This document shows positions 1 through 57,768 of a stretch of 57,768 bases of DNA, in pieces. Both the position numbers and the translations under genes were made by a program. The notes beneath the pieces were generated by a model. That model was not told where the DNA came from. It worked only from the letters and a program-made list of their open reading frames with translations, and searched no databases. The stretch is from Clostridiales bacterium (GTDB lineage Bacteria > Bacillota > Clostridia > Lachnospirales > JAISER01). The stretch covers positions 1 through 57,768 of the forward strand of contig JAISER010000013.1 in assembly GCA_031263985.1 (NCBI GenBank), given 5' to 3'. Each line of letters opens with the position of its first letter. The stretch's first letter is position 1.

Positions 1-315
1 ACTTTCAAGAAAGAAGCGGGCGCGGGCAGCGTCCGCGGTTTGTTGAATTTAAGACCGTTTCCAGAAAAATATAAGGCGCATAGACTAGCGTTTTCCGGAA
101 ACGAAGTTTCCGGCGAAAGTTCTTTGTTTCTTTCTTTCAAGAAAGAAGCGGGCGCCGCCCGCGTCCGCGGTTTGTTGAATTTAAGACCGCTTCCAAAAAA
201 ATATAAGGTATATAGATTAACTTTTTCCGGAAACGAAGTTTCCGGCGAAAGTTCTTTGCTTCTTTCTTTCAAGAAAGAAGCGGGTGCGGGCGGCGCCCGC
301 GGTTTTCTAAGGTAA
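1..315. repeat. Tandem repeat, 132-bp unit x ~2.4 copies, units built of short hairpins
   Basis: Motif ttcaagaaagaagcggg recurs at 4, 136 and 268 (exact 132-bp period). Units contain inverted repeats ccggaaacgaagtttccgg and gaaagaa/ttctttc. ORF 40..315 is only the repeat translated. Confidence 0.9.
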
Positions 316-331
316 AAGCCTTTTCCAAAAG

Positions 332-1282
332 TCAGCGCAACCCCTGCAACGGGTCTAATCCCAGCATAATGTTCATGCATTGAACGGCGTTGCCGGAAGC
401 GCCTTTGCCAAGATTGTCATAGCTGGCTATGACGGCGGCGCGGTCGGCGTCGCCAGATACATAAAGACGCATCGTATCGGAAAAAGCGGATTGCATAGCG
501 TCGAGCGTTCCGTCCTCAAAATCCTCATGCGCGCCAAATCTTTCGACTTTTACGGCGCCGCGCCCATCGTAACGCCGCGCGTAAAAATCATGCAGTTCAG
601 CGGCTGACATCTTCTTTTTAAATAGGTTGAGACGCAATGGAACTGTGACGGTCATGCCCTCGTAAAAGTCGCATATTATAGGATTGAAGATCGGGGGGGA
701 ATCTAGTTTGGCGATCTCGCGCATTTCAGGCAAATGCTTATGGTTTTGTCCAAGCGCGTAAAAACGCGGACGCGCGTAACGCGCCGGTTTGTCGGCGCTT
801 TCGTAACATTCGATAACGCGCCTGCCCGCTCCGCTGTAACCGGAAAGACCGAAACATGTAAAGGGATAGTCAGCGGCGACGAGTCCGCTTTCCACAAGCG
901 GATAAACGGCGATTAAAAAACCGGCGGCGTAACATCCCGGATTAGCTAGTCTGCGGGCGTTTTTTATAGCTTGAAAGCGCTCCGGCGAAAGTTCCGGCAG
1001 TCCGTACGTCCAGCCGTCCGCGACGCGGTGCGCCGTAGAGGCGTCTATTACGCGCGTTCGTTCGTTCGTAACGCGAGAAACGGCCTTCTTGGTTTCCTTG
1101 TCGGGCAAACATAAAAAAACTACATCGGCGTTGTTAGAGAGTTTCGCGCGTTCATCGCTGTCTTTACGAAGTTCCGGTGCTATTTTTATAAGCTCGATTT
1201 CAGCGCGCCCGTAAAGTCTGTCGGCCAGGTTTAAACCCACAGCTCCTTCGCTTCCGTCTATAAATATTTTATACATAATCAT
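332..1282 (-). CDS. argC: N-acetyl-gamma-glutamyl-phosphate reductase
   Basis: ORF 332..1375 has an ArgC-like sequence (IDGSEGAVG nucleotide-binding start, active-site LANPGCYA). Start placed at ATG 1282 (MIMYKIFIDG), which forms an ATGA overlap with the argH stop. The longer ORF N-terminus lies inside argH. Confidence 0.9.
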   Translation of the reverse strand: MIMYKIFIDGSEGAVGLNLADRLYGRAEIELIKIAPELRKDSDERAKLSNNADVVFLCLPDKETKKAVSRVTNERTRVIDASTAHRVADGWTYGLPELSPERFQAIKNARRLANPGCYAAGFLIAVYPLVESGLVAADYPFTCFGLSGYSGAGRRVIECYESADKPARYARPRFYALGQNHKHLPEMREIAKLDSPPIFNPIICDFYEGMTVTVPLRLNLFKKKMSAAELHDFYARRYDGRGAVKVERFGAHEDFEDGTLDAMQSAFSDTMRLYVSGDADRAAVIASYDNLGKGASGNAVQCMNIMLGLDPLQGLR

Positions 1283-2676
1283 CGCCTCGTTATGAAAATA
1301 TTGTCGAATTCGGCGATTTGAGCTTTTACCGATTCGGGACTCGCGCCGCCGTAGGACGAGCGCGCCGCCACGCAAGCGTCGAGTGAGACCGTATCATATA
1401 TGTCGCTTTCGAATAGCGGCGACGCGGCTTTATAGCTTTCCAACGGAAACGTTTCCAGCGTGGCGTTGGTTTTCAGGCATTCGGCTACTATTTGACCGGT
1501 TATTTTATATGCGTCGCGAAACGGGACGCCTTTTTTCGTCAAATAATCGGCGCAGTCGGTCGCGTTGATAAACCCGCGGGCGGCGGCGGCGCGCATGTTC
1601 TCTTCCAGAACCGTAGCTGTCGCAAGCATCGGCGCGAACGCCGAAAGACAGTCTTTTACCGTTTTTATACTGTCGAATATGGCCTCTTTATCCTCTTGCA
1701 TGTCTTTGTTATACGCCAAGGGCAAACCTTTAAGCATAGTGAGCGACGCGATCAAATCGCCAAAGACGCGTCCGCTTTTCCCTCGCGCCAGTTCCGCTAT
1801 GTCAGGGTTTTTCTTTTGCGGCATAATGGATGAACCTGTCGCGAACGCGTCGTCAAGCTCCATATACTTAAATTCCCATGACGACCATATGATTATTTCC
1901 TCGGCGAATCTGGAAATATGTAGCGTTAATATGGCTAGCGCGGCGTTAATCTCCACGCAAAAATCCCGATCGGACACGCCGTCGAGAGAGTTGCGCGACG
2001 GAGCGTCAAAGCCAAGGGCCTTGCTCGTCATGAACCGGTCTATCGGGTAAGACGCGCCCGCGAGCGCGCACGAGCCAAGGGGGTTTTCCGCCATCATCCG
2101 GCGCCGCGCGTCCTCAAGACGCCCTATGTCGCGCAAAAACATCCACGCGTAAGCCATTAGGTGATGTCCCAGGACGATAGGCTGAGCGCGTTGCATATGC
2201 GTATAGCCGCACATGACCGCACCCGCGTGTTTCTCGGCTTTTTCTCGGACGATCCGCGCAAGGTTTTTTATCAGTTCGATAATATTCAGAGCTTCGTCGT
2301 TTAGGTAAAGCTTTAGGTCCGTCGCAACCTGATCGTTACGGCTTCGCGCGGTATGGAGACGTTTGCCGGCGTCCCCTACCCTTTCCGTAAGTTCGCGCTC
2401 TATGAACGTATGAATGTCTTCAGCCGTTTCGCCGTCCGATTTCTTGTCGAATGTGAGCGCGCCGCTTTCAATGTCGCGCAATATGCCGTCAAGCCCGGAA
2501 ATGATCGTCTCGGCGTCGGATCCGCTAATTACGCCGCAAGCCGCGAGCATCGCCGCGTGCGCCGCGGAACCGGCTATATCCTGACGGTACATCAGCGAGT
2601 CGAACGCAAGAGAGGAATTAAAGTCGTTTAAGTTTTTGTCGGTTTTTTTTGAAAACCTGCCGTCCCATAAGGCCAT
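1279..2676 (-). CDS. argH: Argininosuccinate lyase
   Basis: 465-aa ORF with the fumarate-lyase family signature GSSIMPQKKNPD. Sits between argG and argC. Confidence 0.95.
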   Translation of the reverse strand: MALWDGRFSKKTDKNLNDFNSSLAFDSLMYRQDIAGSAAHAAMLAACGVISGSDAETIISGLDGILRDIESGALTFDKKSDGETAEDIHTFIERELTERVGDAGKRLHTARSRNDQVATDLKLYLNDEALNIIELIKNLARIVREKAEKHAGAVMCGYTHMQRAQPIVLGHHLMAYAWMFLRDIGRLEDARRRMMAENPLGSCALAGASYPIDRFMTSKALGFDAPSRNSLDGVSDRDFCVEINAALAILTLHISRFAEEIIIWSSWEFKYMELDDAFATGSSIMPQKKNPDIAELARGKSGRVFGDLIASLTMLKGLPLAYNKDMQEDKEAIFDSIKTVKDCLSAFAPMLATATVLEENMRAAAARGFINATDCADYLTKKGVPFRDAYKITGQIVAECLKTNATLETFPLESYKAASPLFESDIYDTVSLDACVAARSSYGGASPESVKAQIAEFDNIFITRR

Positions 2677-2736
2677 ATAGCGTTTCTCCTGTAATCTATG
2701 CGACTATTTATAAATAAAGTCTACGAGCGCCGCGGA

Positions 2737-3945
2737 TCATTCGCCCGCGTTCTCTTTCATAATCGCTCTGACTTTTATAGGCAACCCGTAAAGAGTGATA
2801 AAACCCTGCGAGTCCATCTGGTTATATTCCTCATCTTCGCCGAACGTCGCTATGTGTTCGGAATAGAGCGAGTAAGGGCTTGTGACTCCGGCCGAGATAA
2901 TGTTACCCTTGTAGAGCTTGACTCTTACGTCGCCCGTAACGGATTGCTGAGTGGAATCCACGAAAGCGTTAAGCGCCGTTATAAGCGGGGTGTACCATTG
3001 GCCGTTGTATACGAGTTCGGCGTATTTATAGCTGATAATCTTTTTGTAATGCGAGGTTTCTTTGTCAAGGCAAAGCTCTTCCAGCTTTTCATGCGCGAAA
3101 TAGAGTATAGCTCCGCCCGGCGTTTCGTACACTCCGCGGCACTTCATGCCGACAAGCCGGTTTTCCACAAGGTCGAGTATGCCAATGCCGTTTTCGCCGC
3201 CCAGTTCGTTAAGGCGTCGCACCAGTTCGACGCTGTCGGTTTTTTCGCCGTCAAGCGCTATGGGCTTGCCTTTGTCAAAAGAGATTGTGACGTAAGTCGG
3301 TTTATCCGGGGCTTTTTCCGGCGTTACGCCAAGTTCAAGTATCTTATCGAAAAGAGGCTCGTTCATCGGGTTTTCCAAATCAAGCCCTTCATGCGAAAGA
3401 TGCCATATGTTTTTGTCTTTGGAATAATTGGTTTCGCGCGACACGGAGAGCGGAACATTATGTTTTTCCGCGTAGGCGATTTCGTCTTCCCGGCTTTTAA
3501 GCTCCCAAATTCTCCAAGGCGCTATAACGGGCATATGCGGCGCCCAAGCTTTTATCGCAAGTTCGAAACGGACCTGGTCATTGCCTTTGCCCGTGCAACC
3601 ATGCGCTATGGCGTCCGCGCCCTCTTTTTTGGCTATTTCCACTATGCGTTTGGCTATTATCGGACGGGCGAACGCTGTGCCAAGCAAATAGCCCTCATAC
3701 TTCGCGCCGGCTTTCATGGTCGGAAAGATATAATCTTCCACGAATTCTTTAGTTATGTTTTCGATGTACAGCTTGGACGCGCCTGTTTTGAGAGCGCGTT
3801 CTTCAAGATCTGACAGCTCGGAATCCTGCCCTACGTCGGCGGCTACCGCGATGACCTCGCAACCGTAGTTTTCTTTTAGCCAAGGTATTATAACGGATGT
3901 GTCAAGCCCTCCGGAATACGCGAGAACAATCTTTTTATATTCCAT
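2737..3945 (-). CDS. argG: Argininosuccinate synthase
   Basis: [12 protein letters not shown]-pyrophosphatase motif and full-length ArgG-like sequence. Start moved to ATG 3945 ([13 protein letters not shown]) because the upstream ATG at 3963 overlaps the GAGGGG RBS. Confidence 0.95.
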
Positions 3946-3971
3946 ATATAACGTTCCCCTCATCGTTTCGC

Positions 3972-4007
3972 TGAATAATTACGCTATTTTTATGCATGAT
4001 GTATGCA
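3972..4007 (-). promoter_or_regulatory. Candidate ARG-box-like operator in the argG leader
   Basis: tgaataattacgctatttttatgca resembles two half ARG boxes (TGAATAAWWATTCA type). It overlaps the palindrome tgcat-gatgt-atgca (3993-4007), just upstream of the argG start. Match is by eye only. Confidence 0.25.
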
Positions 4008-4085
4008 ACGCGCGTATCGGGCGAAACCGCATAATAATAAAAAAGCTGGCAAAAACATTGAATACATCATATGACGTTTTTTATT

Positions 4086-4114
4086 ATTATACATTGGCGC
4101 ATTATAGATTGCAA
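4086..4114 (-). promoter_or_regulatory. Sigma-A type promoter for argGHC
   Basis: On the minus strand: TTGCAA (4114-4109), 17-nt spacer, TATAAT (4091-4086), about 140 nt upstream of argG. Confidence 0.5.
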
Positions 4115-4379
4115 CTATTTTTTGAATAAAAATTAAAAAAAATTAATTATTATTTTAATCTCGGGGAAGCGGGCCGATGAGACGCGTGAATTTTCTTGCG
4201 CTGAAGCTCAAGAATAGATATACTTTAACGAAAGAATTCATAAGATATCGTTTCCGTTTTCGGACGGTTTGAAAAATTATGGATTTTTAAACGGTCTTAT
4301 GCTACACTGTTTAGTATTCTACGCGAAACGCTTTTGGTAAAAAATACTAACGCTTTTGACATTGCGGGTGACTCATTTA

Positions 4380-5174
4380 ATGGCGAAACGTGATTTTTCG
4401 CGCGTAAAGCGCATAATAATTAAGATAGGCACGACTTCGCTCACCTACCCTAACGGGCGTATAAATTTAAGGCGGATCGAGCGCATAGCGTGGGTTTTGA
4501 CGGATTTGCGCAACCAGGGCAAAGAGGTTATACTTGTGACGTCCGCGGCTATCGCCGTCGGAACGGAGAGGCTTGGCCTTTCGGAGCGTCCGCGCGAGAT
4601 ACGCGACAAACAGGCGGCTTCGGCCGTCGGGCAAGCCGTGCTTATGCAATTTTATGAGAATTTTTTTATGACTTACAACCAAAAAGTCGCGCAGATTTTG
4701 CTTACGAAAGACGTCACGGACGACGCCGCGCGCAGAAGCCACGCGCGCAATACGATAGACGCTCTGCTGAAAATGGGCGTTATACCTATAGTGAATGAAA
4801 ACGACACCATATCGGATGAGGAGCTTGGTTTTTCCGACAACGACTCGCTTTCGGCGTTTGTGGCGGTTATATCCGAAGCGGATTGCCTTATAATGCTGTC
4901 CGATATAGACGGCCTTTTTACGGTGGATCCAAGGCTTGACAAAGACGCCGCGCTTATACCGTTCGTGGAGCGCATAACCGATGATATCATAAAAATCGGC
5001 GGCGATTCCTTCGGAAAACTTGGCACAGGGGGCATGGCGGCGAAGATAAGCGCCGCCGGCATAGCCGTCGAGCGCGGCATTGACGTGATCATCGCTTCGG
5101 GTGAAGACCCCGCGGCGCTGTTTGGCATACTGAACGGGGAAATTATAGGCACGATGTTTATGGGAAGACGCTAA
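4380..5174 (+). CDS. proB: Glutamate 5-kinase (short form, no PUA domain)
   Basis: Amino-acid-kinase fold sequence (IIIKIGTTSL..., VNENDT..., GTGGMAAK) followed by proA. ATG 4380 is preferred over TTG 4356, but the start is uncertain. Confidence 0.9.
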   Translation: MAKRDFSRVKRIIIKIGTTSLTYPNGRINLRRIERIAWVLTDLRNQGKEVILVTSAAIAVGTERLGLSERPREIRDKQAASAVGQAVLMQFYENFFMTYNQKVAQILLTKDVTDDAARRSHARNTIDALLKMGVIPIVNENDTISDEELGFSDNDSLSAFVAVISEADCLIMLSDIDGLFTVDPRLDKDAALIPFVERITDDIIKIGGDSFGKLGTGGMAAKISAAGIAVERGIDVIIASGEDPAALFGILNGEIIGTMFMGRR

Positions 5175-5362
5175 GGACTCGTCAAACAATATCTTGATGT
5201 TTTCACTTGCCCTTTCGCCGTCAGTCCGCGTTATCGTCGGTCGCCATATCGCCCCGGGTATGTCTCCTTCCTCCGCCTTGCCTGACGACGAAATCGCGGT
5301 GTGAAATTCCATCGATTTATTGTTTGACGGGAACTGTAACCAAATATTATTTAACGAATCCT
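5174..5362 (+). repeat. Copy A of a ~160-nt long-hairpin element (structured RNA or MITE-like), with a 27-nt insertion near its 3' end
   Basis: Near-identical to 54728..54889. Terminal inverted repeat AGGACTCGTCAAACAATA / TATTGTTTGACG..GAATCCT, with inner arms also complementary. No conserved ORF: the minus-strand reading frame is open here but hits a stop in copy B. Confidence 0.8.
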
Positions 5363-5390
5363 AACGCTTTATGACAAGGGAGGAGCGACT

Positions 5391-6638
5391 TTGGCGGATT
5401 TAAACGAAATCGGGAAAAGGGCTAAAAAAGCGGCCGCGGAGCTTGCGCGGATTTCCGCGAAGGTTAAAAACGACGTGTTAAAGGATGCGGCCGGTTTTAT
5501 CATCGAGGATGAGAGATATATACTCGATGAAAATGAAAAGGATTATATCGCGGCGAAGGAAGCCGGCTTGCCCGGCGTTTCGCTTGACAGACTGCTTTTA
5601 ACGCCCGCCCGCGTGGCCGATATGGCCGAAGGGCTTGAAAAGGTCGCTTCTTTAGATGACCCAATCGGCGAGACGATCAGCATGAAAACGATCGAAAACG
5701 GTCTTGTGGTCGGAAGAAAACGCGTTCCGCTCGGCGTAATAGGCATTATATACGAAGCGCGGCCTAACGTCACGGCTGACGCTTTCGGGCTGTGCTTTAA
5801 AGCGGGCAACGCTTCCATACTGCGCGGCGGCAAAGAGGCGCTGCTTTCAAACGCGGCGATAACGGGCGCGATCAAGAAAGCGCTCGAGAAACGTAACGTT
5901 ACGACTGACGCCGTATTATTCATCAACGATCCATCCAGAGAAAGCGCCGTCGGCATGATGCGGCTCAACGAATATATAAACGTGCTTATACCGCGCGGCG
6001 GCGCTGGACTGATAAAAACCGTCGTCGAAACAAGCTCCGTCCCCGTGATAGAGACCGGGACGGGGAATTGCCATATCTTTGTGGACGAAAGCGCCGACTT
6101 GGAAAACGCCGTTAAGATAATAGTCAACGCTAAAACCCAGCGGCCCGGCGTATGCAACGCATGTGAAAAGCTTATACTGCATAAAAATATAGCGAACGAG
6201 TTTTTGCCTAAAATTTGCGCCGCGCTGCGCGAATACGGCGTGGAGATACGCGGCGACGAAGCGGCGGTCAATATAGTTCCCGACATAAAGCCAGCTACGG
6301 ATGACGATTGGGACACGGAATATCTTGACCTTATAATAGGCGTTAAAATAGCTGAAAATATAGAAGAGGCCATAGAGCATATACAGGCCCATTCCAGCGG
6401 TCATTCCGAAGCCGTTTTAACGGAAAGCTACGCGAACGCGACGCGTTTTTTAAACGATGTCGATTCCGCTTGCGTATATGTCAACGCTTCAACTCGCTTC
6501 ACCGACGGTTTTCAATTCGGGTTTGGCGCGGAAATAGGCATAAGCACGCAAAAGCTGCACGCTCGCGGGCCTATGGGACTTAGAGAGCTTACAAGCTCGA
6601 AGTATGTCATTTACGGCTCCGGACAAATAAGAGAGTAG
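5391..6638 (+). CDS. proA: Gamma-glutamyl phosphate reductase
   Basis: 415-aa aldehyde-dehydrogenase-type ORF typical of ProA (catalytic-Cys region GVCNACEKL). TTG start 4 nt after the RBS AAGGGAGGAG. Confidence 0.93.
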   Translation: MADLNEIGKRAKKAAAELARISAKVKNDVLKDAAGFIIEDERYILDENEKDYIAAKEAGLPGVSLDRLLLTPARVADMAEGLEKVASLDDPIGETISMKTIENGLVVGRKRVPLGVIGIIYEARPNVTADAFGLCFKAGNASILRGGKEALLSNAAITGAIKKALEKRNVTTDAVLFINDPSRESAVGMMRLNEYINVLIPRGGAGLIKTVVETSSVPVIETGTGNCHIFVDESADLENAVKIIVNAKTQRPGVCNACEKLILHKNIANEFLPKICAALREYGVEIRGDEAAVNIVPDIKPATDDDWDTEYLDLIIGVKIAENIEEAIEHIQAHSSGHSEAVLTESYANATRFLNDVDSACVYVNASTRFTDGFQFGFGAEIGISTQKLHARGPMGLRELTSSKYVIYGSGQIRE

Positions 6639-6650
6639 GATGATTGTTTT

Positions 6651-7937
6651 TTGCTGGGCAAACTGGCTGTTCTTTCGTTGCTTGTGCTAGCTAACGGTGT
6701 TTTCGCGGCTTCTGAAGCCGCGCTTATATCGCTTAATAAAAGCAAGGTTAAACTCTACGCTGAGCAGGGCGGTAAAAACGCTGACAAGATACTTGCGGCG
6801 TCCGATAATATTAGCAGGTTTTTGTCTACGATACAAATAGGGATTTCTTTTATAGGTTTCGTTTCGGGAGCCTACGCCGCGGACACGTTCGCCGACCCTA
6901 TAGTTTCATTTCTTACGGCCAAAAATCTGCCGGCGCCGAACGCTTTTATCGAACTAGCCGCTTATATCGCGGTTACGTTCATTCTGACTTACGTGATGCT
7001 TGTTATAGGCGAGCTTACGCCGAAACGCATAGGCATAGACAAGTCCATCGCCATAGCGCGCGCCACGATAAGCGTTTTGATGGCGTTGTCATATGTCGCG
7101 GCGCCGTTTGTAAAGCTGCTCGACGTTTCAACAAACGCGGTTTTAAAACTTTTGCGCGTAAACCCTGAGTCAAGCGCGGAAGGGGTAACGGAAGCGGAGA
7201 TACTAATGCTTGTCGCGTCTAACGGTTCCATAGCCGAGAACGAACAAGAAATGATTCATAACATATTCGAGTTTGACAACAAAACCGTGGAGGATGCGTG
7301 CGTGCATCGCACGGACGTTTTCGCCGTGCAGGCGGACGCCGACATAAGAGAAGTCATCAATCTCATCATGGAGGAAAACTATTCGCGCGTTCCTGTGTAC
7401 GGCGAAAATATAGACGATATACTGGGCATATTGCATCTCAAGGATTTAATGAAGCGCATTGTGGTAGACGACTTTAATTTTAACTTGCGCGACATTATAC
7501 ACGAGCCTTATTACGTGTCTTTTTCCAAAAAAACCGATGAAGTGTTTCAGGAAATGAAAGCTAAACGCGCTCATATGGCTGTAGTGATGGATGAATACGG
7601 AGGCACTCTCGGCATAATTACAATGGAAGACCTCGTGGAGGAAATTATGGGTAACATCTTCGACGAACATGACGAGGACGAAGCGCCTGATATAGATCCG
7701 ATTGACGCGAACACGTTTCGTATAAACGGCGCCGCGGAGTTGGAGGATGTGGCCGAATGCCTGAACGTGAATCTGCCCGACGGCGATTACGATACGCTGG
7801 GCGGTTTCATAACCGGTCTTCTAGGTTATATACCCGCTGACGGTCAAACGCCGGAAGTCGAGTTCGCCGGTGTTCTATTTAAAGCTGAGCGCGTGAGAGA
7901 GAAACGCATAGAGTCGGTTATAGCTTATAAGCCGTAA
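6651..7937 (+). CDS. CNNM/DUF21-CBS-CorC_HlyC family membrane protein (hemolysin-like / Mg-Co efflux type)
   Basis: N-terminal 4-TM DUF21 region with ELTPKRIG, a CBS pair, and a C-terminal CorC/HlyC-type domain (DTLGGFITGLLGYIP). Confidence 0.85.
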   Translation: MLGKLAVLSLLVLANGVFAASEAALISLNKSKVKLYAEQGGKNADKILAASDNISRFLSTIQIGISFIGFVSGAYAADTFADPIVSFLTAKNLPAPNAFIELAAYIAVTFILTYVMLVIGELTPKRIGIDKSIAIARATISVLMALSYVAAPFVKLLDVSTNAVLKLLRVNPESSAEGVTEAEILMLVASNGSIAENEQEMIHNIFEFDNKTVEDACVHRTDVFAVQADADIREVINLIMEENYSRVPVYGENIDDILGILHLKDLMKRIVVDDFNFNLRDIIHEPYYVSFSKKTDEVFQEMKAKRAHMAVVMDEYGGTLGIITMEDLVEEIMGNIFDEHDEDEAPDIDPIDANTFRINGAAELEDVAECLNVNLPDGDYDTLGGFITGLLGYIPADGQTPEVEFAGVLFKAERVREKRIESVIAYKP

Positions 7938-8162
7938 GACCTTGGGGCGCTGCCCCAAACCCCGCTAAGGGACTTCGTCCCTTAGGAACCCTTTCCTCGG
8001 GAACTGCGCTTCGCGCAGTTCCCGGAAGACATTAGGTTACGCCCTTGGTCTTGGTCATAATCGCATGATTTTCGTAAACGGCGCGAAGCGCGGTTTACGG
8101 GATAAAGCTTTTTGAAGGAAGTTTGAAGGAAACTTTTTCTCGAAAAAGTTTCCTTCAAGGTC
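7938..8162. repeat. Mosaic palindromic intergenic repeat (hairpin modules; REP/BIME-like)
   Basis: Bounded by gaccttg...caaggtc. Modules: ctaagggacttcgtcccttag, gggaactgcgcttcgcgcagttccc, cgtaaacggcgcgaagcgcggtttacg, gaaggaaactttttctcgaaaaagtttccttc. Reverse complement matches 21087..21306. Confidence 0.9.
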
Positions 8163-8184
8163 TTAAAAAAACGGAGCGTTTATA

Positions 8185-9276
8185 ATGGGAAAAATTTTAG
8201 TATCTATAAAAGATAATGAGTATAATATATACATAGAAAAAAATTTCGAGTCCATAGCGAGGCGCATGAAGGAAGCCGGCGTTTTTGGCGTGAAGATGTG
8301 CGTTGTGACCGACAGCGTCGTAAACGGTCTTTACGCTGACGAGCTGGAGAGAGAACTAAACGACGTCGCGACGGACGTCCGCCGTTTTGTTTTCCCGGCG
8401 GGCGAGGCGAGCAAAACGCTGAGCGTAGTTTCGGATATGTATGAATTTTTTTTGGCGAATAGGTTGGACAGGCGTTCGGCGGTAGTGGCTCTGGGCGGAG
8501 GCGTATGCGGCGACATGGCGGGCTTCGCGGCGGCCACGTATATGCGCGGCGTACGCTTCGTTCAAGTTCCGACGACGCTTCTTTCTCAAGTTGACAGCGG
8601 CGTCGGCGGCAAAACGGGCGTTGATTTCGCAGAGCGTAAAAATATTATAGGCGCGTTTTATCAACCGAAATTGACGTATATTAACGTATCGACGCTGGAT
8701 TCGCTGCCCGGCGCGCAGTTAGCGTCGGGGATAGGAGAAGCCATAAAGCATGGGCTTATAGCGGACGCGGGTTATTTTTCGTTTATAAGAGATAGCGCGA
8801 GAAAGATTAAAGAGCGTGAAAAAGACGCGCTTATGAAGCTTGTGGAGCGTTCATGCGAAATTAAAGCGAAAATTGTGTCCAAGGACGAAAAAGAGTCTGA
8901 TCTTCGCGCTATACTTAACTTTGGACATACGGTTGGTCACGCTATAGAGGCGCTCAAGAACTTTAAGCTTGCGCACGGGCATTGCGTCGCGATAGGTTGT
9001 TTGGCCGCGTTGCGCTTGTCATGCGAAAAAGGCGGCGTAAGCGACCGGGAAGTTGACGCCGCGGCTGATTTGTTCCGCTTTTTCGATTTGCCGGTTTCAT
9101 TTTCGGGCATTGATGAACGCGACGTCTATGAGGCGGCGACATATGATAAAAAAGCCGTAGACGGAGCGATCAACATGATTTTGCTCGAAAAGATCGGCAA
9201 AGCCCGAGTGTACGAAAAAACGCCGTTCGAAGATATAATATACGCCATATCGGCGGTAAAGGAGCCTGAAAAATGA
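8185..9276 (+). CDS. aroB: 3-dehydroquinate synthase
   Basis: 363-aa ORF with AroB-like nucleotide/metal-binding regions (GGGVCGDMAGFAAATYMRG, GHTVGHAIE). Confidence 0.92.
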   Translation: MGKILVSIKDNEYNIYIEKNFESIARRMKEAGVFGVKMCVVTDSVVNGLYADELERELNDVATDVRRFVFPAGEASKTLSVVSDMYEFFLANRLDRRSAVVALGGGVCGDMAGFAAATYMRGVRFVQVPTTLLSQVDSGVGGKTGVDFAERKNIIGAFYQPKLTYINVSTLDSLPGAQLASGIGEAIKHGLIADAGYFSFIRDSARKIKEREKDALMKLVERSCEIKAKIVSKDEKESDLRAILNFGHTVGHAIEALKNFKLAHGHCVAIGCLAALRLSCEKGGVSDREVDAAADLFRFFDLPVSFSGIDERDVYEAATYDKKAVDGAINMILLEKIGKARVYEKTPFEDIIYAISAVKEPEK

Positions 9277-9761
9277 TTATAATCGATGTTTTGGCGCTGG
9301 CGGCGCTCATAGCCGTTGATCAGGTCACCAAATTTTTAGCGTTAAAATATTTGGCGCCCGTTGAGTCCGTGACGGTCATAGAAGGACTGCTTGACTTAGC
9401 TTTTGTGCGCAACAATGGCGCCGCGTTCGGTCTGTTTCAAGGCGCGCGTTGGTTCTTCATAGGCTTAGCCGTTTTAATTATAGGCGCGATAGTCTACTAT
9501 TATTTAAAGAACCGTAAGAACGAAAACTTTACTTTCGTCAGAATATCTCTTCTTTTAATTACTTCGGGCGCGATAGGCAACTTTATCGACCGTTTCGCCA
9601 CGGGTTATGTGGTTGATTTTTTTAATGTGAGATTTATACAGTTTCCGGTTTTTAACGTCGCTGACATATATATAGTAGTTGGAACTATAATGCTTATCGT
9701 GTACATCGTATTTTTTATGAAGGGAAAAGAGCCGGACGCGAAAGACGGCGTTAAGGCGTGA
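9273..9761 (+). CDS. lspA: Lipoprotein signal peptidase (signal peptidase II)
   Basis: 4-TM protein with LspA motifs (NNGAAFG, FIDR, FNVADIYIVVG). ATGA overlap with aroB. Confidence 0.92.
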   Translation: MIIIDVLALAALIAVDQVTKFLALKYLAPVESVTVIEGLLDLAFVRNNGAAFGLFQGARWFFIGLAVLIIGAIVYYYLKNRKNENFTFVRISLLLITSGAIGNFIDRFATGYVVDFFNVRFIQFPVFNVADIYIVVGTIMLIVYIVFFMKGKEPDAKDGVKA

Positions 9762-10666
9762 TTATGTCGCGGATATGTGGCGAGCGCGATATTGACGCGC
9801 GTCTGGATGTTTTTTTGAGTTCCGAGAAAGGCGCATTTTCACGGAACGCTGTTCAGAAGTTTGTCGAAAAAGGGCTGGTTTTTGTGAACGGGAAGCCGGC
9901 TAAATCTAATTATAGGTTAAAAGAGGGCGATGTCGTGGAGTTTTCCCCTCCGCCGCCCGTTGAGCTTGACGCGAAGCCTCAGGATATTCCGCTTGAAATC
10001 GTTTATGAAGACGACGCTCTCATTGTCGTGGACAAACCAAAAGGGTTGGTTGTGCATCCGGCGGCGGGTCACAAAGATGGCACGCTTGTAAATGGTCTTT
10101 TGTTCAGTTGTGGAGGTCTTTCGGGCATAAATGGAGTTACGCGCCCTGGCATAGTGCACAGGATTGATAAAGACACGTCGGGGCTGTTGGTAGTCGCTAA
10201 GACCGATGCCGTCCATATGGATCTTTGCGCCCAATTCGCGGAGCATTCGGTGAAGAGAGCGTATAAGGCGATCGCGCGCGGCTCGTTTAAGGAGGATGAA
10301 GGCGTTATAGACGCGCCTATAGGACGTTGTCCGCGCGATAGAAAAAAAATGGCCGTCAATTTTAAAAATGGCAAGAGAGCTGTTACGCGATACGTCGTTC
10401 TGGAGCGCTTGGGGCGACGCTTCACGTATATTGAGGCGCGGCTGGAAACTGGGCGTACACATCAAATTCGCGTTCACATGGCTCATGTAGGTCGTCCGCT
10501 GTTAGGCGACAATGTCTACGGAAGCGGGCGCCAGGATATATGCGGTCAGACGCTGCACGCGGGCGTTTTGGGATTTACGCACCCGGTTACAGGGAAGCGA
10601 ATGGAGTTTGAGTCGGATTTGCCGAAATATTTTACAAATATACTAAAGAGACTTCGCGCGAATTAA
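9758..10666 (+). CDS. rluD: RluA-family 23S rRNA pseudouridine synthase (RluD-like)
   Basis: N-terminal S4-like domain plus catalytic motif HRIDKDTSGLLVVAK. GTG 9758 overlaps the lspA stop, and ATG 9764 is an alternative start. Confidence 0.9.
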   Translation: MIMSRICGERDIDARLDVFLSSEKGAFSRNAVQKFVEKGLVFVNGKPAKSNYRLKEGDVVEFSPPPPVELDAKPQDIPLEIVYEDDALIVVDKPKGLVVHPAAGHKDGTLVNGLLFSCGGLSGINGVTRPGIVHRIDKDTSGLLVVAKTDAVHMDLCAQFAEHSVKRAYKAIARGSFKEDEGVIDAPIGRCPRDRKKMAVNFKNGKRAVTRYVVLERLGRRFTYIEARLETGRTHQIRVHMAHVGRPLLGDNVYGSGRQDICGQTLHAGVLGFTHPVTGKRMEFESDLPKYFTNILKRLRAN

Positions 10667-10692
10667 CGCTATCATAAATTATTAAAAAAACA

Positions 10693-10721
10693 TTGCGCTG
10701 TAAATTTAATTATTGTATACT
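10693..10721 (+). promoter_or_regulatory. Sigma-A promoter of the aroF-pheA leader
   Basis: TTGCGC (10693-10698), 17-nt spacer ending in TG, TATACT (10716-10721), i.e. an extended -10. Confidence 0.55.
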
Positions 10722-10758
10722 GGGCAAATGTTATAGATTACGACTACGGAGATTTGTG

Positions 10759-10881
10759 ATGCGCGGACAAAAAACAAGAGCGTCTTTTTGGTTTAGCTTT
10801 AGCCGCGGCCTTTTGGCCGACGGCTTGTTTACATGTTTAAAACCGAAAAAAAGCGCCCAAGCTTTTCTACTCCGTCCGTAA
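10759..10881 (+). CDS. Candidate leader peptide (40 aa) with an F-W-F-S-F cluster
   Basis: ATG 7 nt after GGAG. Encodes MRGQKTRASFWFSFSRG...; the aromatic codons at 10786-10800 are followed directly by a hairpin (10801-10826). Lies between the promoter and the terminator upstream of aromatic-amino-acid genes. Hypothetical. Confidence 0.3.
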   Translation: MRGQKTRASFWFSFSRGLLADGLFTCLKPKKSAQAFLLRP

Positions 10882-10923
10882 TTACGTTTTAACGCGCTCA
10901 GCCGCGAATAAACGCCATATATT

Positions 10924-10953
10924 CGGGAAGGTGAAAAGCCTTCCCGTTTTTTT
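10924..10953 (+). terminator. Intrinsic terminator / attenuator upstream of aroF
   Basis: cgggaagg-tgaaaag-ccttcccg followed by T7. The upstream cgaata...tattcggg can pair with the 5' arm as an alternative, antiterminator-like helix. Confidence 0.7.
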
Positions 10954-11003
10954 ATGAAAAAAACGTTTGAAAGATCCATATGCGTCAGGCGTGGGAGGAT
11001 GGC

Positions 11004-12014
11004 ATGATTATAGTTTTGAAAGACGGCGCGGATCCGGGGCAAGTCGAAAGATTGTCTGAGGATCTTGTCGAAAAAGGCGTAAAGCTGTATGAGATACAAG
11101 GCGTGAGCGCAAAGGTTATAGGCGTTGTCGGGGATACGTCGCTTCTGTCCGCTGACGTTCTGATGATGAACGAGTGCGTGTCTAAAGTATTGAAGGTGCA
11201 GGAACCGTATAAGCTTGCGGGGAGGAGGTTTAATCCGGAAAGCGCTGTCGTTGACGTGAACGGCGCGAAGATAGGCGGCGGTGAATTCGCTGTAATGGCC
11301 GGGCCGTGTTCCGTTGAAAGCGAGGATCAAATCTTGTCTATAGCCAAAGACGTGAAGATATCGGGCGCTAAGTTTTTGCGCGGCGGGGCTTTCAAACCGC
11401 GCACGTCGCCTTACGCTTTTCAGGGCATGGGCATGGAAGGGTTGGAGCTGTTGAAGATGGCGCGCGAAAAGACCGGCCTGCCTATCGTTACGGAGATTAT
11501 GTCGGAAAGGCATATCGATGTTTTCGCGCGCGATGTCGATGTAATACAGGTCGGCGCGAGAAATATGCAAAACTTCAACTTATTAAAAGCGATTGGTGAG
11601 ACCGGCAAGACGATATTGCTCAAACGCGGCTTGTCGTCCACTATAAACGAGCTTTTGACGGCGGCCGAATACGCGCTTTTACGCGGCGAAAGCCAGGTTA
11701 TACTTTGCGAGCGCGGCATACGCACATTCGAGACGGCCACGCGAAACACGCTGGACTTGTCAGCCATTCCCGTTTTAAAAGAAAAGTCTCATTTGCCCGT
11801 AATAGCGGACCCTTCGCACGGCGTCGGATATTGGAATTATGTGAGCGCCATGTCGCTCGCCGCCGTAGCCGCGGGAGCCGACGGGCTGATAATAGAGGTC
11901 CACAATTGTCCGGATAAAGCGCTTTGCGACGGCGCGCAGTCTATCACTCCGCACTTATTTGAAAAGCTTATGAAAAAAATCGCTAAGGTACGTGAGGTTA
12001 TTACGGAAGAATAG
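11004..12014 (+). CDS. aroF: 3-deoxy-7-phosphoheptulonate (DAHP) synthase, type I-beta with N-terminal regulatory domain
   Basis: The start MIIVLKDGADP... resembles the ferredoxin-like regulatory domain of Thermotoga-type DAHPS. The catalytic barrel is KDO8PS/DAHPS-like (GPCSVES, KPRTSPY, DPSH). ATG 11004 sits behind GGGAGGA, and the longer ORF start at 10980 is unlikely. Confidence 0.9.
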   Translation: MIIVLKDGADPGQVERLSEDLVEKGVKLYEIQGVSAKVIGVVGDTSLLSADVLMMNECVSKVLKVQEPYKLAGRRFNPESAVVDVNGAKIGGGEFAVMAGPCSVESEDQILSIAKDVKISGAKFLRGGAFKPRTSPYAFQGMGMEGLELLKMAREKTGLPIVTEIMSERHIDVFARDVDVIQVGARNMQNFNLLKAIGETGKTILLKRGLSSTINELLTAAEYALLRGESQVILCERGIRTFETATRNTLDLSAIPVLKEKSHLPVIADPSHGVGYWNYVSAMSLAAVAAGADGLIIEVHNCPDKALCDGAQSITPHLFEKLMKKIAKVREVITEE

Positions 12015-12031
12015 ATTTGGGAGGGATTTTT

Positions 12032-13156
12032 ATGGAAGCGAACGAAAAATTGGGACCCCTGCGAGACCGGATAGACAAAATAGACGATAGTTTATTGAGT
12101 CTTATAAAAAAGCGCAATTCAGCGGTGGAGGAAGTCGCGGCGGTGAAGCGCGATTACAACATACCCATATTTGACGCCGACAGAGAGTGGGAGATTATTG
12201 ACCGCGTTTCGTCGCGCGTCGAAGATGACATGAAAGCGGATGTATCGCTTTTAATTCGCACGATATTCGCGTTATCGAAGATTCGCCAAAGACGCGCGCT
12301 GTTTACGAACGAGCCTCCGCTTCTGCCGCCTCCGCGCGCGCGGAAAAAAGACGATGTTACATGCGCGTTTCAAGGGCTGCCGGGCGCGTGGAGCGAACAC
12401 GCGCTGGCAAAGCTTTTTCCGGCGGCAAAAAGGATTTCAGGCGAATATTTTGAGGATATATTCATAGCCGTTAAAAACGGAACGGCGGATTACGGCGTGG
12501 TGGCTATTGAAAATTCGCAAACGGGCGCTATAGGCGAAACATATGATCTGTTGCGCAAGTACGGCTGCTTTGTCGTTGGACGGGCTTGGGTCGAAATAAA
12601 GCATTGCCTTATGGCGCCTAAAGGCGTTAAAATGTCTGATATACGAGAGGTTATATCCCATCCGGAAGGATTTAAGCAGTGCCGCGATTTTTTGCGCGAC
12701 AAACCGTGGGAACTTGTTTCTTGCCGAAATACGGCCGTGGCGGCGAAACGCGCCGCGGACTCGCGAACGGGCAAGACGGCGGCCATAGGGTCACGTCTTG
12801 CCGCTGAGCATAACGAACTCGAAATATTGGCGAAAGACATAAGCGATTCCGATAAAAACAAAACGTCGTTCGTCGTCATAGCGCTTGAACCGGAATACGA
12901 TGAAGACAGCGACACCGTTTCAATATCGTTTTCTACGGCTCACCGAAGCGGCGCGCTGTGCGAAACGCTTATGCCTTTTCTCGCTCAGGGGATAAATCTG
13001 GAACGCATAGAGTCGCGCCCCGCTACAGGAGGAAATTACCGTTTTTTCGCTGATTTAAAAGGCAATATATTAGATACAAATGTAACGCGCGGCTTGAAAT
13101 GCGCAGCCGCCGCGTGCGGATATTTTGAAGTTATCGGTTGCTATAAGGGTGAATGA
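12032..13156 (+). CDS. pheA: Bifunctional chorismate mutase / prephenate dehydratase (P-protein)
   Basis: N-terminal CM helix (LRDRIDKIDDSLLSLIKKRN), PDT domain (CAFQGLPGAWSEHA) and C-terminal ACT domain. ATG 12032 sits behind GGGAGGG. Confidence 0.9.
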   Translation: MEANEKLGPLRDRIDKIDDSLLSLIKKRNSAVEEVAAVKRDYNIPIFDADREWEIIDRVSSRVEDDMKADVSLLIRTIFALSKIRQRRALFTNEPPLLPPPRARKKDDVTCAFQGLPGAWSEHALAKLFPAAKRISGEYFEDIFIAVKNGTADYGVVAIENSQTGAIGETYDLLRKYGCFVVGRAWVEIKHCLMAPKGVKMSDIREVISHPEGFKQCRDFLRDKPWELVSCRNTAVAAKRAADSRTGKTAAIGSRLAAEHNELEILAKDISDSDKNKTSFVVIALEPEYDEDSDTVSISFSTAHRSGALCETLMPFLAQGINLERIESRPATGGNYRFFADLKGNILDTNVTRGLKCAAAACGYFEVIGCYKGE

Positions 13157-13189
13157 CGCGCGTGACGGAAGGGAAACTTTATAATTGAT

Positions 13190-13266
13190 TATCCAATCGT
13201 TTCAATAAGCCGCGCGAACGCGCGGCGCGGAGTCCCAAGGTCTTTATGACTTGTTTGGATAGTCAT
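13190..13266. repeat. Dispersed intergenic repeat (same family as 29980..30093 and 57744..57768)
   Basis: tatccaatcgtttca..aagccgcgcgaacgcgcggcg..ggagtcccaaggtctttatgacttgtttggatagtcat. Shares the ggagtcccaaggtct end with the mosaic family. Confidence 0.85.
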
Positions 13267-13295
13267 CTTTTATAATTCAGATTCGCCGCGTTTTA

Positions 13296-13324
13296 TTTAC
13301 AGGGGTATGATATGCTGATATAAT
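13296..13324 (+). promoter_or_regulatory. Sigma-A promoter upstream of the lipoprotein gene
   Basis: TTTACA (13296-13301), 17 nt, TATAAT (13319-13324). The -10 is embedded in the hairpin gctgatat...atatcagc. Confidence 0.45.
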
Positions 13325-13425
13325 GACATATCATATCAGCAAATATACGACGGCGAACAGCGTGTCAGGAATAATCAAGAAACGCGAGACGCGCGTGCCA
13401 CACTAATTTTTTTCGGAGGGCGCTT

Positions 13426-14202
13426 ATGAAAAGAATGTTTTTGTTGGTTTTAACGGCGTTTGTTTTATGTTCATGCGCTAAGAGCGCTGATAAGGGAGTC
13501 GCCCAAGCGGGGGCGGACGGCGCTGAAAGCGCGAGCGAACTAACGCCGGAAGCTCTGGAAGCCGTAAAAAAGTTCGGAATATCAGACGAAGATTTGTCTA
13601 GATACAGCTGGAAAAGAGAGACGTATTTCGGCGAGAGTTTGTTCACCGGCAGTTTGAACGACGACTCGCGAGAAGCCGCCGTTCGGGTTCCCTTGATGGC
13701 GGTGCGCGAAGATGGCGAGCGCATGTATGTGATCGAAAACACGAGCGGTCAAGGGTCGAGTTATCCTATAATAAAGATGACTGAAATATATCCGTCGATT
13801 TTAGTGGACGCTCTTAATGACGTTGAAAAAAAGCTGGGCTGGATAGCCTTTAAGGAACCTGAAAATATCGCCGCTATGGACGACTTGAAGAAGCTGCTGT
13901 CGGAAACGTTTACGCCGGATTTCGCCAACGAACTGACGGAAAAGGCCAGAAGCGTTTACAGTAAGGGCGAAGACGGGTTTTACCGGCTTACTCAAGCGTC
14001 AGGCAGATATAACAACATAGGCGATCGCAAGATTGAGCAAGTTGAAAGTTCCGACGACACAATAATATACCGCGTGACCGTCGAAACGTTCGACAGCAAT
14101 AATATGGAGGAATACGTTCCGGACGAATTAAAGACTTACGATTACGTTAAGAGGAATATTGACGGTAAATGGCTGTTTGACAGATGCGAGCTTTACTATT
14201 AG
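13426..14202 (+). CDS. Hypothetical lipoprotein
   Basis: Signal peptide MKRMFLLVLTAFVLCSC with a lipobox-like Cys, and RBS GGAGGG upstream. No family recognised. Confidence 0.7.
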   Translation: MKRMFLLVLTAFVLCSCAKSADKGVAQAGADGAESASELTPEALEAVKKFGISDEDLSRYSWKRETYFGESLFTGSLNDDSREAAVRVPLMAVREDGERMYVIENTSGQGSSYPIIKMTEIYPSILVDALNDVEKKLGWIAFKEPENIAAMDDLKKLLSETFTPDFANELTEKARSVYSKGEDGFYRLTQASGRYNNIGDRKIEQVESSDDTIIYRVTVETFDSNNMEEYVPDELKTYDYVKRNIDGKWLFDRCELYY

Positions 14203-14214
14203 ATTGGGCGTGAT

Positions 14215-14265
14215 GCTGAACTCAGTTTGAAACCCCGGCGTGAAACGGTTTAGACTGAGTTCAGC
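14215..14265. repeat. Long hairpin repeat (gctgaactcag...ctgagttcagc); probable terminator-like element
   Basis: Arms are 17 nt (16 pair, one internal mismatch), containing a perfect 11-bp gctgaactcag/ctgagttcagc block. Related copy at 54641..54704 has its inner segment in the opposite orientation. Confidence 0.8.
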
Positions 14266-14335
14266 GTTAGTTTTTATCGACGCGATATCGTTATTTTTAT
14301 GCGGATTATATACGTTTGAAAGAGGGTTTGACGTT

Positions 14336-14878
14336 ATGCGTGGCGTTACAAAGACAAGAGCGCTGACCGCGTGCGCGATGTTCGCCGCTTTTACAGCGGT
14401 TTTTTCGCAAATATCGATTCCCATAGGGCCTGTGCCGATAAACCTCGCGACGCTTTCAGTTCTTATGGCCGGAGGACTTTTAGGCGCGCGGGGCGGGGCT
14501 TGCAGTCAAATTATATTTTTGCTGACAGGAGCGGCGGGCGCGCCTGTTTTCAGCGGTTTCAGAGGTGGCTTCTCGGCGCTGGCCGGGCCTACCGGAGGTT
14601 ACATAGTTGGCTACGTTTTGGCCGCGTGGTTTACCGGGTTTTTCTATCAAAAGCGTAAAACTACAGGCGCGCTTGTCTTTGGCATGATCGTGGGTTCGAT
14701 GACGTGCTACGCGTTTGGGTTGGCATGGTTTATGATAGTCACGTCAAACGATTTTTTAAGATCGATATCCGCTTGCGTAATTCCGTTTTTGCCGGGGGAC
14801 GCGCTCAAAATAACCGCCGCGGCTTTGTTGTCGCCGCGGTTAAGCCGCGCCGCTCAAGGTAATTTAAATATATTATGA
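14336..14878 (+). CDS. bioY: Biotin transporter BioY (ECF S-component)
   Basis: Typical BioY sequence (FSQISIPIGPVPINLATLSVLMAG, GPTGGYIVGY, LPGDALK). Start moved to ATG 14336, giving ~180 aa. Confidence 0.88.
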   Translation: MRGVTKTRALTACAMFAAFTAVFSQISIPIGPVPINLATLSVLMAGGLLGARGGACSQIIFLLTGAAGAPVFSGFRGGFSALAGPTGGYIVGYVLAAWFTGFFYQKRKTTGALVFGMIVGSMTCYAFGLAWFMIVTSNDFLRSISACVIPFLPGDALKITAAALLSPRLSRAAQGNLNIL

Positions 14879-14897
14879 AATACAGGGAAGGAACGCT

Positions 14898-16079
14898 ATG
14901 TTAAATTTTGAGTTAAACTTGCCTACCAAAATATTGTTTGGAAGGGGTTCTCAGCGCCTTATAGGCGAAGCCGTGAAACCGTTCGCGAAAAAGATACTTT
15001 TACATTATGGCGGCGGCAGCGTCAAAAAGAATGGGATTTATGACGACGTTACGCGATCGCTTAGGGAAAGCGGCGTTGAGTTCGTGGAACTGGGCGGAGT
15101 CGCGCCGAATCCGCGATTGTCTCTGGTGTACGAAGGCATAAAACTTGTTAAAGATGAAAATGTGGAGCTTGCGCTCGCCGTGGGCGGCGGCAGCGTTATT
15201 GACTCCGCTAAAGCTATAGCTATGGGCGCGCTTTATGACGGAGACGTATGGGACATCTATGAAAAAGGCGTCGCGGTCGATAAAACGCTTCCGGTCGCTA
15301 CTGTTTTGACTATACCGGCGGCGGGCAGCGAAGCCAGTCCGTCAAGCGTTATAACGAACGAGAAAAAGAAACTCAAACTTGGGTATACTAACGAAATAAC
15401 CCGTCCGGTAGTAAGCTCCGTAAATCCTGAGCATTTCTTCACTCTTCCGAAAAATCAGATGGCTAACGGCGTGTCTGATATGATGAGTCATATATTTGAG
15501 CGATATTTTACAAGAACGCTTAATACCGATTTGACTGACGCGCTTTGTGAAGCTACCTTGCGAGTGATCATGAGAAATGCTCTTATATTGGTCGAAAATA
15601 GCGAAAACTATGAAGCGTGGAGTGAAATAGGGTTTTGCGGGACAGTGGCGCATAACAATTCGCTTGGGCTTGGGCGCGAGCAAGATTGGGCGTCACATGG
15701 CATGGAACACGAATTGAGCGCGATTTATGATGTGGCGCACGGGGCGGGGCTTGCCGTCGTTACGCCAGGATGGATGAGATATGTATGCGATACGGATATA
15801 AATTCGTTTGTACGGTTCGCTGTAAAAGTTATGGGCGTGGATGGTGATTTCCGTGACCCGAACGCCATAGCTTCGGAAGGAATAAAACGCCTTCAGGAGT
15901 TTTATAAGAAATTGGGGCTTCCGTCTACCATTATGGAATTGGGAATAGATGATAAGAATCTGGAAATTATGGCTAAAAAAGCGACTCGGGCCTCTTTTGG
16001 CGAGGAAACGCCTATCGGGAATTTCCGAAAATTGCGCTGGCTTGACGTTTTCGCGATATATAAGTCGGTGTTCCAGTAA
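14898..16079 (+). CDS. Iron-containing (group III) alcohol dehydrogenase, butanol-dehydrogenase/YqhD-like
   Basis: 393 aa with GGGSVIDSAKAIA and His-rich metal-site motifs of Fe-ADH. Confidence 0.88.
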   Translation: MLNFELNLPTKILFGRGSQRLIGEAVKPFAKKILLHYGGGSVKKNGIYDDVTRSLRESGVEFVELGGVAPNPRLSLVYEGIKLVKDENVELALAVGGGSVIDSAKAIAMGALYDGDVWDIYEKGVAVDKTLPVATVLTIPAAGSEASPSSVITNEKKKLKLGYTNEITRPVVSSVNPEHFFTLPKNQMANGVSDMMSHIFERYFTRTLNTDLTDALCEATLRVIMRNALILVENSENYEAWSEIGFCGTVAHNNSLGLGREQDWASHGMEHELSAIYDVAHGAGLAVVTPGWMRYVCDTDINSFVRFAVKVMGVDGDFRDPNAIASEGIKRLQEFYKKLGLPSTIMELGIDDKNLEIMAKKATRASFGEETPIGNFRKLRWLDVFAIYKSVFQ

Positions 16080-16105
16080 GCGGACGCCTATGACTAATGT
16101 TCAAA

Positions 16106-16157
16106 GAAACTTTTCTGGGCGGCTGTAAGCCGCCCAGAAAAGTTTCCGCCGCGTTTT
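16106..16157 (+). terminator. Strong hairpin terminator after the ADH gene
   Basis: gaaacttttctgggcggc-tgtaa-gccgcccagaaaagtttc (18-bp stem), followed by a short T run. Confidence 0.7.
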
Positions 16158-16488
16158 TAAGGTTTTAAGTAAAAAATAAAAAGCGTTATTTTTTATTAAT
16201 ATTTTCATCTTTGTAATCCCGGCGCCTTTTCATTGTCTTATATTTCGCTCACTTTTTCTTTGAAATGACCTCGTTAGTTATCGCAAATTACCCTGTTTCA
16301 AAAGCGACTCCTTATCGCCCATTGGCGTTTCTCGCCGATTTTACCCATTTTTAATGCATTTTTAATCGATTGATCGTAATACAATATTGATAAAATAACG
16401 TATATGACCATTAGAGATATTACAGGAGGATACCGATTAAGGGGATAACGTCCGCAATGTTTATTCAAAAATAATGGAGGAGTTGTTC

Positions 16489-17955
16489 ATGAAACTGAAG
16501 TTGTTTCTCGCCGCGTCGTTGTGCTGCTGCGTTTTATCAGGTTGCGGAGCTTCCGCCGCTGATGGCGCTCTTGACGGCGCGCAAATTGAAAAGCCGATTA
16601 TGGTAGAGATAACTACGGCCGAAAAAAAAGAGATAAAAAAGGAACTGCCGTACCCTGGCCAGGTGAAAGCCGCCGAACAAATACCTATAATGGGTAAATT
16701 GTCCGGCAAAGTGGATCAAGTGTTTTTTAAGACGGGCGATGCGGTGAGAGCGGGCGATGTTCTCTACACAATCGATCTATCAGACATCGAAGACAGCATA
16801 AAATCTTTAGAGGCGCAGGTCGCCGCCGCGGACGCGGCTATACGCTCCGCTCGCACGGGTGTGGACCTCGCCGGCGGCAGCCAGACGCAAAGTCAAATTT
16901 TACAAGCTTCGGGCGGTGTACAGCAAGCCGAAACCGCCGTCAAACAGGCCGAAAGCTCAGTCGAACAGTCTAAACTCGCTATATCCCAAAGGGAATTGGC
17001 GTTAGATCAGGCGCAGACGGCTTATGACTCCACGTTCAAAAGTTACAATGACTCCAAGACTTTATATGAGTCCGCCGCTATATCAAGAACTCAATTTGAA
17101 CAGACGGAGACGGCTTTGAAAAACGCCGAAATAGGCGTAGAGCAGGCGCGGTCCGCTCTGGAACAGTCGAAGCAAGCCTACGATTCGGCGGCTACCGCCG
17201 CTTCACAAGCCCAAAACAGCTATAATCAGGCGGTCGAGAGCCAGAAAATAACAGACTTGGCGCCGGGAGAAAGCGCCAGGAGAGCGCGCGATTCGCTTGC
17301 TCAAGCGACGGCTCAAAAAAACAGTCTTTTGGTAAATCTTGAATCCGCAAGAGCCAAAGTGACCGACGCTTCTATAACATCGCCGATAGACGGCGTAATT
17401 AGCTCCCGAAATATTGAGCCTGGAACTATGATCTCTCCGTCCGCCGCGGCTTTCACCATAGTTCGCGCGGACATTATCGAAGCGAGAGTTAACGTGACGG
17501 AAACTCTAGTTAACGGTCTTGCGGTTGGCCAAAAGTTTCCGGTTTATATAAGCGCTGTCAGAAGTGAGCCGTTTACCGGAGAAATCGTCACGCTAAGCCC
17601 GTCCGCGAACGAAGCGACGTCCACGTTTGAAGTCAGATTATCGGTAGACAATAAAGAAAATCTTATAAAACCGGGCATGTACGCCGAAGTTATATTCGTC
17701 AGGGAGCGCGCTGAAAACGCGGTGGTAATTCCACGCGGCGCCATTGTTGTGGAAAACGATAGAAATTATGTTTATGTGATGGAAAATGATAACGCATCAA
17801 AGAAGATCGAGGTTAACACCGGAGTGGATAATGGATCTGAAGTGGAGATTTTAACCGGCGTTGAGCCGGGAACAAGCGTAATCATCAGAGGTCAGGCGTA
17901 TTTACGCGACGGTTCGCTTGTGAAAATCGACAGCGACAGGAGTAATGGCGCATGA
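16489..17955 (+). CDS. RND efflux periplasmic adaptor (HlyD/MFP family) lipoprotein
   Basis: MKLKLFLAASLCCCVLSGC lipobox, long Ala/Gln coiled-coil hairpin, beta-barrel C-terminus. ATG 16489 sits behind GGAGGAG. ATGA-coupled to the permease. Confidence 0.88.
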   Translation: MKLKLFLAASLCCCVLSGCGASAADGALDGAQIEKPIMVEITTAEKKEIKKELPYPGQVKAAEQIPIMGKLSGKVDQVFFKTGDAVRAGDVLYTIDLSDIEDSIKSLEAQVAAADAAIRSARTGVDLAGGSQTQSQILQASGGVQQAETAVKQAESSVEQSKLAISQRELALDQAQTAYDSTFKSYNDSKTLYESAAISRTQFEQTETALKNAEIGVEQARSALEQSKQAYDSAATAASQAQNSYNQAVESQKITDLAPGESARRARDSLAQATAQKNSLLVNLESARAKVTDASITSPIDGVISSRNIEPGTMISPSAAAFTIVRADIIEARVNVTETLVNGLAVGQKFPVYISAVRSEPFTGEIVTLSPSANEATSTFEVRLSVDNKENLIKPGMYAEVIFVRERAENAVVIPRGAIVVENDRNYVYVMENDNASKKIEVNTGVDNGSEVEILTGVEPGTSVIIRGQAYLRDGSLVKIDSDRSNGA

Positions 17956-20900
17956 AAATTTCCGATTTTTCGATAAGACGTCCCGTCACTACCGTTATGA
18001 TCATACTTGCGGTGGCTATAGTAGGCGTTATATCGTTTATAAGTTTGCAGCGAGAGCTTATGCCGGAAATGAACTTCGGCATAGCGGTGGTTTCCGCAGC
18101 TTATGACGGCGCTGGTCCTGAAGAGATTGAAACGCTTGTGACAAAACCGCTTGAAGGCGCGCTTGGCGCGGTAAGCGACCTTAAAAATATCTCCGCGACA
18201 TCGTCGAGCGGCAGTTCTCTTATCGTCTTAGAATTTAACGACGGTACGGATATGAATAACGCTACCCTCAAAATGAGGGAGAACATAGACCTGATAAAAC
18301 GCGTTCTGCCGTCCGGCGTGGAACCCAGGGTTTTCCAAATTGATATGAACTCTATTGAGACGCTTTCAATAGGCGTGACGGGCGATATCGACATAGTGAG
18401 CTTAAAAACTATAATTGATGATGACATTATAACCCGTCTGGAAAAGATAGACGGCGTAGGTTCCGTAAACGGCAGCGGCGGAAAGGAACGGGAGATAAGC
18501 GTGGCGTTGCTGCCCGATAAATTGGCCGGATACGGCGTGACCGCCGCGCAAATAGCCGGCGTGTTGTCAGCGGAAAATGTAAATGTGCCCGGCGGCGTGT
18601 TGAGACAGGGAGATCTGGAGTTACAAGTGCGAGCTGTCGGAGAATTTGAATCCGTAGCGGAGATCGAAAACTTGCCAATAATCATCCCTTCGGGCGGGGC
18701 GATATTTTTAAGGGATATAGCGAAAGTGACCGATGGATTCAAAAAGACATCGTCCTATTCCATTATAAACGGCAAGGAAGGCATAACGCTCGCGGTCATG
18801 AAGCAATCTTCGGCTAACACCGTAGACATGGCGAAAAAAGTAATCGAAGAGATAGAGAGCATGAGAGCTGACTATCCGCATATTAATTTCGCCGTTATCC
18901 TGGATACGTCGCAATTTATCACATCCTCCATAGACAGCGTTTGGACGACGGTTATACAAGCTATACTACTGACTTTTTTAGTGTTACTGGTCTTTCTGGG
19001 CAGTTTCAGATCGTCTTTAATCGTAGGCGTGGCTATACCGATATCCATAGTGACGACTTTGGCGCTTATGTATTTTTTGAATATGTCGCTAAACATGATA
19101 ACGCTTAACGCGTTGCTGATATGCGTCGGCATGATGGTGGACAACTCAATAGTCGTGATAGAAAGCGTAAGCCGACATATTCAAGCCGTCGGAAGCCCCG
19201 GAGGCGCCGCTGACGTTAAGGAGGCTTGCTCCATCGGCGCGAAAGAAGTGGGCATATCCGTCGTAGGCTCGACTTTAACGACTGTTGTCGTATTTGTGCC
19301 GGTGCTTTTCGTTCAAGGCCTTGCGGGAAAGATGTTCGGTCAGCTTGGGCTTGTGCTGTTGTTCGCGCTGGCGGCGTCGCTCGTCGTATCTCTGGCGTTC
19401 GTGCCCATGGCGTGTTCAAAGTTTTTGGTAACGGAAAATCGCGTGGTATTTAAACCGTTACACAATCTATGGCTGAAGTGGGACGAATTTTTTGAAAAAT
19501 TTACAGCGTCTTACGGTAAGCTATTGAAGGTAAGCATTACTCATAAAAAGATTGTCGTGTTGGTTTTCACGGCGCTTACATTAGCCTCCGCGTCCGTGGT
19601 CGGGTTTATGGGCATGGAAATGAACGCGAGCATGGATGAAGGTTATTTAGTCGTGGATATAACGACGCCTAAGGGCAGTCTGCTGGAAGAGACGAAAGCC
19701 GTGACTGACGTGGCGCTTCAAAGAATAGAGAATGTTCAGGATATAGATGAAATCGCGGTATCAGTCGGCGGCGGAGGCATAGCGTCTATGTTTGGGGGCG
19801 CGTCGGCGAACCAATCGTCGGTTATGATAAAGCTGCTTCCAAAGGAGGAACGCGGAGATATAAACGTGATAGCGGACAAACTGCGTGAATCCATAGGTTC
19901 AATAGCGGGAGCCGAAGTGTCAGTCAGTGACGGTTCGCAAAGTTCCGGAGGCGTGAGCTTTTCGATATATGGCGAGGACATGACCGTTTTAGGCGAAACA
20001 GGTGACGAAATCGTCAAGCTCATATCGTCGCTGCCCAATGTAAGAAATGCCAAAAGCTCGCTTCAGGAAGGCTCGCCGCAAGCGCGCGTCGTCATTGACC
20101 GATATAAAGCGTCTTTGTATGGTTTTCAGCCTTCCGCCATAGCCAGCGCCGTACACCTGGCTATAAGCGGCGTTACCGCGACGACGTACAAAGTGGATGG
20201 CGATGAGATAGATGTTGTCGTGCGGTATAATCCCGAGAAGCTTAACTATATGAATGACCTGGAAAACATGACGCTGGCGTCGGCTTCGGGCGCTGTCGTT
20301 CCGCTTGCGGAAATAGCTGAAATAGTGAATGAGCAAGGCCCGGCCTCAATCACTAAAAGCAACCGCAAAAGGTATATCACTATAAGCGCGGATATTTTTG
20401 ACAGTGACATAAACTCGGTATCTGTCGCGATACAGGAGTCGCTTGACAACGAGTATGAATTCCCAGACGGTTATTATTATGAATTTACCGGGGATTACGC
20501 CGATATGGTCGAATCGTTTACATCGCTTGGGTTTGCTTTGCTGCTGGGTCTTTTGCTCGTATACATGGTTATAGCGTCGCAGTTCGAGTCGCTGGCGTAC
20601 CCCGCCACGATACTATTCTCCATACCTATAGCGATGACGACCGGTCTTATGGGCGTCGCCGCCACCGGAAACAACATAAGCGTAGTAGCGATAATCGGGC
20701 TCATATTGCTCATGGGCATAGTGGTTAACAATGGCATAGTGCTTGTGGATTACATTAATTTAAAACGCAAAGAAGGGATGGCCACGTTCGACGCGATACT
20801 CTTCGCGGCTCCCGTAAGGCTTAGACCGATTTTGATGACTACGATAACGACCGTTTTGGGGCTGGCGCCTATGTTGTTTTCGAACGGCGATGGCGCGGAG

Positions 20901-21071
20901 CTGCAAAAGCCGCTTGGCGCGCTTATATTTGTCGGGTTGTCGGTGTCAACGTTCGTTACCCTTATACTTATACCGACGTTATACCTAATCTTGCATAATT
21001 TTAGGAAGAACAGAGTCCTTAAAAAAGCGGCCAGGCTGGAGCGTAAAAATCAGGCGCTTAACGCTCATTAG
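17952..21071 (+). CDS. RND-family efflux permease (AcrB/HAE type)
   Basis: 1039 aa with 12-TM architecture and two large extracytoplasmic loops. N-terminus FSIRRPVTTVMIILA is typical of AcrB-family pumps. Confidence 0.92.
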   Translation: MKISDFSIRRPVTTVMIILAVAIVGVISFISLQRELMPEMNFGIAVVSAAYDGAGPEEIETLVTKPLEGALGAVSDLKNISATSSSGSSLIVLEFNDGTDMNNATLKMRENIDLIKRVLPSGVEPRVFQIDMNSIETLSIGVTGDIDIVSLKTIIDDDIITRLEKIDGVGSVNGSGGKEREISVALLPDKLAGYGVTAAQIAGVLSAENVNVPGGVLRQGDLELQVRAVGEFESVAEIENLPIIIPSGGAIFLRDIAKVTDGFKKTSSYSIINGKEGITLAVMKQSSANTVDMAKKVIEEIESMRADYPHINFAVILDTSQFITSSIDSVWTTVIQAILLTFLVLLVFLGSFRSSLIVGVAIPISIVTTLALMYFLNMSLNMITLNALLICVGMMVDNSIVVIESVSRHIQAVGSPGGAADVKEACSIGAKEVGISVVGSTLTTVVVFVPVLFVQGLAGKMFGQLGLVLLFALAASLVVSLAFVPMACSKFLVTENRVVFKPLHNLWLKWDEFFEKFTASYGKLLKVSITHKKIVVLVFTALTLASASVVGFMGMEMNASMDEGYLVVDITTPKGSLLEETKAVTDVALQRIENVQDIDEIAVSVGGGGIASMFGGASANQSSVMIKLLPKEERGDINVIADKLRESIGSIAGAEVSVSDGSQSSGGVSFSIYGEDMTVLGETGDEIVKLISSLPNVRNAKSSLQEGSPQARVVIDRYKASLYGFQPSAIASAVHLAISGVTATTYKVDGDEIDVVVRYNPEKLNYMNDLENMTLASASGAVVPLAEIAEIVNEQGPASITKSNRKRYITISADIFDSDINSVSVAIQESLDNEYEFPDGYYYEFTGDYADMVESFTSLGFALLLGLLLVYMVIASQFESLAYPATILFSIPIAMTTGLMGVAATGNNISVVAIIGLILLMGIVVNNGIVLVDYINLKRKEGMATFDAILFAAPVRLRPILMTTITTVLGLAPMLFSNGDGAELQKPLGALIFVGLSVSTFVTLILIPTLYLILHNFRKNRVLKKAARLERKNQALNAH

Positions 21072-21086
21072 GGAAAGGTTTTTTAA

Positions 21087-21443
21087 GACCTTGAAGGAAA
21101 CTTTTTCGAGAAAAAGTTTCCTTCAAACTTCCTTCAAAAAGCTTTATCCCGTAAACTGCGCTTCGCGCGGTTTACGAAAACCGCGCGATTGTGATCCGGT
21201 ACGTAGCTTAAGATTTTCCAAAAACGGCGCAAAGCGCCATTTTTGGGGAAAGGGTTCCTAAGGGACAAAGTCCCTTAGCGGGGTTTTGGGGCGGAGCCCC
21301 AAGGTCTGCTTCCTTTAAAAAGCTTTAGTGATCCGGCGCGTAGCTTAAGATTTTCCTGGAACGGCGCAAAGCGCCGCTTCCGAGGAAAGGGTTCCTAAGG
21401 GACGAAGTCTATTAGCGGGGTTTGGGGGCGGAGTCCCAAGGTC
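21087..21443. repeat. Mosaic palindromic repeat, ~1.6 tandem units, inverted relative to 7938..8162
   Basis: 21087..21306 is the reverse complement of 7938..8162. The outer ~100 nt and ~60 nt are near-identical; the central hairpin module differs in sequence but stays palindromic. 21307..21443 repeats the right-hand modules. Confidence 0.9.
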
Positions 21444-22454
21444 TTAACTGGTAGCGTGATATGGAGACCCGGGGCGAGTATCCACATGAACAAATCCTTT
21501 GCGGGGATATCTGATAACGCCTGGCGCTCCTATTTGAATTGCGTAGTTGTAAATATCGTTTACGGAGACTCCGGCGATAGAAATATCAGCGGCTTTGCCC
21601 TGCACATGATAACTATTACGCGCGCCGCCTACGGCTTCATTACGCGCCGGCGTTCGATAGCCGGAACTGATTGTGACAGGCTTGCCGAAATGATCCCTGA
21701 TTTTTTGCAAATAGTCAACTAACTGAGGGTCAATTAATATTTCGTCCGCGCCATCATTGCTTCTAAATTCTTTCACTTTAAAATCTTTGGATAAAGACTC
21801 CTCTCCATTTTCTTTGGCCGAATACTTTTGAACCCCTTTCCCGGGAGTAACAGGAGTTGTAGGAACGCTCGGTTGTGAGGGGGGTTGCGGGCCAGTAACT
21901 TGCCCTCCGGGGTTAGTAGGGCCAACAACTTGCCCTTCGTCAGGGCTAGTAGGGCCAACAACTTGCCCTCCGTTGGGGCTAGTAGGGCCAACAACTTGCC
22001 CTCCGTCAGGGCTAGTAGGGCCATGCCCGTCGCCACCGTTGCCGGAATCGCCGCCGTCATTTTGTCCGCAACAATCACACCCGCCATACGATATCTGCTG
22101 GCCGCTGTCTATAATCCTTACAACGCCGCCTTGAGAGCAGGTCAAAAACCCGTTTTTTGTAAGAGACGGCTTATTTTCTATCAGTAATTTAGGATCTTGC
22201 GGATTTTTCCAGTCCATGGTAAAGATCGGAATGCAGGGAATAGGCGGGCTGGACTTATTGCAAGTTCCAAAACATTTAATGTTCGCTATCGCTTTGCTGT
22301 CCGCTATGTTAAGCTGAGGTTTTCCGTTTAAAAACACTCCATGTGACTTTGGCATATTTATAAAGTCAGGAAAGGAACCCAGTGTGCACGTGACGATGGC
22401 TCCCCTTACGACATACTCGGTAATAACGCTGCTTCCTTGTATAGTCTTATCCAT
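21444..22454 (-). CDS. PAAR-like (DUF4280-type) domain fused to an M15A-type zinc peptidoglycan peptidase; putative cell-wall effector
   Basis: N-terminus MDKTIQGSSVITEYVVRGAIVTCTLGS...KCFGTC...LTCSQGG follows the DUF4280 pattern with conserved Cys. Then a Gly/Pro linker with 11-aa repeats. C-terminus SGYRTPARNEAVGGARNSYHVQGKAADI...VHVD matches the Peptidase_M15_3/YcbK-like motif set. Start ATG 22454 sits behind AAGGAGA; the upstream part of ORF 21444..22547 is a gene relic. Confidence 0.8.
   Translation of the reverse strand: MDKTIQGSSVITEYVVRGAIVTCTLGSFPDFINMPKSHGVFLNGKPQLNIADSKAIANIKCFGTCNKSSPPIPCIPIFTMDWKNPQDPKLLIENKPSLTKNGFLTCSQGGVVRIIDSGQQISYGGCDCCGQNDGGDSGNGGDGHGPTSPDGGQVVGPTSPNGGQVVGPTSPDEGQVVGPTNPGGQVTGPQPPSQPSVPTTPVTPGKGVQKYSAKENGEESLSKDFKVKEFRSNDGADEILIDPQLVDYLQKIRDHFGKPVTISSGYRTPARNEAVGGARNSYHVQGKAADISIAGVSVNDIYNYAIQIGAPGVIRYPRKGFVHVDTRPGSPYHATS
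21887..22023 (-). repeat. 33-bp in-frame tandem repeat (~4 copies) encoding GPTSP[DN]GGQVV linker units
   Basis: Full units at 21912-21944, 21945-21977 and 21978-22010, plus partial units on both sides. Confidence 0.9.
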
Positions 22455-22600
22455 TGGCGTAGCTCTCCTTTCAAATTTCATAAAGCGGCTTCCCAGTAAT
22501 TCCAACCGCATCATATGTATTGTTCTTAACCTGTTTTCTCGCCGCACGTTGTTTCGCTGTTTATCACTGAAAGCTCCGCTCGATGAAAGGCGTGGAATTA
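22455..22600 (-). pseudogene. Relic of the 3' end of a paralogue of gene 25801..26307
   Basis: Nucleotide homology to 25805..25960 (..ataaacagcg..gcggcga..ttaagaacaatacatatgatgcggttggaattactggg..). It translates as NRLRTIHMMRLELLGS, versus NKLRTIYVTRLELLES in the intact gene. Confidence 0.7.
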
Positions 22601-22743
22601 ATTCGTAAGCAAGCTTATGTCCGCATGTAGGTGAAGCGTACCGCTAAAATTAAGGATTTTAGAGGAGATATTAAACAGGCTCTTAGTTTAACGCCGTCTT
22701 ATCCGTTGTAAACGGGATCTTTAGGGTACAGTTTCTTCATCCT

Positions 22744-23666
22744 TTATCTATCGGGGTACGCTGGCGTGCCGTAGCCCATGATATTATTGGATTTCAGAGG
22801 GTAGCTTCTCCGGCGGACACAGTCGTCGGAATTGCCTTCAATGGTATGGACATAGCCGTCTTTGACGTATTCCACGATTCCAACATGGTCATCAGTTCTC
22901 CCGCCATCGTGCCAGTTGAAAAAGATAATGTCGCCAGGTTGTGGATTGCAACCTCCGTTTATCCATTGATCGCGGGATTTAAACCATGTTATGGCGTTAA
23001 TGCAGTAGAGAATTTTGGGATGATTCCGCTTTGGATGTATCCGCACTGGTCGGCTACCCAGCTTACAAAGCAAGCGCACCACGGCACGTAGCTAGGAAAA
23101 CCATACCAAAGCCAATAAGGTTTTCCGTCATCCTTCCTGTCGACTCGACCGATCTCCTTGATCGCGTTTTGTACCATTGTAGCTCCATTACCAGTTGAAA
23201 GCCTATCGTCGCCGGGCATCTCAGAGTCTTGTCGATCTCCTCATCCACCGCCTGATGAACCGGCCGTTACTTCCTTTGTCATCGGCATCATTGTAAATTT
23301 TGACAATCGTATTGTCCGCTATCTATAATTTTTTATAACGCCGCCCTTAAAGCAAACCAAAAACGCGTCTTTTGTAAAAGCCGTTTTGCCTTCTATTTTT
23401 AATTTAGGATATTTGAAATTTAACCACAAAGGAAAAATTTTTGGATCGCACATCGACTTGGTAGCTCCGCAAAATCCGAAACATTTAATATTCTCGCCAG
23501 CTTTACAATCCGCTATGTTAAGCTGAGGTTTCCCGCCGCTTAAAGATATTCCATGCGAATTCGGCATATTTATAACGTCAGGAAAGGCGCCCATCGAGCA
23601 AATGACGACAGCGCCCCATACGACATATTCGGTAATAGCGTTGCTTTCTTGTATAGTCTTATTCAC
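22744..23666 (-). pseudogene. Decayed DUF4280-type PAAR-like domain + CHAP amidase/peptidase effector (multiple frame disruptions)
   Basis: ORF 23319..23666 is a DUF4280 domain that stops at GGVIKNYR*. Removing one A from the A6 run (23329-23334) restores GGVIKIIDSGQ as in the paralogues. ORFs 22989..23219 (catalytic WCACFVSW) and 22744..23082 (HVGIV...GNS) are the two halves of a CHAP domain, split near the A4 run at 23012-23015. Further stops lie in the linker. Confidence 0.8.
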
Positions 23667-23950
23667 TGGCGTATCAATTCCTTTCGCGATTACAGCCGTT
23701 TGACATATGATGGCGCGCTCCGCGCGTCATACGCTTTCCAACTCCTCCGCGTCAAATGAGCAAATGTTTCTTCGTAAAGCGATTTCCAATAATTCCAACC
23801 GCATCGAATAATATCGTTCTTAAATTATTTTTATTTTAAATATTGCCGCAGTTCGGTGCGCCATACGCCAATAAAGGAGAAAAACTTGTTCTTTTAATCA
23901 AAATTGCAGTTTTATATTTGCGCTTGTAATTATAAATTTCAATTAGCAAT
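23667..23950 (-). pseudogene. Decayed copy of gene 25801..26307 (3' part) upstream of the decayed effector
   Basis: 23667..23845 aligns almost base-for-base with 25742..25925, with a 1-nt indel. 23900..23950 (gttttatatttgcgcttgtaattataaatttcaat) aligns with 26070..26105. No intact ORF. Confidence 0.75.
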
Positions 23951-24000
23951 AAAATTTATGACTATAAAATTAATTTATGACCGATATTTCCCCAAGTCGG

Positions 24001-24747
24001 TTATTTGGGACTATTTCTTAAAAGGTCTTTAAGGTCTGAGTAATCAATCTCAAATTCCGCATGATCCCCAATTGCGTGCGTAACGCCCAAACTGATTCCT
24101 AGCGCCTTATCGGTAAAGTAACTAAACGCGTTCGCCGAGTTTCTTTCATTTATGTTATCGGAATTTTTCAATATTTCCACTAAGTCATAAGTATTGATGT
24201 CCTTTTTTACCAATTCTTCCGCTGAATTTAATCCAGAATCCCAGGCTACATATTTTGCTTCTTTAATTTGTTTTACTAGTTCGTTATTTATGTCAATAAA
24301 ATCGGCTAGCCCAATTTTCTCAGCGGCATTTAAATCTAGGTTAGTAGTATAAAACGCGTTTAAAGGATAGGCGGTTTTATTTGGATGAACTACTCCGGAG
24401 TATACGATGCTAAGCGACTTAGAATCACATAGTTTAATATCATAGTTGATATCGGCGCTAAAGTTTTCTTGAGCGACATACAAATCTAATATTTTTAACG
24501 CTTCGTACTTTATTAAATCATTAATTTTTTCTTGTTTAGTCGTATCGCTCATGCTTGATAATTGAGGGTAAAATATCTTTATGGAATTATCAACATAGCT
24601 TGATAAATTTACTTGATACGCAGGGTTATTAATTTCTTGCGCTGCATTATTGGTTTGATTATAGGGGGTTATTGCTCCTGCACCGCACGAAGTCGATAAT
24701 AATGTAGAAGATAGACATAAAATAACAAGCGATTTTTTAAGTAACAT
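24001..24747 (-). CDS. Lipoprotein with DUF4163/DUF3298 (RsiV/PdaC-like) architecture; candidate immunity protein
   Basis: Signal peptide plus lipobox (LLSTSC). IFYPQLSSMSD..KINDLI is the DUF4163-type start, and the C-terminus FSYFTDKALGISLGVTHAIGDHAEFEIDYSDLKDLL is DUF3298-like. Lies immediately downstream of the GH19-type effector. RBS GGAGG. Confidence 0.7.
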   Translation of the reverse strand: MLLKKSLVILCLSSTLLSTSCGAGAITPYNQTNNAAQEINNPAYQVNLSSYVDNSIKIFYPQLSSMSDTTKQEKINDLIKYEALKILDLYVAQENFSADINYDIKLCDSKSLSIVYSGVVHPNKTAYPLNAFYTTNLDLNAAEKIGLADFIDINNELVKQIKEAKYVAWDSGLNSAEELVKKDINTYDLVEILKNSDNINERNSANAFSYFTDKALGISLGVTHAIGDHAEFEIDYSDLKDLLRNSPK

Positions 24748-24811
24748 TTTATACCTCCATCAGTTCCGTTACTGCGGAAGGTTACCTCATTATTATATTA
24801 TCAAGCGCACA

Positions 24812-25804
24812 TCATTTTATTATTTCAAGCGTTCGTTCATAACAATCTCGTCTTTCTTCATAATGATTAGGCGTATTCTTGCTATATCTGTCGCCCAGGT
24901 TGACAGCTTTAGATATTTCAAGCGTTTGCTGATCGATACTAGTTCCTTTTAAACTATCAACAATATCATTCATTCCATTGTTGCGCCACCAAAACCCTGC
25001 CGCTTCCCAGGGATATTTTTCGGAAACATAATCTACGCCGTCCATTATCTTTTGGTCACCCATATAATCCGCAAACGCTTGATAATTGGCCCTGCCAGTT
25101 AGCTGAATATAACCTGCTCCTTTATATTTAGGCCCATCTCCAGGTTGCGTATTCCCAAGATCGGCTCGTCCTTCATATGCTTTTCCATTCGCTAGTTCCT
25201 TGGTATAAATGCCCAAACCGGATTCATGCATAGCCTGAGACATAAAGTGTCGTATCTTTTCAGGCGTGGTTATACCGTATTTTTCCAATGCATTATTTAG
25301 TCCTTTAACCATTTCGTCGGTTATAGAACTTTCATCCCAACCTAGCTGTTTTAACTGATCAGCGGTAACATAAATGTTTTGCCTGCGCTGACCGCTATGT
25401 ATAATTCTCACAATGCCGCCCATTGCGCAAATCAAAAACGCATCTTTTGTAAGAAGCGGTTTGTTATTTGTCATTGATTTAGGGCAGATGGGGCCTCTCC
25501 AAAGAGGAAAAAGAAATATAGGCACACATGGACGACTTAACTTTTTGCAAATTCCGAAACATTTAATATTCGGTCCGACTTTACTATCCGCAATATTAAG
25601 CACCGGTTTTCCGTTTATCGTATGTCCATGTGAAAACGGTATATTTATAACGTCAATGTTGGAACCCAGAGAGCAAGTCGCGAGGGTGCCCCTGACGACA
25701 TATTCAGTAATAACGCAGCTTTCTCGTATAGTCTTATTCACTGGCGTATCAATTCCTTTCGCGATTGCAGCCGTTTGACATATGATGCGCGCTCCGCGCG
25801 TCAT
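24812..25804 (-). CDS. PAAR-like (DUF4280-type) domain fused to a GH19-like (chitinase/lysozyme-type) peptidoglycan hydrolase; putative effector
   Basis: N-terminal ..NKTIRESCVITEYVVRGTLATCSLGS..KCFGIC..LICAMGG. C-terminal HFMSQAMHESGLG...YKGAGYIQLTGRANY is typical of GH19/COG3179-type muramidases. ATG 25804 is ATGA-coupled to the upstream gene. GTG 25741 aligns with the starts of the two paralogues and may be the true start. Confidence 0.8.
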   Translation of the reverse strand: MTRGARIICQTAAIAKGIDTPVNKTIRESCVITEYVVRGTLATCSLGSNIDVINIPFSHGHTINGKPVLNIADSKVGPNIKCFGICKKLSRPCVPIFLFPLWRGPICPKSMTNNKPLLTKDAFLICAMGGIVRIIHSGQRRQNIYVTADQLKQLGWDESSITDEMVKGLNNALEKYGITTPEKIRHFMSQAMHESGLGIYTKELANGKAYEGRADLGNTQPGDGPKYKGAGYIQLTGRANYQAFADYMGDQKIMDGVDYVSEKYPWEAAGFWWRNNGMNDIVDSLKGTSIDQQTLEISKAVNLGDRYSKNTPNHYEERRDCYERTLEIIK

Positions 25805-26307
25805 ACGCTTTCCAGTTCCTCCGTGTCAAATGAGCAAATGTTTCTTCGTAAAGCGCTTTCCAGTAATTCTAGCCGCGTCACATATATTGTTCTTAATTTG
25901 TTTTTTATTTTAAATATGCTTTCGCCGCGCGTCGCCGCGCTGTTTATGACTATTTTTTTAATCGTTTTGTCGGGGTAATATTCGCTGGATTCGTCAAGGC
26001 ATTGAATGTCAGGTAATTCTATGCGCCAATAGAGGCGGGAAACCTGCTTTTCCTCTTCCACTAAAACGACGGCTTTATATTCGCGTTTTTGATTATAAAT
26101 TTCAATCACTGACTTAAACTCGTCGCTGAACGCATGGAGCGGCGATTCGATAAAATCGGGATAATTGACGTTTTTAGCTTCTTTTACGCAAAAAACGCTG
26201 ATATCCGCGGCTTTATTAGGGGGATCATTAGCGGAACTGATTATTTTGGGCATATTCGCCATATTTGAGCATTGTTTAATTAGAAAATATTTCCCTATTA
26301 CAGCCAA
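25801..26307 (-). CDS. Hypothetical 168-aa protein (adaptor/chaperone or immunity-like); partner gene of the DUF4280 effectors
   Basis: TTG start 7 nt after AAGGTGA, overlapping both neighbours. No signal peptide. Decayed copies precede the other two effector genes. Family not recognised with confidence (DUF1629/Imm-like pattern is only an impression). Confidence 0.6.
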   Translation of the reverse strand: MAVIGKYFLIKQCSNMANMPKIISSANDPPNKAADISVFCVKEAKNVNYPDFIESPLHAFSDEFKSVIEIYNQKREYKAVVLVEEEKQVSRLYWRIELPDIQCLDESSEYYPDKTIKKIVINSAATRGESIFKIKNKLRTIYVTRLELLESALRRNICSFDTEELESV

Positions 26308-27440
26308 ATTATATCACCTTTTTGATCATCAGTCAGGGTCTCGTTATTTTTGTATTCATTATCTATAACGGCGCCTTTAAGGTTGGCGCCCGTAAAATCG
26401 CAACTATGTAAATCAGCGCCTCTAAAATCGCAGTCGGCGAAGTTTCCGTAAGACAGGTTGGCTGAATTTAGCCGCGCGTCTTTGAAGCTCGTTTTTATAA
26501 AGAACAGTTCGGCCATGTCGTCGCCGGGCGCGGCGGCGCAGTTGACGCGCGTTAAATTGGCGTGATTGAGCGAAGAGCCAGTGAAATTGCATTCCGCTAT
26601 GTCGCTTCCCGTTAAGTTGACTCTGTCCATATCGCAGTTTAGAAATTTAGCTCCTTTAAGGTTGCAAAAACCCATATCGCATTGCGCGAACGACACGTTT
26701 TGGAAACGCGAACGCATCATACTCACCCCGGAGTAGTCGGCGCGAGAAATGTCCAAATCTTTGTAATGCCTGAAAACATAGGCGTAATCATACTTTTGCT
26801 CAAAAAATTTCTTTACGTCCTCGTCGATGTTAAAGCTTTCGTCTTCGAGCCATACGCTTTCAGTCAAATCAAAATACTCCCCTACCCTTATATCGAACAA
26901 ATCATTTTTTTTGATAAGCCGGAATTCTTCAAGAGAGGCTATTTCATCCGCGCATTTACGGCAAACCGCTGTCAGATATTTGATATATTCCGGAAATTTG
27001 TCGTAGGCTATTTTTTCAACGTCATAGCGCGTAACCGCGCCGGCGTATTTTTTGCCCGTTTCTTCCAGTTCTCGCTCATATTGAGACAGGCCGGAAAAGA
27101 GCCAGTTGGCCAAATATTCGTTCTCGACCGGCTTTGCGTCGGCATACCAATTTTTGTTGTACGCCGTTAAAAGGCACCTTGAGTTTTTAAGCTTTACGCC
27201 GCTTCGCAAAGCGCTCAGAGCGACGAAAGCCGTCTTTTCTTCTCCATTGTCCAGTTTGTCTTCGCTTTCACGCTGAAAGCTCTCTATTTTGATGAAAATC
27301 TCTTTGAAACAATGAACAATGCCAGCGAGTATATCGTCAAAATTTTCGTTTATGTATGTTCTTAATTCCTTCATTTTCTCTATATGAAGCGGATTGGCTT
27401 CATTATTTTTAAAACTGTCTATAACGTCCTCTCGAGACAT
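26298..27440 (-). CDS. Pentapeptide-repeat protein with ~230-aa unknown N-terminal domain
   Basis: The C-terminal ~140 aa is made of tandem A(D/N)LXX pentapeptides (ANLSYGNFADCDFRGADLHSCDFTGANLKGA). The start ATG directly abuts the stop of the VgrG-like gene (TAGATG). Confidence 0.85.
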   Translation of the reverse strand: MSREDVIDSFKNNEANPLHIEKMKELRTYINENFDDILAGIVHCFKEIFIKIESFQRESEDKLDNGEEKTAFVALSALRSGVKLKNSRCLLTAYNKNWYADAKPVENEYLANWLFSGLSQYERELEETGKKYAGAVTRYDVEKIAYDKFPEYIKYLTAVCRKCADEIASLEEFRLIKKNDLFDIRVGEYFDLTESVWLEDESFNIDEDVKKFFEQKYDYAYVFRHYKDLDISRADYSGVSMMRSRFQNVSFAQCDMGFCNLKGAKFLNCDMDRVNLTGSDIAECNFTGSSLNHANLTRVNCAAAPGDDMAELFFIKTSFKDARLNSANLSYGNFADCDFRGADLHSCDFTGANLKGAVIDNEYKNNETLTDDQKGDIIWL

Positions 27441-28859
27441 CTAATTGGTTTTAACCTCCTTGCCTTTGATAACGATATCGTCAGACATCTTGATAGAGCT
27501 GCCCTTGGATATAATATTCAATTTCTCTTGCGCTTCTATATTTATGTTGCGCGCCTTCATCTCTATATCATTTGACGCTGTCAGCGATATCTTATCGTTA
27601 CTGTTAAGGTTTACGCTGCCGTCATCGTTCATGCTCATAAATACAGTTCCGTCCTTGGCTATGATGTCTATGCCGTCAGGACGCAGCTTTATCTCTTTGC
27701 CAAACGCCGTTCTAAGATATTTCACATCAGGATCAGCCATGCGATGTTCCGGGTCCAATTGTTCGACGTTTTCATTAGGGTCATGGGGCTTTACGGAACT
27801 TATCGCCATAGCCTCGTCTTCAGAGTTTTTCGGGTGGTACAGCCTTATGATGTCGCCTTTTTCCGGCATGCAATACCATCCGGTCTCTTCTTTAGACGCG
27901 TACATGCTGGCGTAAGGATACCAAAAAGCTTTGGCGACGTCTTGAGTTTCATCTATTTCGAGATGTATTTTAATGTTGTCGCGGGCCACGTCCAAAACCT
28001 TGCCGAATATTGAGCAGCCTGATATATTGTCATTGGGGACGAACGGCGTCAGAGTCCCGTTTTTTAAGGATAGCTCGCACTCATTTTTTATAACCGCGTC
28101 TTCATATTCAAAGCTGGTCTCAACAACGTGCATAGGGAGCGTGTTAAACGTTACGCCGTCTCCCAAGCTGAAAAATTTCTCCGTCTCCAGATGAATATAT
28201 GCGAAGTCAGATGAGGAAACGCTGGGAACGTCGCTTAATATGGCTCTATAGGCGTTTAAATCCTTTTCTATCATATAATTCCACGCCATCAAGCTTCCCT
28301 TCGCGGTGTCGGGCAGTCCGAAATAGAATTGAGGCCCCTTGCCTCTTATGTCAGGTATCAGAGGAACGTTGAAATGGCTCGCCACGCGCTTTAAAAATTC
28401 CCAATCAGTTTCGTTATATTGTATAATCGGTTTTCCTATCTTCTTGCCGTTCGTGGTTTTGTCCATAAAGCTTGCGTTAGGGTAGTCTTGCGTTATAGTT
28501 TTCACGAGATCTTCATAGGTCATATTTTTATCCTGGAAGGATTTGCTTTCGGATTCTATGTCCATCAAGTAGGTGTGCGATAAGCATGTTAATTCGACGT
28601 AATTAACGGAACGTATGGTTTTAACCGCGGCGCGCGTTATTACGCCGGTAAAGATGGTCTCACCGAAATTAGAGGCTTCGACGGATCTGTTTAACGTCAG
28701 TTTGTCCGCGTAATTGTCCTTGTCTTCCTCTTCAAGCCTGGCGCAAAGCGTTAGCGTGGAATGTTCGTTTAGCGTTTGAAATATTTTAAGGCTTAGGATG
28801 GTCAATTCCTCAAAACCCTTTAACACTATGTCGCCGTGCAATATTATATTGTCAGACAT
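27441..28859 (-). CDS. VgrG-like spike protein (phage late-control gpD/gp27-like + gp5 OB-fold + C-terminal beta-helix)
   Basis: IQYNETDWEFLKRVASHFNVPLIPD is the gpD/VgrG hallmark region. GKVLDVARDNIKIHLEIDE...WYPYASMYAS..GWYCMPEKGDIIRLYHP..DEAMAISSV is a gp5/gpV OB-fold. The tail has repetitive beta-strand units (DGIDIIAKDGTVFMSMNDDGSVNLNSNDKISLTASNDIEMKA..). RBS AAGGGAG. Confidence 0.8.
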   Translation of the reverse strand: MSDNIILHGDIVLKGFEELTILSLKIFQTLNEHSTLTLCARLEEEDKDNYADKLTLNRSVEASNFGETIFTGVITRAAVKTIRSVNYVELTCLSHTYLMDIESESKSFQDKNMTYEDLVKTITQDYPNASFMDKTTNGKKIGKPIIQYNETDWEFLKRVASHFNVPLIPDIRGKGPQFYFGLPDTAKGSLMAWNYMIEKDLNAYRAILSDVPSVSSSDFAYIHLETEKFFSLGDGVTFNTLPMHVVETSFEYEDAVIKNECELSLKNGTLTPFVPNDNISGCSIFGKVLDVARDNIKIHLEIDETQDVAKAFWYPYASMYASKEETGWYCMPEKGDIIRLYHPKNSEDEAMAISSVKPHDPNENVEQLDPEHRMADPDVKYLRTAFGKEIKLRPDGIDIIAKDGTVFMSMNDDGSVNLNSNDKISLTASNDIEMKARNINIEAQEKLNIISKGSSIKMSDDIVIKGKEVKTN

Positions 28860-28886
28860 TTATAATCACTCCCTTCGATATATCTT

Positions 28887-29492
28887 TTACAGCGCTTCCG
28901 TTGTTTTCATAATGCCGTAAAAAAGAGGCTTCATACGTTCCGTATCTTTTTTAAGACAGTTTAAGTTGCAGGCGAAAAGTTTGCCTTTAAGCGACAAGAT
29001 AAACACAAGATTGTACATTTGCCCGCCTATCACGAAGTTTTCGAACGAATAATACGCTATAGCGTGTTCGCCGCTCATAAAATGGCCTTTATCGGTTATT
29101 TTGGACGCGGGGTTGACAGCCGAGTAGGCGGCTATCATATAGTCCCTTACGCTGACGACGTCCTCTTCCTTTACGTTCTCTTGCGTATGATTTAACCCTA
29201 TGTTTACGGAGTCCTTTTTGTCCATATATATTATTTGGGGCCGCGATTCGACGGGATATTTAACCTTGGCGGCTTTGGCCGGCATTTTTATGAAGTCGGC
29301 GGGGATACGCATTTTTATTTCGCCGTCAAAAAACAGCGACTCCGTCATATCCATATCAAGCTCGTTCAGCGAAACATGAAGATTTTTTATCTGTTCAATC
29401 ATATCTTCCAATAGCCGGTCTTGGTCTTCTTGATTCTTTTTATTTTGTTCAATCATATTGACTATGAATTCATCCATAAACTGTTCTTCCAC
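28887..29492 (-). CDS. Hypothetical 201-aa protein, first gene of the spike operon (possible DcrB/DUF1795-like chaperone)
   Basis: GTG start 6 nt after GAAGGAGG. Acidic coiled-coil N-terminus followed by an alpha/beta domain. The DUF1795-like call is a weak impression only. Confidence 0.55.
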   Translation of the reverse strand: MEEQFMDEFIVNMIEQNKKNQEDQDRLLEDMIEQIKNLHVSLNELDMDMTESLFFDGEIKMRIPADFIKMPAKAAKVKYPVESRPQIIYMDKKDSVNIGLNHTQENVKEEDVVSVRDYMIAAYSAVNPASKITDKGHFMSGEHAIAYYSFENFVIGGQMYNLVFILSLKGKLFACNLNCLKKDTERMKPLFYGIMKTTEAL

Positions 29493-29604
29493 GACGCGCC
29501 TCCTTCAGTTTTGTACGTTTTGAGGATTAAACTGTCCTGCAATTTTAAGTTCTTTTTGTAAAATAAGCGAAAAATCCATTTTCAGCTTATATCTTAATAC
29601 TATC

Positions 29605-29700
29605 AGCGCGTACAGGCGCTGTCAACGAGCCGAGACGATCTTCTGGGCAAAACGCCGTTTTTATCAGCGGTTCCGCTATGACGACCGATATCGACAAATA
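29605..29700 (+). pseudogene. Possible relic of a holin 5' end
   Basis: 16-nt exact match gtacaggcgctgtcaa (29610-29625) to the intact holin gene (30150-30165). Patchy similarity follows (ttctgggc, ccgct..atg) with indels and stops. Confidence 0.3.
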
Positions 29701-29979
29701 TAGGATAGTATTAAAAAATATTTTTAATTGTGATAGCGTTGATATAACGCCGATCAGTCGTTCATTACGCGTGACCGCATAAGCGCGCTCCGCACGGATC
29801 CTCGCGCGAATCCCTTTCCATATATTCGCAATATAATATAATCTCTGACCCGTTGTCAAGATATGTGTAACGAACAGCGGTTTTTTTGTAACGAACGGAG
29901 CGGCGGCAAAAAATAATATTATTTACGCCGCGTCTTTAGAGCGCTCAGATAATGGACTTCAGAAAAAAATTAATATGAA

Positions 29980-30093
29980 TATCCAATCGTTTCATGAAGC
30001 CGCGCGAATGCGCGGCGTGGGGTCCGGGGTCGAAGACCCCGGCGGGGTTTGGGGCGGAGTCCCAAGGTCTTTATGATTTGTCTGGATAGTTAT
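29980..30093. repeat. Dispersed intergenic repeat (family of 13190..13266) with an extra hairpin module
   Basis: atccaatcgtttcatgaagccgcgcgaatgcgcggcg + inserted ggtccggggtcgaagaccccgg hairpin + gggtttggggcggagtcccaaggtctttatgatttgtctggatagttat. Confidence 0.85.
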
Positions 30094-30128
30094 TAAAATT
30101 AATTGGATTTAAGTGAGGAACGTACTAT

Positions 30129-30521
30129 ATGAAAGACATGAGAATAACGGTACAGGCGCTGTCAAGCGCGGCGGGGGCTTTTCTAGGCTGGTTTCTGGGC
30201 GGGTTGGACGGATCGGTCGCCGCTTTAGCTATGTTTACGTCGGCTGATGTCGTAACGGGCGTTATGTGCGGAATACGCAATAAAAACCTGTCCAGCGAAA
30301 AAAGTTGGCCAGGCATATCTAAAAAGATACTTACGTTTATAATGGTAGGCGTAGCGCATACCATCGACGCTTACATAATCGGCGAAGGACAGGCTTTCCG
30401 TATGGCGACCGTATTTTTTTATCTGGCGCATGAGGGGTTGTCGCTTGTTGAAAACGCCGCGATAATCGGATTGCCTGTTCCCGAGAAGATAAAAGACGCG
30501 CTGGCGCAACTGAGAAAATAA
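30129..30521 (+). CDS. Phage-type holin (holin family 4 / toxin-secretion-lysis holin type)
   Basis: 130 aa with 3-4 TM segments. Sequence is typical of LL-H/TcdE-class holins (SADVVTGV..., ISKKILTFIMVGVAHTID, FFYLAHEGLSLVENAAIIGLPVP). RBS TGAGGAA. No endolysin or other phage gene is adjacent. Confidence 0.8.
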   Translation: MKDMRITVQALSSAAGAFLGWFLGGLDGSVAALAMFTSADVVTGVMCGIRNKNLSSEKSWPGISKKILTFIMVGVAHTIDAYIIGEGQAFRMATVFFYLAHEGLSLVENAAIIGLPVPEKIKDALAQLRK

Positions 30522-30604
30522 GTTAGGACCGCGCCGGCGCGTCACGATGAGTCCGAAGGAGCCTAACCGTCGCGCGAAAGCTTCTGACAAATGGCGGAAC
30601 TTTG

Positions 30605-32257
30605 TCATTCAAAACAGCTTCCGCCGATAAATTCCCTTAAAATTGAGTTTGTGGGAACCTGATGACTGTCCACGCTTAAGAAGCTGTCCAAGAACTTCAC
30701 GAGCCTTCTGGCTTCGGTATATTCGGGCCAGCTTCTATTTATTTGAAACAGATGGGGTTCGGCGTAGTGCTTTAATATGCACATTTCGTATATAAGCGCG
30801 GAGTTGAAAAAGACGTCGGCCTCTTTTTGATACGGGAATATGAACTGCGTTTCGCCGCGCACGACGCTGGGCCATACGGACAAAGTCGTGCGGGAATCGA
30901 AGCCTCTGCGCCTGCTGTCGCGCACAATGCGCCTTATCAGTCGCGTATCTGTAGTCGATATATAGTTGTGGTCATCCATATTAAGCTGCGTAAGCGCGCT
31001 TATGAATATTTTAAATTTGTCTTTGTCGTCTATCTGCCCGTTGACGCGCGAATTAAGGGCGTGTATCCCTTCGATTACGAGTATGTCGTTTTCGCCAAGC
31101 TGCAAAAACTTCCCTTTGTATTCGCGAGAACCCGTTAAAAAGTTGAAGGTCGGCATTTCGACGCGTTCGCCGGCGATAAGAGCCTTGAGATGCGCGTTGA
31201 TCGTTTCGACGTCTATAGCGTCCACGCTTTCAAAATTCGGTTTGCCGAATTCATCGAGGGGCGCTTCGGCGGGTCCCAAAAAATAGTTGTCCAGTGAAAT
31301 CATGCTTGGTTTAAAGCCGTTTACGCGCAGTTGGACGCAAAGCCTCTGCGCGAACGTCGTCTTGCCGGAGGACGACGGACCGGCTATGAACACGACTTTT
31401 TTACTGTCGGCGCAAATATTGTCGGCTATATTGGCCGTCTTTTTTTCGTGCAGCGCCTCGGAGACGAGTATCAGATTATCCAGCTTGTTGTCGCAGATAG
31501 CGTTGTTAAGCGAGCCGACGTTACCGACCTCTAATATTCGCGCCCACTTGTTGGACTCGCGAAAAATTTGAAAGACTTTATCCACTAAGGCGATTTCGCC
31601 TATAGCGTCTAAATTGGACGGTGACGGAAATAGCAACAAAAAGCCGCTGTTTTTAGGTCGCAGTTTAAACTGGGTAATATACCCCGCGGACGGCGCCATA
31701 GGCGCATAAAAATAGTCCCAAAACCAATCGAGACGATAGAAATTTACATTTGACGTGCGCCTGTACAACATATAATCGGCCTTGTCTTGGAGATTAAAAC
31801 GCTTCGCCAACTCCATCGCGTACTCGACGCTTATCGAAAATTTCTCTATAGGCGTGTTTCCGTCAACAGTGTCGCGCATTTTAAGTTCAATAGACTCAAG
31901 CAACTCTTCGGTAATGTCAATATCTTCGTCAGGTATGGAACAATAGTAATTTTTGTTTATGGAATGCTCCACTACTACGCGCGTTTTTTCGCCAAGAACG
32001 GCTTTGGCGGCGTACAGCATCAGGAAAACGGCCGATCTTTGATATATGCGAAATCCATTCGGGTCGCTTATGTCTAAGAATTCGATGTCGCATGGGCGCG
32101 TAACGGCGTTTCCCAATTCTTGCAGTTCATTATCGACCTTAGCCAAAATTATAGGACGTTTGAACATGCGTTGATAATCTTTTGAGATTTCGAGCAGAGA
32201 CGATCCGCGCGGCGTGTCTCTGCGTTCGCCCATGACAGTTGTTTTAATCGTTTCCAA
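30605..32257 (-). CDS. Uridine-kinase/PRK-family nucleoside kinase with N-terminal TGS/ThrRS-like domain
   Basis: 550 aa. P-loop FIAGPSSSGKTTFAQRL in the C-terminal half, and a typical clostridial udk-like fusion architecture. TTG start at 32257, with ATG 32233 as an alternative. Confidence 0.75.
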   Translation of the reverse strand: METIKTTVMGERRDTPRGSSLLEISKDYQRMFKRPIILAKVDNELQELGNAVTRPCDIEFLDISDPNGFRIYQRSAVFLMLYAAKAVLGEKTRVVVEHSINKNYYCSIPDEDIDITEELLESIELKMRDTVDGNTPIEKFSISVEYAMELAKRFNLQDKADYMLYRRTSNVNFYRLDWFWDYFYAPMAPSAGYITQFKLRPKNSGFLLLFPSPSNLDAIGEIALVDKVFQIFRESNKWARILEVGNVGSLNNAICDNKLDNLILVSEALHEKKTANIADNICADSKKVVFIAGPSSSGKTTFAQRLCVQLRVNGFKPSMISLDNYFLGPAEAPLDEFGKPNFESVDAIDVETINAHLKALIAGERVEMPTFNFLTGSREYKGKFLQLGENDILVIEGIHALNSRVNGQIDDKDKFKIFISALTQLNMDDHNYISTTDTRLIRRIVRDSRRRGFDSRTTLSVWPSVVRGETQFIFPYQKEADVFFNSALIYEMCILKHYAEPHLFQINRSWPEYTEARRLVKFLDSFLSVDSHQVPTNSILREFIGGSCFE

Positions 32258-32399
32258 ATAATCAACGTCTTCCTTTACTGTAGAATGTAAATCAATAGCC
32301 GTCCTGGAACGGATTCACGAGTGGATTTTTCGCAAGGCTAAGGAAACGCAAGCTGGAAAATCCGCCGAGCGTACGCCGGAGTCAGGTTTCAGGACAGGT

Positions 32400-33209
32400 C
32401 TAATGAACAAGCCTGATTGTGGCGCCGTCGAATTCGGACGCGAACGCCCGCGCGTCAAAACCGTTTTGATTAAAATATTCGTTCAGCAGATCGCGGATAA
32501 CCGGCGTTATTATAACTTCGCTATCATAATGGGTAAGCCCTATAAGGCCGATGTCGGAGTCAACGGCGTTCTGCGCGAAATGGTGAGTGACGTCTCCGGT
32601 GACATAAAAGTCGCAGCCTTTATCTATAGCGAAACGGAGCATATCGGATCCGGCGCCGGAACAAACCCCCGCGCGTTTGACCATTTTTTTAGAATCCCCC
32701 GAGACTGTCGCGAATTCCGCGTTTAAGACGTTTTTGATCTTTACGGCGATTTCGTGAAGCGGCGTTTCGTTCGGCAGAACGCCCACTCGTCCGACGCCCC
32801 ATTTATATCCGTCGAGGCGCGAAGGAGCCAACGGCTCTATGTCAATCAGTCCTATAGCGTCGCAAAGCGCGTCGTTAACGCCGCCTTCCGCCGCGTCAAG
32901 GCTTGTGTGCGCCGAATAGACGGCCGTTTCGTTTTTTATAAGCGACAACAGCCTTCGGCCGGCCGCGTCGTCGCCCGTAACGCTTTTTAATCCGCGAAAT
33001 ATCAAAGGATGGTGCGTGATAATCATGTCCGCTCGCATCTTTTCGGCTTCCAGAGCCACGCCGTCGTTTATTTCCAACGCGACGAGCGCCCTTTTCACGA
33101 CTTTCTCGCGTGATCCGAGCATAAAACCCATATTATCCCATTCTTCTTTTAAGCGCTCGGGTGCGAAAGCTTCCATCGCGTTTATTATATCTTGGCACGT
33201 CGTTTTCAT
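32400..33209 (-). CDS. Nif3-like dinuclear-metal-centre protein (YqfO/GTP cyclohydrolase 1 type 2 family)
   Basis: 269 aa with conserved WDN.G, ITHHP and HYDSE-type metal-ligand motifs of the NIF3 family. Confidence 0.88.
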   Translation of the reverse strand: MKTTCQDIINAMEAFAPERLKEEWDNMGFMLGSREKVVKRALVALEINDGVALEAEKMRADMIITHHPLIFRGLKSVTGDDAAGRRLLSLIKNETAVYSAHTSLDAAEGGVNDALCDAIGLIDIEPLAPSRLDGYKWGVGRVGVLPNETPLHEIAVKIKNVLNAEFATVSGDSKKMVKRAGVCSGAGSDMLRFAIDKGCDFYVTGDVTHHFAQNAVDSDIGLIGLTHYDSEVIITPVIRDLLNEYFNQNGFDARAFASEFDGATIRLVH

Positions 33210-33318
33210 AGTCGATCTTCCTTAAAAATATAAAAATCAAGAAATTTTTACGCGCCTTATTGGAAACCGCGCGAAAATTAGCCGGGGTAAGAGCCTCCAA
33301 AGAAAAATTGATCGAAGT

Positions 33319-33783
33319 TTATGAAATCTCGCCCCTAATGTCATATCCGCCTTTTACCAAAAACCAAGCGTCGGTTTCAGCTTTTACGCCGCGCCCGTCA
33401 TAACGCGGGATTATAATCAAATTGTTAGCCGAAAGCCGCGCCCCGTCCGGCAAGTCCGCGCCTTGCGTGACGTTCGTAACGCCGTCTTCACCGGGACAAC
33501 GCGCCGTCGCCAAGCCGCTGCGCAAAATAATTTCCGCGCCCTCATGGCCAATCACGTATTGTCCCGCCGCTGCGAAAACAGGCGTAAACGCGGCGTTATC
33601 AGCGGCGGTTTCCGCCGGATTATCAGTCAAGGAGCCGAGCGCCGCCTTTATCTGTTCATCCACATAGCTTTTCGTCACTACAGGGTCGTCCGGACCGCCT
33701 GGGGCGGCCGCGCTCGCGCATAAGAGATTGGCCGCGAGAACCGCCGCCGCGCAAAACGCCGCGGGTTTATTTATCTTAATCAT
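33319..33783 (-). CDS. Hypothetical secreted protein
   Basis: MIKINKPAAFCAAAVLAANLLCASAAA signal peptide. ATG 33783 lies 5 nt after GGAGG. No family recognised. Confidence 0.6.
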   Translation of the reverse strand: MIKINKPAAFCAAAVLAANLLCASAAAPGGPDDPVVTKSYVDEQIKAALGSLTDNPAETAADNAAFTPVFAAAGQYVIGHEGAEIILRSGLATARCPGEDGVTNVTQGADLPDGARLSANNLIIIPRYDGRGVKAETDAWFLVKGGYDIRGEIS

Positions 33784-34053
33784 ATGAGCCTCCAATAACG
33801 TTTGACATAACCGCCGGATTTTAATTTATGAATCATAGTATACCAGTAAGGTCTTTTTTTTACAATAGAATTCGCGAATAACGAACTCCTTACGACGGAT
33901 CGCTCGTTATTTCGTCGATATATGGCGCGTATTATCGTTATCCGTATTATTCGCGCCGCTAAAATTATAGCCGTATTAGCTTGCCCTGGCGGCCGAAATA
34001 ATGTATTATTTAACCGACATTATCTAATTTACCGCCAGAGGAAGATAATCCGT

Positions 34054-36690
34054 ATGTCTAAAAAACTAATGCTTATTGACGGAAACAGCATAATTAACCG
34101 CGCGTTCCATGCCTATCCTCAGCTTACGAACAAAGACGGCGTCCACACCGGCGCCGTCTACGGGTTTTTAAAAATAGCGCTTAAATTTTTCGACGAGGAA
34201 AAGCCCGAATATATCGCCGTAGCGTTTGACGTATCGGCGCCGACGTTCAGACATGGCGTCTTCGCGGAATATAAAGGGACGCGCAAGCCTATGGCGGAAG
34301 AATTAAGGCCGCAGATACCGCTTTTGAGGTCGCTTTTGGAGAAAATGGGAATAGCCGCCGCATCATTGGAAGGCTATGAGGCCGACGACATTATAGGGAC
34401 GCTTTCGGCGCGGGGGGCGGCGGATGGCATGACCGTCTCGATAGTTTCCGGCGACAGGGATATGCTCCAGCTTTGCTCTGACGCCGTAAAGACGATAATT
34501 CCCACGACAAAAGCCGGCAAGCCCGCGGTGGAGATCCATACGGCTCAAAGCATGATGGAAGCTATGGGGGTTTCGCCAAAGCAATATATAGACGTGAAGG
34601 CGCTTATGGGCGACGCTTCGGACAACATACCCGGCGTTCCGGGCATAGGCGAGAAAACCGCGCTTAAGATAATTCAACAATACGGCTCGCTTGAAAACGC
34701 CGTGAAAATGGTTTCCGAAATAACCCCGCCGCGCGCCGCGAAAAACATCGAGCAATACAGAGAGCAGGCTTTTTTGAGCCGAGATTTGGCCGAGATACGT
34801 CTGGACGCGCCTATTGAGCTTGAGTTAGCCGGCATGGCCGTCGGCGATATTTTTACGCCGGAAGCTTTTGATGAGATAAAAAGGCTTGAATTCAGATCCC
34901 TTTTCGCGCGTTTTGAATCAGGAACCTTGAATAAAACCCCGTCCGTTGGAACGGAGGGCGTTGTAATTAATACGCTTAACGAACTTGAGGAATATATATC
35001 GCAAAGAAACGGCGGCGCCTTTCAAATCGTATTTATAGACGGTGAAAACAAAGGCGCGTCTTTCGCGTTTGAAAGCGAAATGCCCGCGTTCGCGCCTATT
35101 TCCGAAGAAATTGACGAAGCCGGCTTGTTTCGCGCCATAGCGCCCTATCTGGAGAGCGATGGCGAAAAAGTCACGTTCGACTTTAAAAGGGGTAAAACGC
35201 GGGCGCTCAAATTCGGCGTTAATCCGCGCGGCGTCGTTTTTGACCCGGCTATAGCGGCGTATATTTTGGACGCGTCGCGCGGCTCATACCCTTACGAATA
35301 TATAGTTGAGCGATATTTAGGCGAAACTCCGCCCGCTGCGGACAGCGCTCTTTCGGGCAAGGGCGCTAAAAAACAGATTGACGCCGCGGTTTTGGAGCGG
35401 GTCGCGTGGTCGATGCCCGAAGCCGCTCTCAGGTTAAAGCCCATAACCGCCGGCGCGCTGGCCGAAAGCGGTCAGACGGAACTGTTTGAAGAGATCGAGA
35501 CGCCGCTTTGCTCGGTTCTGGCCGAAATGGAAAACGCCGGCGTGCGCGTGGACGCCGGCGCGCTCCAACGTTACGGCGAAAAGCTTGATGAAAAAATAAA
35601 CGAGCTTACCGCGCGCATATACGACCTCGCCGGGGAGCGGTTCAACATAAACTCGCCCGCTCAGCTTGGCGTGATACTATTCGAAAAGCTTAACATTAAA
35701 AGCGTCAAAAAGACTAAAACGGGTTATTCCACGGCGGCGGACGCTCTTGAAAAGATAGCCGGCCGTCACCCCATCGTCTCTGAGATAACGGAATACCGCA
35801 CTTACTCCAAACTCAAAAACACGTATGTGACGGGACTTCTTTCGCAAATTGGCGAAGACGGCAAAATACGCACGACTTTTCAGCAAACCGCCGTATCCAC
35901 CGGGCGGCTTTCAAGCGTAGATCCGAACTTGCAGAACATACCCGCGCGCATTCCGCTTGGACGAGAGCTGCGCAAGGTATTCGTTCCGTCGGACGGATAT
36001 CTGTTCGCCGACAGCGACTACAGTCAAATAGAGTTGCGCGTGTTGGCTCATATGTCCGGCGACGAGACGCTCATACAGGCGTTTAACGAAGACCAGGACA
36101 TACATCGACTTACCGCGTCGCGCGTTTTTCACACGCCCTATGAGGAAGTGACCGATTTCCAGCGCGGCGCGGCGAAGGCCGTGAACTTTGGCATAGTGTA
36201 CGGCATAGGGGCTTTTAGTCTGAGTGAGGATCTGCGCGTCACGCGCAAAGAGGCCGAACTCTACATTGAGAGCTATTTCGCTAAATATCCCAAGGTCAAG
36301 CTATATATGGACAAGACGATTGAAGACGCCTATAAAAACGGATATGTCTCGACTATTTTCGGACGGCGGCGGTCAATCCCCGAACTAACATCGTCGAATT
36401 TCAATACTCGCGCGTTTGGCGAACGAGTCGCCATGAACATGCCTATACAGGGTACGGCCGCTGATATTATGAAAATCGCTATGATACGCGTTCACGACAG
36501 ACTGGCCGAGCAGGCTCCCATGTCGCGCATAGTTTTACAGGTGCATGACGAGCTTCTGCTTGAGGCGAAAAAAGAAGAGCTTGACGCGGTTTTGCGTATT
36601 TTAAATGAAGAGATGGAAAACTGCGTGAAGCTGGATGTAAAGCTCCGGGCGGACTGTAATGTCGGTGAAAACTGGTTTGAGACTAAATGA
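34054..36690 (+). CDS. polA: DNA polymerase I
   Basis: 5'-nuclease domain (LIDGNSIINRAFHA), central 3'-5' exonuclease-like domain and family-A polymerase motifs (DYSQIELRVLAH, QVHDELL). Start ATG 34054; the upstream part of the ORF is non-coding. Confidence 0.95.
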   Translation: MSKKLMLIDGNSIINRAFHAYPQLTNKDGVHTGAVYGFLKIALKFFDEEKPEYIAVAFDVSAPTFRHGVFAEYKGTRKPMAEELRPQIPLLRSLLEKMGIAAASLEGYEADDIIGTLSARGAADGMTVSIVSGDRDMLQLCSDAVKTIIPTTKAGKPAVEIHTAQSMMEAMGVSPKQYIDVKALMGDASDNIPGVPGIGEKTALKIIQQYGSLENAVKMVSEITPPRAAKNIEQYREQAFLSRDLAEIRLDAPIELELAGMAVGDIFTPEAFDEIKRLEFRSLFARFESGTLNKTPSVGTEGVVINTLNELEEYISQRNGGAFQIVFIDGENKGASFAFESEMPAFAPISEEIDEAGLFRAIAPYLESDGEKVTFDFKRGKTRALKFGVNPRGVVFDPAIAAYILDASRGSYPYEYIVERYLGETPPAADSALSGKGAKKQIDAAVLERVAWSMPEAALRLKPITAGALAESGQTELFEEIETPLCSVLAEMENAGVRVDAGALQRYGEKLDEKINELTARIYDLAGERFNINSPAQLGVILFEKLNIKSVKKTKTGYSTAADALEKIAGRHPIVSEITEYRTYSKLKNTYVTGLLSQIGEDGKIRTTFQQTAVSTGRLSSVDPNLQNIPARIPLGRELRKVFVPSDGYLFADSDYSQIELRVLAHMSGDETLIQAFNEDQDIHRLTASRVFHTPYEEVTDFQRGAAKAVNFGIVYGIGAFSLSEDLRVTRKEAELYIESYFAKYPKVKLYMDKTIEDAYKNGYVSTIFGRRRSIPELTSSNFNTRAFGERVAMNMPIQGTAADIMKIAMIRVHDRLAEQAPMSRIVLQVHDELLLEAKKEELDAVLRILNEEMENCVKLDVKLRADCNVGENWFETK

Positions 36691-36759
36691 CTAAGACGGA
36701 CGCTAGAGCGAATGAGCGAAAATTATTGTTTAAAAACAGTCGGGGCTGAGTGTCGATTA

Positions 36760-37341
36760 ATGAAGATAATAGGTTTGACGGGCGCGTCCGGCAGCGGTAA
36801 AACGTCCGTGGGAGCGATTTTGGCGGCCAGAGGCGGCTATATAATAGACGCGGACAAAGTAGCGCGTGACGTGATGAAGCCAGGCGAACCCGCGCTTGAT
36901 GAGATTGTCCGGCGTTTCGGCTCCGCGGCGCTTAAAGACGGCGAGTTAGACAGGCGCGCGTTAGGCGAGCTTGTATTTTTTGACGCTGACAGTCTTAGAG
37001 ATCTGAATGACATTACGCATAAATATATACTGTCGGAAATATATAATGAGCTTGAGAGAGTCAAGAATGAGGGCGAATACGAGTTTATAGCGATAGACGC
37101 GCCGCTTTTGGTCGAAACGGGGTTGCATAAGGCTGTCGATGAAATATGGCTTATTCGCGCGGCAAGGGAAACCTCCATAAAACGCGTTACGGAACGTGAC
37201 GATATAACGGATGAACTGGCTGGGGCGCGTTTGGACGCTCGATCGCGTCTTGACGAAATTGAGCGTATGGCTTCTAAGATAATAGATAATTCCGGAGATT
37301 TGGAACGGCTTGAGAAATTGGTGGACGAATGTTTGGGTTAA
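36760..37341 (+). CDS. coaE: Dephospho-CoA kinase
   Basis: MKIIGLTGASGSGKTSV P-loop start and typical position after polA. Confidence 0.9.
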   Translation: MKIIGLTGASGSGKTSVGAILAARGGYIIDADKVARDVMKPGEPALDEIVRRFGSAALKDGELDRRALGELVFFDADSLRDLNDITHKYILSEIYNELERVKNEGEYEFIAIDAPLLVETGLHKAVDEIWLIRAARETSIKRVTERDDITDELAGARLDARSRLDEIERMASKIIDNSGDLERLEKLVDECLG

Positions 37342-37904
37342 ACGGAAAGAAAAACGGAAGCGCGGTTTTTAGAACCTTCGCGGCGTGCCTTGCGCTGGTC
37401 GCGTGTTTTCTGGCGTTTAGAAGGATGTATCCGCTTGAACACGCCGCGCTTATTGAAAAGTATTCCAAAGAGTATTCCATCTCTCCCGCCTTTGTTTGCG
37501 CTGTGATAAAGGCTGAAAGCGGCTTTCGGAAAAACGCGTCGTCTCATAAAGGCGCGGGCGGGCTTATGCAGATTACGGAGCCGACGGCGGTTTGGCTCGC
37601 GGATAAAATTGGTATTGACGGTTTTGAGTATGAGATGATTTACGATCCGGAGACGAACATAAACATAGGCTGCTATTATATAAGACTGCTTTTTGATAAA
37701 TATCACGGAGATGAGAGTTTAACGCTGGCGGCGTACAACGCAGGCGAGGGAACGGTCGCCAGGTGGTTGTCCGACCCGCGCTACAGCGCCGACGGCGAAA
37801 CTCTTTACGCGGTTCCTTTTAAAGAGACTCGGAACTACTTGCGCCGCGTCCGGTTTAACGCTAAAATTTACAGAGTAGTCTGGAAGATATATAGCGGGCT
37901 ATGA
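37329..37904 (+). CDS. Lytic transglycosylase (SLT domain), membrane-anchored
   Basis: N-terminal TM segment. SLT motifs AVIKAESGF, GLMQI, AYNAGEG. Confidence 0.88.
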   Translation: MFGLNGKKNGSAVFRTFAACLALVACFLAFRRMYPLEHAALIEKYSKEYSISPAFVCAVIKAESGFRKNASSHKGAGGLMQITEPTAVWLADKIGIDGFEYEMIYDPETNINIGCYYIRLLFDKYHGDESLTLAAYNAGEGTVARWLSDPRYSADGETLYAVPFKETRNYLRRVRFNAKIYRVVWKIYSGL

Positions 37905-37941
37905 CAAAAATTACAGATTAACCTGAAGCGTGGTGAGCTTT

Positions 37942-39570
37942 ATGGCTAAAAAATTTATCGCGGCGATAGTAATGACCGCGCTGATGTCGGCGTGCTCCGC
38001 GGACCCGAAAAGTTCGGAGATTGAAGAAAACGAAAACATATCGTCGGATATGCCTGAAGAGGATACGCTTGGCGCCGAAGAGGACTCGGTTCCCGCATCG
38101 GCTATAAAAAAGCCGCTTACGCTTTCTATGCGCATTCCGCGGGACTTTAACCCTCTTTTAAACGAGAACGAGAGTGTGGACAGCGTTTTAAAGCTTATAT
38201 TCGAACCTCTCGTTACGCTTGACGCGTCGCTAAAGCCGATAGGCGGACTCGCGCGAAGTTTTGATTTCGCGCAGGACGGCCTGAGCGTTCGCGTCGCGCT
38301 GAGAGAGGACGCGGTATGGAGCGACGGTTCGCCAATTACCTCTCAGGACGTTAAATATTCTCTCAACGTTATAAAAAGCGCGCCGGAATCGTCTTTATAT
38401 AAAGAATGCGCCAAGAATGTGAAGTCTTGCGATGTTGTGGACGATTCGACGGTGAATATAACTTTTGACAATGTGTATGGATCGCAGGCTTACCGTCTTC
38501 GTTTTCCGGTAATACCGCGCCATTATTATGAAAACATGAAAAAAGCGATAAGCGCCGAACCCGTTTTGCCTATTGGCTGCGGCATGTACGTGATGGAATC
38601 GTATTCGGTGGCTAAAGGCGCTGGGCTCGTTGTCAACGAGCTTTATTTTGAGCGAAAGCCCGAAATACGAAATATAAACGTTATAGTGGCGGATTCGGAA
38701 ACGAGTCTTTACGCGTTCAACTCCGGCGTCATAGACTGCGTTGACGCGTCTATGGCGGAGTTAGCGCGGATTTCCGTCGGCGAGGCGAATATAGTCGAAT
38801 ATACTAACGGTTTTTATGAGTTTATAGGGTTTAACTTTGGTTCCGCCGTTTTCTCCGACGCGCGCGTCAGACGCGCCGTGGCGCTTAGCGTGGACATTGA
38901 CGAGATCATAGAAACGGCGTATTTGTCACAGGCTAAGCGCGCCATGTCGCCGATAAGCCCGGAGAGCTGGCTGTATGAACCGAATGTCGTCAAACTGAAG
39001 CCGGACATTAAACAGGCGGCGACTCTGCTGGACGAGGCCGGGTTCAAGACGCCGGACGCCGGCGGAGCGCGGACGCGCCAAACGGCGGCCGGTGAGACCC
39101 GGTTAAGTTTTGACATTTTGGTGAACGAGGAGAATATAGAACGGTTAAAAATAGCTCAAACGCTTAGCGACAGCTTGAAAAAGCTCAACATAGAGACGTC
39201 GATTGTGTCAAAACCCTTTTTTGAGTATGAAGACATGATCGAGTCCGGTCAATATGACTTGTTGGCGGGCGGGTTTATAGCGCCTGATTTTCCGGATTTC
39301 GCGTTCGCTTTCTCCGGAGAGGAAAATATCTTCCGGTATAAAAGCGCGGAAATGGACGAACACATATCGCGTATCGAAAACGCCGTGAACGAGAGCGTTT
39401 TGAAGAGCGCCGCGAGCGAGTTCCAAAATTTCTTCGCGCAAGAGCTTGTATGCGTCAGCCTCGCGTTCAGAGAGTCCGCGCTTATCGCCGACAAAAGGAT
39501 TCTGGGAGATTTGCGCGCGGCGCGCGGCGCGCCGTACGCTAACGTTAACGAATGGCGTTTGGACGAGTGA
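37942..39570 (+). CDS. ABC-transporter substrate-binding lipoprotein, family 5 (peptide/nickel type), orphan
   Basis: MAKKFIAAIVMTALMSAC lipobox and SBP_bac_5-like body. No permease or ATPase genes are adjacent. Confidence 0.8.
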   Translation: MAKKFIAAIVMTALMSACSADPKSSEIEENENISSDMPEEDTLGAEEDSVPASAIKKPLTLSMRIPRDFNPLLNENESVDSVLKLIFEPLVTLDASLKPIGGLARSFDFAQDGLSVRVALREDAVWSDGSPITSQDVKYSLNVIKSAPESSLYKECAKNVKSCDVVDDSTVNITFDNVYGSQAYRLRFPVIPRHYYENMKKAISAEPVLPIGCGMYVMESYSVAKGAGLVVNELYFERKPEIRNINVIVADSETSLYAFNSGVIDCVDASMAELARISVGEANIVEYTNGFYEFIGFNFGSAVFSDARVRRAVALSVDIDEIIETAYLSQAKRAMSPISPESWLYEPNVVKLKPDIKQAATLLDEAGFKTPDAGGARTRQTAAGETRLSFDILVNEENIERLKIAQTLSDSLKKLNIETSIVSKPFFEYEDMIESGQYDLLAGGFIAPDFPDFAFAFSGEENIFRYKSAEMDEHISRIENAVNESVLKSAASEFQNFFAQELVCVSLAFRESALIADKRILGDLRAARGAPYANVNEWRLDE

Positions 39571-39711
39571 GCTATCGCGCGGTATGACGGAGGGCGAGCG
39601 ATTTTTACCCGTATGATTCATAGAAAATATTGTATGTACAATCTAAGCTTAGGCAATTATAATAGACGAGCGCGTTTCGCGGAATCGGGGGGATAAAAAG
39701 GAGCTGGGGCT

Positions 39712-40800
39712 TTGAAAAAGAAAAAAATAGGCGTTTTGACCGGAGGCGGAGACGCGCCGGGGCTTAACGCCGTAATTTACGCTCTTACGAAGACTTGCGT
39801 GACGGAATTCGGGTATGAGCTAATAGGCTATAGGTTCGGATATAGAGGACTCTATGAAAATAAGTTCACGCCTCTTAATATGTCCGCTGTTTCCGGCATT
39901 TTGCACAAAGGCGGAACTATACTGCATAGCTCCAACAAAGATAATCTCTTTGAATTTTTCGTGTCCGCGGCCGGACAGAAGGTAAAAAAAGATGTTTCGA
40001 GCGTAGCCATCGAAAACATGGCCAATGAAGGCGTTGACGCGTTATGCGTGCTTGGCGGCGACGGCACTTTGACGAGCGCGCGAGATTTCGCGCGTAAAGG
40101 CATCAATGTCGTGGGCGTGCCGAAAACCATAGACAACGACTTGCTTTCCACCGAAACGACGTTCGGGTTCGATACGGCTGTGAGCATAGTCACGGAAAAT
40201 CTTGGCCGGCTCCATACGACGGCTGAATCGCATCATCGAGTGATGATAGCGGAAGTCATGGGACGCTCCGCGGGCTGGATAGCGCTGCACGCCGGCATAG
40301 CGGGTTCCGCTGATGTGATACTTATACCGGAAATACCGTTTTCCTTGGAAAATATCGTGGCTAAAATCAAGGAACGAGACGCGCTCGGCAAATATTTCTC
40401 CGTTATAGTCGTTTGCGAGGGCGCCATTGAAAAAGGAGGTGAAGCGGTCGTCGGAAAAATTGTCGAGGACAGCCCGGATCCTATACGTTTTGGCGGCGTC
40501 GGCGCGTATCTGGCGCATAGGCTGGAACCTCTCGTGGAACATGAGGTCAGGTCGTGCGCTTTTGGGCATATACAGCGCGGCGGAGAAACGTCGGCGCAAG
40601 ACCGCGTGCTTTCCTGTCGTTACGGGGTGGCCGCCGCTCACTTGATTCATGAAGAAAAGTATGGTAATATGGTTTGTCTAAGAAGGGGCGTTATGGAATA
40701 TGAAAGCCTGGAAAAAGTTATCGGTCAGAATAAGCTTGTAAATCCGAACGGAGAGCTTGTGCGCGTCGCCAGAAGCCTTGGCGTATCATTCGGAGGTTAA
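39712..40800 (+). CDS. pfkA: 6-phosphofructokinase (PfkA family; phosphoryl-donor specificity unresolved)
   Basis: GVLTGGGDAPGLNA, GGDGTL and PKTIDNDL motifs. Gly at the 104-equivalent position is ATP-type, but Lys at the 124-equivalent is PPi/group-III-type. TTG start behind AAAGGAG. Confidence 0.88.
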   Translation: MKKKKIGVLTGGGDAPGLNAVIYALTKTCVTEFGYELIGYRFGYRGLYENKFTPLNMSAVSGILHKGGTILHSSNKDNLFEFFVSAAGQKVKKDVSSVAIENMANEGVDALCVLGGDGTLTSARDFARKGINVVGVPKTIDNDLLSTETTFGFDTAVSIVTENLGRLHTTAESHHRVMIAEVMGRSAGWIALHAGIAGSADVILIPEIPFSLENIVAKIKERDALGKYFSVIVVCEGAIEKGGEAVVGKIVEDSPDPIRFGGVGAYLAHRLEPLVEHEVRSCAFGHIQRGGETSAQDRVLSCRYGVAAAHLIHEEKYGNMVCLRRGVMEYESLEKVIGQNKLVNPNGELVRVARSLGVSFGG

Positions 40801-40868
40801 GCGAAGGGGTCTGGGCGGGCGCCTATGGTTTTGATCTTTTTTAAAGCTGGAAATGAAGGTGGTTTAAC

Positions 40869-43454
40869 ATGGGATTGTTAGACAAGATAATGGGCAGTTA
40901 CAGCGGCAGAGAGGTCAAGCGCGTGTGGCCTACCGTACACGCCGTTACCGCGCTTGAGCCGGGACTGGCGTCGCTTTCCGACGACGAGCTTAGGGGCAAG
41001 ACGGACGGGTTCCGCTCGCGTTACGAACAGGGCGAAGCGCTGGACGACATGCTTGTCGAGGCGTTCGCCGTCGTGCGTGAGGCGGCCAAGCGCGTGTTGA
41101 ACATGAGACATTTCGACGTGCAGATACTGGGCGGCGTGGTCATGCATCAAGGCCGCATAGCGGAGATGAAGACCGGCGAGGGAAAGACGCTTGTCGCCAC
41201 GCTTCCGGCGTATCTTAACGCGCTTTCGGGCGATGGGGTTCATATAGTTACGGTTAATGACTATTTGGCGAAGAGAGACTCGGAATGGATGGGCCAGGTT
41301 TTTCGGTTCCTGGGTCTTTCGGTAGGAGTCATATTGCACGACTTGACGCCGATTGAACGTCAGGAAGCTTATAATTGCGACGTGACTTACGGCACCAATA
41401 ATGAGCTTGGCTTTGATTACTTAAGGGATAATATGGTCGTCTATAAAGAGAATATGGTTCAAAGAGGCTTGATCTACGCGATAATCGACGAAGTCGACTC
41501 CGTCCTTATAGACGAAGCGCGCACGCCTCTTATAATATCCGGCAGCAGCGGTAAAAGCACGGAACTTTATAAAGTCGCCGACTCGTTCGTAAAGACGCTC
41601 AAAAAAGGGCGGATCTTAAATGAAGACGAGGCCATGAACCGTATGATACGCGCGGAACTGCAAGAAGAAGGCGATTTTGTCGTTGATGAAAAAGGAAAGA
41701 CCGTTTCGTTGACGCAGGAAGGCGTAGTGAAGGCCGAGAGATTTTTCGCCGTTGAAAATCTGGCCGATCCTGAGAATTTAAATGTTCAACATCATATTAA
41801 CAACGCGCTCAAAGCTAATTATAACATGTTTCGCGATAAGGATTACGTCGTGAAAGACTCCGAGGTTATAATCGTCGATGAGTTTACGGGCCGGATGATG
41901 CCGGGCAGGAGATATTCCGACGGTTTGCACCAGGCCATTGAAGCTAAGGAGAACGTCAAAGTAAAACGCGAAAGTAAGACGTTAGCCACTATAACGTTCC
42001 AGAACTTTTTTAACAAATACGCCAAAAAGTCGGGCATGACCGGCACAGCGCTTACCGAGGAAGGCGAGTTTCGTGAGATTTACGGCATGGACGTCGTGGT
42101 GATGCCCACTAACATGCCCGTCGTGCGTAAGGATTTTTCCGATGTCGTGTATAAGTCGGAGGCCGGCAAATTTAGAGCCGTAGTTAAGGATATTATTCAA
42201 TGTCATGAAAACGGTCAGCCTGTTCTTGTCGGCACGATAACCATCGATAAGTCGGAGCTTTTGAGCGAGACGCTTCGCAAACAGGGCGTTCCGCATCAAG
42301 TGCTTAACGCCAAGTTTCATGAAAAGGAAGCGGAAATAATAGCGCGCGCCGGAGAGCGCGGCGCCGTCACCATAGCCACTAACATGGCCGGGCGCGGAAC
42401 GGATATAAAGCTTGAACCCGGCGTCCAGGACCTTGGCGGTCTTAAAATAATAGGTACGGAACGTCACGAGTCGCGCCGCATAGATAATCAGCTTCGCGGT
42501 CGTTCCGGAAGACAGGGCGACCCTGGCCAGTCGCGGTTTTATATATCGCTCGAAGACGATTTAATGCGGTTGTTCGGTTCGGAACGCGTTATGAAAATCG
42601 TCGAGACAATGGGCATGTCCGAAGACGACCCCATAGAGCACGGCATGCTCACGAAAGCGATAGAAAACGCGCAAAAAAGGGTTGAAAGCAATAACTTCAG
42701 CATACGTAAGCATCTGCTCGAATATGACAGGGTGATGAATGAGCAGAGAGAGATCATTTACGGCGAACGCTCAAAAGTGCTTGTCGGCGAGGATTTACGC
42801 GAAAACATAATGTCTATGATTAAAAACGTCATAGACCGAGCGGTCGATCTGTACGCGGGAGATTCGGAATTCCCCGAGGAGTGGGACTTTAACGGTCTCA
42901 ATGAGTGGCTCTTTCCATTTTTTCATAGAGCAGCTTACGTTTTAACTCCGGAAGAGAAACAGTCGCTCGCGCGCGACGATCTGAAAGAACGACTGCTTAA
43001 AGACGCGGTTGAGATTTACGAGCGGAAAGAACAGGAGATCACTCCCGAGAAGATGCGCGAAATCGAACGCGCCGTTTTGCTGAAAGTCGTTGATCGAAAA
43101 TGGATGGATCATATCGACGAGATGGATCAGATGCGTCAGGGCATATCGCTTCGCGCTTACGCGCAGCGCGACCCGCTTGTCGAATATAAGTTTTTGGGTT
43201 ATGAAATGTTCGATGAAATGAGCGCTAATATACAGCTTGACACGACGCGCGGACTGTTTAATATACGTCTGGCTATAGAGCCGGAACGCGAAGCCGTCGC
43301 CAAGGACACGTTCACGAACAAAGATGAAACGTCGGTCAGTCAGCCTAAAAAGCGTAAAAATTCGAAGGTCGGCCGCAATGACCCATGCCCGTGCGGCAGC
43401 GGCAAAAAATTTAAATACTGCCACGGGCAAGTTGAAGCGGGAGTCAATAAGTGA
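40869..43454 (+). CDS. secA: Preprotein translocase ATPase SecA
   Basis: 861 aa with DEAD-like motor motifs and the C-terminal zinc finger [14 protein letters not shown]. Confidence 0.97.
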
Positions 43455-43489
43455 AGAAAAGTATTATTTTAAGGAAGTGGACATGACCA

Positions 43490-44606
43490 ATGGTAGAGCT
43501 TGAGCGGCTTAAGGCCGAGATATCGCCTTACAAGGCTAAACTGGTTGAAATGGGGAACTCTCTTTGACGTCGCGGGCGCGAGCGAAAGCGCGGCCGCTTT
43601 GGAAGAGCTGTCTCTGCGGCCTGAATTCTGGGGCGACATGGAAAACTCGCAAAAAAGGCTTAAAGAGCTAAAATCGCTAAAAAACAGGATCTCCGCGTAT
43701 AGGAATCTCTGCGCGGAATATGACGACCTTGTGACTCTTGCGGACATGGGTATAGAGGAAAATGACGCCGAAATCGCGTTAGAGGCCAAAAGCGCGGCCA
43801 AATCGTTTAAAGCGAATTTTGAAGAGTTGCGTATGCGCGCGCTGCTAAACGGCGAATACGACAAAAATAACGCCATAGTCACGCTTCATTCGGGAGCGGG
43901 CGGCACGGAAGCTTGCGATTGGGCGAATATGCTTTTCCGCATGTATTCAAGATGGGCGGAAAAACGCGGCTATGACATAGAAACGATCGACTGTTTGCAA
44001 GGTGAGGAAGCCGGCGTGAAATCCGTAACGTTTTTAGTGTCCGGCGAAAACGCCTATGGTTTTATGCGCGCGGAAAAAGGCGTGCATAGGCTTGTGCGCA
44101 TTTCGCCGTTCGACGCGTCGGGGCGCAGACATACTTCGTTCGCGTCGTGCGACGTGATGCCGGAGCTGGAAGATGACGCGGAAATAGAAATAAACTCGGA
44201 CGACATAAGGATAGACACGTTCCGTTCTAGCGGCGCCGGGGGACAGCATGTCAATAAAACCGATTCAGCGATACGTATAACGCACATGCCCACAGGGGTC
44301 GTAGTGCAGTGCCAAAATGAACGGTCGCAGCATAAAAACAAAGACTTCGCCATGAAAATGCTGAAAGCCAAACTTTATGAGATTAAAGTGAGCGAGCAGG
44401 CCGCCAAAACGCAGGGTATACGCGGAGAAGTTAAAGACATCGCTTGGGGAAGCCAAATACGTTCATATGTTTTTCATCCGTACAGCATGGTCAAAGACCA
44501 CAGAACAAACGAGGAAGTCGGTAATGTGCAAGCCGTTATGGACGGAGATATAGATGTTTTCATAAACTCCTATCTTGTGATGAACTCCAATTTCAGCGCG
44601 TTTTAG
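43490..44606 (+). CDS. prfB: Peptide chain release factor 2 (programmed +1 frameshift)
   Basis: Frame 0 runs from ATG 43490 and encodes MVELERLKAEISPYKAKLVEMGNSL, then CTT TGA C at 43562-43568. Frame +1 continues from GAC 43566 (DVAGASESAAALEEL...). SPF and GGQ motifs (SSGAGGQHVN) lie downstream. Confidence 0.95.
43552..43568 (+). other. RF2 autoregulatory +1 frameshift site
   Basis: GGGGAA (SD-like), TCT, then CTT TGA C, which is the canonical slippery CUU-UGA-C context. Confidence 0.9.
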
Positions 44607-44636
44607 CGATGTCGCGCCGTAATCTGTAAAGATTCG

Positions 44637-44675
44637 TTCGGAGGAAATTTTTATTGAGAAAAAATTTCCTCCGAA
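44637..44675 (+). terminator. Hairpin terminator after prfB
   Basis: ttcggaggaaattttt-attgaga-aaaaatttcctccgaa (16-bp stem). Confidence 0.65.
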
Positions 44676-44775
44676 CCTCATTTGAAAGGTCTTCATCTAA
44701 AAATTTCATTTTGATTGGTCTCTGAAAAAGGCTTGAAGGGATTTTAGGAATTTACAGTTTTGTAAAAAATACTCA

Positions 44776-44804
44776 TTGACAAAGGTTATCGCGAAACTTA
44801 TAAT
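44776..44804 (+). promoter_or_regulatory. Consensus sigma-A promoter of the EPS/capsule locus
   Basis: TTGACA (44776-44781), 17 nt, TATAAT (44799-44804), followed by a ~195-nt untranslated leader before 45003. Confidence 0.7.
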
Positions 44805-45002
44805 AACAATCGATAATATTGTATAATTTTGTAATCGTGGGGAATAACCGGTTAGGCCGATTTTTTATCGCCCGTTTTCCTTATGTAAATACAAATGAAA
44901 TTTAAAAAAACAGGCTCTTAAAGACTGAAGTCTTCCGCGAACGCGTCTGAAAACTGGAATCGTCTGACTATTTGTCAATGTAGTTTTAGGGAGTATATTT
45001 TA

Positions 45003-45704
45003 ATGGATGAAGTATCGGAAATATCTATCGAACAGCTTGCCGCGCTTGCGTTTAAAAACAAATGGTTTATCGTTTTAAGCGCTGTTTTAGGTCTTTTGGC
45101 CGCTTTCGCTCTGTCAATGTTCGTTTTTGAAAAAAAATACGAATCGTCAGTTAAATTGTACGTTTATACGCCGCCGAGCGAACAGCAGAGTCCGTCTGTG
45201 GATATGAACGCTTTGAATTACGCCCAAAAAGTCGTAAATACATACATCGAAATGCTCTCAACCAGAAAGTTTCGAAATAAGATAATTGAAGAGACGCAGC
45301 TTGACTACGGAGAAGAAGACTTAAGAAAAATGATAAAATTTGAGACGCTCAACCAAACCGAAGTCTTTATGGTTACCGTTACGTCTCCCAAGCCCGAGCA
45401 TTCCCATGACATAGCGAACGCTATCAATTCGCTAGCTCCTGTAACCATATCGGAAATTGAAGAGAGCGCGCGGCTTAAAAACGTCGACGAAGCCGTTTTT
45501 GACGATGCCCCCGTTTCGCCTAATTTTAGAATCAATATTATAATTGGGGTTATCGCGGGTCTCGGAGTCTCTGTCCTTATCGTTTTTTTCAAGGATCTGT
45601 TCGACAATAAGATAAAGAACGGCGAAGACGTCGCCAATAAGTACGGCCTGAACATTTTGGCGGAAATAGCGGATATAAGCAAGCTGGAGCGAACCAAGGG
45701 CTGA
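45003..45704 (+). CDS. Polysaccharide chain-length determinant / BY-kinase transmembrane modulator (Wzz, CpsC/YveK type)
   Basis: Two-TM Wzz topology and an N-terminal FKNKWFIVLSAVLGLLAAF-type segment. Precedes the cognate kinase. Confidence 0.85.
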   Translation: MDEVSEISIEQLAALAFKNKWFIVLSAVLGLLAAFALSMFVFEKKYESSVKLYVYTPPSEQQSPSVDMNALNYAQKVVNTYIEMLSTRKFRNKIIEETQLDYGEEDLRKMIKFETLNQTEVFMVTVTSPKPEHSHDIANAINSLAPVTISEIEESARLKNVDEAVFDDAPVSPNFRINIIIGVIAGLGVSVLIVFFKDLFDNKIKNGEDVANKYGLNILAEIADISKLERTKG

Positions 45705-45735
45705 CCGAATATATTGATGGAGAGATGTTGACGTT

Positions 45736-46434
45736 ATGGACGTTGATAATAGCGGCGCCGGCGTGTCCGCCGTTCAAAAATATCAAACGCCGAAGGCTTT
45801 TATGGAATCTTATAAGGTAGCGCGCGCGAATTTGATTTTTTCACTGTTTAAGGAAGGGTGTAAAAAGATTGTCGTGACAAGCTCGCTGCCGAAGGAAGGA
45901 AAGACAATCACTTCCGTTAACTTGTCCATTGAGCTTGCCAAACAAATGAACACAAGGGTCTTGCTTTTAGACTGTGACTTGCGAAAGCCAAGAATACATC
46001 AGTTTTTCGGCGTTAACAACGTGCCTGGAATTACAGACTACATACTTAAGCCCGGAACGGAAACGCTTGATAAGATAGTGATAAAAACGCACATAAGCGA
46101 TTTGTCGATTATATGCGCTGGAACGTTGCCGCCGAATCCTTCCGAAATATTGACAAGCGTTTACTTCGCGGAATTTCTTAAAAGACTAGAGAAAGATTAT
46201 GACTATATAATGGTGGACACGTCGCCGCTTAACATTGTCATAGACGCGCTAAGCGTGATAAAACTAAGCGATGGCGTCGTTTTGTCCGCTATACAAGACG
46301 TTTCCGTTCATCCGGAGTTTTCAAAGACAGTAGCCGCTATTAGAAATATTGACGCTAAAATCTTAGGAGTGATTCTGCACGGCGTTGAAAACTCAGGCAA
46401 GAAGAAATATTACAAATACGAATATTACAATTAA
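45736..46434 (+). CDS. Tyrosine-protein kinase (BY-kinase catalytic subunit, CpsD/YveL type)
   Basis: Walker A SSLPKEGKT, Walker A' LLDCDLRKP, Walker B IMVDTSP, and a C-terminal Tyr cluster KKKYYKYEYYN. Confidence 0.9.
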   Translation: MDVDNSGAGVSAVQKYQTPKAFMESYKVARANLIFSLFKEGCKKIVVTSSLPKEGKTITSVNLSIELAKQMNTRVLLLDCDLRKPRIHQFFGVNNVPGITDYILKPGTETLDKIVIKTHISDLSIICAGTLPPNPSEILTSVYFAEFLKRLEKDYDYIMVDTSPLNIVIDALSVIKLSDGVVLSAIQDVSVHPEFSKTVAAIRNIDAKILGVILHGVENSGKKKYYKYEYYN

Positions 46435-46455
46435 GCGTCCGTTGATTTGTAAAAT

Positions 46456-47184
46456 ATGATTGACGCGCATACTCATATATTGCCGGAAATCGATGACGGG
46501 GCGCCGGACGTATCCGTGTCGCGCGCTATGCTTGAACGCCTTGCGGTTCAAGGCGTTACGGTCGCGTGCCTTACTCCGCACTATTCGCCCAGCGATTCAT
46601 TAGAGGATTTTTTGCTTTTAAGGGAAAAATCTTTCCGTAAGATAAAGGATTTCGGACCGGAGTTTAATATAAGGTTTTCGCTCGGCAGCGAAACGTTTCT
46701 AACCGCTGAGCTATTAAGTAAGCCTAAAGAATACATAGAACAGCTTTGTCTGAACGGCACGAAATTGTTGCTTGTTGAATTTCCATATACTTGCGCTTTT
46801 GGTGACAGAACTATGTATTTCATTGAAGCGCTGATTTGCGACTTTGAAATAAAGCCGGTTTTAGCGCATATCGAACGCTATAAAGCTCTTATGTCGAATG
46901 AGTCGGTTTTAGACGAATTAATCGACAAGGGTTGCGTGGCCCAGATAAACTTGAACTCAATAAGAAGAGGGACGTTTATCGCGAAAAGAAAGCTGTTAAG
47001 ATTCATCAGGGACGGCAAAGCCCGTTTCGTAGGTACGGACTGCCATAATATGACCTCAAGGCCTCCGGAATATAAGACTAACATAGACATTATCGTTAAA
47101 AAGCTCGGCGAGCGTTTCGTCAGGGATTTTCATGACTCAATGGAACGATTGATCGCCGCTGAACGCAGTGATGTCAACGCTTAA
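46456..47184 (+). CDS. PHP-family protein-tyrosine phosphatase (CpsB/YwqE type)
   Basis: MIDAHTHILPEIDDGA start and further His/Asp metal motifs (GTDCH). Confidence 0.9.
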   Translation: MIDAHTHILPEIDDGAPDVSVSRAMLERLAVQGVTVACLTPHYSPSDSLEDFLLLREKSFRKIKDFGPEFNIRFSLGSETFLTAELLSKPKEYIEQLCLNGTKLLLVEFPYTCAFGDRTMYFIEALICDFEIKPVLAHIERYKALMSNESVLDELIDKGCVAQINLNSIRRGTFIAKRKLLRFIRDGKARFVGTDCHNMTSRPPEYKTNIDIIVKKLGERFVRDFHDSMERLIAAERSDVNA

Positions 47185-47226
47185 TATTTATTTAAAACAT
47201 ATATAGCATTTAGGAGGGTTTACTGT

Positions 47227-47829
47227 ATGAAAAAACTAGTTTTTATGGTTGTAGCGCTTGCCCTTTCCCTGATATCTTTCTCTTTTGTTTTCGCCGAAAC
47301 TACTAAGCAGGGGTTGGTGGACGCCGCGCGCGATACGTCAGGGATTCCCGGAAGAGTTGATCCGGTGCCTGATCAATATTTAAAATCGTTGGCGGATTTT
47401 CTTAATACGGACGACTATACTCAAGAAGAGCTTGAATTTATGTCTCAGGCGCTTGGAGAGGTAAAAAGCATATGGGCTGCGAGCGGCGTTGCGGATTATA
47501 GTAAAATGGATAAGGAAACGCAGCTCTTGCTTCAAAGCAAAGCTATATCCGCGGCCGCGAGAGTTGGCGCGACTTTGACTTTTGACGGCTCTCGGATTGT
47601 TATTTTGTCAAAAACAGGCCGTTCCTATGCTGTATCTACAACTGCGGGCGGCGGATGGAGTTCTATTGTCGATGGCCAGCTAATAAACGGCGACAACCCG
47701 ATCAAAGCGACTGGAATAGGGATGAACCTGACGCCTGTCTATATCTTGACGGGAAGCGTAACGGCGGCGCTAACGCTGATAGGGGCGTTTATCTTGAAGG
47801 ACAGGAAAACCGCCTTCGCCAAGAGTTAA
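47227..47829 (+). CDS. Secreted protein with C-terminal sorting-signal-like tail (non-canonical PIKATG motif)
   Basis: Signal peptide MKKLVFMVVALALSLISFSFVFA. C-terminus is PIKATG (nt 47698-47715), then a hydrophobic segment and a basic tail KDRKTAFAKS. A sortase gene follows. Confidence 0.7.
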   Translation: MKKLVFMVVALALSLISFSFVFAETTKQGLVDAARDTSGIPGRVDPVPDQYLKSLADFLNTDDYTQEELEFMSQALGEVKSIWAASGVADYSKMDKETQLLLQSKAISAAARVGATLTFDGSRIVILSKTGRSYAVSTTAGGGWSSIVDGQLINGDNPIKATGIGMNLTPVYILTGSVTAALTLIGAFILKDRKTAFAKS

Positions 47830-47856
47830 TCTTATTTTGTACGGAGCGTTTGCGAT

Positions 47857-48531
47857 ATGATTGAAAGATATAAGGATATAATTGAACTGATCGCGTGGCC
47901 AGTGGCGTATTTCATTGCGGGTCTGCTCATTTTTTTGGCTGTAGTTATCCCCGCGGTCAAGCCTTTAGCGGGGGTCTTATCTATTGTGACGCTGGAAGCG
48001 TCTCCTGATTTCGACAGTCAAGCCGCCGATATATTTGATTCTAAAGATGTGTCGGAGCTATCCGGCGGCAATGATTTAATCTCCGTTTCACCTTCCGACA
48101 TACCGACGGAAGGTGAGCGCTACGGGCAGATCATAAGCGACGAAGCGTCCATAGACGCGCCGCTTTATTACGGTGACGGCGATGTCGAGCTTGCTAAAGG
48201 CGTAGGGACATACAGCGGCTTTTACATTCCGGGTTCCGGAAGAACGATATTGCTCGCCGGGCATAACAACACTTTTTTTCATAATCTTGACGCGCTGGAA
48301 TCAGGGAATATAATTAAAATAAATACCAGCTATGGCAAGTATGAGTATACGGTCACCGATTCGCTGATAACCAAAGACACTGATCGGTCGGCTTATAATT
48401 TGAGTGACAAAACTAAAGAGGTTTTAATATTATATACGTGTTACCCTTTTAACATGATCGGTCTTACGCCCGACCGCTATTTCGTTTACGCTGAATATTC
48501 GTCAGGACCGAAACTCGATCTGGCGTTTTAA
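47857..48531 (+). CDS. Sortase-family transpeptidase (class not assigned)
   Basis: N-terminal TM anchor, LAGHN His motif, catalytic LILYTCYPF (TLxTC-like) and a downstream Arg (DRYFVYA). Confidence 0.8.
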   Translation: MIERYKDIIELIAWPVAYFIAGLLIFLAVVIPAVKPLAGVLSIVTLEASPDFDSQAADIFDSKDVSELSGGNDLISVSPSDIPTEGERYGQIISDEASIDAPLYYGDGDVELAKGVGTYSGFYIPGSGRTILLAGHNNTFFHNLDALESGNIIKINTSYGKYEYTVTDSLITKDTDRSAYNLSDKTKEVLILYTCYPFNMIGLTPDRYFVYAEYSSGPKLDLAF

Positions 48532-48548
48532 CGAGGTTTTGAGATTTT

Positions 48549-49433
48549 ATGGAGACTTTAGACGGGACCGCTGAAAAAGTTAAAAAAAGGCGTGATATAA
48601 AAAGAACGGTTCATCACGCGGGTTTGACGGTTTTATCATTTATTTTTTCTATTTTAATCGCTTTTACAAGCTTTTTGACATTGTCTCAGGTTACAATTTT
48701 AAGTGAGGATTTTTTTAGGGGCCAAATCGAAAAAAGCGGCTATATAAATTTTATTTTAAATGATATTATCGACAAACTGGCGGCTTACGGAAGCGTGAGC
48801 GGTTTTGGCCGTGAGTTTTTTGAGGAAGCTGTGTCTGAAAAATCTGTGGAGCCGGATGTTTACAGGGAAGTGAGCCGGCTTTTCACTCGCGGTAAAAAGA
48901 CGATAAACGCAGCTGAATTTAAGGAGAAATTGACCGCCAAACTCTTCGAGGACGTTGAACGACGCGGTTTGGAATTGACTGACGAGGGGCAAAAAGCCGT
49001 TAATTATTTGGCGGAGGTTTCGACGGCGGTTTATGCCCAGAAGCTCGCTATACCGTTATCGGACCATATTTACGGCGCGGTAACTAATTTAAAGCGGCTT
49101 AACGCCTTCGCGCTCGCCATCATCGTGTTCTTGGATATTTTATGCTTAGCGCTTTTGATGTTCGCGAGAACGTCACGATTGCGAAAAGCCAAATATTTTC
49201 TTAACTCGCTTAACGGGGCGCTTTTGATGGGTTTAGCGCTTACGGTCACGGTTTCTTTGAGTGATATGCCGTCTCGGCTGGCTATATCCAACCAAGCGAT
49301 TTATTATTTTATACAAACATATGTCGGTTCTTTTTTGGTCGCTTGTTATATCAGTGTTGCGGCGGTCGCGGTTTTGTCGTTATCGGTTTTAATATTTCGC
49401 ATAAAGCTTAAAAGGTCTAAAATGACACGATAG
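48549..49433 (+). CDS. Hypothetical integral membrane protein
   Basis: 294 aa with one N-terminal TM and about 4 C-terminal TM segments. No family recognised. Confidence 0.55.
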   Translation: METLDGTAEKVKKRRDIKRTVHHAGLTVLSFIFSILIAFTSFLTLSQVTILSEDFFRGQIEKSGYINFILNDIIDKLAAYGSVSGFGREFFEEAVSEKSVEPDVYREVSRLFTRGKKTINAAEFKEKLTAKLFEDVERRGLELTDEGQKAVNYLAEVSTAVYAQKLAIPLSDHIYGAVTNLKRLNAFALAIIVFLDILCLALLMFARTSRLRKAKYFLNSLNGALLMGLALTVTVSLSDMPSRLAISNQAIYYFIQTYVGSFLVACYISVAAVAVLSLSVLIFRIKLKRSKMTR

Positions 49434-49519
49434 TTACGCCGTTTAGGAGATGTTGACTTTGTCGGAAATACTTCCAAATGAAATTAGCGCGGCGTTTGAT
49501 TTTATTTCGGGACCCTGAG
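49384..49519 (+). repeat. Direct duplication, copy 1 (3' end of 48549..49433 + truncated 5' end of the sugar transferase)
   Basis: Aligns with 49678..49816 at a 294-bp offset and roughly 80% identity by eye. It contains aggagatgttgactttgtcggaaatacttccaa, then a short frame ending in TGA. Confidence 0.8.
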
Positions 49520-49677
49520 ATAAATCCGCTTTGGCCAAAATCGGCGCTGGCTCGAAAAACGCTGACGCTATTGATTAATTCACCGATTTGAACATTATAT
49601 AATATACAAAAGCATGTCGAGTCTCTCCTGACCGCTTATCATATCAATGTTGGGGTAGTTACGGTTTGATCGTCATC

Positions 49678-49816
49678 AGTTTTGATATTTCGCATAAAAC
49701 TTAAAAAGTCTGGAGTGACGCGATCGACCTGTCGTTTAGGAGATGTTAGCTTTGTCGGAAATACTTCCAAAGGGTATAGGCGTTACGTTCGACTATATTT
49801 CCGGCGCCGTTGAGAC
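49678..49816 (+). repeat. Direct duplication, copy 2 (relic of membrane-protein 3' end + functional 5' end of the sugar transferase)
   Basis: See copy 1. ttttgatatttcgcataaaacttaaaaagtct matches ttttaatatttcgcataaagcttaaaaggtct. Confidence 0.8.
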
Positions 49817-50582
49817 AAGCGAAAAGGAGTTTGTATCGACAAAAACACGAGACAGCGTTGATATCGCCGCCATTGATATCGCTAAAGTACGAATCGCTTC
49901 AACGGCCGGGAAAATCGGCGTAAACACAAAAGACGTTGACGTTATTGATTATATATTAAATTTTCATGAAACCTATTCCGCGTATTTATTTCTAAAACGC
50001 GCTATGGATGTGATAGTGTCCTTAATAGCGATATTTTTAGGGGCGCTTTTACTTTGGCCGTTAGCGATAGCCATTAAAACGGAGTCAAAAGGGCCTGTTT
50101 TTTTTAAACAAAAACGCGTTGGTAAAAATGAACATCCGTTTACCATGTATAAATTCCGCAGTATGACGGATGACGCTGAGTCTGAGCTAAAAGCGTTAAT
50201 GACTCGAAATGAACGCGACGGCCCCGCTTTCAAGATGAAAAACGATCCTCGGGTAACCAAAGTCGGCTCTTTCATGCGAAAAAGTTGTATAGACGAGCTT
50301 CCTCAATTTATAAACGTTCTCGCAGGCCATATGACGATAGTCGGCCCTCGTCCCGCTTTGCCCAGCGAAACCAATGAATATAACGAATATCATAGAAACC
50401 GTATTAAGGTAAAGCCGGGGTTAACATGCTACTGGCAGATTTCTAAAGCGCAACCCGCTTTGTCTTTTAACGAATGGGTCGATACGGATATATTATACAT
50501 AATAAATCGGAATATATTTGAGGACATAAACATTATATTGATGACCATTATAATAATGATTAGAAATGCGGGCGGCAGATAG
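49743..50582 (+). CDS. Undecaprenyl-phosphate sugar phosphotransferase (bacterial sugar transferase, WbaP/CpsE C-terminal type)
   Basis: LKRAMDVIVSL..., KQKRVGKNEHPFTMYKFRSM, DELPQFINVLAGHMTIVGPRP. ATG 49743 directly abuts AGGAG, so TTG 49752 may be the real start. Confidence 0.88.
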   Translation: MLALSEILPKGIGVTFDYISGAVETSEKEFVSTKTRDSVDIAAIDIAKVRIASTAGKIGVNTKDVDVIDYILNFHETYSAYLFLKRAMDVIVSLIAIFLGALLLWPLAIAIKTESKGPVFFKQKRVGKNEHPFTMYKFRSMTDDAESELKALMTRNERDGPAFKMKNDPRVTKVGSFMRKSCIDELPQFINVLAGHMTIVGPRPALPSETNEYNEYHRNRIKVKPGLTCYWQISKAQPALSFNEWVDTDILYIINRNIFEDINIILMTIIIMIRNAGGR

Positions 50583-51357
50583 AAACTATGATTTTAACGC
50601 AAAGACCGAGGAGGCTTTTACTATTAAAGCGATAATATTAGCGGCGGGGTACGCCACGCGACTGTATCCTCTTACAAAAAACGTTCCAAAGTCTCTTTTG
50701 CCCATAAATGGGAAGCCTGTACTAAACTATATATTTGACGAAATCGAAAAAATCGACGACATAGATCAAGCGTATATTGTTTCCAATAGTACGTTCGCGA
50801 ACCATTTTAAGACATGGGCTGAAAATTCGACATATAAAAAGCTTATTGAAGTGATTGACGACGGCGCTAAAAATGAGAGCGAAAGAAAAGGAGCCGTAGG
50901 CGATATACAGTTTGTTTTAGAATACAAAAAAATTGACGACGATATTTTCATAATCGCCGGAGATAACTATTTTACTTATTCGCTGCGTGACGCCTACGCG
51001 CATTTTATAAAACTTGGAGAAGACTGCGCGTGCGCCAAACGGCTCAATAATCCGGAAGAGTTAAAACAATTCGGAGTGGCTGAAATAGATTCTTCTTCAA
51101 AGATCATAGGATTTGATGAAAAGCCGCTAGAGCCTAAATCCGACTTAGTGGTCTACGCAACTTATTTTATGCGGAAATCTACTGTTCCGATGTTTTCATC
51201 GTATCTGCAAGAAGGGAATTCGTCTGACAACATCGGTTCCTTTATAAAGTGGCTATGCGAACGTAAGGACGTATACGCTTATATCTTTAACGGCGAATGT
51301 TATGACATAGGGACGCGCGAGAGCTATGATCGTCTTCAAACCATAACGACTAAGTAA
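50566..51357 (+). CDS. Sugar-phosphate nucleotidyltransferase (G1P thymidylyl/uridylyl-transferase-like)
   Basis: IKAIILAAGYATRLYPLT..PKSLLPI signature. Start uncertain: ATG 50566 has no RBS, whereas GAGGAGG sits 8 nt before the in-frame ATT at 50626, immediately before KAIILAAG. Confidence 0.82.
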   Translation: MRAADRNYDFNAKTEEAFTIKAIILAAGYATRLYPLTKNVPKSLLPINGKPVLNYIFDEIEKIDDIDQAYIVSNSTFANHFKTWAENSTYKKLIEVIDDGAKNESERKGAVGDIQFVLEYKKIDDDIFIIAGDNYFTYSLRDAYAHFIKLGEDCACAKRLNNPEELKQFGVAEIDSSSKIIGFDEKPLEPKSDLVVYATYFMRKSTVPMFSSYLQEGNSSDNIGSFIKWLCERKDVYAYIFNGECYDIGTRESYDRLQTITTK

Positions 51358-51368
51358 ATAATAGCCGA

Positions 51369-51394
51369 ACGCCCGCCTTATGATAGGCGGGCGT
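51369..51394. terminator. Bidirectional hairpin terminator between convergent genes
   Basis: acgcccgcc-ttatgata-ggcgggcgt flanked by A/T runs. Confidence 0.7.
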
Positions 51395-51401
51395 AAACGT
51401 T

Positions 51402-52070
51402 TTAATAGCTTTCAATTACCGGTATCACTTGAGTGTCTTCAGCGTTTGTATACGCCGTATTGCCGGTCAGCGCGTCATCGTCTTCATCATCATAAATCAA
51501 CGTGTCGAGTTTCGCTTTGAATTTCCCGGAAACTACCCATAAATCGTCGCCATCCTGCACAATATACGTTTCAGGGCCAAGCGGTCCGTGAGTTCTCGCT
51601 TGAGGCGCGTTGTCGTTTCCAATTATGTTGTCAAGATTGTCAGCGTCCGTTATGGCGTTGTTTGTCGTATCAGCGGCGTTGTTGGTCGCGCGGCGGGTTC
51701 TGCCGCGTCTGCGCGTGCCCGTACCCGGAGTCGTCGTGTTTCTGCCCGGAGTCGTCGTGTTCGCGCCGGTCCCCGTATCGCCGGTCGTTCCTGTAGTTCC
51801 GGTCGTCCCCGTGGTTCCTGTAGTCCCGGTCGTTCCTGTGGTTCCCGTGGTTCCGGTCGTTCCTGTGGTCCCCGTTGTCCCAGTCGTTCCGGTCGCGCCC
51901 GCGTCACCTGTGGCGGCCCCGGTTCCCGTCGCTCCGGTTCCCGTTCCAGCTCCCGCTCCGGTCCCCGTTCCTGTCCCGGTTCCTGTGCCCGGATACGCTC
52001 CATATACCGTCGTTGAGGCGGTTAACGCTATGATGGCGGCCGCCGCTAAACAAGTAAATTTCCTTTTCAT
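51402..52070 (-). CDS. Secreted Gly-Thr-rich protein with collagen-like (G-X-Y) GTT repeats and a LysM-like C-terminal segment
   Basis: RBS AAGGAGG 9 nt before ATG 52070, then a signal peptide. A (GT)n/(GA)n tract is followed by GDA-GAT-(GTT)x12-GDT-GTG. The C-terminus [24 protein letters not shown] resembles LysM. Opposite-strand ORFs are repeat artefacts. Confidence 0.7.
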
Positions 52071-52260
52071 CTAACTTATCCTCCTTAGAAAATTAATCTC
52101 AGATTACAATAGATATTATTCTATTGGAAGTAATATTTATACTAGAAATAATTTGGCATAACATGATATTTATGGCAATGAGCGCGCCGCGGAAACTTTT
52201 TTTAAAAAGACTGTCAGGTTCATTGACATGGCGGTTTTTTTACATTTATAATACAATAAT

Positions 52261-54639
52261 ATGGATGATAAAACCTTAAAGACTTTGGAGTTTGATAAAA
52301 TAGCGTCTATGCTGTCGGCTAAAGCCGTTTCAGCGATGGCGAAAGAAATGGCTTCGGGCATGCGCCCTATGACTAATTTGCGGGATATAACCGAAGCGCA
52401 GAACGAGACCAGCGAGGCCGCGGCGATGATTTTAAAAAAAGACGCGCCGCCGCTCGGTGGGTTGAAAAATATCGCCCCATCATTGCGGCGCGCGTCAGCG
52501 GGCGGCGCGCTGTCCATCGAGGAGGCGCTTTATATCGGCGATTTTTCTCGCGTATGCCGCAAAGTTAAACAATACGCGAAAGAAGTTATAGGCGACACCG
52601 ACGGCTACGAAACTCTCTCGCCGCTTTTCTTCGCTGTTTCGCCAACGACGGCGCTTGAAAAGGAAATCGACCGTTGCATAGTGAGCGACTCGGAGATAGC
52701 CGACGACGCGAGCGCCGCTCTGCGCGACGTGAGAAGAGCCATACGAGCGGCTAACGATAAGATAAAAGAACAGCTTAACGTGATCATTCGTTCGCAAGCG
52801 TACAAAAATATGATACAGGACAACGTTATAACTATAAGAAACGGACGATACTGCATCCCTGTAAAAAGTGAGCGGCGCGATTCATTTCCAGGGCTAACGC
52901 ACGATCAGTCCGCCACGGGAGCCACGGTCTTCATCGAGCCTATGAGCGTCGTAAAGCTTAACAACGAACTGAAAGAGCTCGCCGCGCGCGAATCCGCCGA
53001 AATAACGAAGGTTTTGCGAAAGATTTCAGAGGAAGTGGCTCTAAACTTCGATGTTCTCAGTTCCAACCTTGAGCTTTTAACGGCGCTTGATTTTTCGTTC
53101 GCCAAAGGGGCCTTGTCCGTCGATATGCGCGCCTCCAGGCCGCGTTTTAATGAAAATGGCTTTATAAACATAAAAAAGGGACGGCATCCGCTGCTTGACG
53201 GCGACTCCGTCGTGCCTACCGACATCTATGTAGGCGGCGGTTTCACGACTCTTCTGATAACAGGCCCGAATACCGGCGGAAAGACCGTTTCGCTTAAAAC
53301 GCTTGGGCTGTTTTCGATTATGGGACAGGCGGGGCTTCATATTCCGGCGTTCGACGATTCCGAGCTTTCTGTTTTTGACCGGATTTTCGCCGATATAGGC
53401 GATGAACAAAGCATAGAACAAAATTTGAGCACGTTTTCCTCACATATATCCAATATCGTAAATATACTGCAATGTTTGACGCCTAATTCGCTCGCGCTGC
53501 TTGACGAACTCGGCGCCGGGACAGACCCGACGGAAGGGGCCGCCATCGCCGTCGCGATATTGCGCTATTTGCGCGAACGCAAGGTGATAGCCGCCGTTAC
53601 CACTCATTACAGCGAGCTTAAGCTTTACGCCCTGTCAGCCGACGGCGTTGAAAACGCCGCGTGCGAGTTTGATGTGGCCACGCTTCGCCCGACTTATAAA
53701 CTGCTTATAGGCGTTCCCGGCAAGTCGAACGCTTTCGCGATAGCGCGGAGGCTTGGGCTTCCCGAAAGTATAATAGACATGGCGAAAGAGACGCTTAGCC
53801 GTGAAGACGCCAAATTTGAAGACATATTGGCTGATATGGAGATAGACCGCAAGGCGCTGGAAACGGAGCGCGAAAAAGCCGAAAGCTACCGTTTGGAGAC
53901 CGAAAGGATAAAGGCTGAGCTTGATCGGCGCGAAAGCGCTTTGGCTGCGCGCCGCGATAAAATTTTGCTCGAAGCTAAAGAAGAGGCGGAGCGTATAACG
54001 CGGATCGCGGCGCAAGAGGCGGACGCGCTGATGAAACAATATCAAAAGGCTATGCGCGAAGATGAGCTTAAGCTAATGGAACTGGCGCGCGGCGCGTTGC
54101 GCGAAAAATCCGCTTTGATGAGCGAGGACCTCGGAAAGGCGCGAACGCCGTGTCGCGCTGTGATAAATCCGCCTAAGAGCTTAAAAAAAGGCGACCGCGT
54201 ATTTATTCATTCCCTGGCGCGCGGCGGAATAGTCGTTAGTCCGCCGGATGAAGGCGGAGAAGCGTTAATTACCGTGGGCATAATGAAAATGAAGGCCAAA
54301 TTAAGCGATATGTCGCTCGACGACAGCGAAGAGAACGTCAGCGTAAACGCCGCCAGCTTGTCGCGCGGCCTTAAAGCCGTCAAAAGCTCTAATATCTCGC
54401 CCGAAACGGATTTGCGCGGTCTGACTGTTTCCGAGGCGCTTGAAAAGGCGGGAAAATATATCGACGACGCGTGGATGTCGAGTCTTTCGCGCGTTACGAT
54501 AATACACGGCAAAGGAACCGGCGCGCTTAGAAAGGCCATATCCTCTATGTTAAAGGGACATTCGCAAGTAAAGAGCTTTCGGCCCGGAGAGTACGGCGAA
54601 GGGGAGTCCGGCGTAACGGTCGTGGAGCTTGAGAAGTAA
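52261..54639 (+). CDS. mutS2: Endonuclease MutS2 (MutS domain + C-terminal Smr)
   Basis: 792 aa. Walker A ITGPNTGGKTV, long coiled-coil region, and a C-terminal Smr domain (IIHGKGTGALR). Confidence 0.95.
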   Translation: MDDKTLKTLEFDKIASMLSAKAVSAMAKEMASGMRPMTNLRDITEAQNETSEAAAMILKKDAPPLGGLKNIAPSLRRASAGGALSIEEALYIGDFSRVCRKVKQYAKEVIGDTDGYETLSPLFFAVSPTTALEKEIDRCIVSDSEIADDASAALRDVRRAIRAANDKIKEQLNVIIRSQAYKNMIQDNVITIRNGRYCIPVKSERRDSFPGLTHDQSATGATVFIEPMSVVKLNNELKELAARESAEITKVLRKISEEVALNFDVLSSNLELLTALDFSFAKGALSVDMRASRPRFNENGFINIKKGRHPLLDGDSVVPTDIYVGGGFTTLLITGPNTGGKTVSLKTLGLFSIMGQAGLHIPAFDDSELSVFDRIFADIGDEQSIEQNLSTFSSHISNIVNILQCLTPNSLALLDELGAGTDPTEGAAIAVAILRYLRERKVIAAVTTHYSELKLYALSADGVENAACEFDVATLRPTYKLLIGVPGKSNAFAIARRLGLPESIIDMAKETLSREDAKFEDILADMEIDRKALETEREKAESYRLETERIKAELDRRESALAARRDKILLEAKEEAERITRIAAQEADALMKQYQKAMREDELKLMELARGALREKSALMSEDLGKARTPCRAVINPPKSLKKGDRVFIHSLARGGIVVSPPDEGGEALITVGIMKMKAKLSDMSLDDSEENVSVNAASLSRGLKAVKSSNISPETDLRGLTVSEALEKAGKYIDDAWMSSLSRVTIIHGKGTGALRKAISSMLKGHSQVKSFRPGEYGEGESGVTVVELEK

Positions 54640-54640
54640 T

Positions 54641-54704
54641 GCTGAACTCAGTCTAAACGCGAAAAATCATCGCCCGGTTTGGTTATGTTTCAAACTGAGT
54701 TCAG
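54641..54704. repeat. Long hairpin repeat, second copy (inner part inverted relative to 14215..14265)
   Basis: gctgaactcagtctaaac...gtttcaaactgagttcag. The arms match the reverse complement of the 14215 copy, and the loop differs. Confidence 0.8.
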
Positions 54705-54727
54705 TATGAAAAATTTAAAGGCGGATA

Positions 54728-54889
54728 AGGACTCGTCAAACAATATCTTGATGTTTTCACTTGCCCTTTCGCCGTCAGGCAGCGTTGTCGTCGGTCGCTA
54801 TACCGCCCCGGGTATGTCTCCTTCCTCCGCTTTGCCTGACGACGAAATCGCGGCGTGAAATTCCATCAATTTATTGTTTGACGAATCCT
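54728..54889 (+). repeat. Copy B of the ~160-nt long-hairpin element (structured RNA or MITE-like)
   Basis: AGGACTCGTCAAACAATA...TATTGTTTGACGAATCCT 18-nt terminal inverted repeat. About 90% identical to copy A by eye. Lies between mutS2 and comEA. Confidence 0.8.
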
Positions 54890-54923
54890 AAGCCTTTAAC
54901 GCGTCATTGAAGGGGGATAATTT

Positions 54924-55505
54924 ATGGAGAAGAGAAATATATTGTTTGGCGCGGCGTTTTGCGCCGTTGTAATAGCGGCGGGTTTAGCGTACTATTTAAT
55001 GCGCGGCGGAACGAACGCTGAAAAGGATGTATTTTATGAAACCGGCGGAATCGACGAAATATCCGACGAATTTGATGAGACCGCCGTTGGGTCTCCTCCG
55101 TTAATTAAAGTACATATTATAGGGGAAGCGGCCGAACCCGGCATTTACGAGCTGCCGGAGGGTTCCAGGGTTTCGGATGTTTTAGAGATGGCCGGGGGCG
55201 CGCTCGAAGACGCGGATTTGTCCATAAATTTAGCGCGGCCGTTGAGAGACGGGGAACAAGTCGTCATACCCAAACAAGGCGAAGCTGTCGCCCAAGATAC
55301 TGAGAACGCCTCTATAAATATAAATACGGCGTCTAGGCGGGAGCTTACCGCGCTTCCGGGCATAGGCGACGTGATAGCGGGCAATATAGTTGATTATAGG
55401 GAAAAAAACGGCGATTTTCTGAGAAAAGATGACGTAATGAACGTAGACCGCGTGAGCGAAAAGCTTTACGCTGACATAGAAAATAAAATAAATATCGGCG
55501 AATAG
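54924..55505 (+). CDS. comEA: ComEA-family DNA-binding competence protein (SLBB + helix-hairpin-helix)
   Basis: N-terminal TM, SLBB-like PGIYELPEGSRVSDVLEMAGG, and C-terminal HhH INTASRRELTALPGIGDVIAGNIVDYR. Confidence 0.88.
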   Translation: MEKRNILFGAAFCAVVIAAGLAYYLMRGGTNAEKDVFYETGGIDEISDEFDETAVGSPPLIKVHIIGEAAEPGIYELPEGSRVSDVLEMAGGALEDADLSINLARPLRDGEQVVIPKQGEAVAQDTENASININTASRRELTALPGIGDVIAGNIVDYREKNGDFLRKDDVMNVDRVSEKLYADIENKINIGE

Positions 55506-55541
55506 AAGACCGTTTCACGGTCGCCGGGCTGGAGCGTTGCG

Positions 55542-56234
55542 ATGGCATATTACGTTTTGATTGTAGACGATGAAAAATTAATCGTAAAAGGCATCAAGTT
55601 CAGTCTTGAACAAGATGGAATGAAAATAGACTCCGCGTTTGACGGAGAGGAAGCTTTACGGTTGGCTAAGGAAAATGACTATGATCTAATCGTGCTTGAC
55701 GTTATGCTTCCGAAAATAGACGGCTTGCAGGTTTGTCAGCAAATTCGCGAGTTTAGCTCCGTGCCTGTGATAATGGTGACGGCGAAGGGCGAAGACATGG
55801 ACAAAATCATGGGGCTTGAATATGGAGCGGACGACTATATAACGAAGCCGTTTAATATCTTGGAGCTTAAGGCTCGTATAAAGGCCATACTGCGGCGCAG
55901 CGTGCGAAAAATCGATATAACGAAGGAAAGCGATAAAAACGCGTTTAAACTGCGCGATATGAAAATCGACTATGAGTCGCGCCGCGTGTTTATGTCGGAC
56001 GAGGAAGCGTTTTTAACAGGCAAGGAATTTGACATGCTGGAGCTTTTTTCTAAAAATCCGGGCAAAGTATATGACCGCGAGGCGCTTTTGCGCGTAATAT
56101 GGGGTGAAGGCTATCCCGGCGATGTACGTACGGTGGACGTACACGTAAGAAGGCTCCGTGAAAAAATAGAGCAAAACCCAAGCGATCCCAGGTATATACA
56201 CACAAAGTGGGGTGTGGGCTATTATTTTCAATAA
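55542..56234 (+). CDS. OmpR/PhoB-family response regulator
   Basis: Receiver domain (DD..., D at LIVLDVMLP, K at ITKPF) plus a winged-helix C-terminus (TVDVHVRRLREKIE). Confidence 0.92.
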   Translation: MAYYVLIVDDEKLIVKGIKFSLEQDGMKIDSAFDGEEALRLAKENDYDLIVLDVMLPKIDGLQVCQQIREFSSVPVIMVTAKGEDMDKIMGLEYGADDYITKPFNILELKARIKAILRRSVRKIDITKESDKNAFKLRDMKIDYESRRVFMSDEEAFLTGKEFDMLELFSKNPGKVYDREALLRVIWGEGYPGDVRTVDVHVRRLREKIEQNPSDPRYIHTKWGVGYYFQ

Positions 56235-57651
56235 AGAAAGGCGCATCCCTTACTTAAGCTGGCGCTGGAAGCTTTTTTGCGTGTTCATTTTAATAAGTCT
56301 TACCCCGCTTCTGCTGCTTTTCTGGACTATGGACGCCTCTATGCGGCGTTATTACTATAGAGACAGGGAGATAAAGCTTGTTACCGCCGCGAACGTAATC
56401 GCCGGAAGCATTTCACCGCATGAGAACCTGTACGACGCCATAAGTTCCGAAGGCTTTGATAAAGCGATAGATGAGAAAAGCAAGGAAGGTTCCTTTCGCG
56501 TTTTAATATTTGATACGCGCGGCGTTGTGGTTAAAGATTCCAACATGTCCGAAATAGGCAAGACTCTGATCGTGCCCGAAGTTATAACAGCCATGCGGAA
56601 GAGCCGCGGTTTTTCGACTCGTAATGAAGAGCGCGCCGTTTACGCCGCGGCATCCATATTAAACGAAAGTTCGCAAAAGCTTGGCGCCGTGCTTTTGATA
56701 TCTTCCGTACAGGACATATACGACGCCATATCCGAAATTCAAAGGACTCTTCTGCTGTTAATTATAGTCACCGTTATAGCGCTTATAGCGCTGGCGTTCG
56801 GAATATCAAGGCTGTTGCTTGAGCCGATTCGCGCTTTCCTGAACGTCGTCCAAAAAATATCCGAAGGCAGGCTCAATGAACGCTTTAATGTAAAAGGACG
56901 TGACGAGTTCGCGGAGATAGCTTCGGCCTTTAACGACATGGCTACTAAATTGGAACATTCGGAAAACACTCGTGAGGAATTCGTATCGAACGTTTCGCAC
57001 GAGCTTAAAACGCCGCTAAGCTCTATTAAAGTGCTTACTGAATCCATATTGCTTGAACAAGACGTGCCGGCGGAGATGTACACTGAATTTTTACGCGACA
57101 TTAATTCCGAAATTGACCGTATGAATAACATCGTGAACGATTTGCTTCAGCTTGTGAAGCTTGATCAGCGTGAAATACCTCTGGACATGCGCGCGGTGGA
57201 CTTAAACAAACTCGCGGAGGACGTTCTTAAGCGCCTTTATCCTTTGGCGGAGCAAAAAAATATCGAACTGATTTTTGAAGCCGCTCGTGACGTTACGGTC
57301 CTAGCGGACGAAATGAAGCTTAACTTGGCGCTGTCTAATATTATTGAAAATGGTATAAAGTATACGCAGGAAGACGGCTCCGTAAAGGTTATCGTTGACG
57401 CCGACCATATGAACGCGTTCGTTACAGTGCGGGATACCGGCATAGGCATAGAGGAAGACGAACAGGAAAAGATATTCAACCGCTTTTATCGCGTCGATAA
57501 AACGCGCGACCGAGAAACGGGCGGAACAGGGCTTGGGCTTGCCATAACCCGCTCTACGATACTGTTGCATAACGGCAGTATACGCGTTACAAGCAAGCCG
57601 AACGAGGGGTCGGTATTCGTCGTGCGGCTGCCGTTGTACAGACCGATGTAG
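56212..57651 (+). CDS. Sensor histidine kinase (TM-extracytoplasmic-TM-HAMP-HisKA-HATPase)
   Basis: H-box FVSNVSHELKTPL, N/G boxes (NGIKYT, DTGIGI, GGTGLGLAI). Start uncertain: GTG 56212 overlaps the regulator gene, and there is no ATG before the first TM. Confidence 0.88.
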   Translation: MWAIIFNKERRIPYLSWRWKLFCVFILISLTPLLLLFWTMDASMRRYYYRDREIKLVTAANVIAGSISPHENLYDAISSEGFDKAIDEKSKEGSFRVLIFDTRGVVVKDSNMSEIGKTLIVPEVITAMRKSRGFSTRNEERAVYAAASILNESSQKLGAVLLISSVQDIYDAISEIQRTLLLLIIVTVIALIALAFGISRLLLEPIRAFLNVVQKISEGRLNERFNVKGRDEFAEIASAFNDMATKLEHSENTREEFVSNVSHELKTPLSSIKVLTESILLEQDVPAEMYTEFLRDINSEIDRMNNIVNDLLQLVKLDQREIPLDMRAVDLNKLAEDVLKRLYPLAEQKNIELIFEAARDVTVLADEMKLNLALSNIIENGIKYTQEDGSVKVIVDADHMNAFVTVRDTGIGIEEDEQEKIFNRFYRVDKTRDRETGGTGLGLAITRSTILLHNGSIRVTSKPNEGSVFVVRLPLYRPM

Positions 57652-57743
57652 AAGCGGCGCGCTGAGTGAGAAGCTTCTTCGCGCAGTTTTCGAAGACCGC
57701 CGCGTTTAACATGAACGCTTTCCACATAATTTCCGAAAGATGG

Positions 57744-57768
57744 CTATCCAAACAAGTCATAAAGACCT
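57744..57768. repeat. Edge of another copy of the 13190/29980 repeat family (reverse orientation)
   Basis: ctatccaaacaagtcataaagacct is the reverse complement of aggtctttatgacttgtttggatag. Truncated by the window end. Confidence 0.75.

Follow-up and report, generated by a model that had tools for sequence, protein, structure and literature searches.

The window, a 57,768-nucleotide stretch of contig JAISER010000013.1 from a Clostridiales bacterium, contains an 8.6-kb island in which a phage-like spike is accompanied by three helper proteins and three swappable tip-enzyme fusions, in a Gram-positive-type, Clostridia-like genome. The operon (29492..21444, minus strand) runs from a 201-aa protein (u201) through VgrG, a pentapeptide-repeat protein and a 168-aa protein (u168) to three DUF4280 paralogues, and the features of the region are as follows.

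30129..30521, plus strand: Phage_holin_4_1/"toxin secretion" holin, divergent from the operon
29493..29860, minus strand: non-coding region in front of the operon, with two matches to sigma-70-like promoters, by consensus only
28887..29492, minus strand: u201, first core gene; N-terminal helix and PsbP/Mog1/DcrB (DUF1795, Eag-chaperone) alpha/beta fold as predicted by AF2
27441..28859, minus strand: VgrG1-type spike, 472 aa, with gp27-like hub, gp5 OB fold and short beta-helix
26298..27440, minus strand: accessory protein with a conserved N-terminal alpha/beta domain (~215 aa) and a C-terminal pentapeptide-repeat beta-helix (Pfam, AF2)
25801..26307, minus strand: u168, core gene that directly precedes the first DUF4280 gene and overlaps it
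24812..25804, minus strand: effector 1, DUF4280 tip and GH19-type lysozyme/endolysin domain
24001..24747, minus strand: 248-aa protein with signal peptide and lipobox-like LLSTSC motif, read from the sequence
23667..24000, minus strand: decayed second copy of the u168 3' part, then a frameshifted DUF4280 leader, reading RLELLEIALRRNICSFDAEELESV*
23319..23666, minus strand: cassette 2 DUF4280 domain, cut short by a frameshift that immediately precedes the conserved I.DSGQ domain end
22744..23318, minus strand: CHAP amidase/peptidase pseudogene, once fused to cassette 2
22455..22547, minus strand: third u168 3'-end remnant (MMRLELLGSRF...), upstream of cassette 3
21444..22454, minus strand: effector 3, DUF4280 tip, Gly/Pro-rich linker and intact Peptidase_M15_3 domain (MepK-like L,D-endopeptidase type)

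The ORFs, order, strand and spacing of this gene string are all as described in an earlier sequence-only reading, as is the GTG start behind GGAGG for the u201 gene. Successive gaps between the first five genes are 27, 0, -10 and -4 nt, and seven ORFs of the island are intact, each preceded by a ribosome-binding site (RBS), with overlapping or abutting ends. The two upstream promoter matches, TTGACA-18-TATATT at 29859-29830 and TTGACA-17-TAGTAT with TG at 29625-29597, belong to a total that does not exceed the shuffle expectation, and no Rfam family was found in that non-coding region. The GC content is 42-44% in the core genes, 34-42% in the cassettes and 47.7% in the whole window; the single-line values quoted earlier (0.317 and 0.633) are exact, while the contrast that they suggested is exaggerated. 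Flanking ORFs over the 58 kb, read by eye and with Pfam, are housekeeping genes, and the same inspection revealed no injection machinery (sheath, tube or baseplate included) in the window, as had been claimed. A monoderm-type host is supported by a sortase in the window and by relatives that all belong to Bacillota.

Profile searches of the VgrG protein gave 36.1 bits against Phage_GPD, above the cut-off of 30.1, and scores below the cut-off against both Phage_base_V (21.1 bits; 23.8) and DUF2345 (20.6 bits; 30.7). The family profile matches solved T6SS/eCIS spikes (8gra, 6e-21; AlgoCIS 7aef; Pvc8; Afp8), and homologues carry the NCBI label "contractile injection system protein, VgrG/Pvc8 family". 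The motif previously put forward as a gpD hallmark, QY.ETDW.F..R.AS, is invariant across 16 family members, and the window VgrG and DUF4280 domains keep all invariant family residues. The window VgrG is a genuine gp27/gp5 spike.

The N-terminal domains of the three paralogues, earlier proposed to be DUF4280, match that family at 71.9, 64.1 and 87.9 bits (cut-off 26.3). They are PAAR-like cones, 50-62% identical to one another, with four invariant Cys residues. The fusions claimed for them were also borne out. In effector 1, which may start at ATG 25804 (coupled to u168) or at GTG 25741 (behind the RBS AAAGGA), the GH19-like domain has no Pfam match and is instead related to PHROG endolysin families (1.8e-34) and to solved GH19-type endolysins (PWe2 endolysin, 1.6e-20; chitinase C weakly). 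The CHAP match of cassette 2 amounts to 47 bits on the fragment 22744-23082, with the catalytic motifs split over reading frames (Cys in PWCACF, His in DHVGIV). Effector 3, whose linker contains three 33-nt tandem repeats, matches Peptidase_M15_3 at 87 bits, and no further DUF4280-M15 fusion occurs among the best 150 of 15,545 matches in 1.84 billion representatives. At 34% GC, the gene of the 248-aa protein is the lowest in the island. Its earlier assignment to DUF3298/DUF4163 was not confirmed, the only match being a weak one to PdaC/DUF4163 (E=0.06); no relative was found in the PDB and no homologue among 80 related loci. From its gene position, this protein is a candidate extracytoplasmic immunity protein for effector 1. 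No immunity-like gene follows effector 3.

The model of u201 (pLDDT 92.5) aligns by Foldseek against the PDB with PsbP (E 1.7e-8), DcrB, PA0094, EagT6-Tse6 (6xrf, 8e-6) and SciW (6xrr); DUF1795 is the UniRef name of some of its homologues, and the sole Pfam match is PsbP at E=0.02. The modeled structure thus has the PsbP/DUF1795 (Eag chaperone) fold, an assignment new to this work, and u201 is a candidate spike- or effector-loading chaperone. The pentapeptide-repeat protein (Pfam Pentapeptide, 72 bits; AF2 pLDDT 84) finds only pentapeptide-repeat proteins by Foldseek, with no DUF2169 structure among the matches, and in several related loci its N-terminal domain occurs without the repeat domain. 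As for u168, 23 of 35 family members match PF07791 (Imm11; best E 1e-9), the window protein does not reach the threshold, and PGAP names the C. butyricum homologue DUF1629. The family is Imm11/DUF1629-like, also a new assignment, and u168 may partner or chaperone the PAAR-like tip.

The cassettes bear marks of duplication. Direct repeats connect 23713-23810 with 25787-25884 (90% identity), 23900-23943 with 26063-26106 (80%) and 22488-22537 with 25855-25904 (84%), which suggests that the extra tip cassettes arose by duplications carrying along the 3' end of the u168 gene, a feature not noted before. At least three lesions disrupt the CHAP cassette: an A-run frameshift at the DUF4280 end, stop codons in frame within the linker and another frameshift within CHAP.

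The locus is not the one-off minimal locus that it first appeared to be. The five-gene core (u201, VgrG, N-domain/pentapeptide-repeat protein, u168, DUF4280) is found at 576 or more places in Bacillota genomes and forms one conserved unit: in a set of 80 loci taken from these matches, each core gene is present in 59-73, with homologues of u201 in 59, of the pentapeptide-repeat protein in 67 and of u168 in 69. In 38 of the 80 loci, from both Bacilli and Clostridia, the core is preceded by an eight-gene main cluster encoding FHA, FHA, PP2C, PP2C-TM-TPR, three unknown proteins and an Hsp70/actin-like ATPase; these include a relative with a VgrG that shares 53% identity with that of the window. 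Some genomes hold one main and one separate auxiliary locus (the related-locus pairs L014/L015, L011/L049, L048/L076 and L067/L052). Nearly all relatives carry a second VgrG (VgrG2), and their cargo shows the hallmarks of polymorphic toxins (WHH nuclease, PT-TG/Cytotoxic, GH-E), with SUKH, SUFU and Imm30 immunity genes. The family is essentially absent from phages, being found in 0 of 50,697 phage genomes and once, at a contig edge, in 2.9 million IMG/VR contigs.

As both VgrG2 and the FHA/PP2C/TPR/Hsp70-like cluster are absent from the window, the locus is best read, with fair confidence, as an auxiliary ("orphan") island that carries cargo for a polymorphic-toxin system spread across Bacillota and based on a phage-type spike. 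The island is a pared-down version of this putative toxin-delivery system, which occurs in hundreds of Firmicutes species. A VgrG trimer would be capped by one of several alternative DUF4280 tips, each bearing an enzyme that cuts peptidoglycan (a GH19-type muramidase, an M15 peptidase and, before its decay, a CHAP enzyme), and the tip would be held and loaded by u168, translationally coupled to the tip gene, together with the pentapeptide-repeat protein and u201. These accessory roles would parallel those of DUF2169-pentapeptide/DUF3540/PIPY and Eag proteins of T6SS vgrG islands. The hydrolases may target the wall of competing Gram-positive cells, or open the wall for the spike, and the signal-peptide protein behind effector 1 may shield the producer at the outer face of its membrane. 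New tips would be added through duplication and recombination involving the 3' end of u168 and the 5' end of DUF4280, leaving displaced cassettes behind. The earlier idea of a spike-tip module for wall attack is sustained by the VgrG-type spike, the hydrolase-fused PAAR-like tips and the accessory proteins in a monoderm-type genome. As to its loading onto a system encoded elsewhere, the window itself indeed lacks machinery, and a machine recognizable as contractile is probably not that system, since in 38 of the 80 related loci the core adjoins the FHA/PP2C/TPR/Hsp70-like cluster, in which Pfam reveals no sheath, tube or baseplate gene; export, not encoded in the island, most likely depends on this FHA/PP2C/(kinase)/TPR/Hsp70-like cluster that accompanies the core elsewhere. 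Some observations fit the auxiliary-island reading less well: the M15 effector without an immunity gene, the window u168 below the Imm11 threshold, and the rarity of DUF4280-hydrolase fusions in the family, in which 6 of 69 tip genes have a C-terminal extension of any kind. With VgrG2 and the main cluster missing and one cassette dead, the island could also be inactive.

A decaying remnant, in which VgrG2 and the link to the main cluster were lost, the delivery function is gone and the surviving ORFs are turning into pseudogenes or the hydrolases now serve autolysis, would account for the absence of VgrG2 and the main cluster, the lesions of the CHAP cassette, the two decayed u168 copies and the M15 effector lacking an immunity gene. 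It is nonetheless unlikely, given the seven intact ORFs with their RBSs and tightly joined ends and the retention of all invariant family residues in VgrG and the DUF4280 domains; displaced decaying cassettes behind an active one are usual in polymorphic-toxin loci (PMC3482391). Another proposal is that the hydrolase tips are wall-breaching tools instead of toxins, opening the peptidoglycan of producer or target locally for passage of the spike, as does the phage T4 gp5 lysozyme domain or phage tail-associated lysins. The enzymes sit exactly at the spike tip, their three bond specificities all differ, the thick monoderm wall is an obvious obstacle, and an immunity gene is missing for two of the three cassettes. 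Relatives, however, bear plain DUF4280 tips and classic nuclease/RNase toxins with immunity genes; therefore, hydrolases are no general requirement. The immunity-like exported protein behind effector 1 and the toxin-typical turnover of cassettes also speak against this proposal, which we consider improbable.

Equally doubtful is a reading in which the island supplies the cargo of an ordinary contractile machine (eCIS, tailocin or prophage tail) whose genes lie at another site of the genome. The window spike is most similar to T6SS/eCIS spikes, its homologues are named accordingly by NCBI, and contractile systems are the sole known bearers of PAAR-like cones (PMC5349215). Against this, no Pfam sheath, tube or baseplate family lies within 10 kb on each side of VgrG in the related loci L082, L084 and L086, none is among the listed families of 148 flanking ORFs of 14 auxiliary loci, an independent Firmicutes survey agrees on the absence (PMC8651086), the family is missing from the phage genomes searched, and the conserved partner is the FHA/PP2C/TPR/Hsp70-like cluster instead. 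The neighboring holin, located upstream on the opposite strand as claimed (Phage_holin_4_1, 125 bits; 636 bp away), had suggested a self-contained weapon, namely cytoplasmic VgrG-PAAR-hydrolase complexes that leave through it by lytic or TcdE-like non-lytic release and digest the walls of neighboring cells from outside with no dedicated machine; although this holin of the "toxin secretion/phage lysis" family lacks an endolysin of its own, the three cargo domains are all endolysin-like without signal peptides, and wall hydrolases need no injection, adjacency is the sole basis of the proposal, a holin homologue occurs in 0 of 80 related loci, none recurs among the listed Pfam families of the 148 auxiliary-locus flanking ORFs, its GC (0.50) resembles the host flanks and not the island, and no role is left for the conserved spike, chaperone and accessory set, so that this route has a low probability and membership of the holin in the module, beyond being a neighbor gene, is not supported.

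Several known systems resemble the island in part. Zhang et al. 2021 (PMC8651086) and Lays et al. 2016 (PMC5349215) had already pointed out, with the same speculation as the sequence-only reading, that Phage_GPD homologues pair with DUF4280 in Firmicutes loci lacking T6SS/eCIS genes, a pairing that was noted there as uncharacterized. The window locus is a member of this PAAR_H2 (DUF4280)/Phage_GPD set. Neither paper, in its accessible part, mentions the five-gene core, the partner cluster of FHA/PP2C/Hsp70-like type, accessories that are Eag-like or Imm11-like, or VgrG2; the window locus differs from the set in lacking VgrG2 and in having hydrolases fused to the tip. T6SS auxiliary vgrG islands of "synteny type C" (vgrG, DUF2169-pentapeptide, DUF3540, DUF4150/PIPY effector; PMC11883445) show the same succession of spike, pentapeptide-repeat accessory, small unknown protein and PAAR-like effector, and likewise lie apart from a main cluster. 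In contrast, the window has a DUF4280 tip instead of DUF4150 and an Imm11-like small protein instead of DUF3540; the accessory analogy is one of gene order and pentapeptide domain alone, because Foldseek found no similarity of the pentapeptide-repeat protein to DUF2169. The PsbP/DUF1795-fold protein adjoins the spike as do the T6SS Eag/DUF1795 proteins (EagT6, SciW), whereas the window effectors have no prePAAR or transmembrane segment for Eag binding. Unlike T6SS, the related loci have no Hcp, TssBC, baseplate, TssJLM or ClpV nearby, and their host is monoderm. In Francisella T6SSii a short VgrG is capped by IglG, a DUF4280 cone whose four Cys bind metal, an arrangement that the window tips would share, and the three window domains match NF041248 IglG weakly; unlike the window, Francisella is diderm and has a sheath (IglA/B) and tube (IglC), and IglG has an N-terminal extension where the window tips have a C-terminal enzyme. 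In phage T4 gp5-gp5.4 and V. cholerae VgrG3, a wall-degrading enzyme rides the spike complex as in the window, on the spike protein instead of the PAAR-like tip, and eCIS Pvc8/Afp8 (with PAAR) show significant sequence similarity to the window spike. From these hydrolase-bearing and eCIS spikes the window differs in its three alternative tips, in having no tail or eCIS genes and in a family absent from phage genomes. FHA and PP2C, joined in one relative (L082) by a Ser/Thr kinase, are reminiscent of the Fha1/PppA/PpkA switch in the H1-T6SS of P. aeruginosa. An identical VgrG adjoining a 99.5%-identical u201 is present in dataset SRR14710921.

A single gene string, here termed the island, occupies positions 21444-29492 on the minus strand of the window. 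Its members are listed below in 5' to 3' order (the number after u gives the protein length in amino acids).

28887-29492, minus strand: u201
27441-28859, minus strand: VgrG-like protein, 472 aa
26298-27440, minus strand: pentapeptide-repeat protein (PRP), 380 aa
25801-26307, minus strand: u168
24812-25804, minus strand: DUF4280-lysin fusion (cassette 1)
24001-24747, minus strand: signal-peptide protein, 248 aa
23319-23666, minus strand: DUF4280 ORF, 115 aa (cassette 2)
22744-23318, minus strand: CHAP fragments (cassette 2)
21444-22454, minus strand: DUF4280-M15 fusion (cassette 3); the longest ORF extends to 22547

The first five genes, designated as the core, follow one another with successive gaps of 27, 0, -10 and -4 nt, and a Shine-Dalgarno-like sequence precedes every one of their starts. 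Searches of Pfam, NCBIfam and PHROGs recognised Phage_GPD, Pentapeptide, three DUF4280, CHAP and Peptidase_M15_3 domains in the island, and Phage_holin_4_1 on the opposite strand. The GC content is 42-44% in the core genes, 34-42% in the cassettes and 47.7% in the window; the two 60-nt spot values reported in an earlier, sequence-only reading of this DNA are correct as figures, but overstate the contrast.

Regarding the spike, the gp27/gpD-like hub proposed in that reading is supported by a Phage_GPD match of 36.1 bits (cut-off 30.1) and by a family-invariant motif. The gp5 OB fold and beta-helix, also proposed, stay below threshold in the window protein (Phage_base_V 21.1 against 23.8 bits; DUF2345 20.6 bits) but are recovered from the family: PF04717 is present in many homologues, and positions 298-469 of the family profile align with the solved T6SS and eCIS spikes 8gra, 7aef, 7b5h and Pvc8 at E values of 6e-21 to 3e-8. 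The window VgrG is thus a genuine spike. A prophage origin of the island was rejected, since none of 50,697 phage genomes gave a VgrG match and 2.9 million IMG/VR contigs yielded three weak or edge matches, with one family member, at a contig edge. A distant VgrG-like gene (28% identical) was also seen in a predicted viral IMG/VR contig, L094, which additionally encodes a CHAP-domain protein (2126-2386; 9854-11278); this gene could be a real relative of the family spike from a phage or tailocin.

The three N-terminal domains previously read as DUF4280 match PF14107 at 71.9, 64.1 and 87.9 bits (cut-off 26.3) and share 50-62% mutual identity. Four Cys columns are invariant across these paralogues and five relatives, and four metal-binding cysteines define the IglG-type PAAR-like family (PMC5349215). 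These are true PAAR-like tips; two carry an intact hydrolase and the third a dead one. The lysin domain of cassette 1 has no Pfam match, Glyco_hydro_19 included; it matches the PHROG 181 endolysin (1.8e-34) and, in the PDB, the PWe2 endolysin (1.6e-20), the SPN1S endolysin 4ok7 and GH19 chitinases (1e-3). The suggested GH19-like muramidase/chitinase therefore holds as a catalytic-domain similarity to GH19-type endolysins, with placement at the superfamily level only. The CHAP domain of cassette 2, described before as decayed, is recognised at 47 bits with its Cys/His frame broken by a frameshift and with stops parting it from DUF4280; the lesions comprise an A-run frameshift at the DUF4280 end, linker stops and a frameshift inside CHAP, and the cassette is a pseudogene. 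The predicted M15 peptidase of cassette 3 was confirmed at 87 bits (Pfam Peptidase_M15_3), its MepK match of 74.7 bits lies under the NCBIfam equivalog cut-off, and the metal-binding H..D and H motifs are visible (SYHVQGKAAD and FVHVD). No other DUF4280-M15 fusion was found among the best 150 of 15,545 matches when 1.84 billion representatives were searched by phmmer with the fusion as query, and just 6 of 69 tip genes in related loci carry any C-terminal extension. The linker of the fusion is a Gly/Pro-rich spacer of variable length, with three 33-nt tandem repeats at 21909-22040 encoding GPTSP(D/N)GGQVV. A separate observation concerns a related locus of Defluviitalea phaphyphila, L062, where 13160-14560 encodes a 466-aa DUF4280 protein with the sequence …LLLAIIFQEGTGSF…; its C-terminal half looks, by sequence, like another wall hydrolase or lysozyme-like domain, hinting that hydrolase-tipped DUF4280 may be a trait of the Defluviitaleaceae-like clade nearest the window.

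The arrangement of cargo in the relatives is different. In nearly every related locus, a second VgrG paralogue lies directly after a stand-alone DUF4280 gene of ~135 aa (e.g., L002 13651-15336; L086 13672-15204; L087 17028-19895); toxins and immunity genes come after it or are fused to it. L002, for instance, has a WHH nuclease, a complete Lysinibacillus genome has PT-TG/Cytotoxic, GH-E and SUFU, and C. butyricum pCBU1 has Imm30 with an HNH toxin. No second VgrG was found in the window by tblastn; in contrast to the relatives, the window tips carry the enzymes themselves. The second VgrG can be far larger, reaching 955 aa in C. butyricum and a maximum of 2039 aa among the ORFs examined, which suggests toxin fusions.

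The tip array retains traces of its origin. Before cassette 2 there is a second copy of the stretch formed by the final ~118 nt of u168 and the beginning of the DUF4280 gene (23713-23810 against 25787-25884, 90% identical), with a further 80%-identical segment 200 nt upstream, and a partial repeat precedes cassette 3 (22488-22537 against 25855-25904, 84% identical). These repeats imply that each new tip came or was duplicated as a unit of the u168 3' end and a DUF4280-enzyme gene, and that surplus u168 pieces decayed. The same displaced-cassette pattern is found in polymorphic toxin loci. For the 248-aa signal-peptide protein within the array, the proposed DUF3298/DUF4163 identity was not supported by Pfam and PDB searches; it may conceivably resemble the lysozyme-binding anti-sigma factor RsiV. 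Neither this protein nor CHAP has a homologue in the 80 best related loci (tblastn with window proteins).

Three core proteins accompany the spike and tip. An AlphaFold2 (AF2) model of u201, built from 42 homologues (pLDDT 92.5), gave Foldseek matches to DcrB, PA0094, EagT6 and SciW (E 3e-7 to 8e-4) and to PsbP (2e-8). As modelled, u201 has the PsbP/Mog1/DcrB-type (DUF1795) fold, shared by T6SS Eag chaperones and by the PsbP/MOG1-like adaptor that Zhang et al. noted in 2012 (PMC3482391). Pfam gave no DUF1795 match and PsbP alone at E=0.02, UniRef labels some u201 homologues as DUF1795, and PDB sequence-profile searches returned nothing at E<0.05 for u201 or u168. As the window effectors are without an N-terminal transmembrane segment, a u201 client would have to differ from the prePAAR/transmembrane segments of PAAR effectors that Eag chaperones bind. 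Kinship between u168 and u201 was rejected (hhalign probability 1.5%). In the u168 family, 23 of 35 members match PF07791 Imm11 (best E 1e-9), placing the family by sequence similarity in the Imm11/DUF1629 superfamily; the window member is itself below threshold and is 22-35% identical to the matching members. Imm11 confers immunity to AHH nucleases (PMC12077181). Such a role against an adjacent AHH/HNH nuclease was rejected for u168, as the window contains no nuclease toxin and u168 is a fixed core gene whatever the toxin type. Because this fixed position, upstream of and overlapping the DUF4280 tip gene, is independent of the toxin, u168 is a candidate tip partner or chaperone. The pentapeptide beta-helix read in the PRP was confirmed by Pfam, its AF2 model and Foldseek, and is preceded by a conserved N-terminal domain of ~215 aa of no recognised fold, which stands alone in several loci. 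A DUF2169 link of this domain was rejected, with no Pfam match on residues 1-213 and pentapeptide proteins only from Foldseek; that search used the whole chain and was dominated by the repeat domain, so a remote DUF2169 fold kinship could escape it. The core parallels the gene order and domain types of the T6SS 'synteny type C' island, namely vgrG, DUF2169-pentapeptide, DUF3540 and a PIPY effector (PMC11883445), but its proteins are not members of those families.

The VgrG-like protein has 506 homologue clusters in the protein database, and all named ones are from Bacillota. The closest are from Defluviitaleaceae MAGs (56% identity), and those of Lysinibacillus, Aneurinibacillus, Paenibacillus, Brevibacillus and many Clostridium are ~35% identical. 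A scan of one genome per species revealed at least 576 places encoding the protein, and a metagenome scan for near relatives gave five contigs, mostly short. In the 80 best loci, tblastn with window proteins detected u201 in 59, PRP in 67, u168 in 69 and DUF4280 in 69-72, and the gene order is nearly always kept; the core is a conserved, co-transcribed-looking unit. The locus is one copy of this large conserved family.

In 38 of the 80 loci, the core adjoins a further, conserved gene cluster, and in most cases the cluster comes first with the core directly downstream. This main cluster encodes two FHA proteins, the first with two hydrophobic segments, a PP2C phosphatase, a PP2C-like/TM/TPR protein, an 881-aa protein (u881) and three further proteins (u427, u229 and u260, of ~427, 229 and 260 aa); examples are L002 178-9343, L086 1-9266, and L082 1-5366 and 7860-8795. 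In one relative, L082, which is metagenomic and has a VgrG with 53% identity to that of the window, the cluster is joined by a Ser/Thr kinase. u881 contains AIDFGTSNT and VIDCGGGTTDLS motifs, matches NCBIfam DnaK at E=0.0025 and, in a PDB profile search, DnaK/Hsp70 alone at E of about 0.2; judged from these motifs, it looks like an Hsp70/actin-fold ATPase. u427, u229 and u260 have no match in Pfam, NCBIfam, PHROGs or PADLOC and nothing at E<0.05 among PDB sequences, and they may conceal cryptic structural homologues of contractile parts. The main-cluster proteins have one or two hydrophobic segments at most and match nothing in PHROGs beyond unknown-function families; identity with a known anti-phage defence system was rejected, PADLOC giving one negligible match. 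The FHA/PP2C/Hsp70-like cluster is a candidate apparatus or regulatory module. As tblastn detected no main-cluster gene in the window, the window locus is of the auxiliary type. Several genomes have both kinds of locus, with and without the cluster, the same layout as the main cluster and auxiliary islands of T6SS.

The claimed lack of injection machinery in the window was upheld by tblastn with main-cluster proteins and by inspection of the ORFs by eye. Neither the T6SS set (TssBC, Hcp, TssEFGK, TssJLM, ClpV) nor the eCIS/tailocin/prophage-tail set (sheath, tube, gp25/J baseplate, tape measure, AAA+ ATPase) was found in the window, or by Pfam in L082, L084, L086 or the flanks of auxiliary loci. 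Precomputed Pfam tables list no sheath, tube or baseplate family within 10 kb either side of VgrG in L082, L084 and L086, and the recurrent families in 148 ORFs flanking 14 loci without the main cluster likewise include none; these flanks contain ABC transporters, SUKH immunity genes and miscellaneous housekeeping genes. Contractile genes recognisable from sequence are absent.

Probably, the island is an auxiliary cargo unit of this system. Alternative DUF4280-hydrolase tips would cap the VgrG trimer, and u168, PRP and u201 would serve as loading factors; the hydrolases would attack foreign Gram-positive walls, the 248-aa exported protein would provide immunity to the GH19 effector, and the FHA/PP2C/Hsp70-like cluster, encoded elsewhere, would export the spike. 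A bolder reading, which is possible though short of probable, is that the module belongs to a new Gram-positive delivery apparatus, which would dispense with a contractile sheath and tube in assembling, loading and expelling a VgrG/PAAR-like spike. The apparatus would be the conserved FHA/PP2C/kinase-regulated cluster, with the Hsp70/actin-like ATPase of 880 aa as its only recognisable motor. If so, the window shows that auxiliary islands can arm this apparatus in trans by supplying wall-degrading tips. That the island is a decaying remnant is rather unlikely: the second VgrG is missing and one cassette is dead, but seven ORFs are still intact and coupled. A similarly slim chance is given to the hydrolases being wall-breaching tools instead of toxins, a role that could coexist with the main reading. 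Release of cytoplasmic spike-hydrolase complexes through the neighbouring holin would suit the endolysin-like cargo, and the assignment of that gene to the Phage_holin_4_1 family was correct; as a partner of the module it fails, because no homologue of it occurs in the 80 related loci and it resembles flank DNA, which makes this route improbable. A contractile partner encoded elsewhere in the genome is supported by no related locus and is equally doubtful.

A 2021 paper (PMC8651086) reports the adjacency of Phage_GPD homologues and DUF4280 genes in Firmicutes without T6SS/eCIS genes, and a 2016 paper (PMC5349215) notes DUF4280 in Gram-positives. The view that no such locus had been characterised agrees with the literature searches, which found no functional study of the system; the pairing itself had already been noticed. 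The window copy is an unusual variant of a noticed but uncharacterised system: auxiliary, with a single VgrG and hydrolase-fused tips. Whether monoderms deliver toxins by a T6SS-like spike has been a standing question since DUF4280 was first seen in Gram-positives in 2016. The two-gene co-occurrence has now become a defined system made up of a loading core of five genes, a candidate apparatus or regulatory cluster of eight genes lacking sheath and tube, and auxiliary islands, to which the window adds a cargo class (peptidoglycan hydrolases fused to a PAAR-like tip) and an instance of tip exchange. A non-contractile apparatus would represent a new secretion principle, and a cryptic contractile core, if one turns up, would extend T6SS/eCIS biology to Firmicutes. 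The question is open to direct testing, since tractable species such as Paenibacillus polymyxa, Lysinibacillus sphaericus, Brevibacillus laterosporus and Clostridium butyricum carry the system.

The other large ORFs of the window, identified by eye and Pfam, comprise arg/pro/aro genes, lspA, rluD, an RND pump, Nif3, polA, coaE, pfkA, secA, prfB, mutS2, comEA, a two-component system and a capsule cluster with a sortase; tRNA and Rfam scans of the window gave no element. The capsule/exopolysaccharide cluster (45003-51357), of lower GC (40-43%) and unrelated to the island, contains Wzz, a CpsD-like ATPase, a CpsB phosphatase, the sortase, a sugar transferase and a nucleotidyl transferase, and the sortase supports a Gram-positive-type envelope. 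A dispersed 22-nt palindrome, TTGGGGCGGAGYCCCAAGGTCT (hairpin TTGGGGC/GCCCCAA), has five copies in the window, with none expected by chance.

7937-7958, minus strand: palindrome copy
13222-13243: palindrome copy
21286-21307: palindrome copy
21423-21444: palindrome copy
30049-30070: palindrome copy

A tandem ~137-nt unit (21226-21307 and 21363-21444) that abuts the M15 stop codon contains two of the copies, and another is 59 nt ahead of the holin. A repeat-bounded mobile island or att site was rejected, since further copies of the palindrome lie at 7.9 kb and 13.2 kb; those that bracket the island are matched by others in different intergenic regions, and the palindrome therefore looks like a REP-like dispersed repeat instead of an attachment site.
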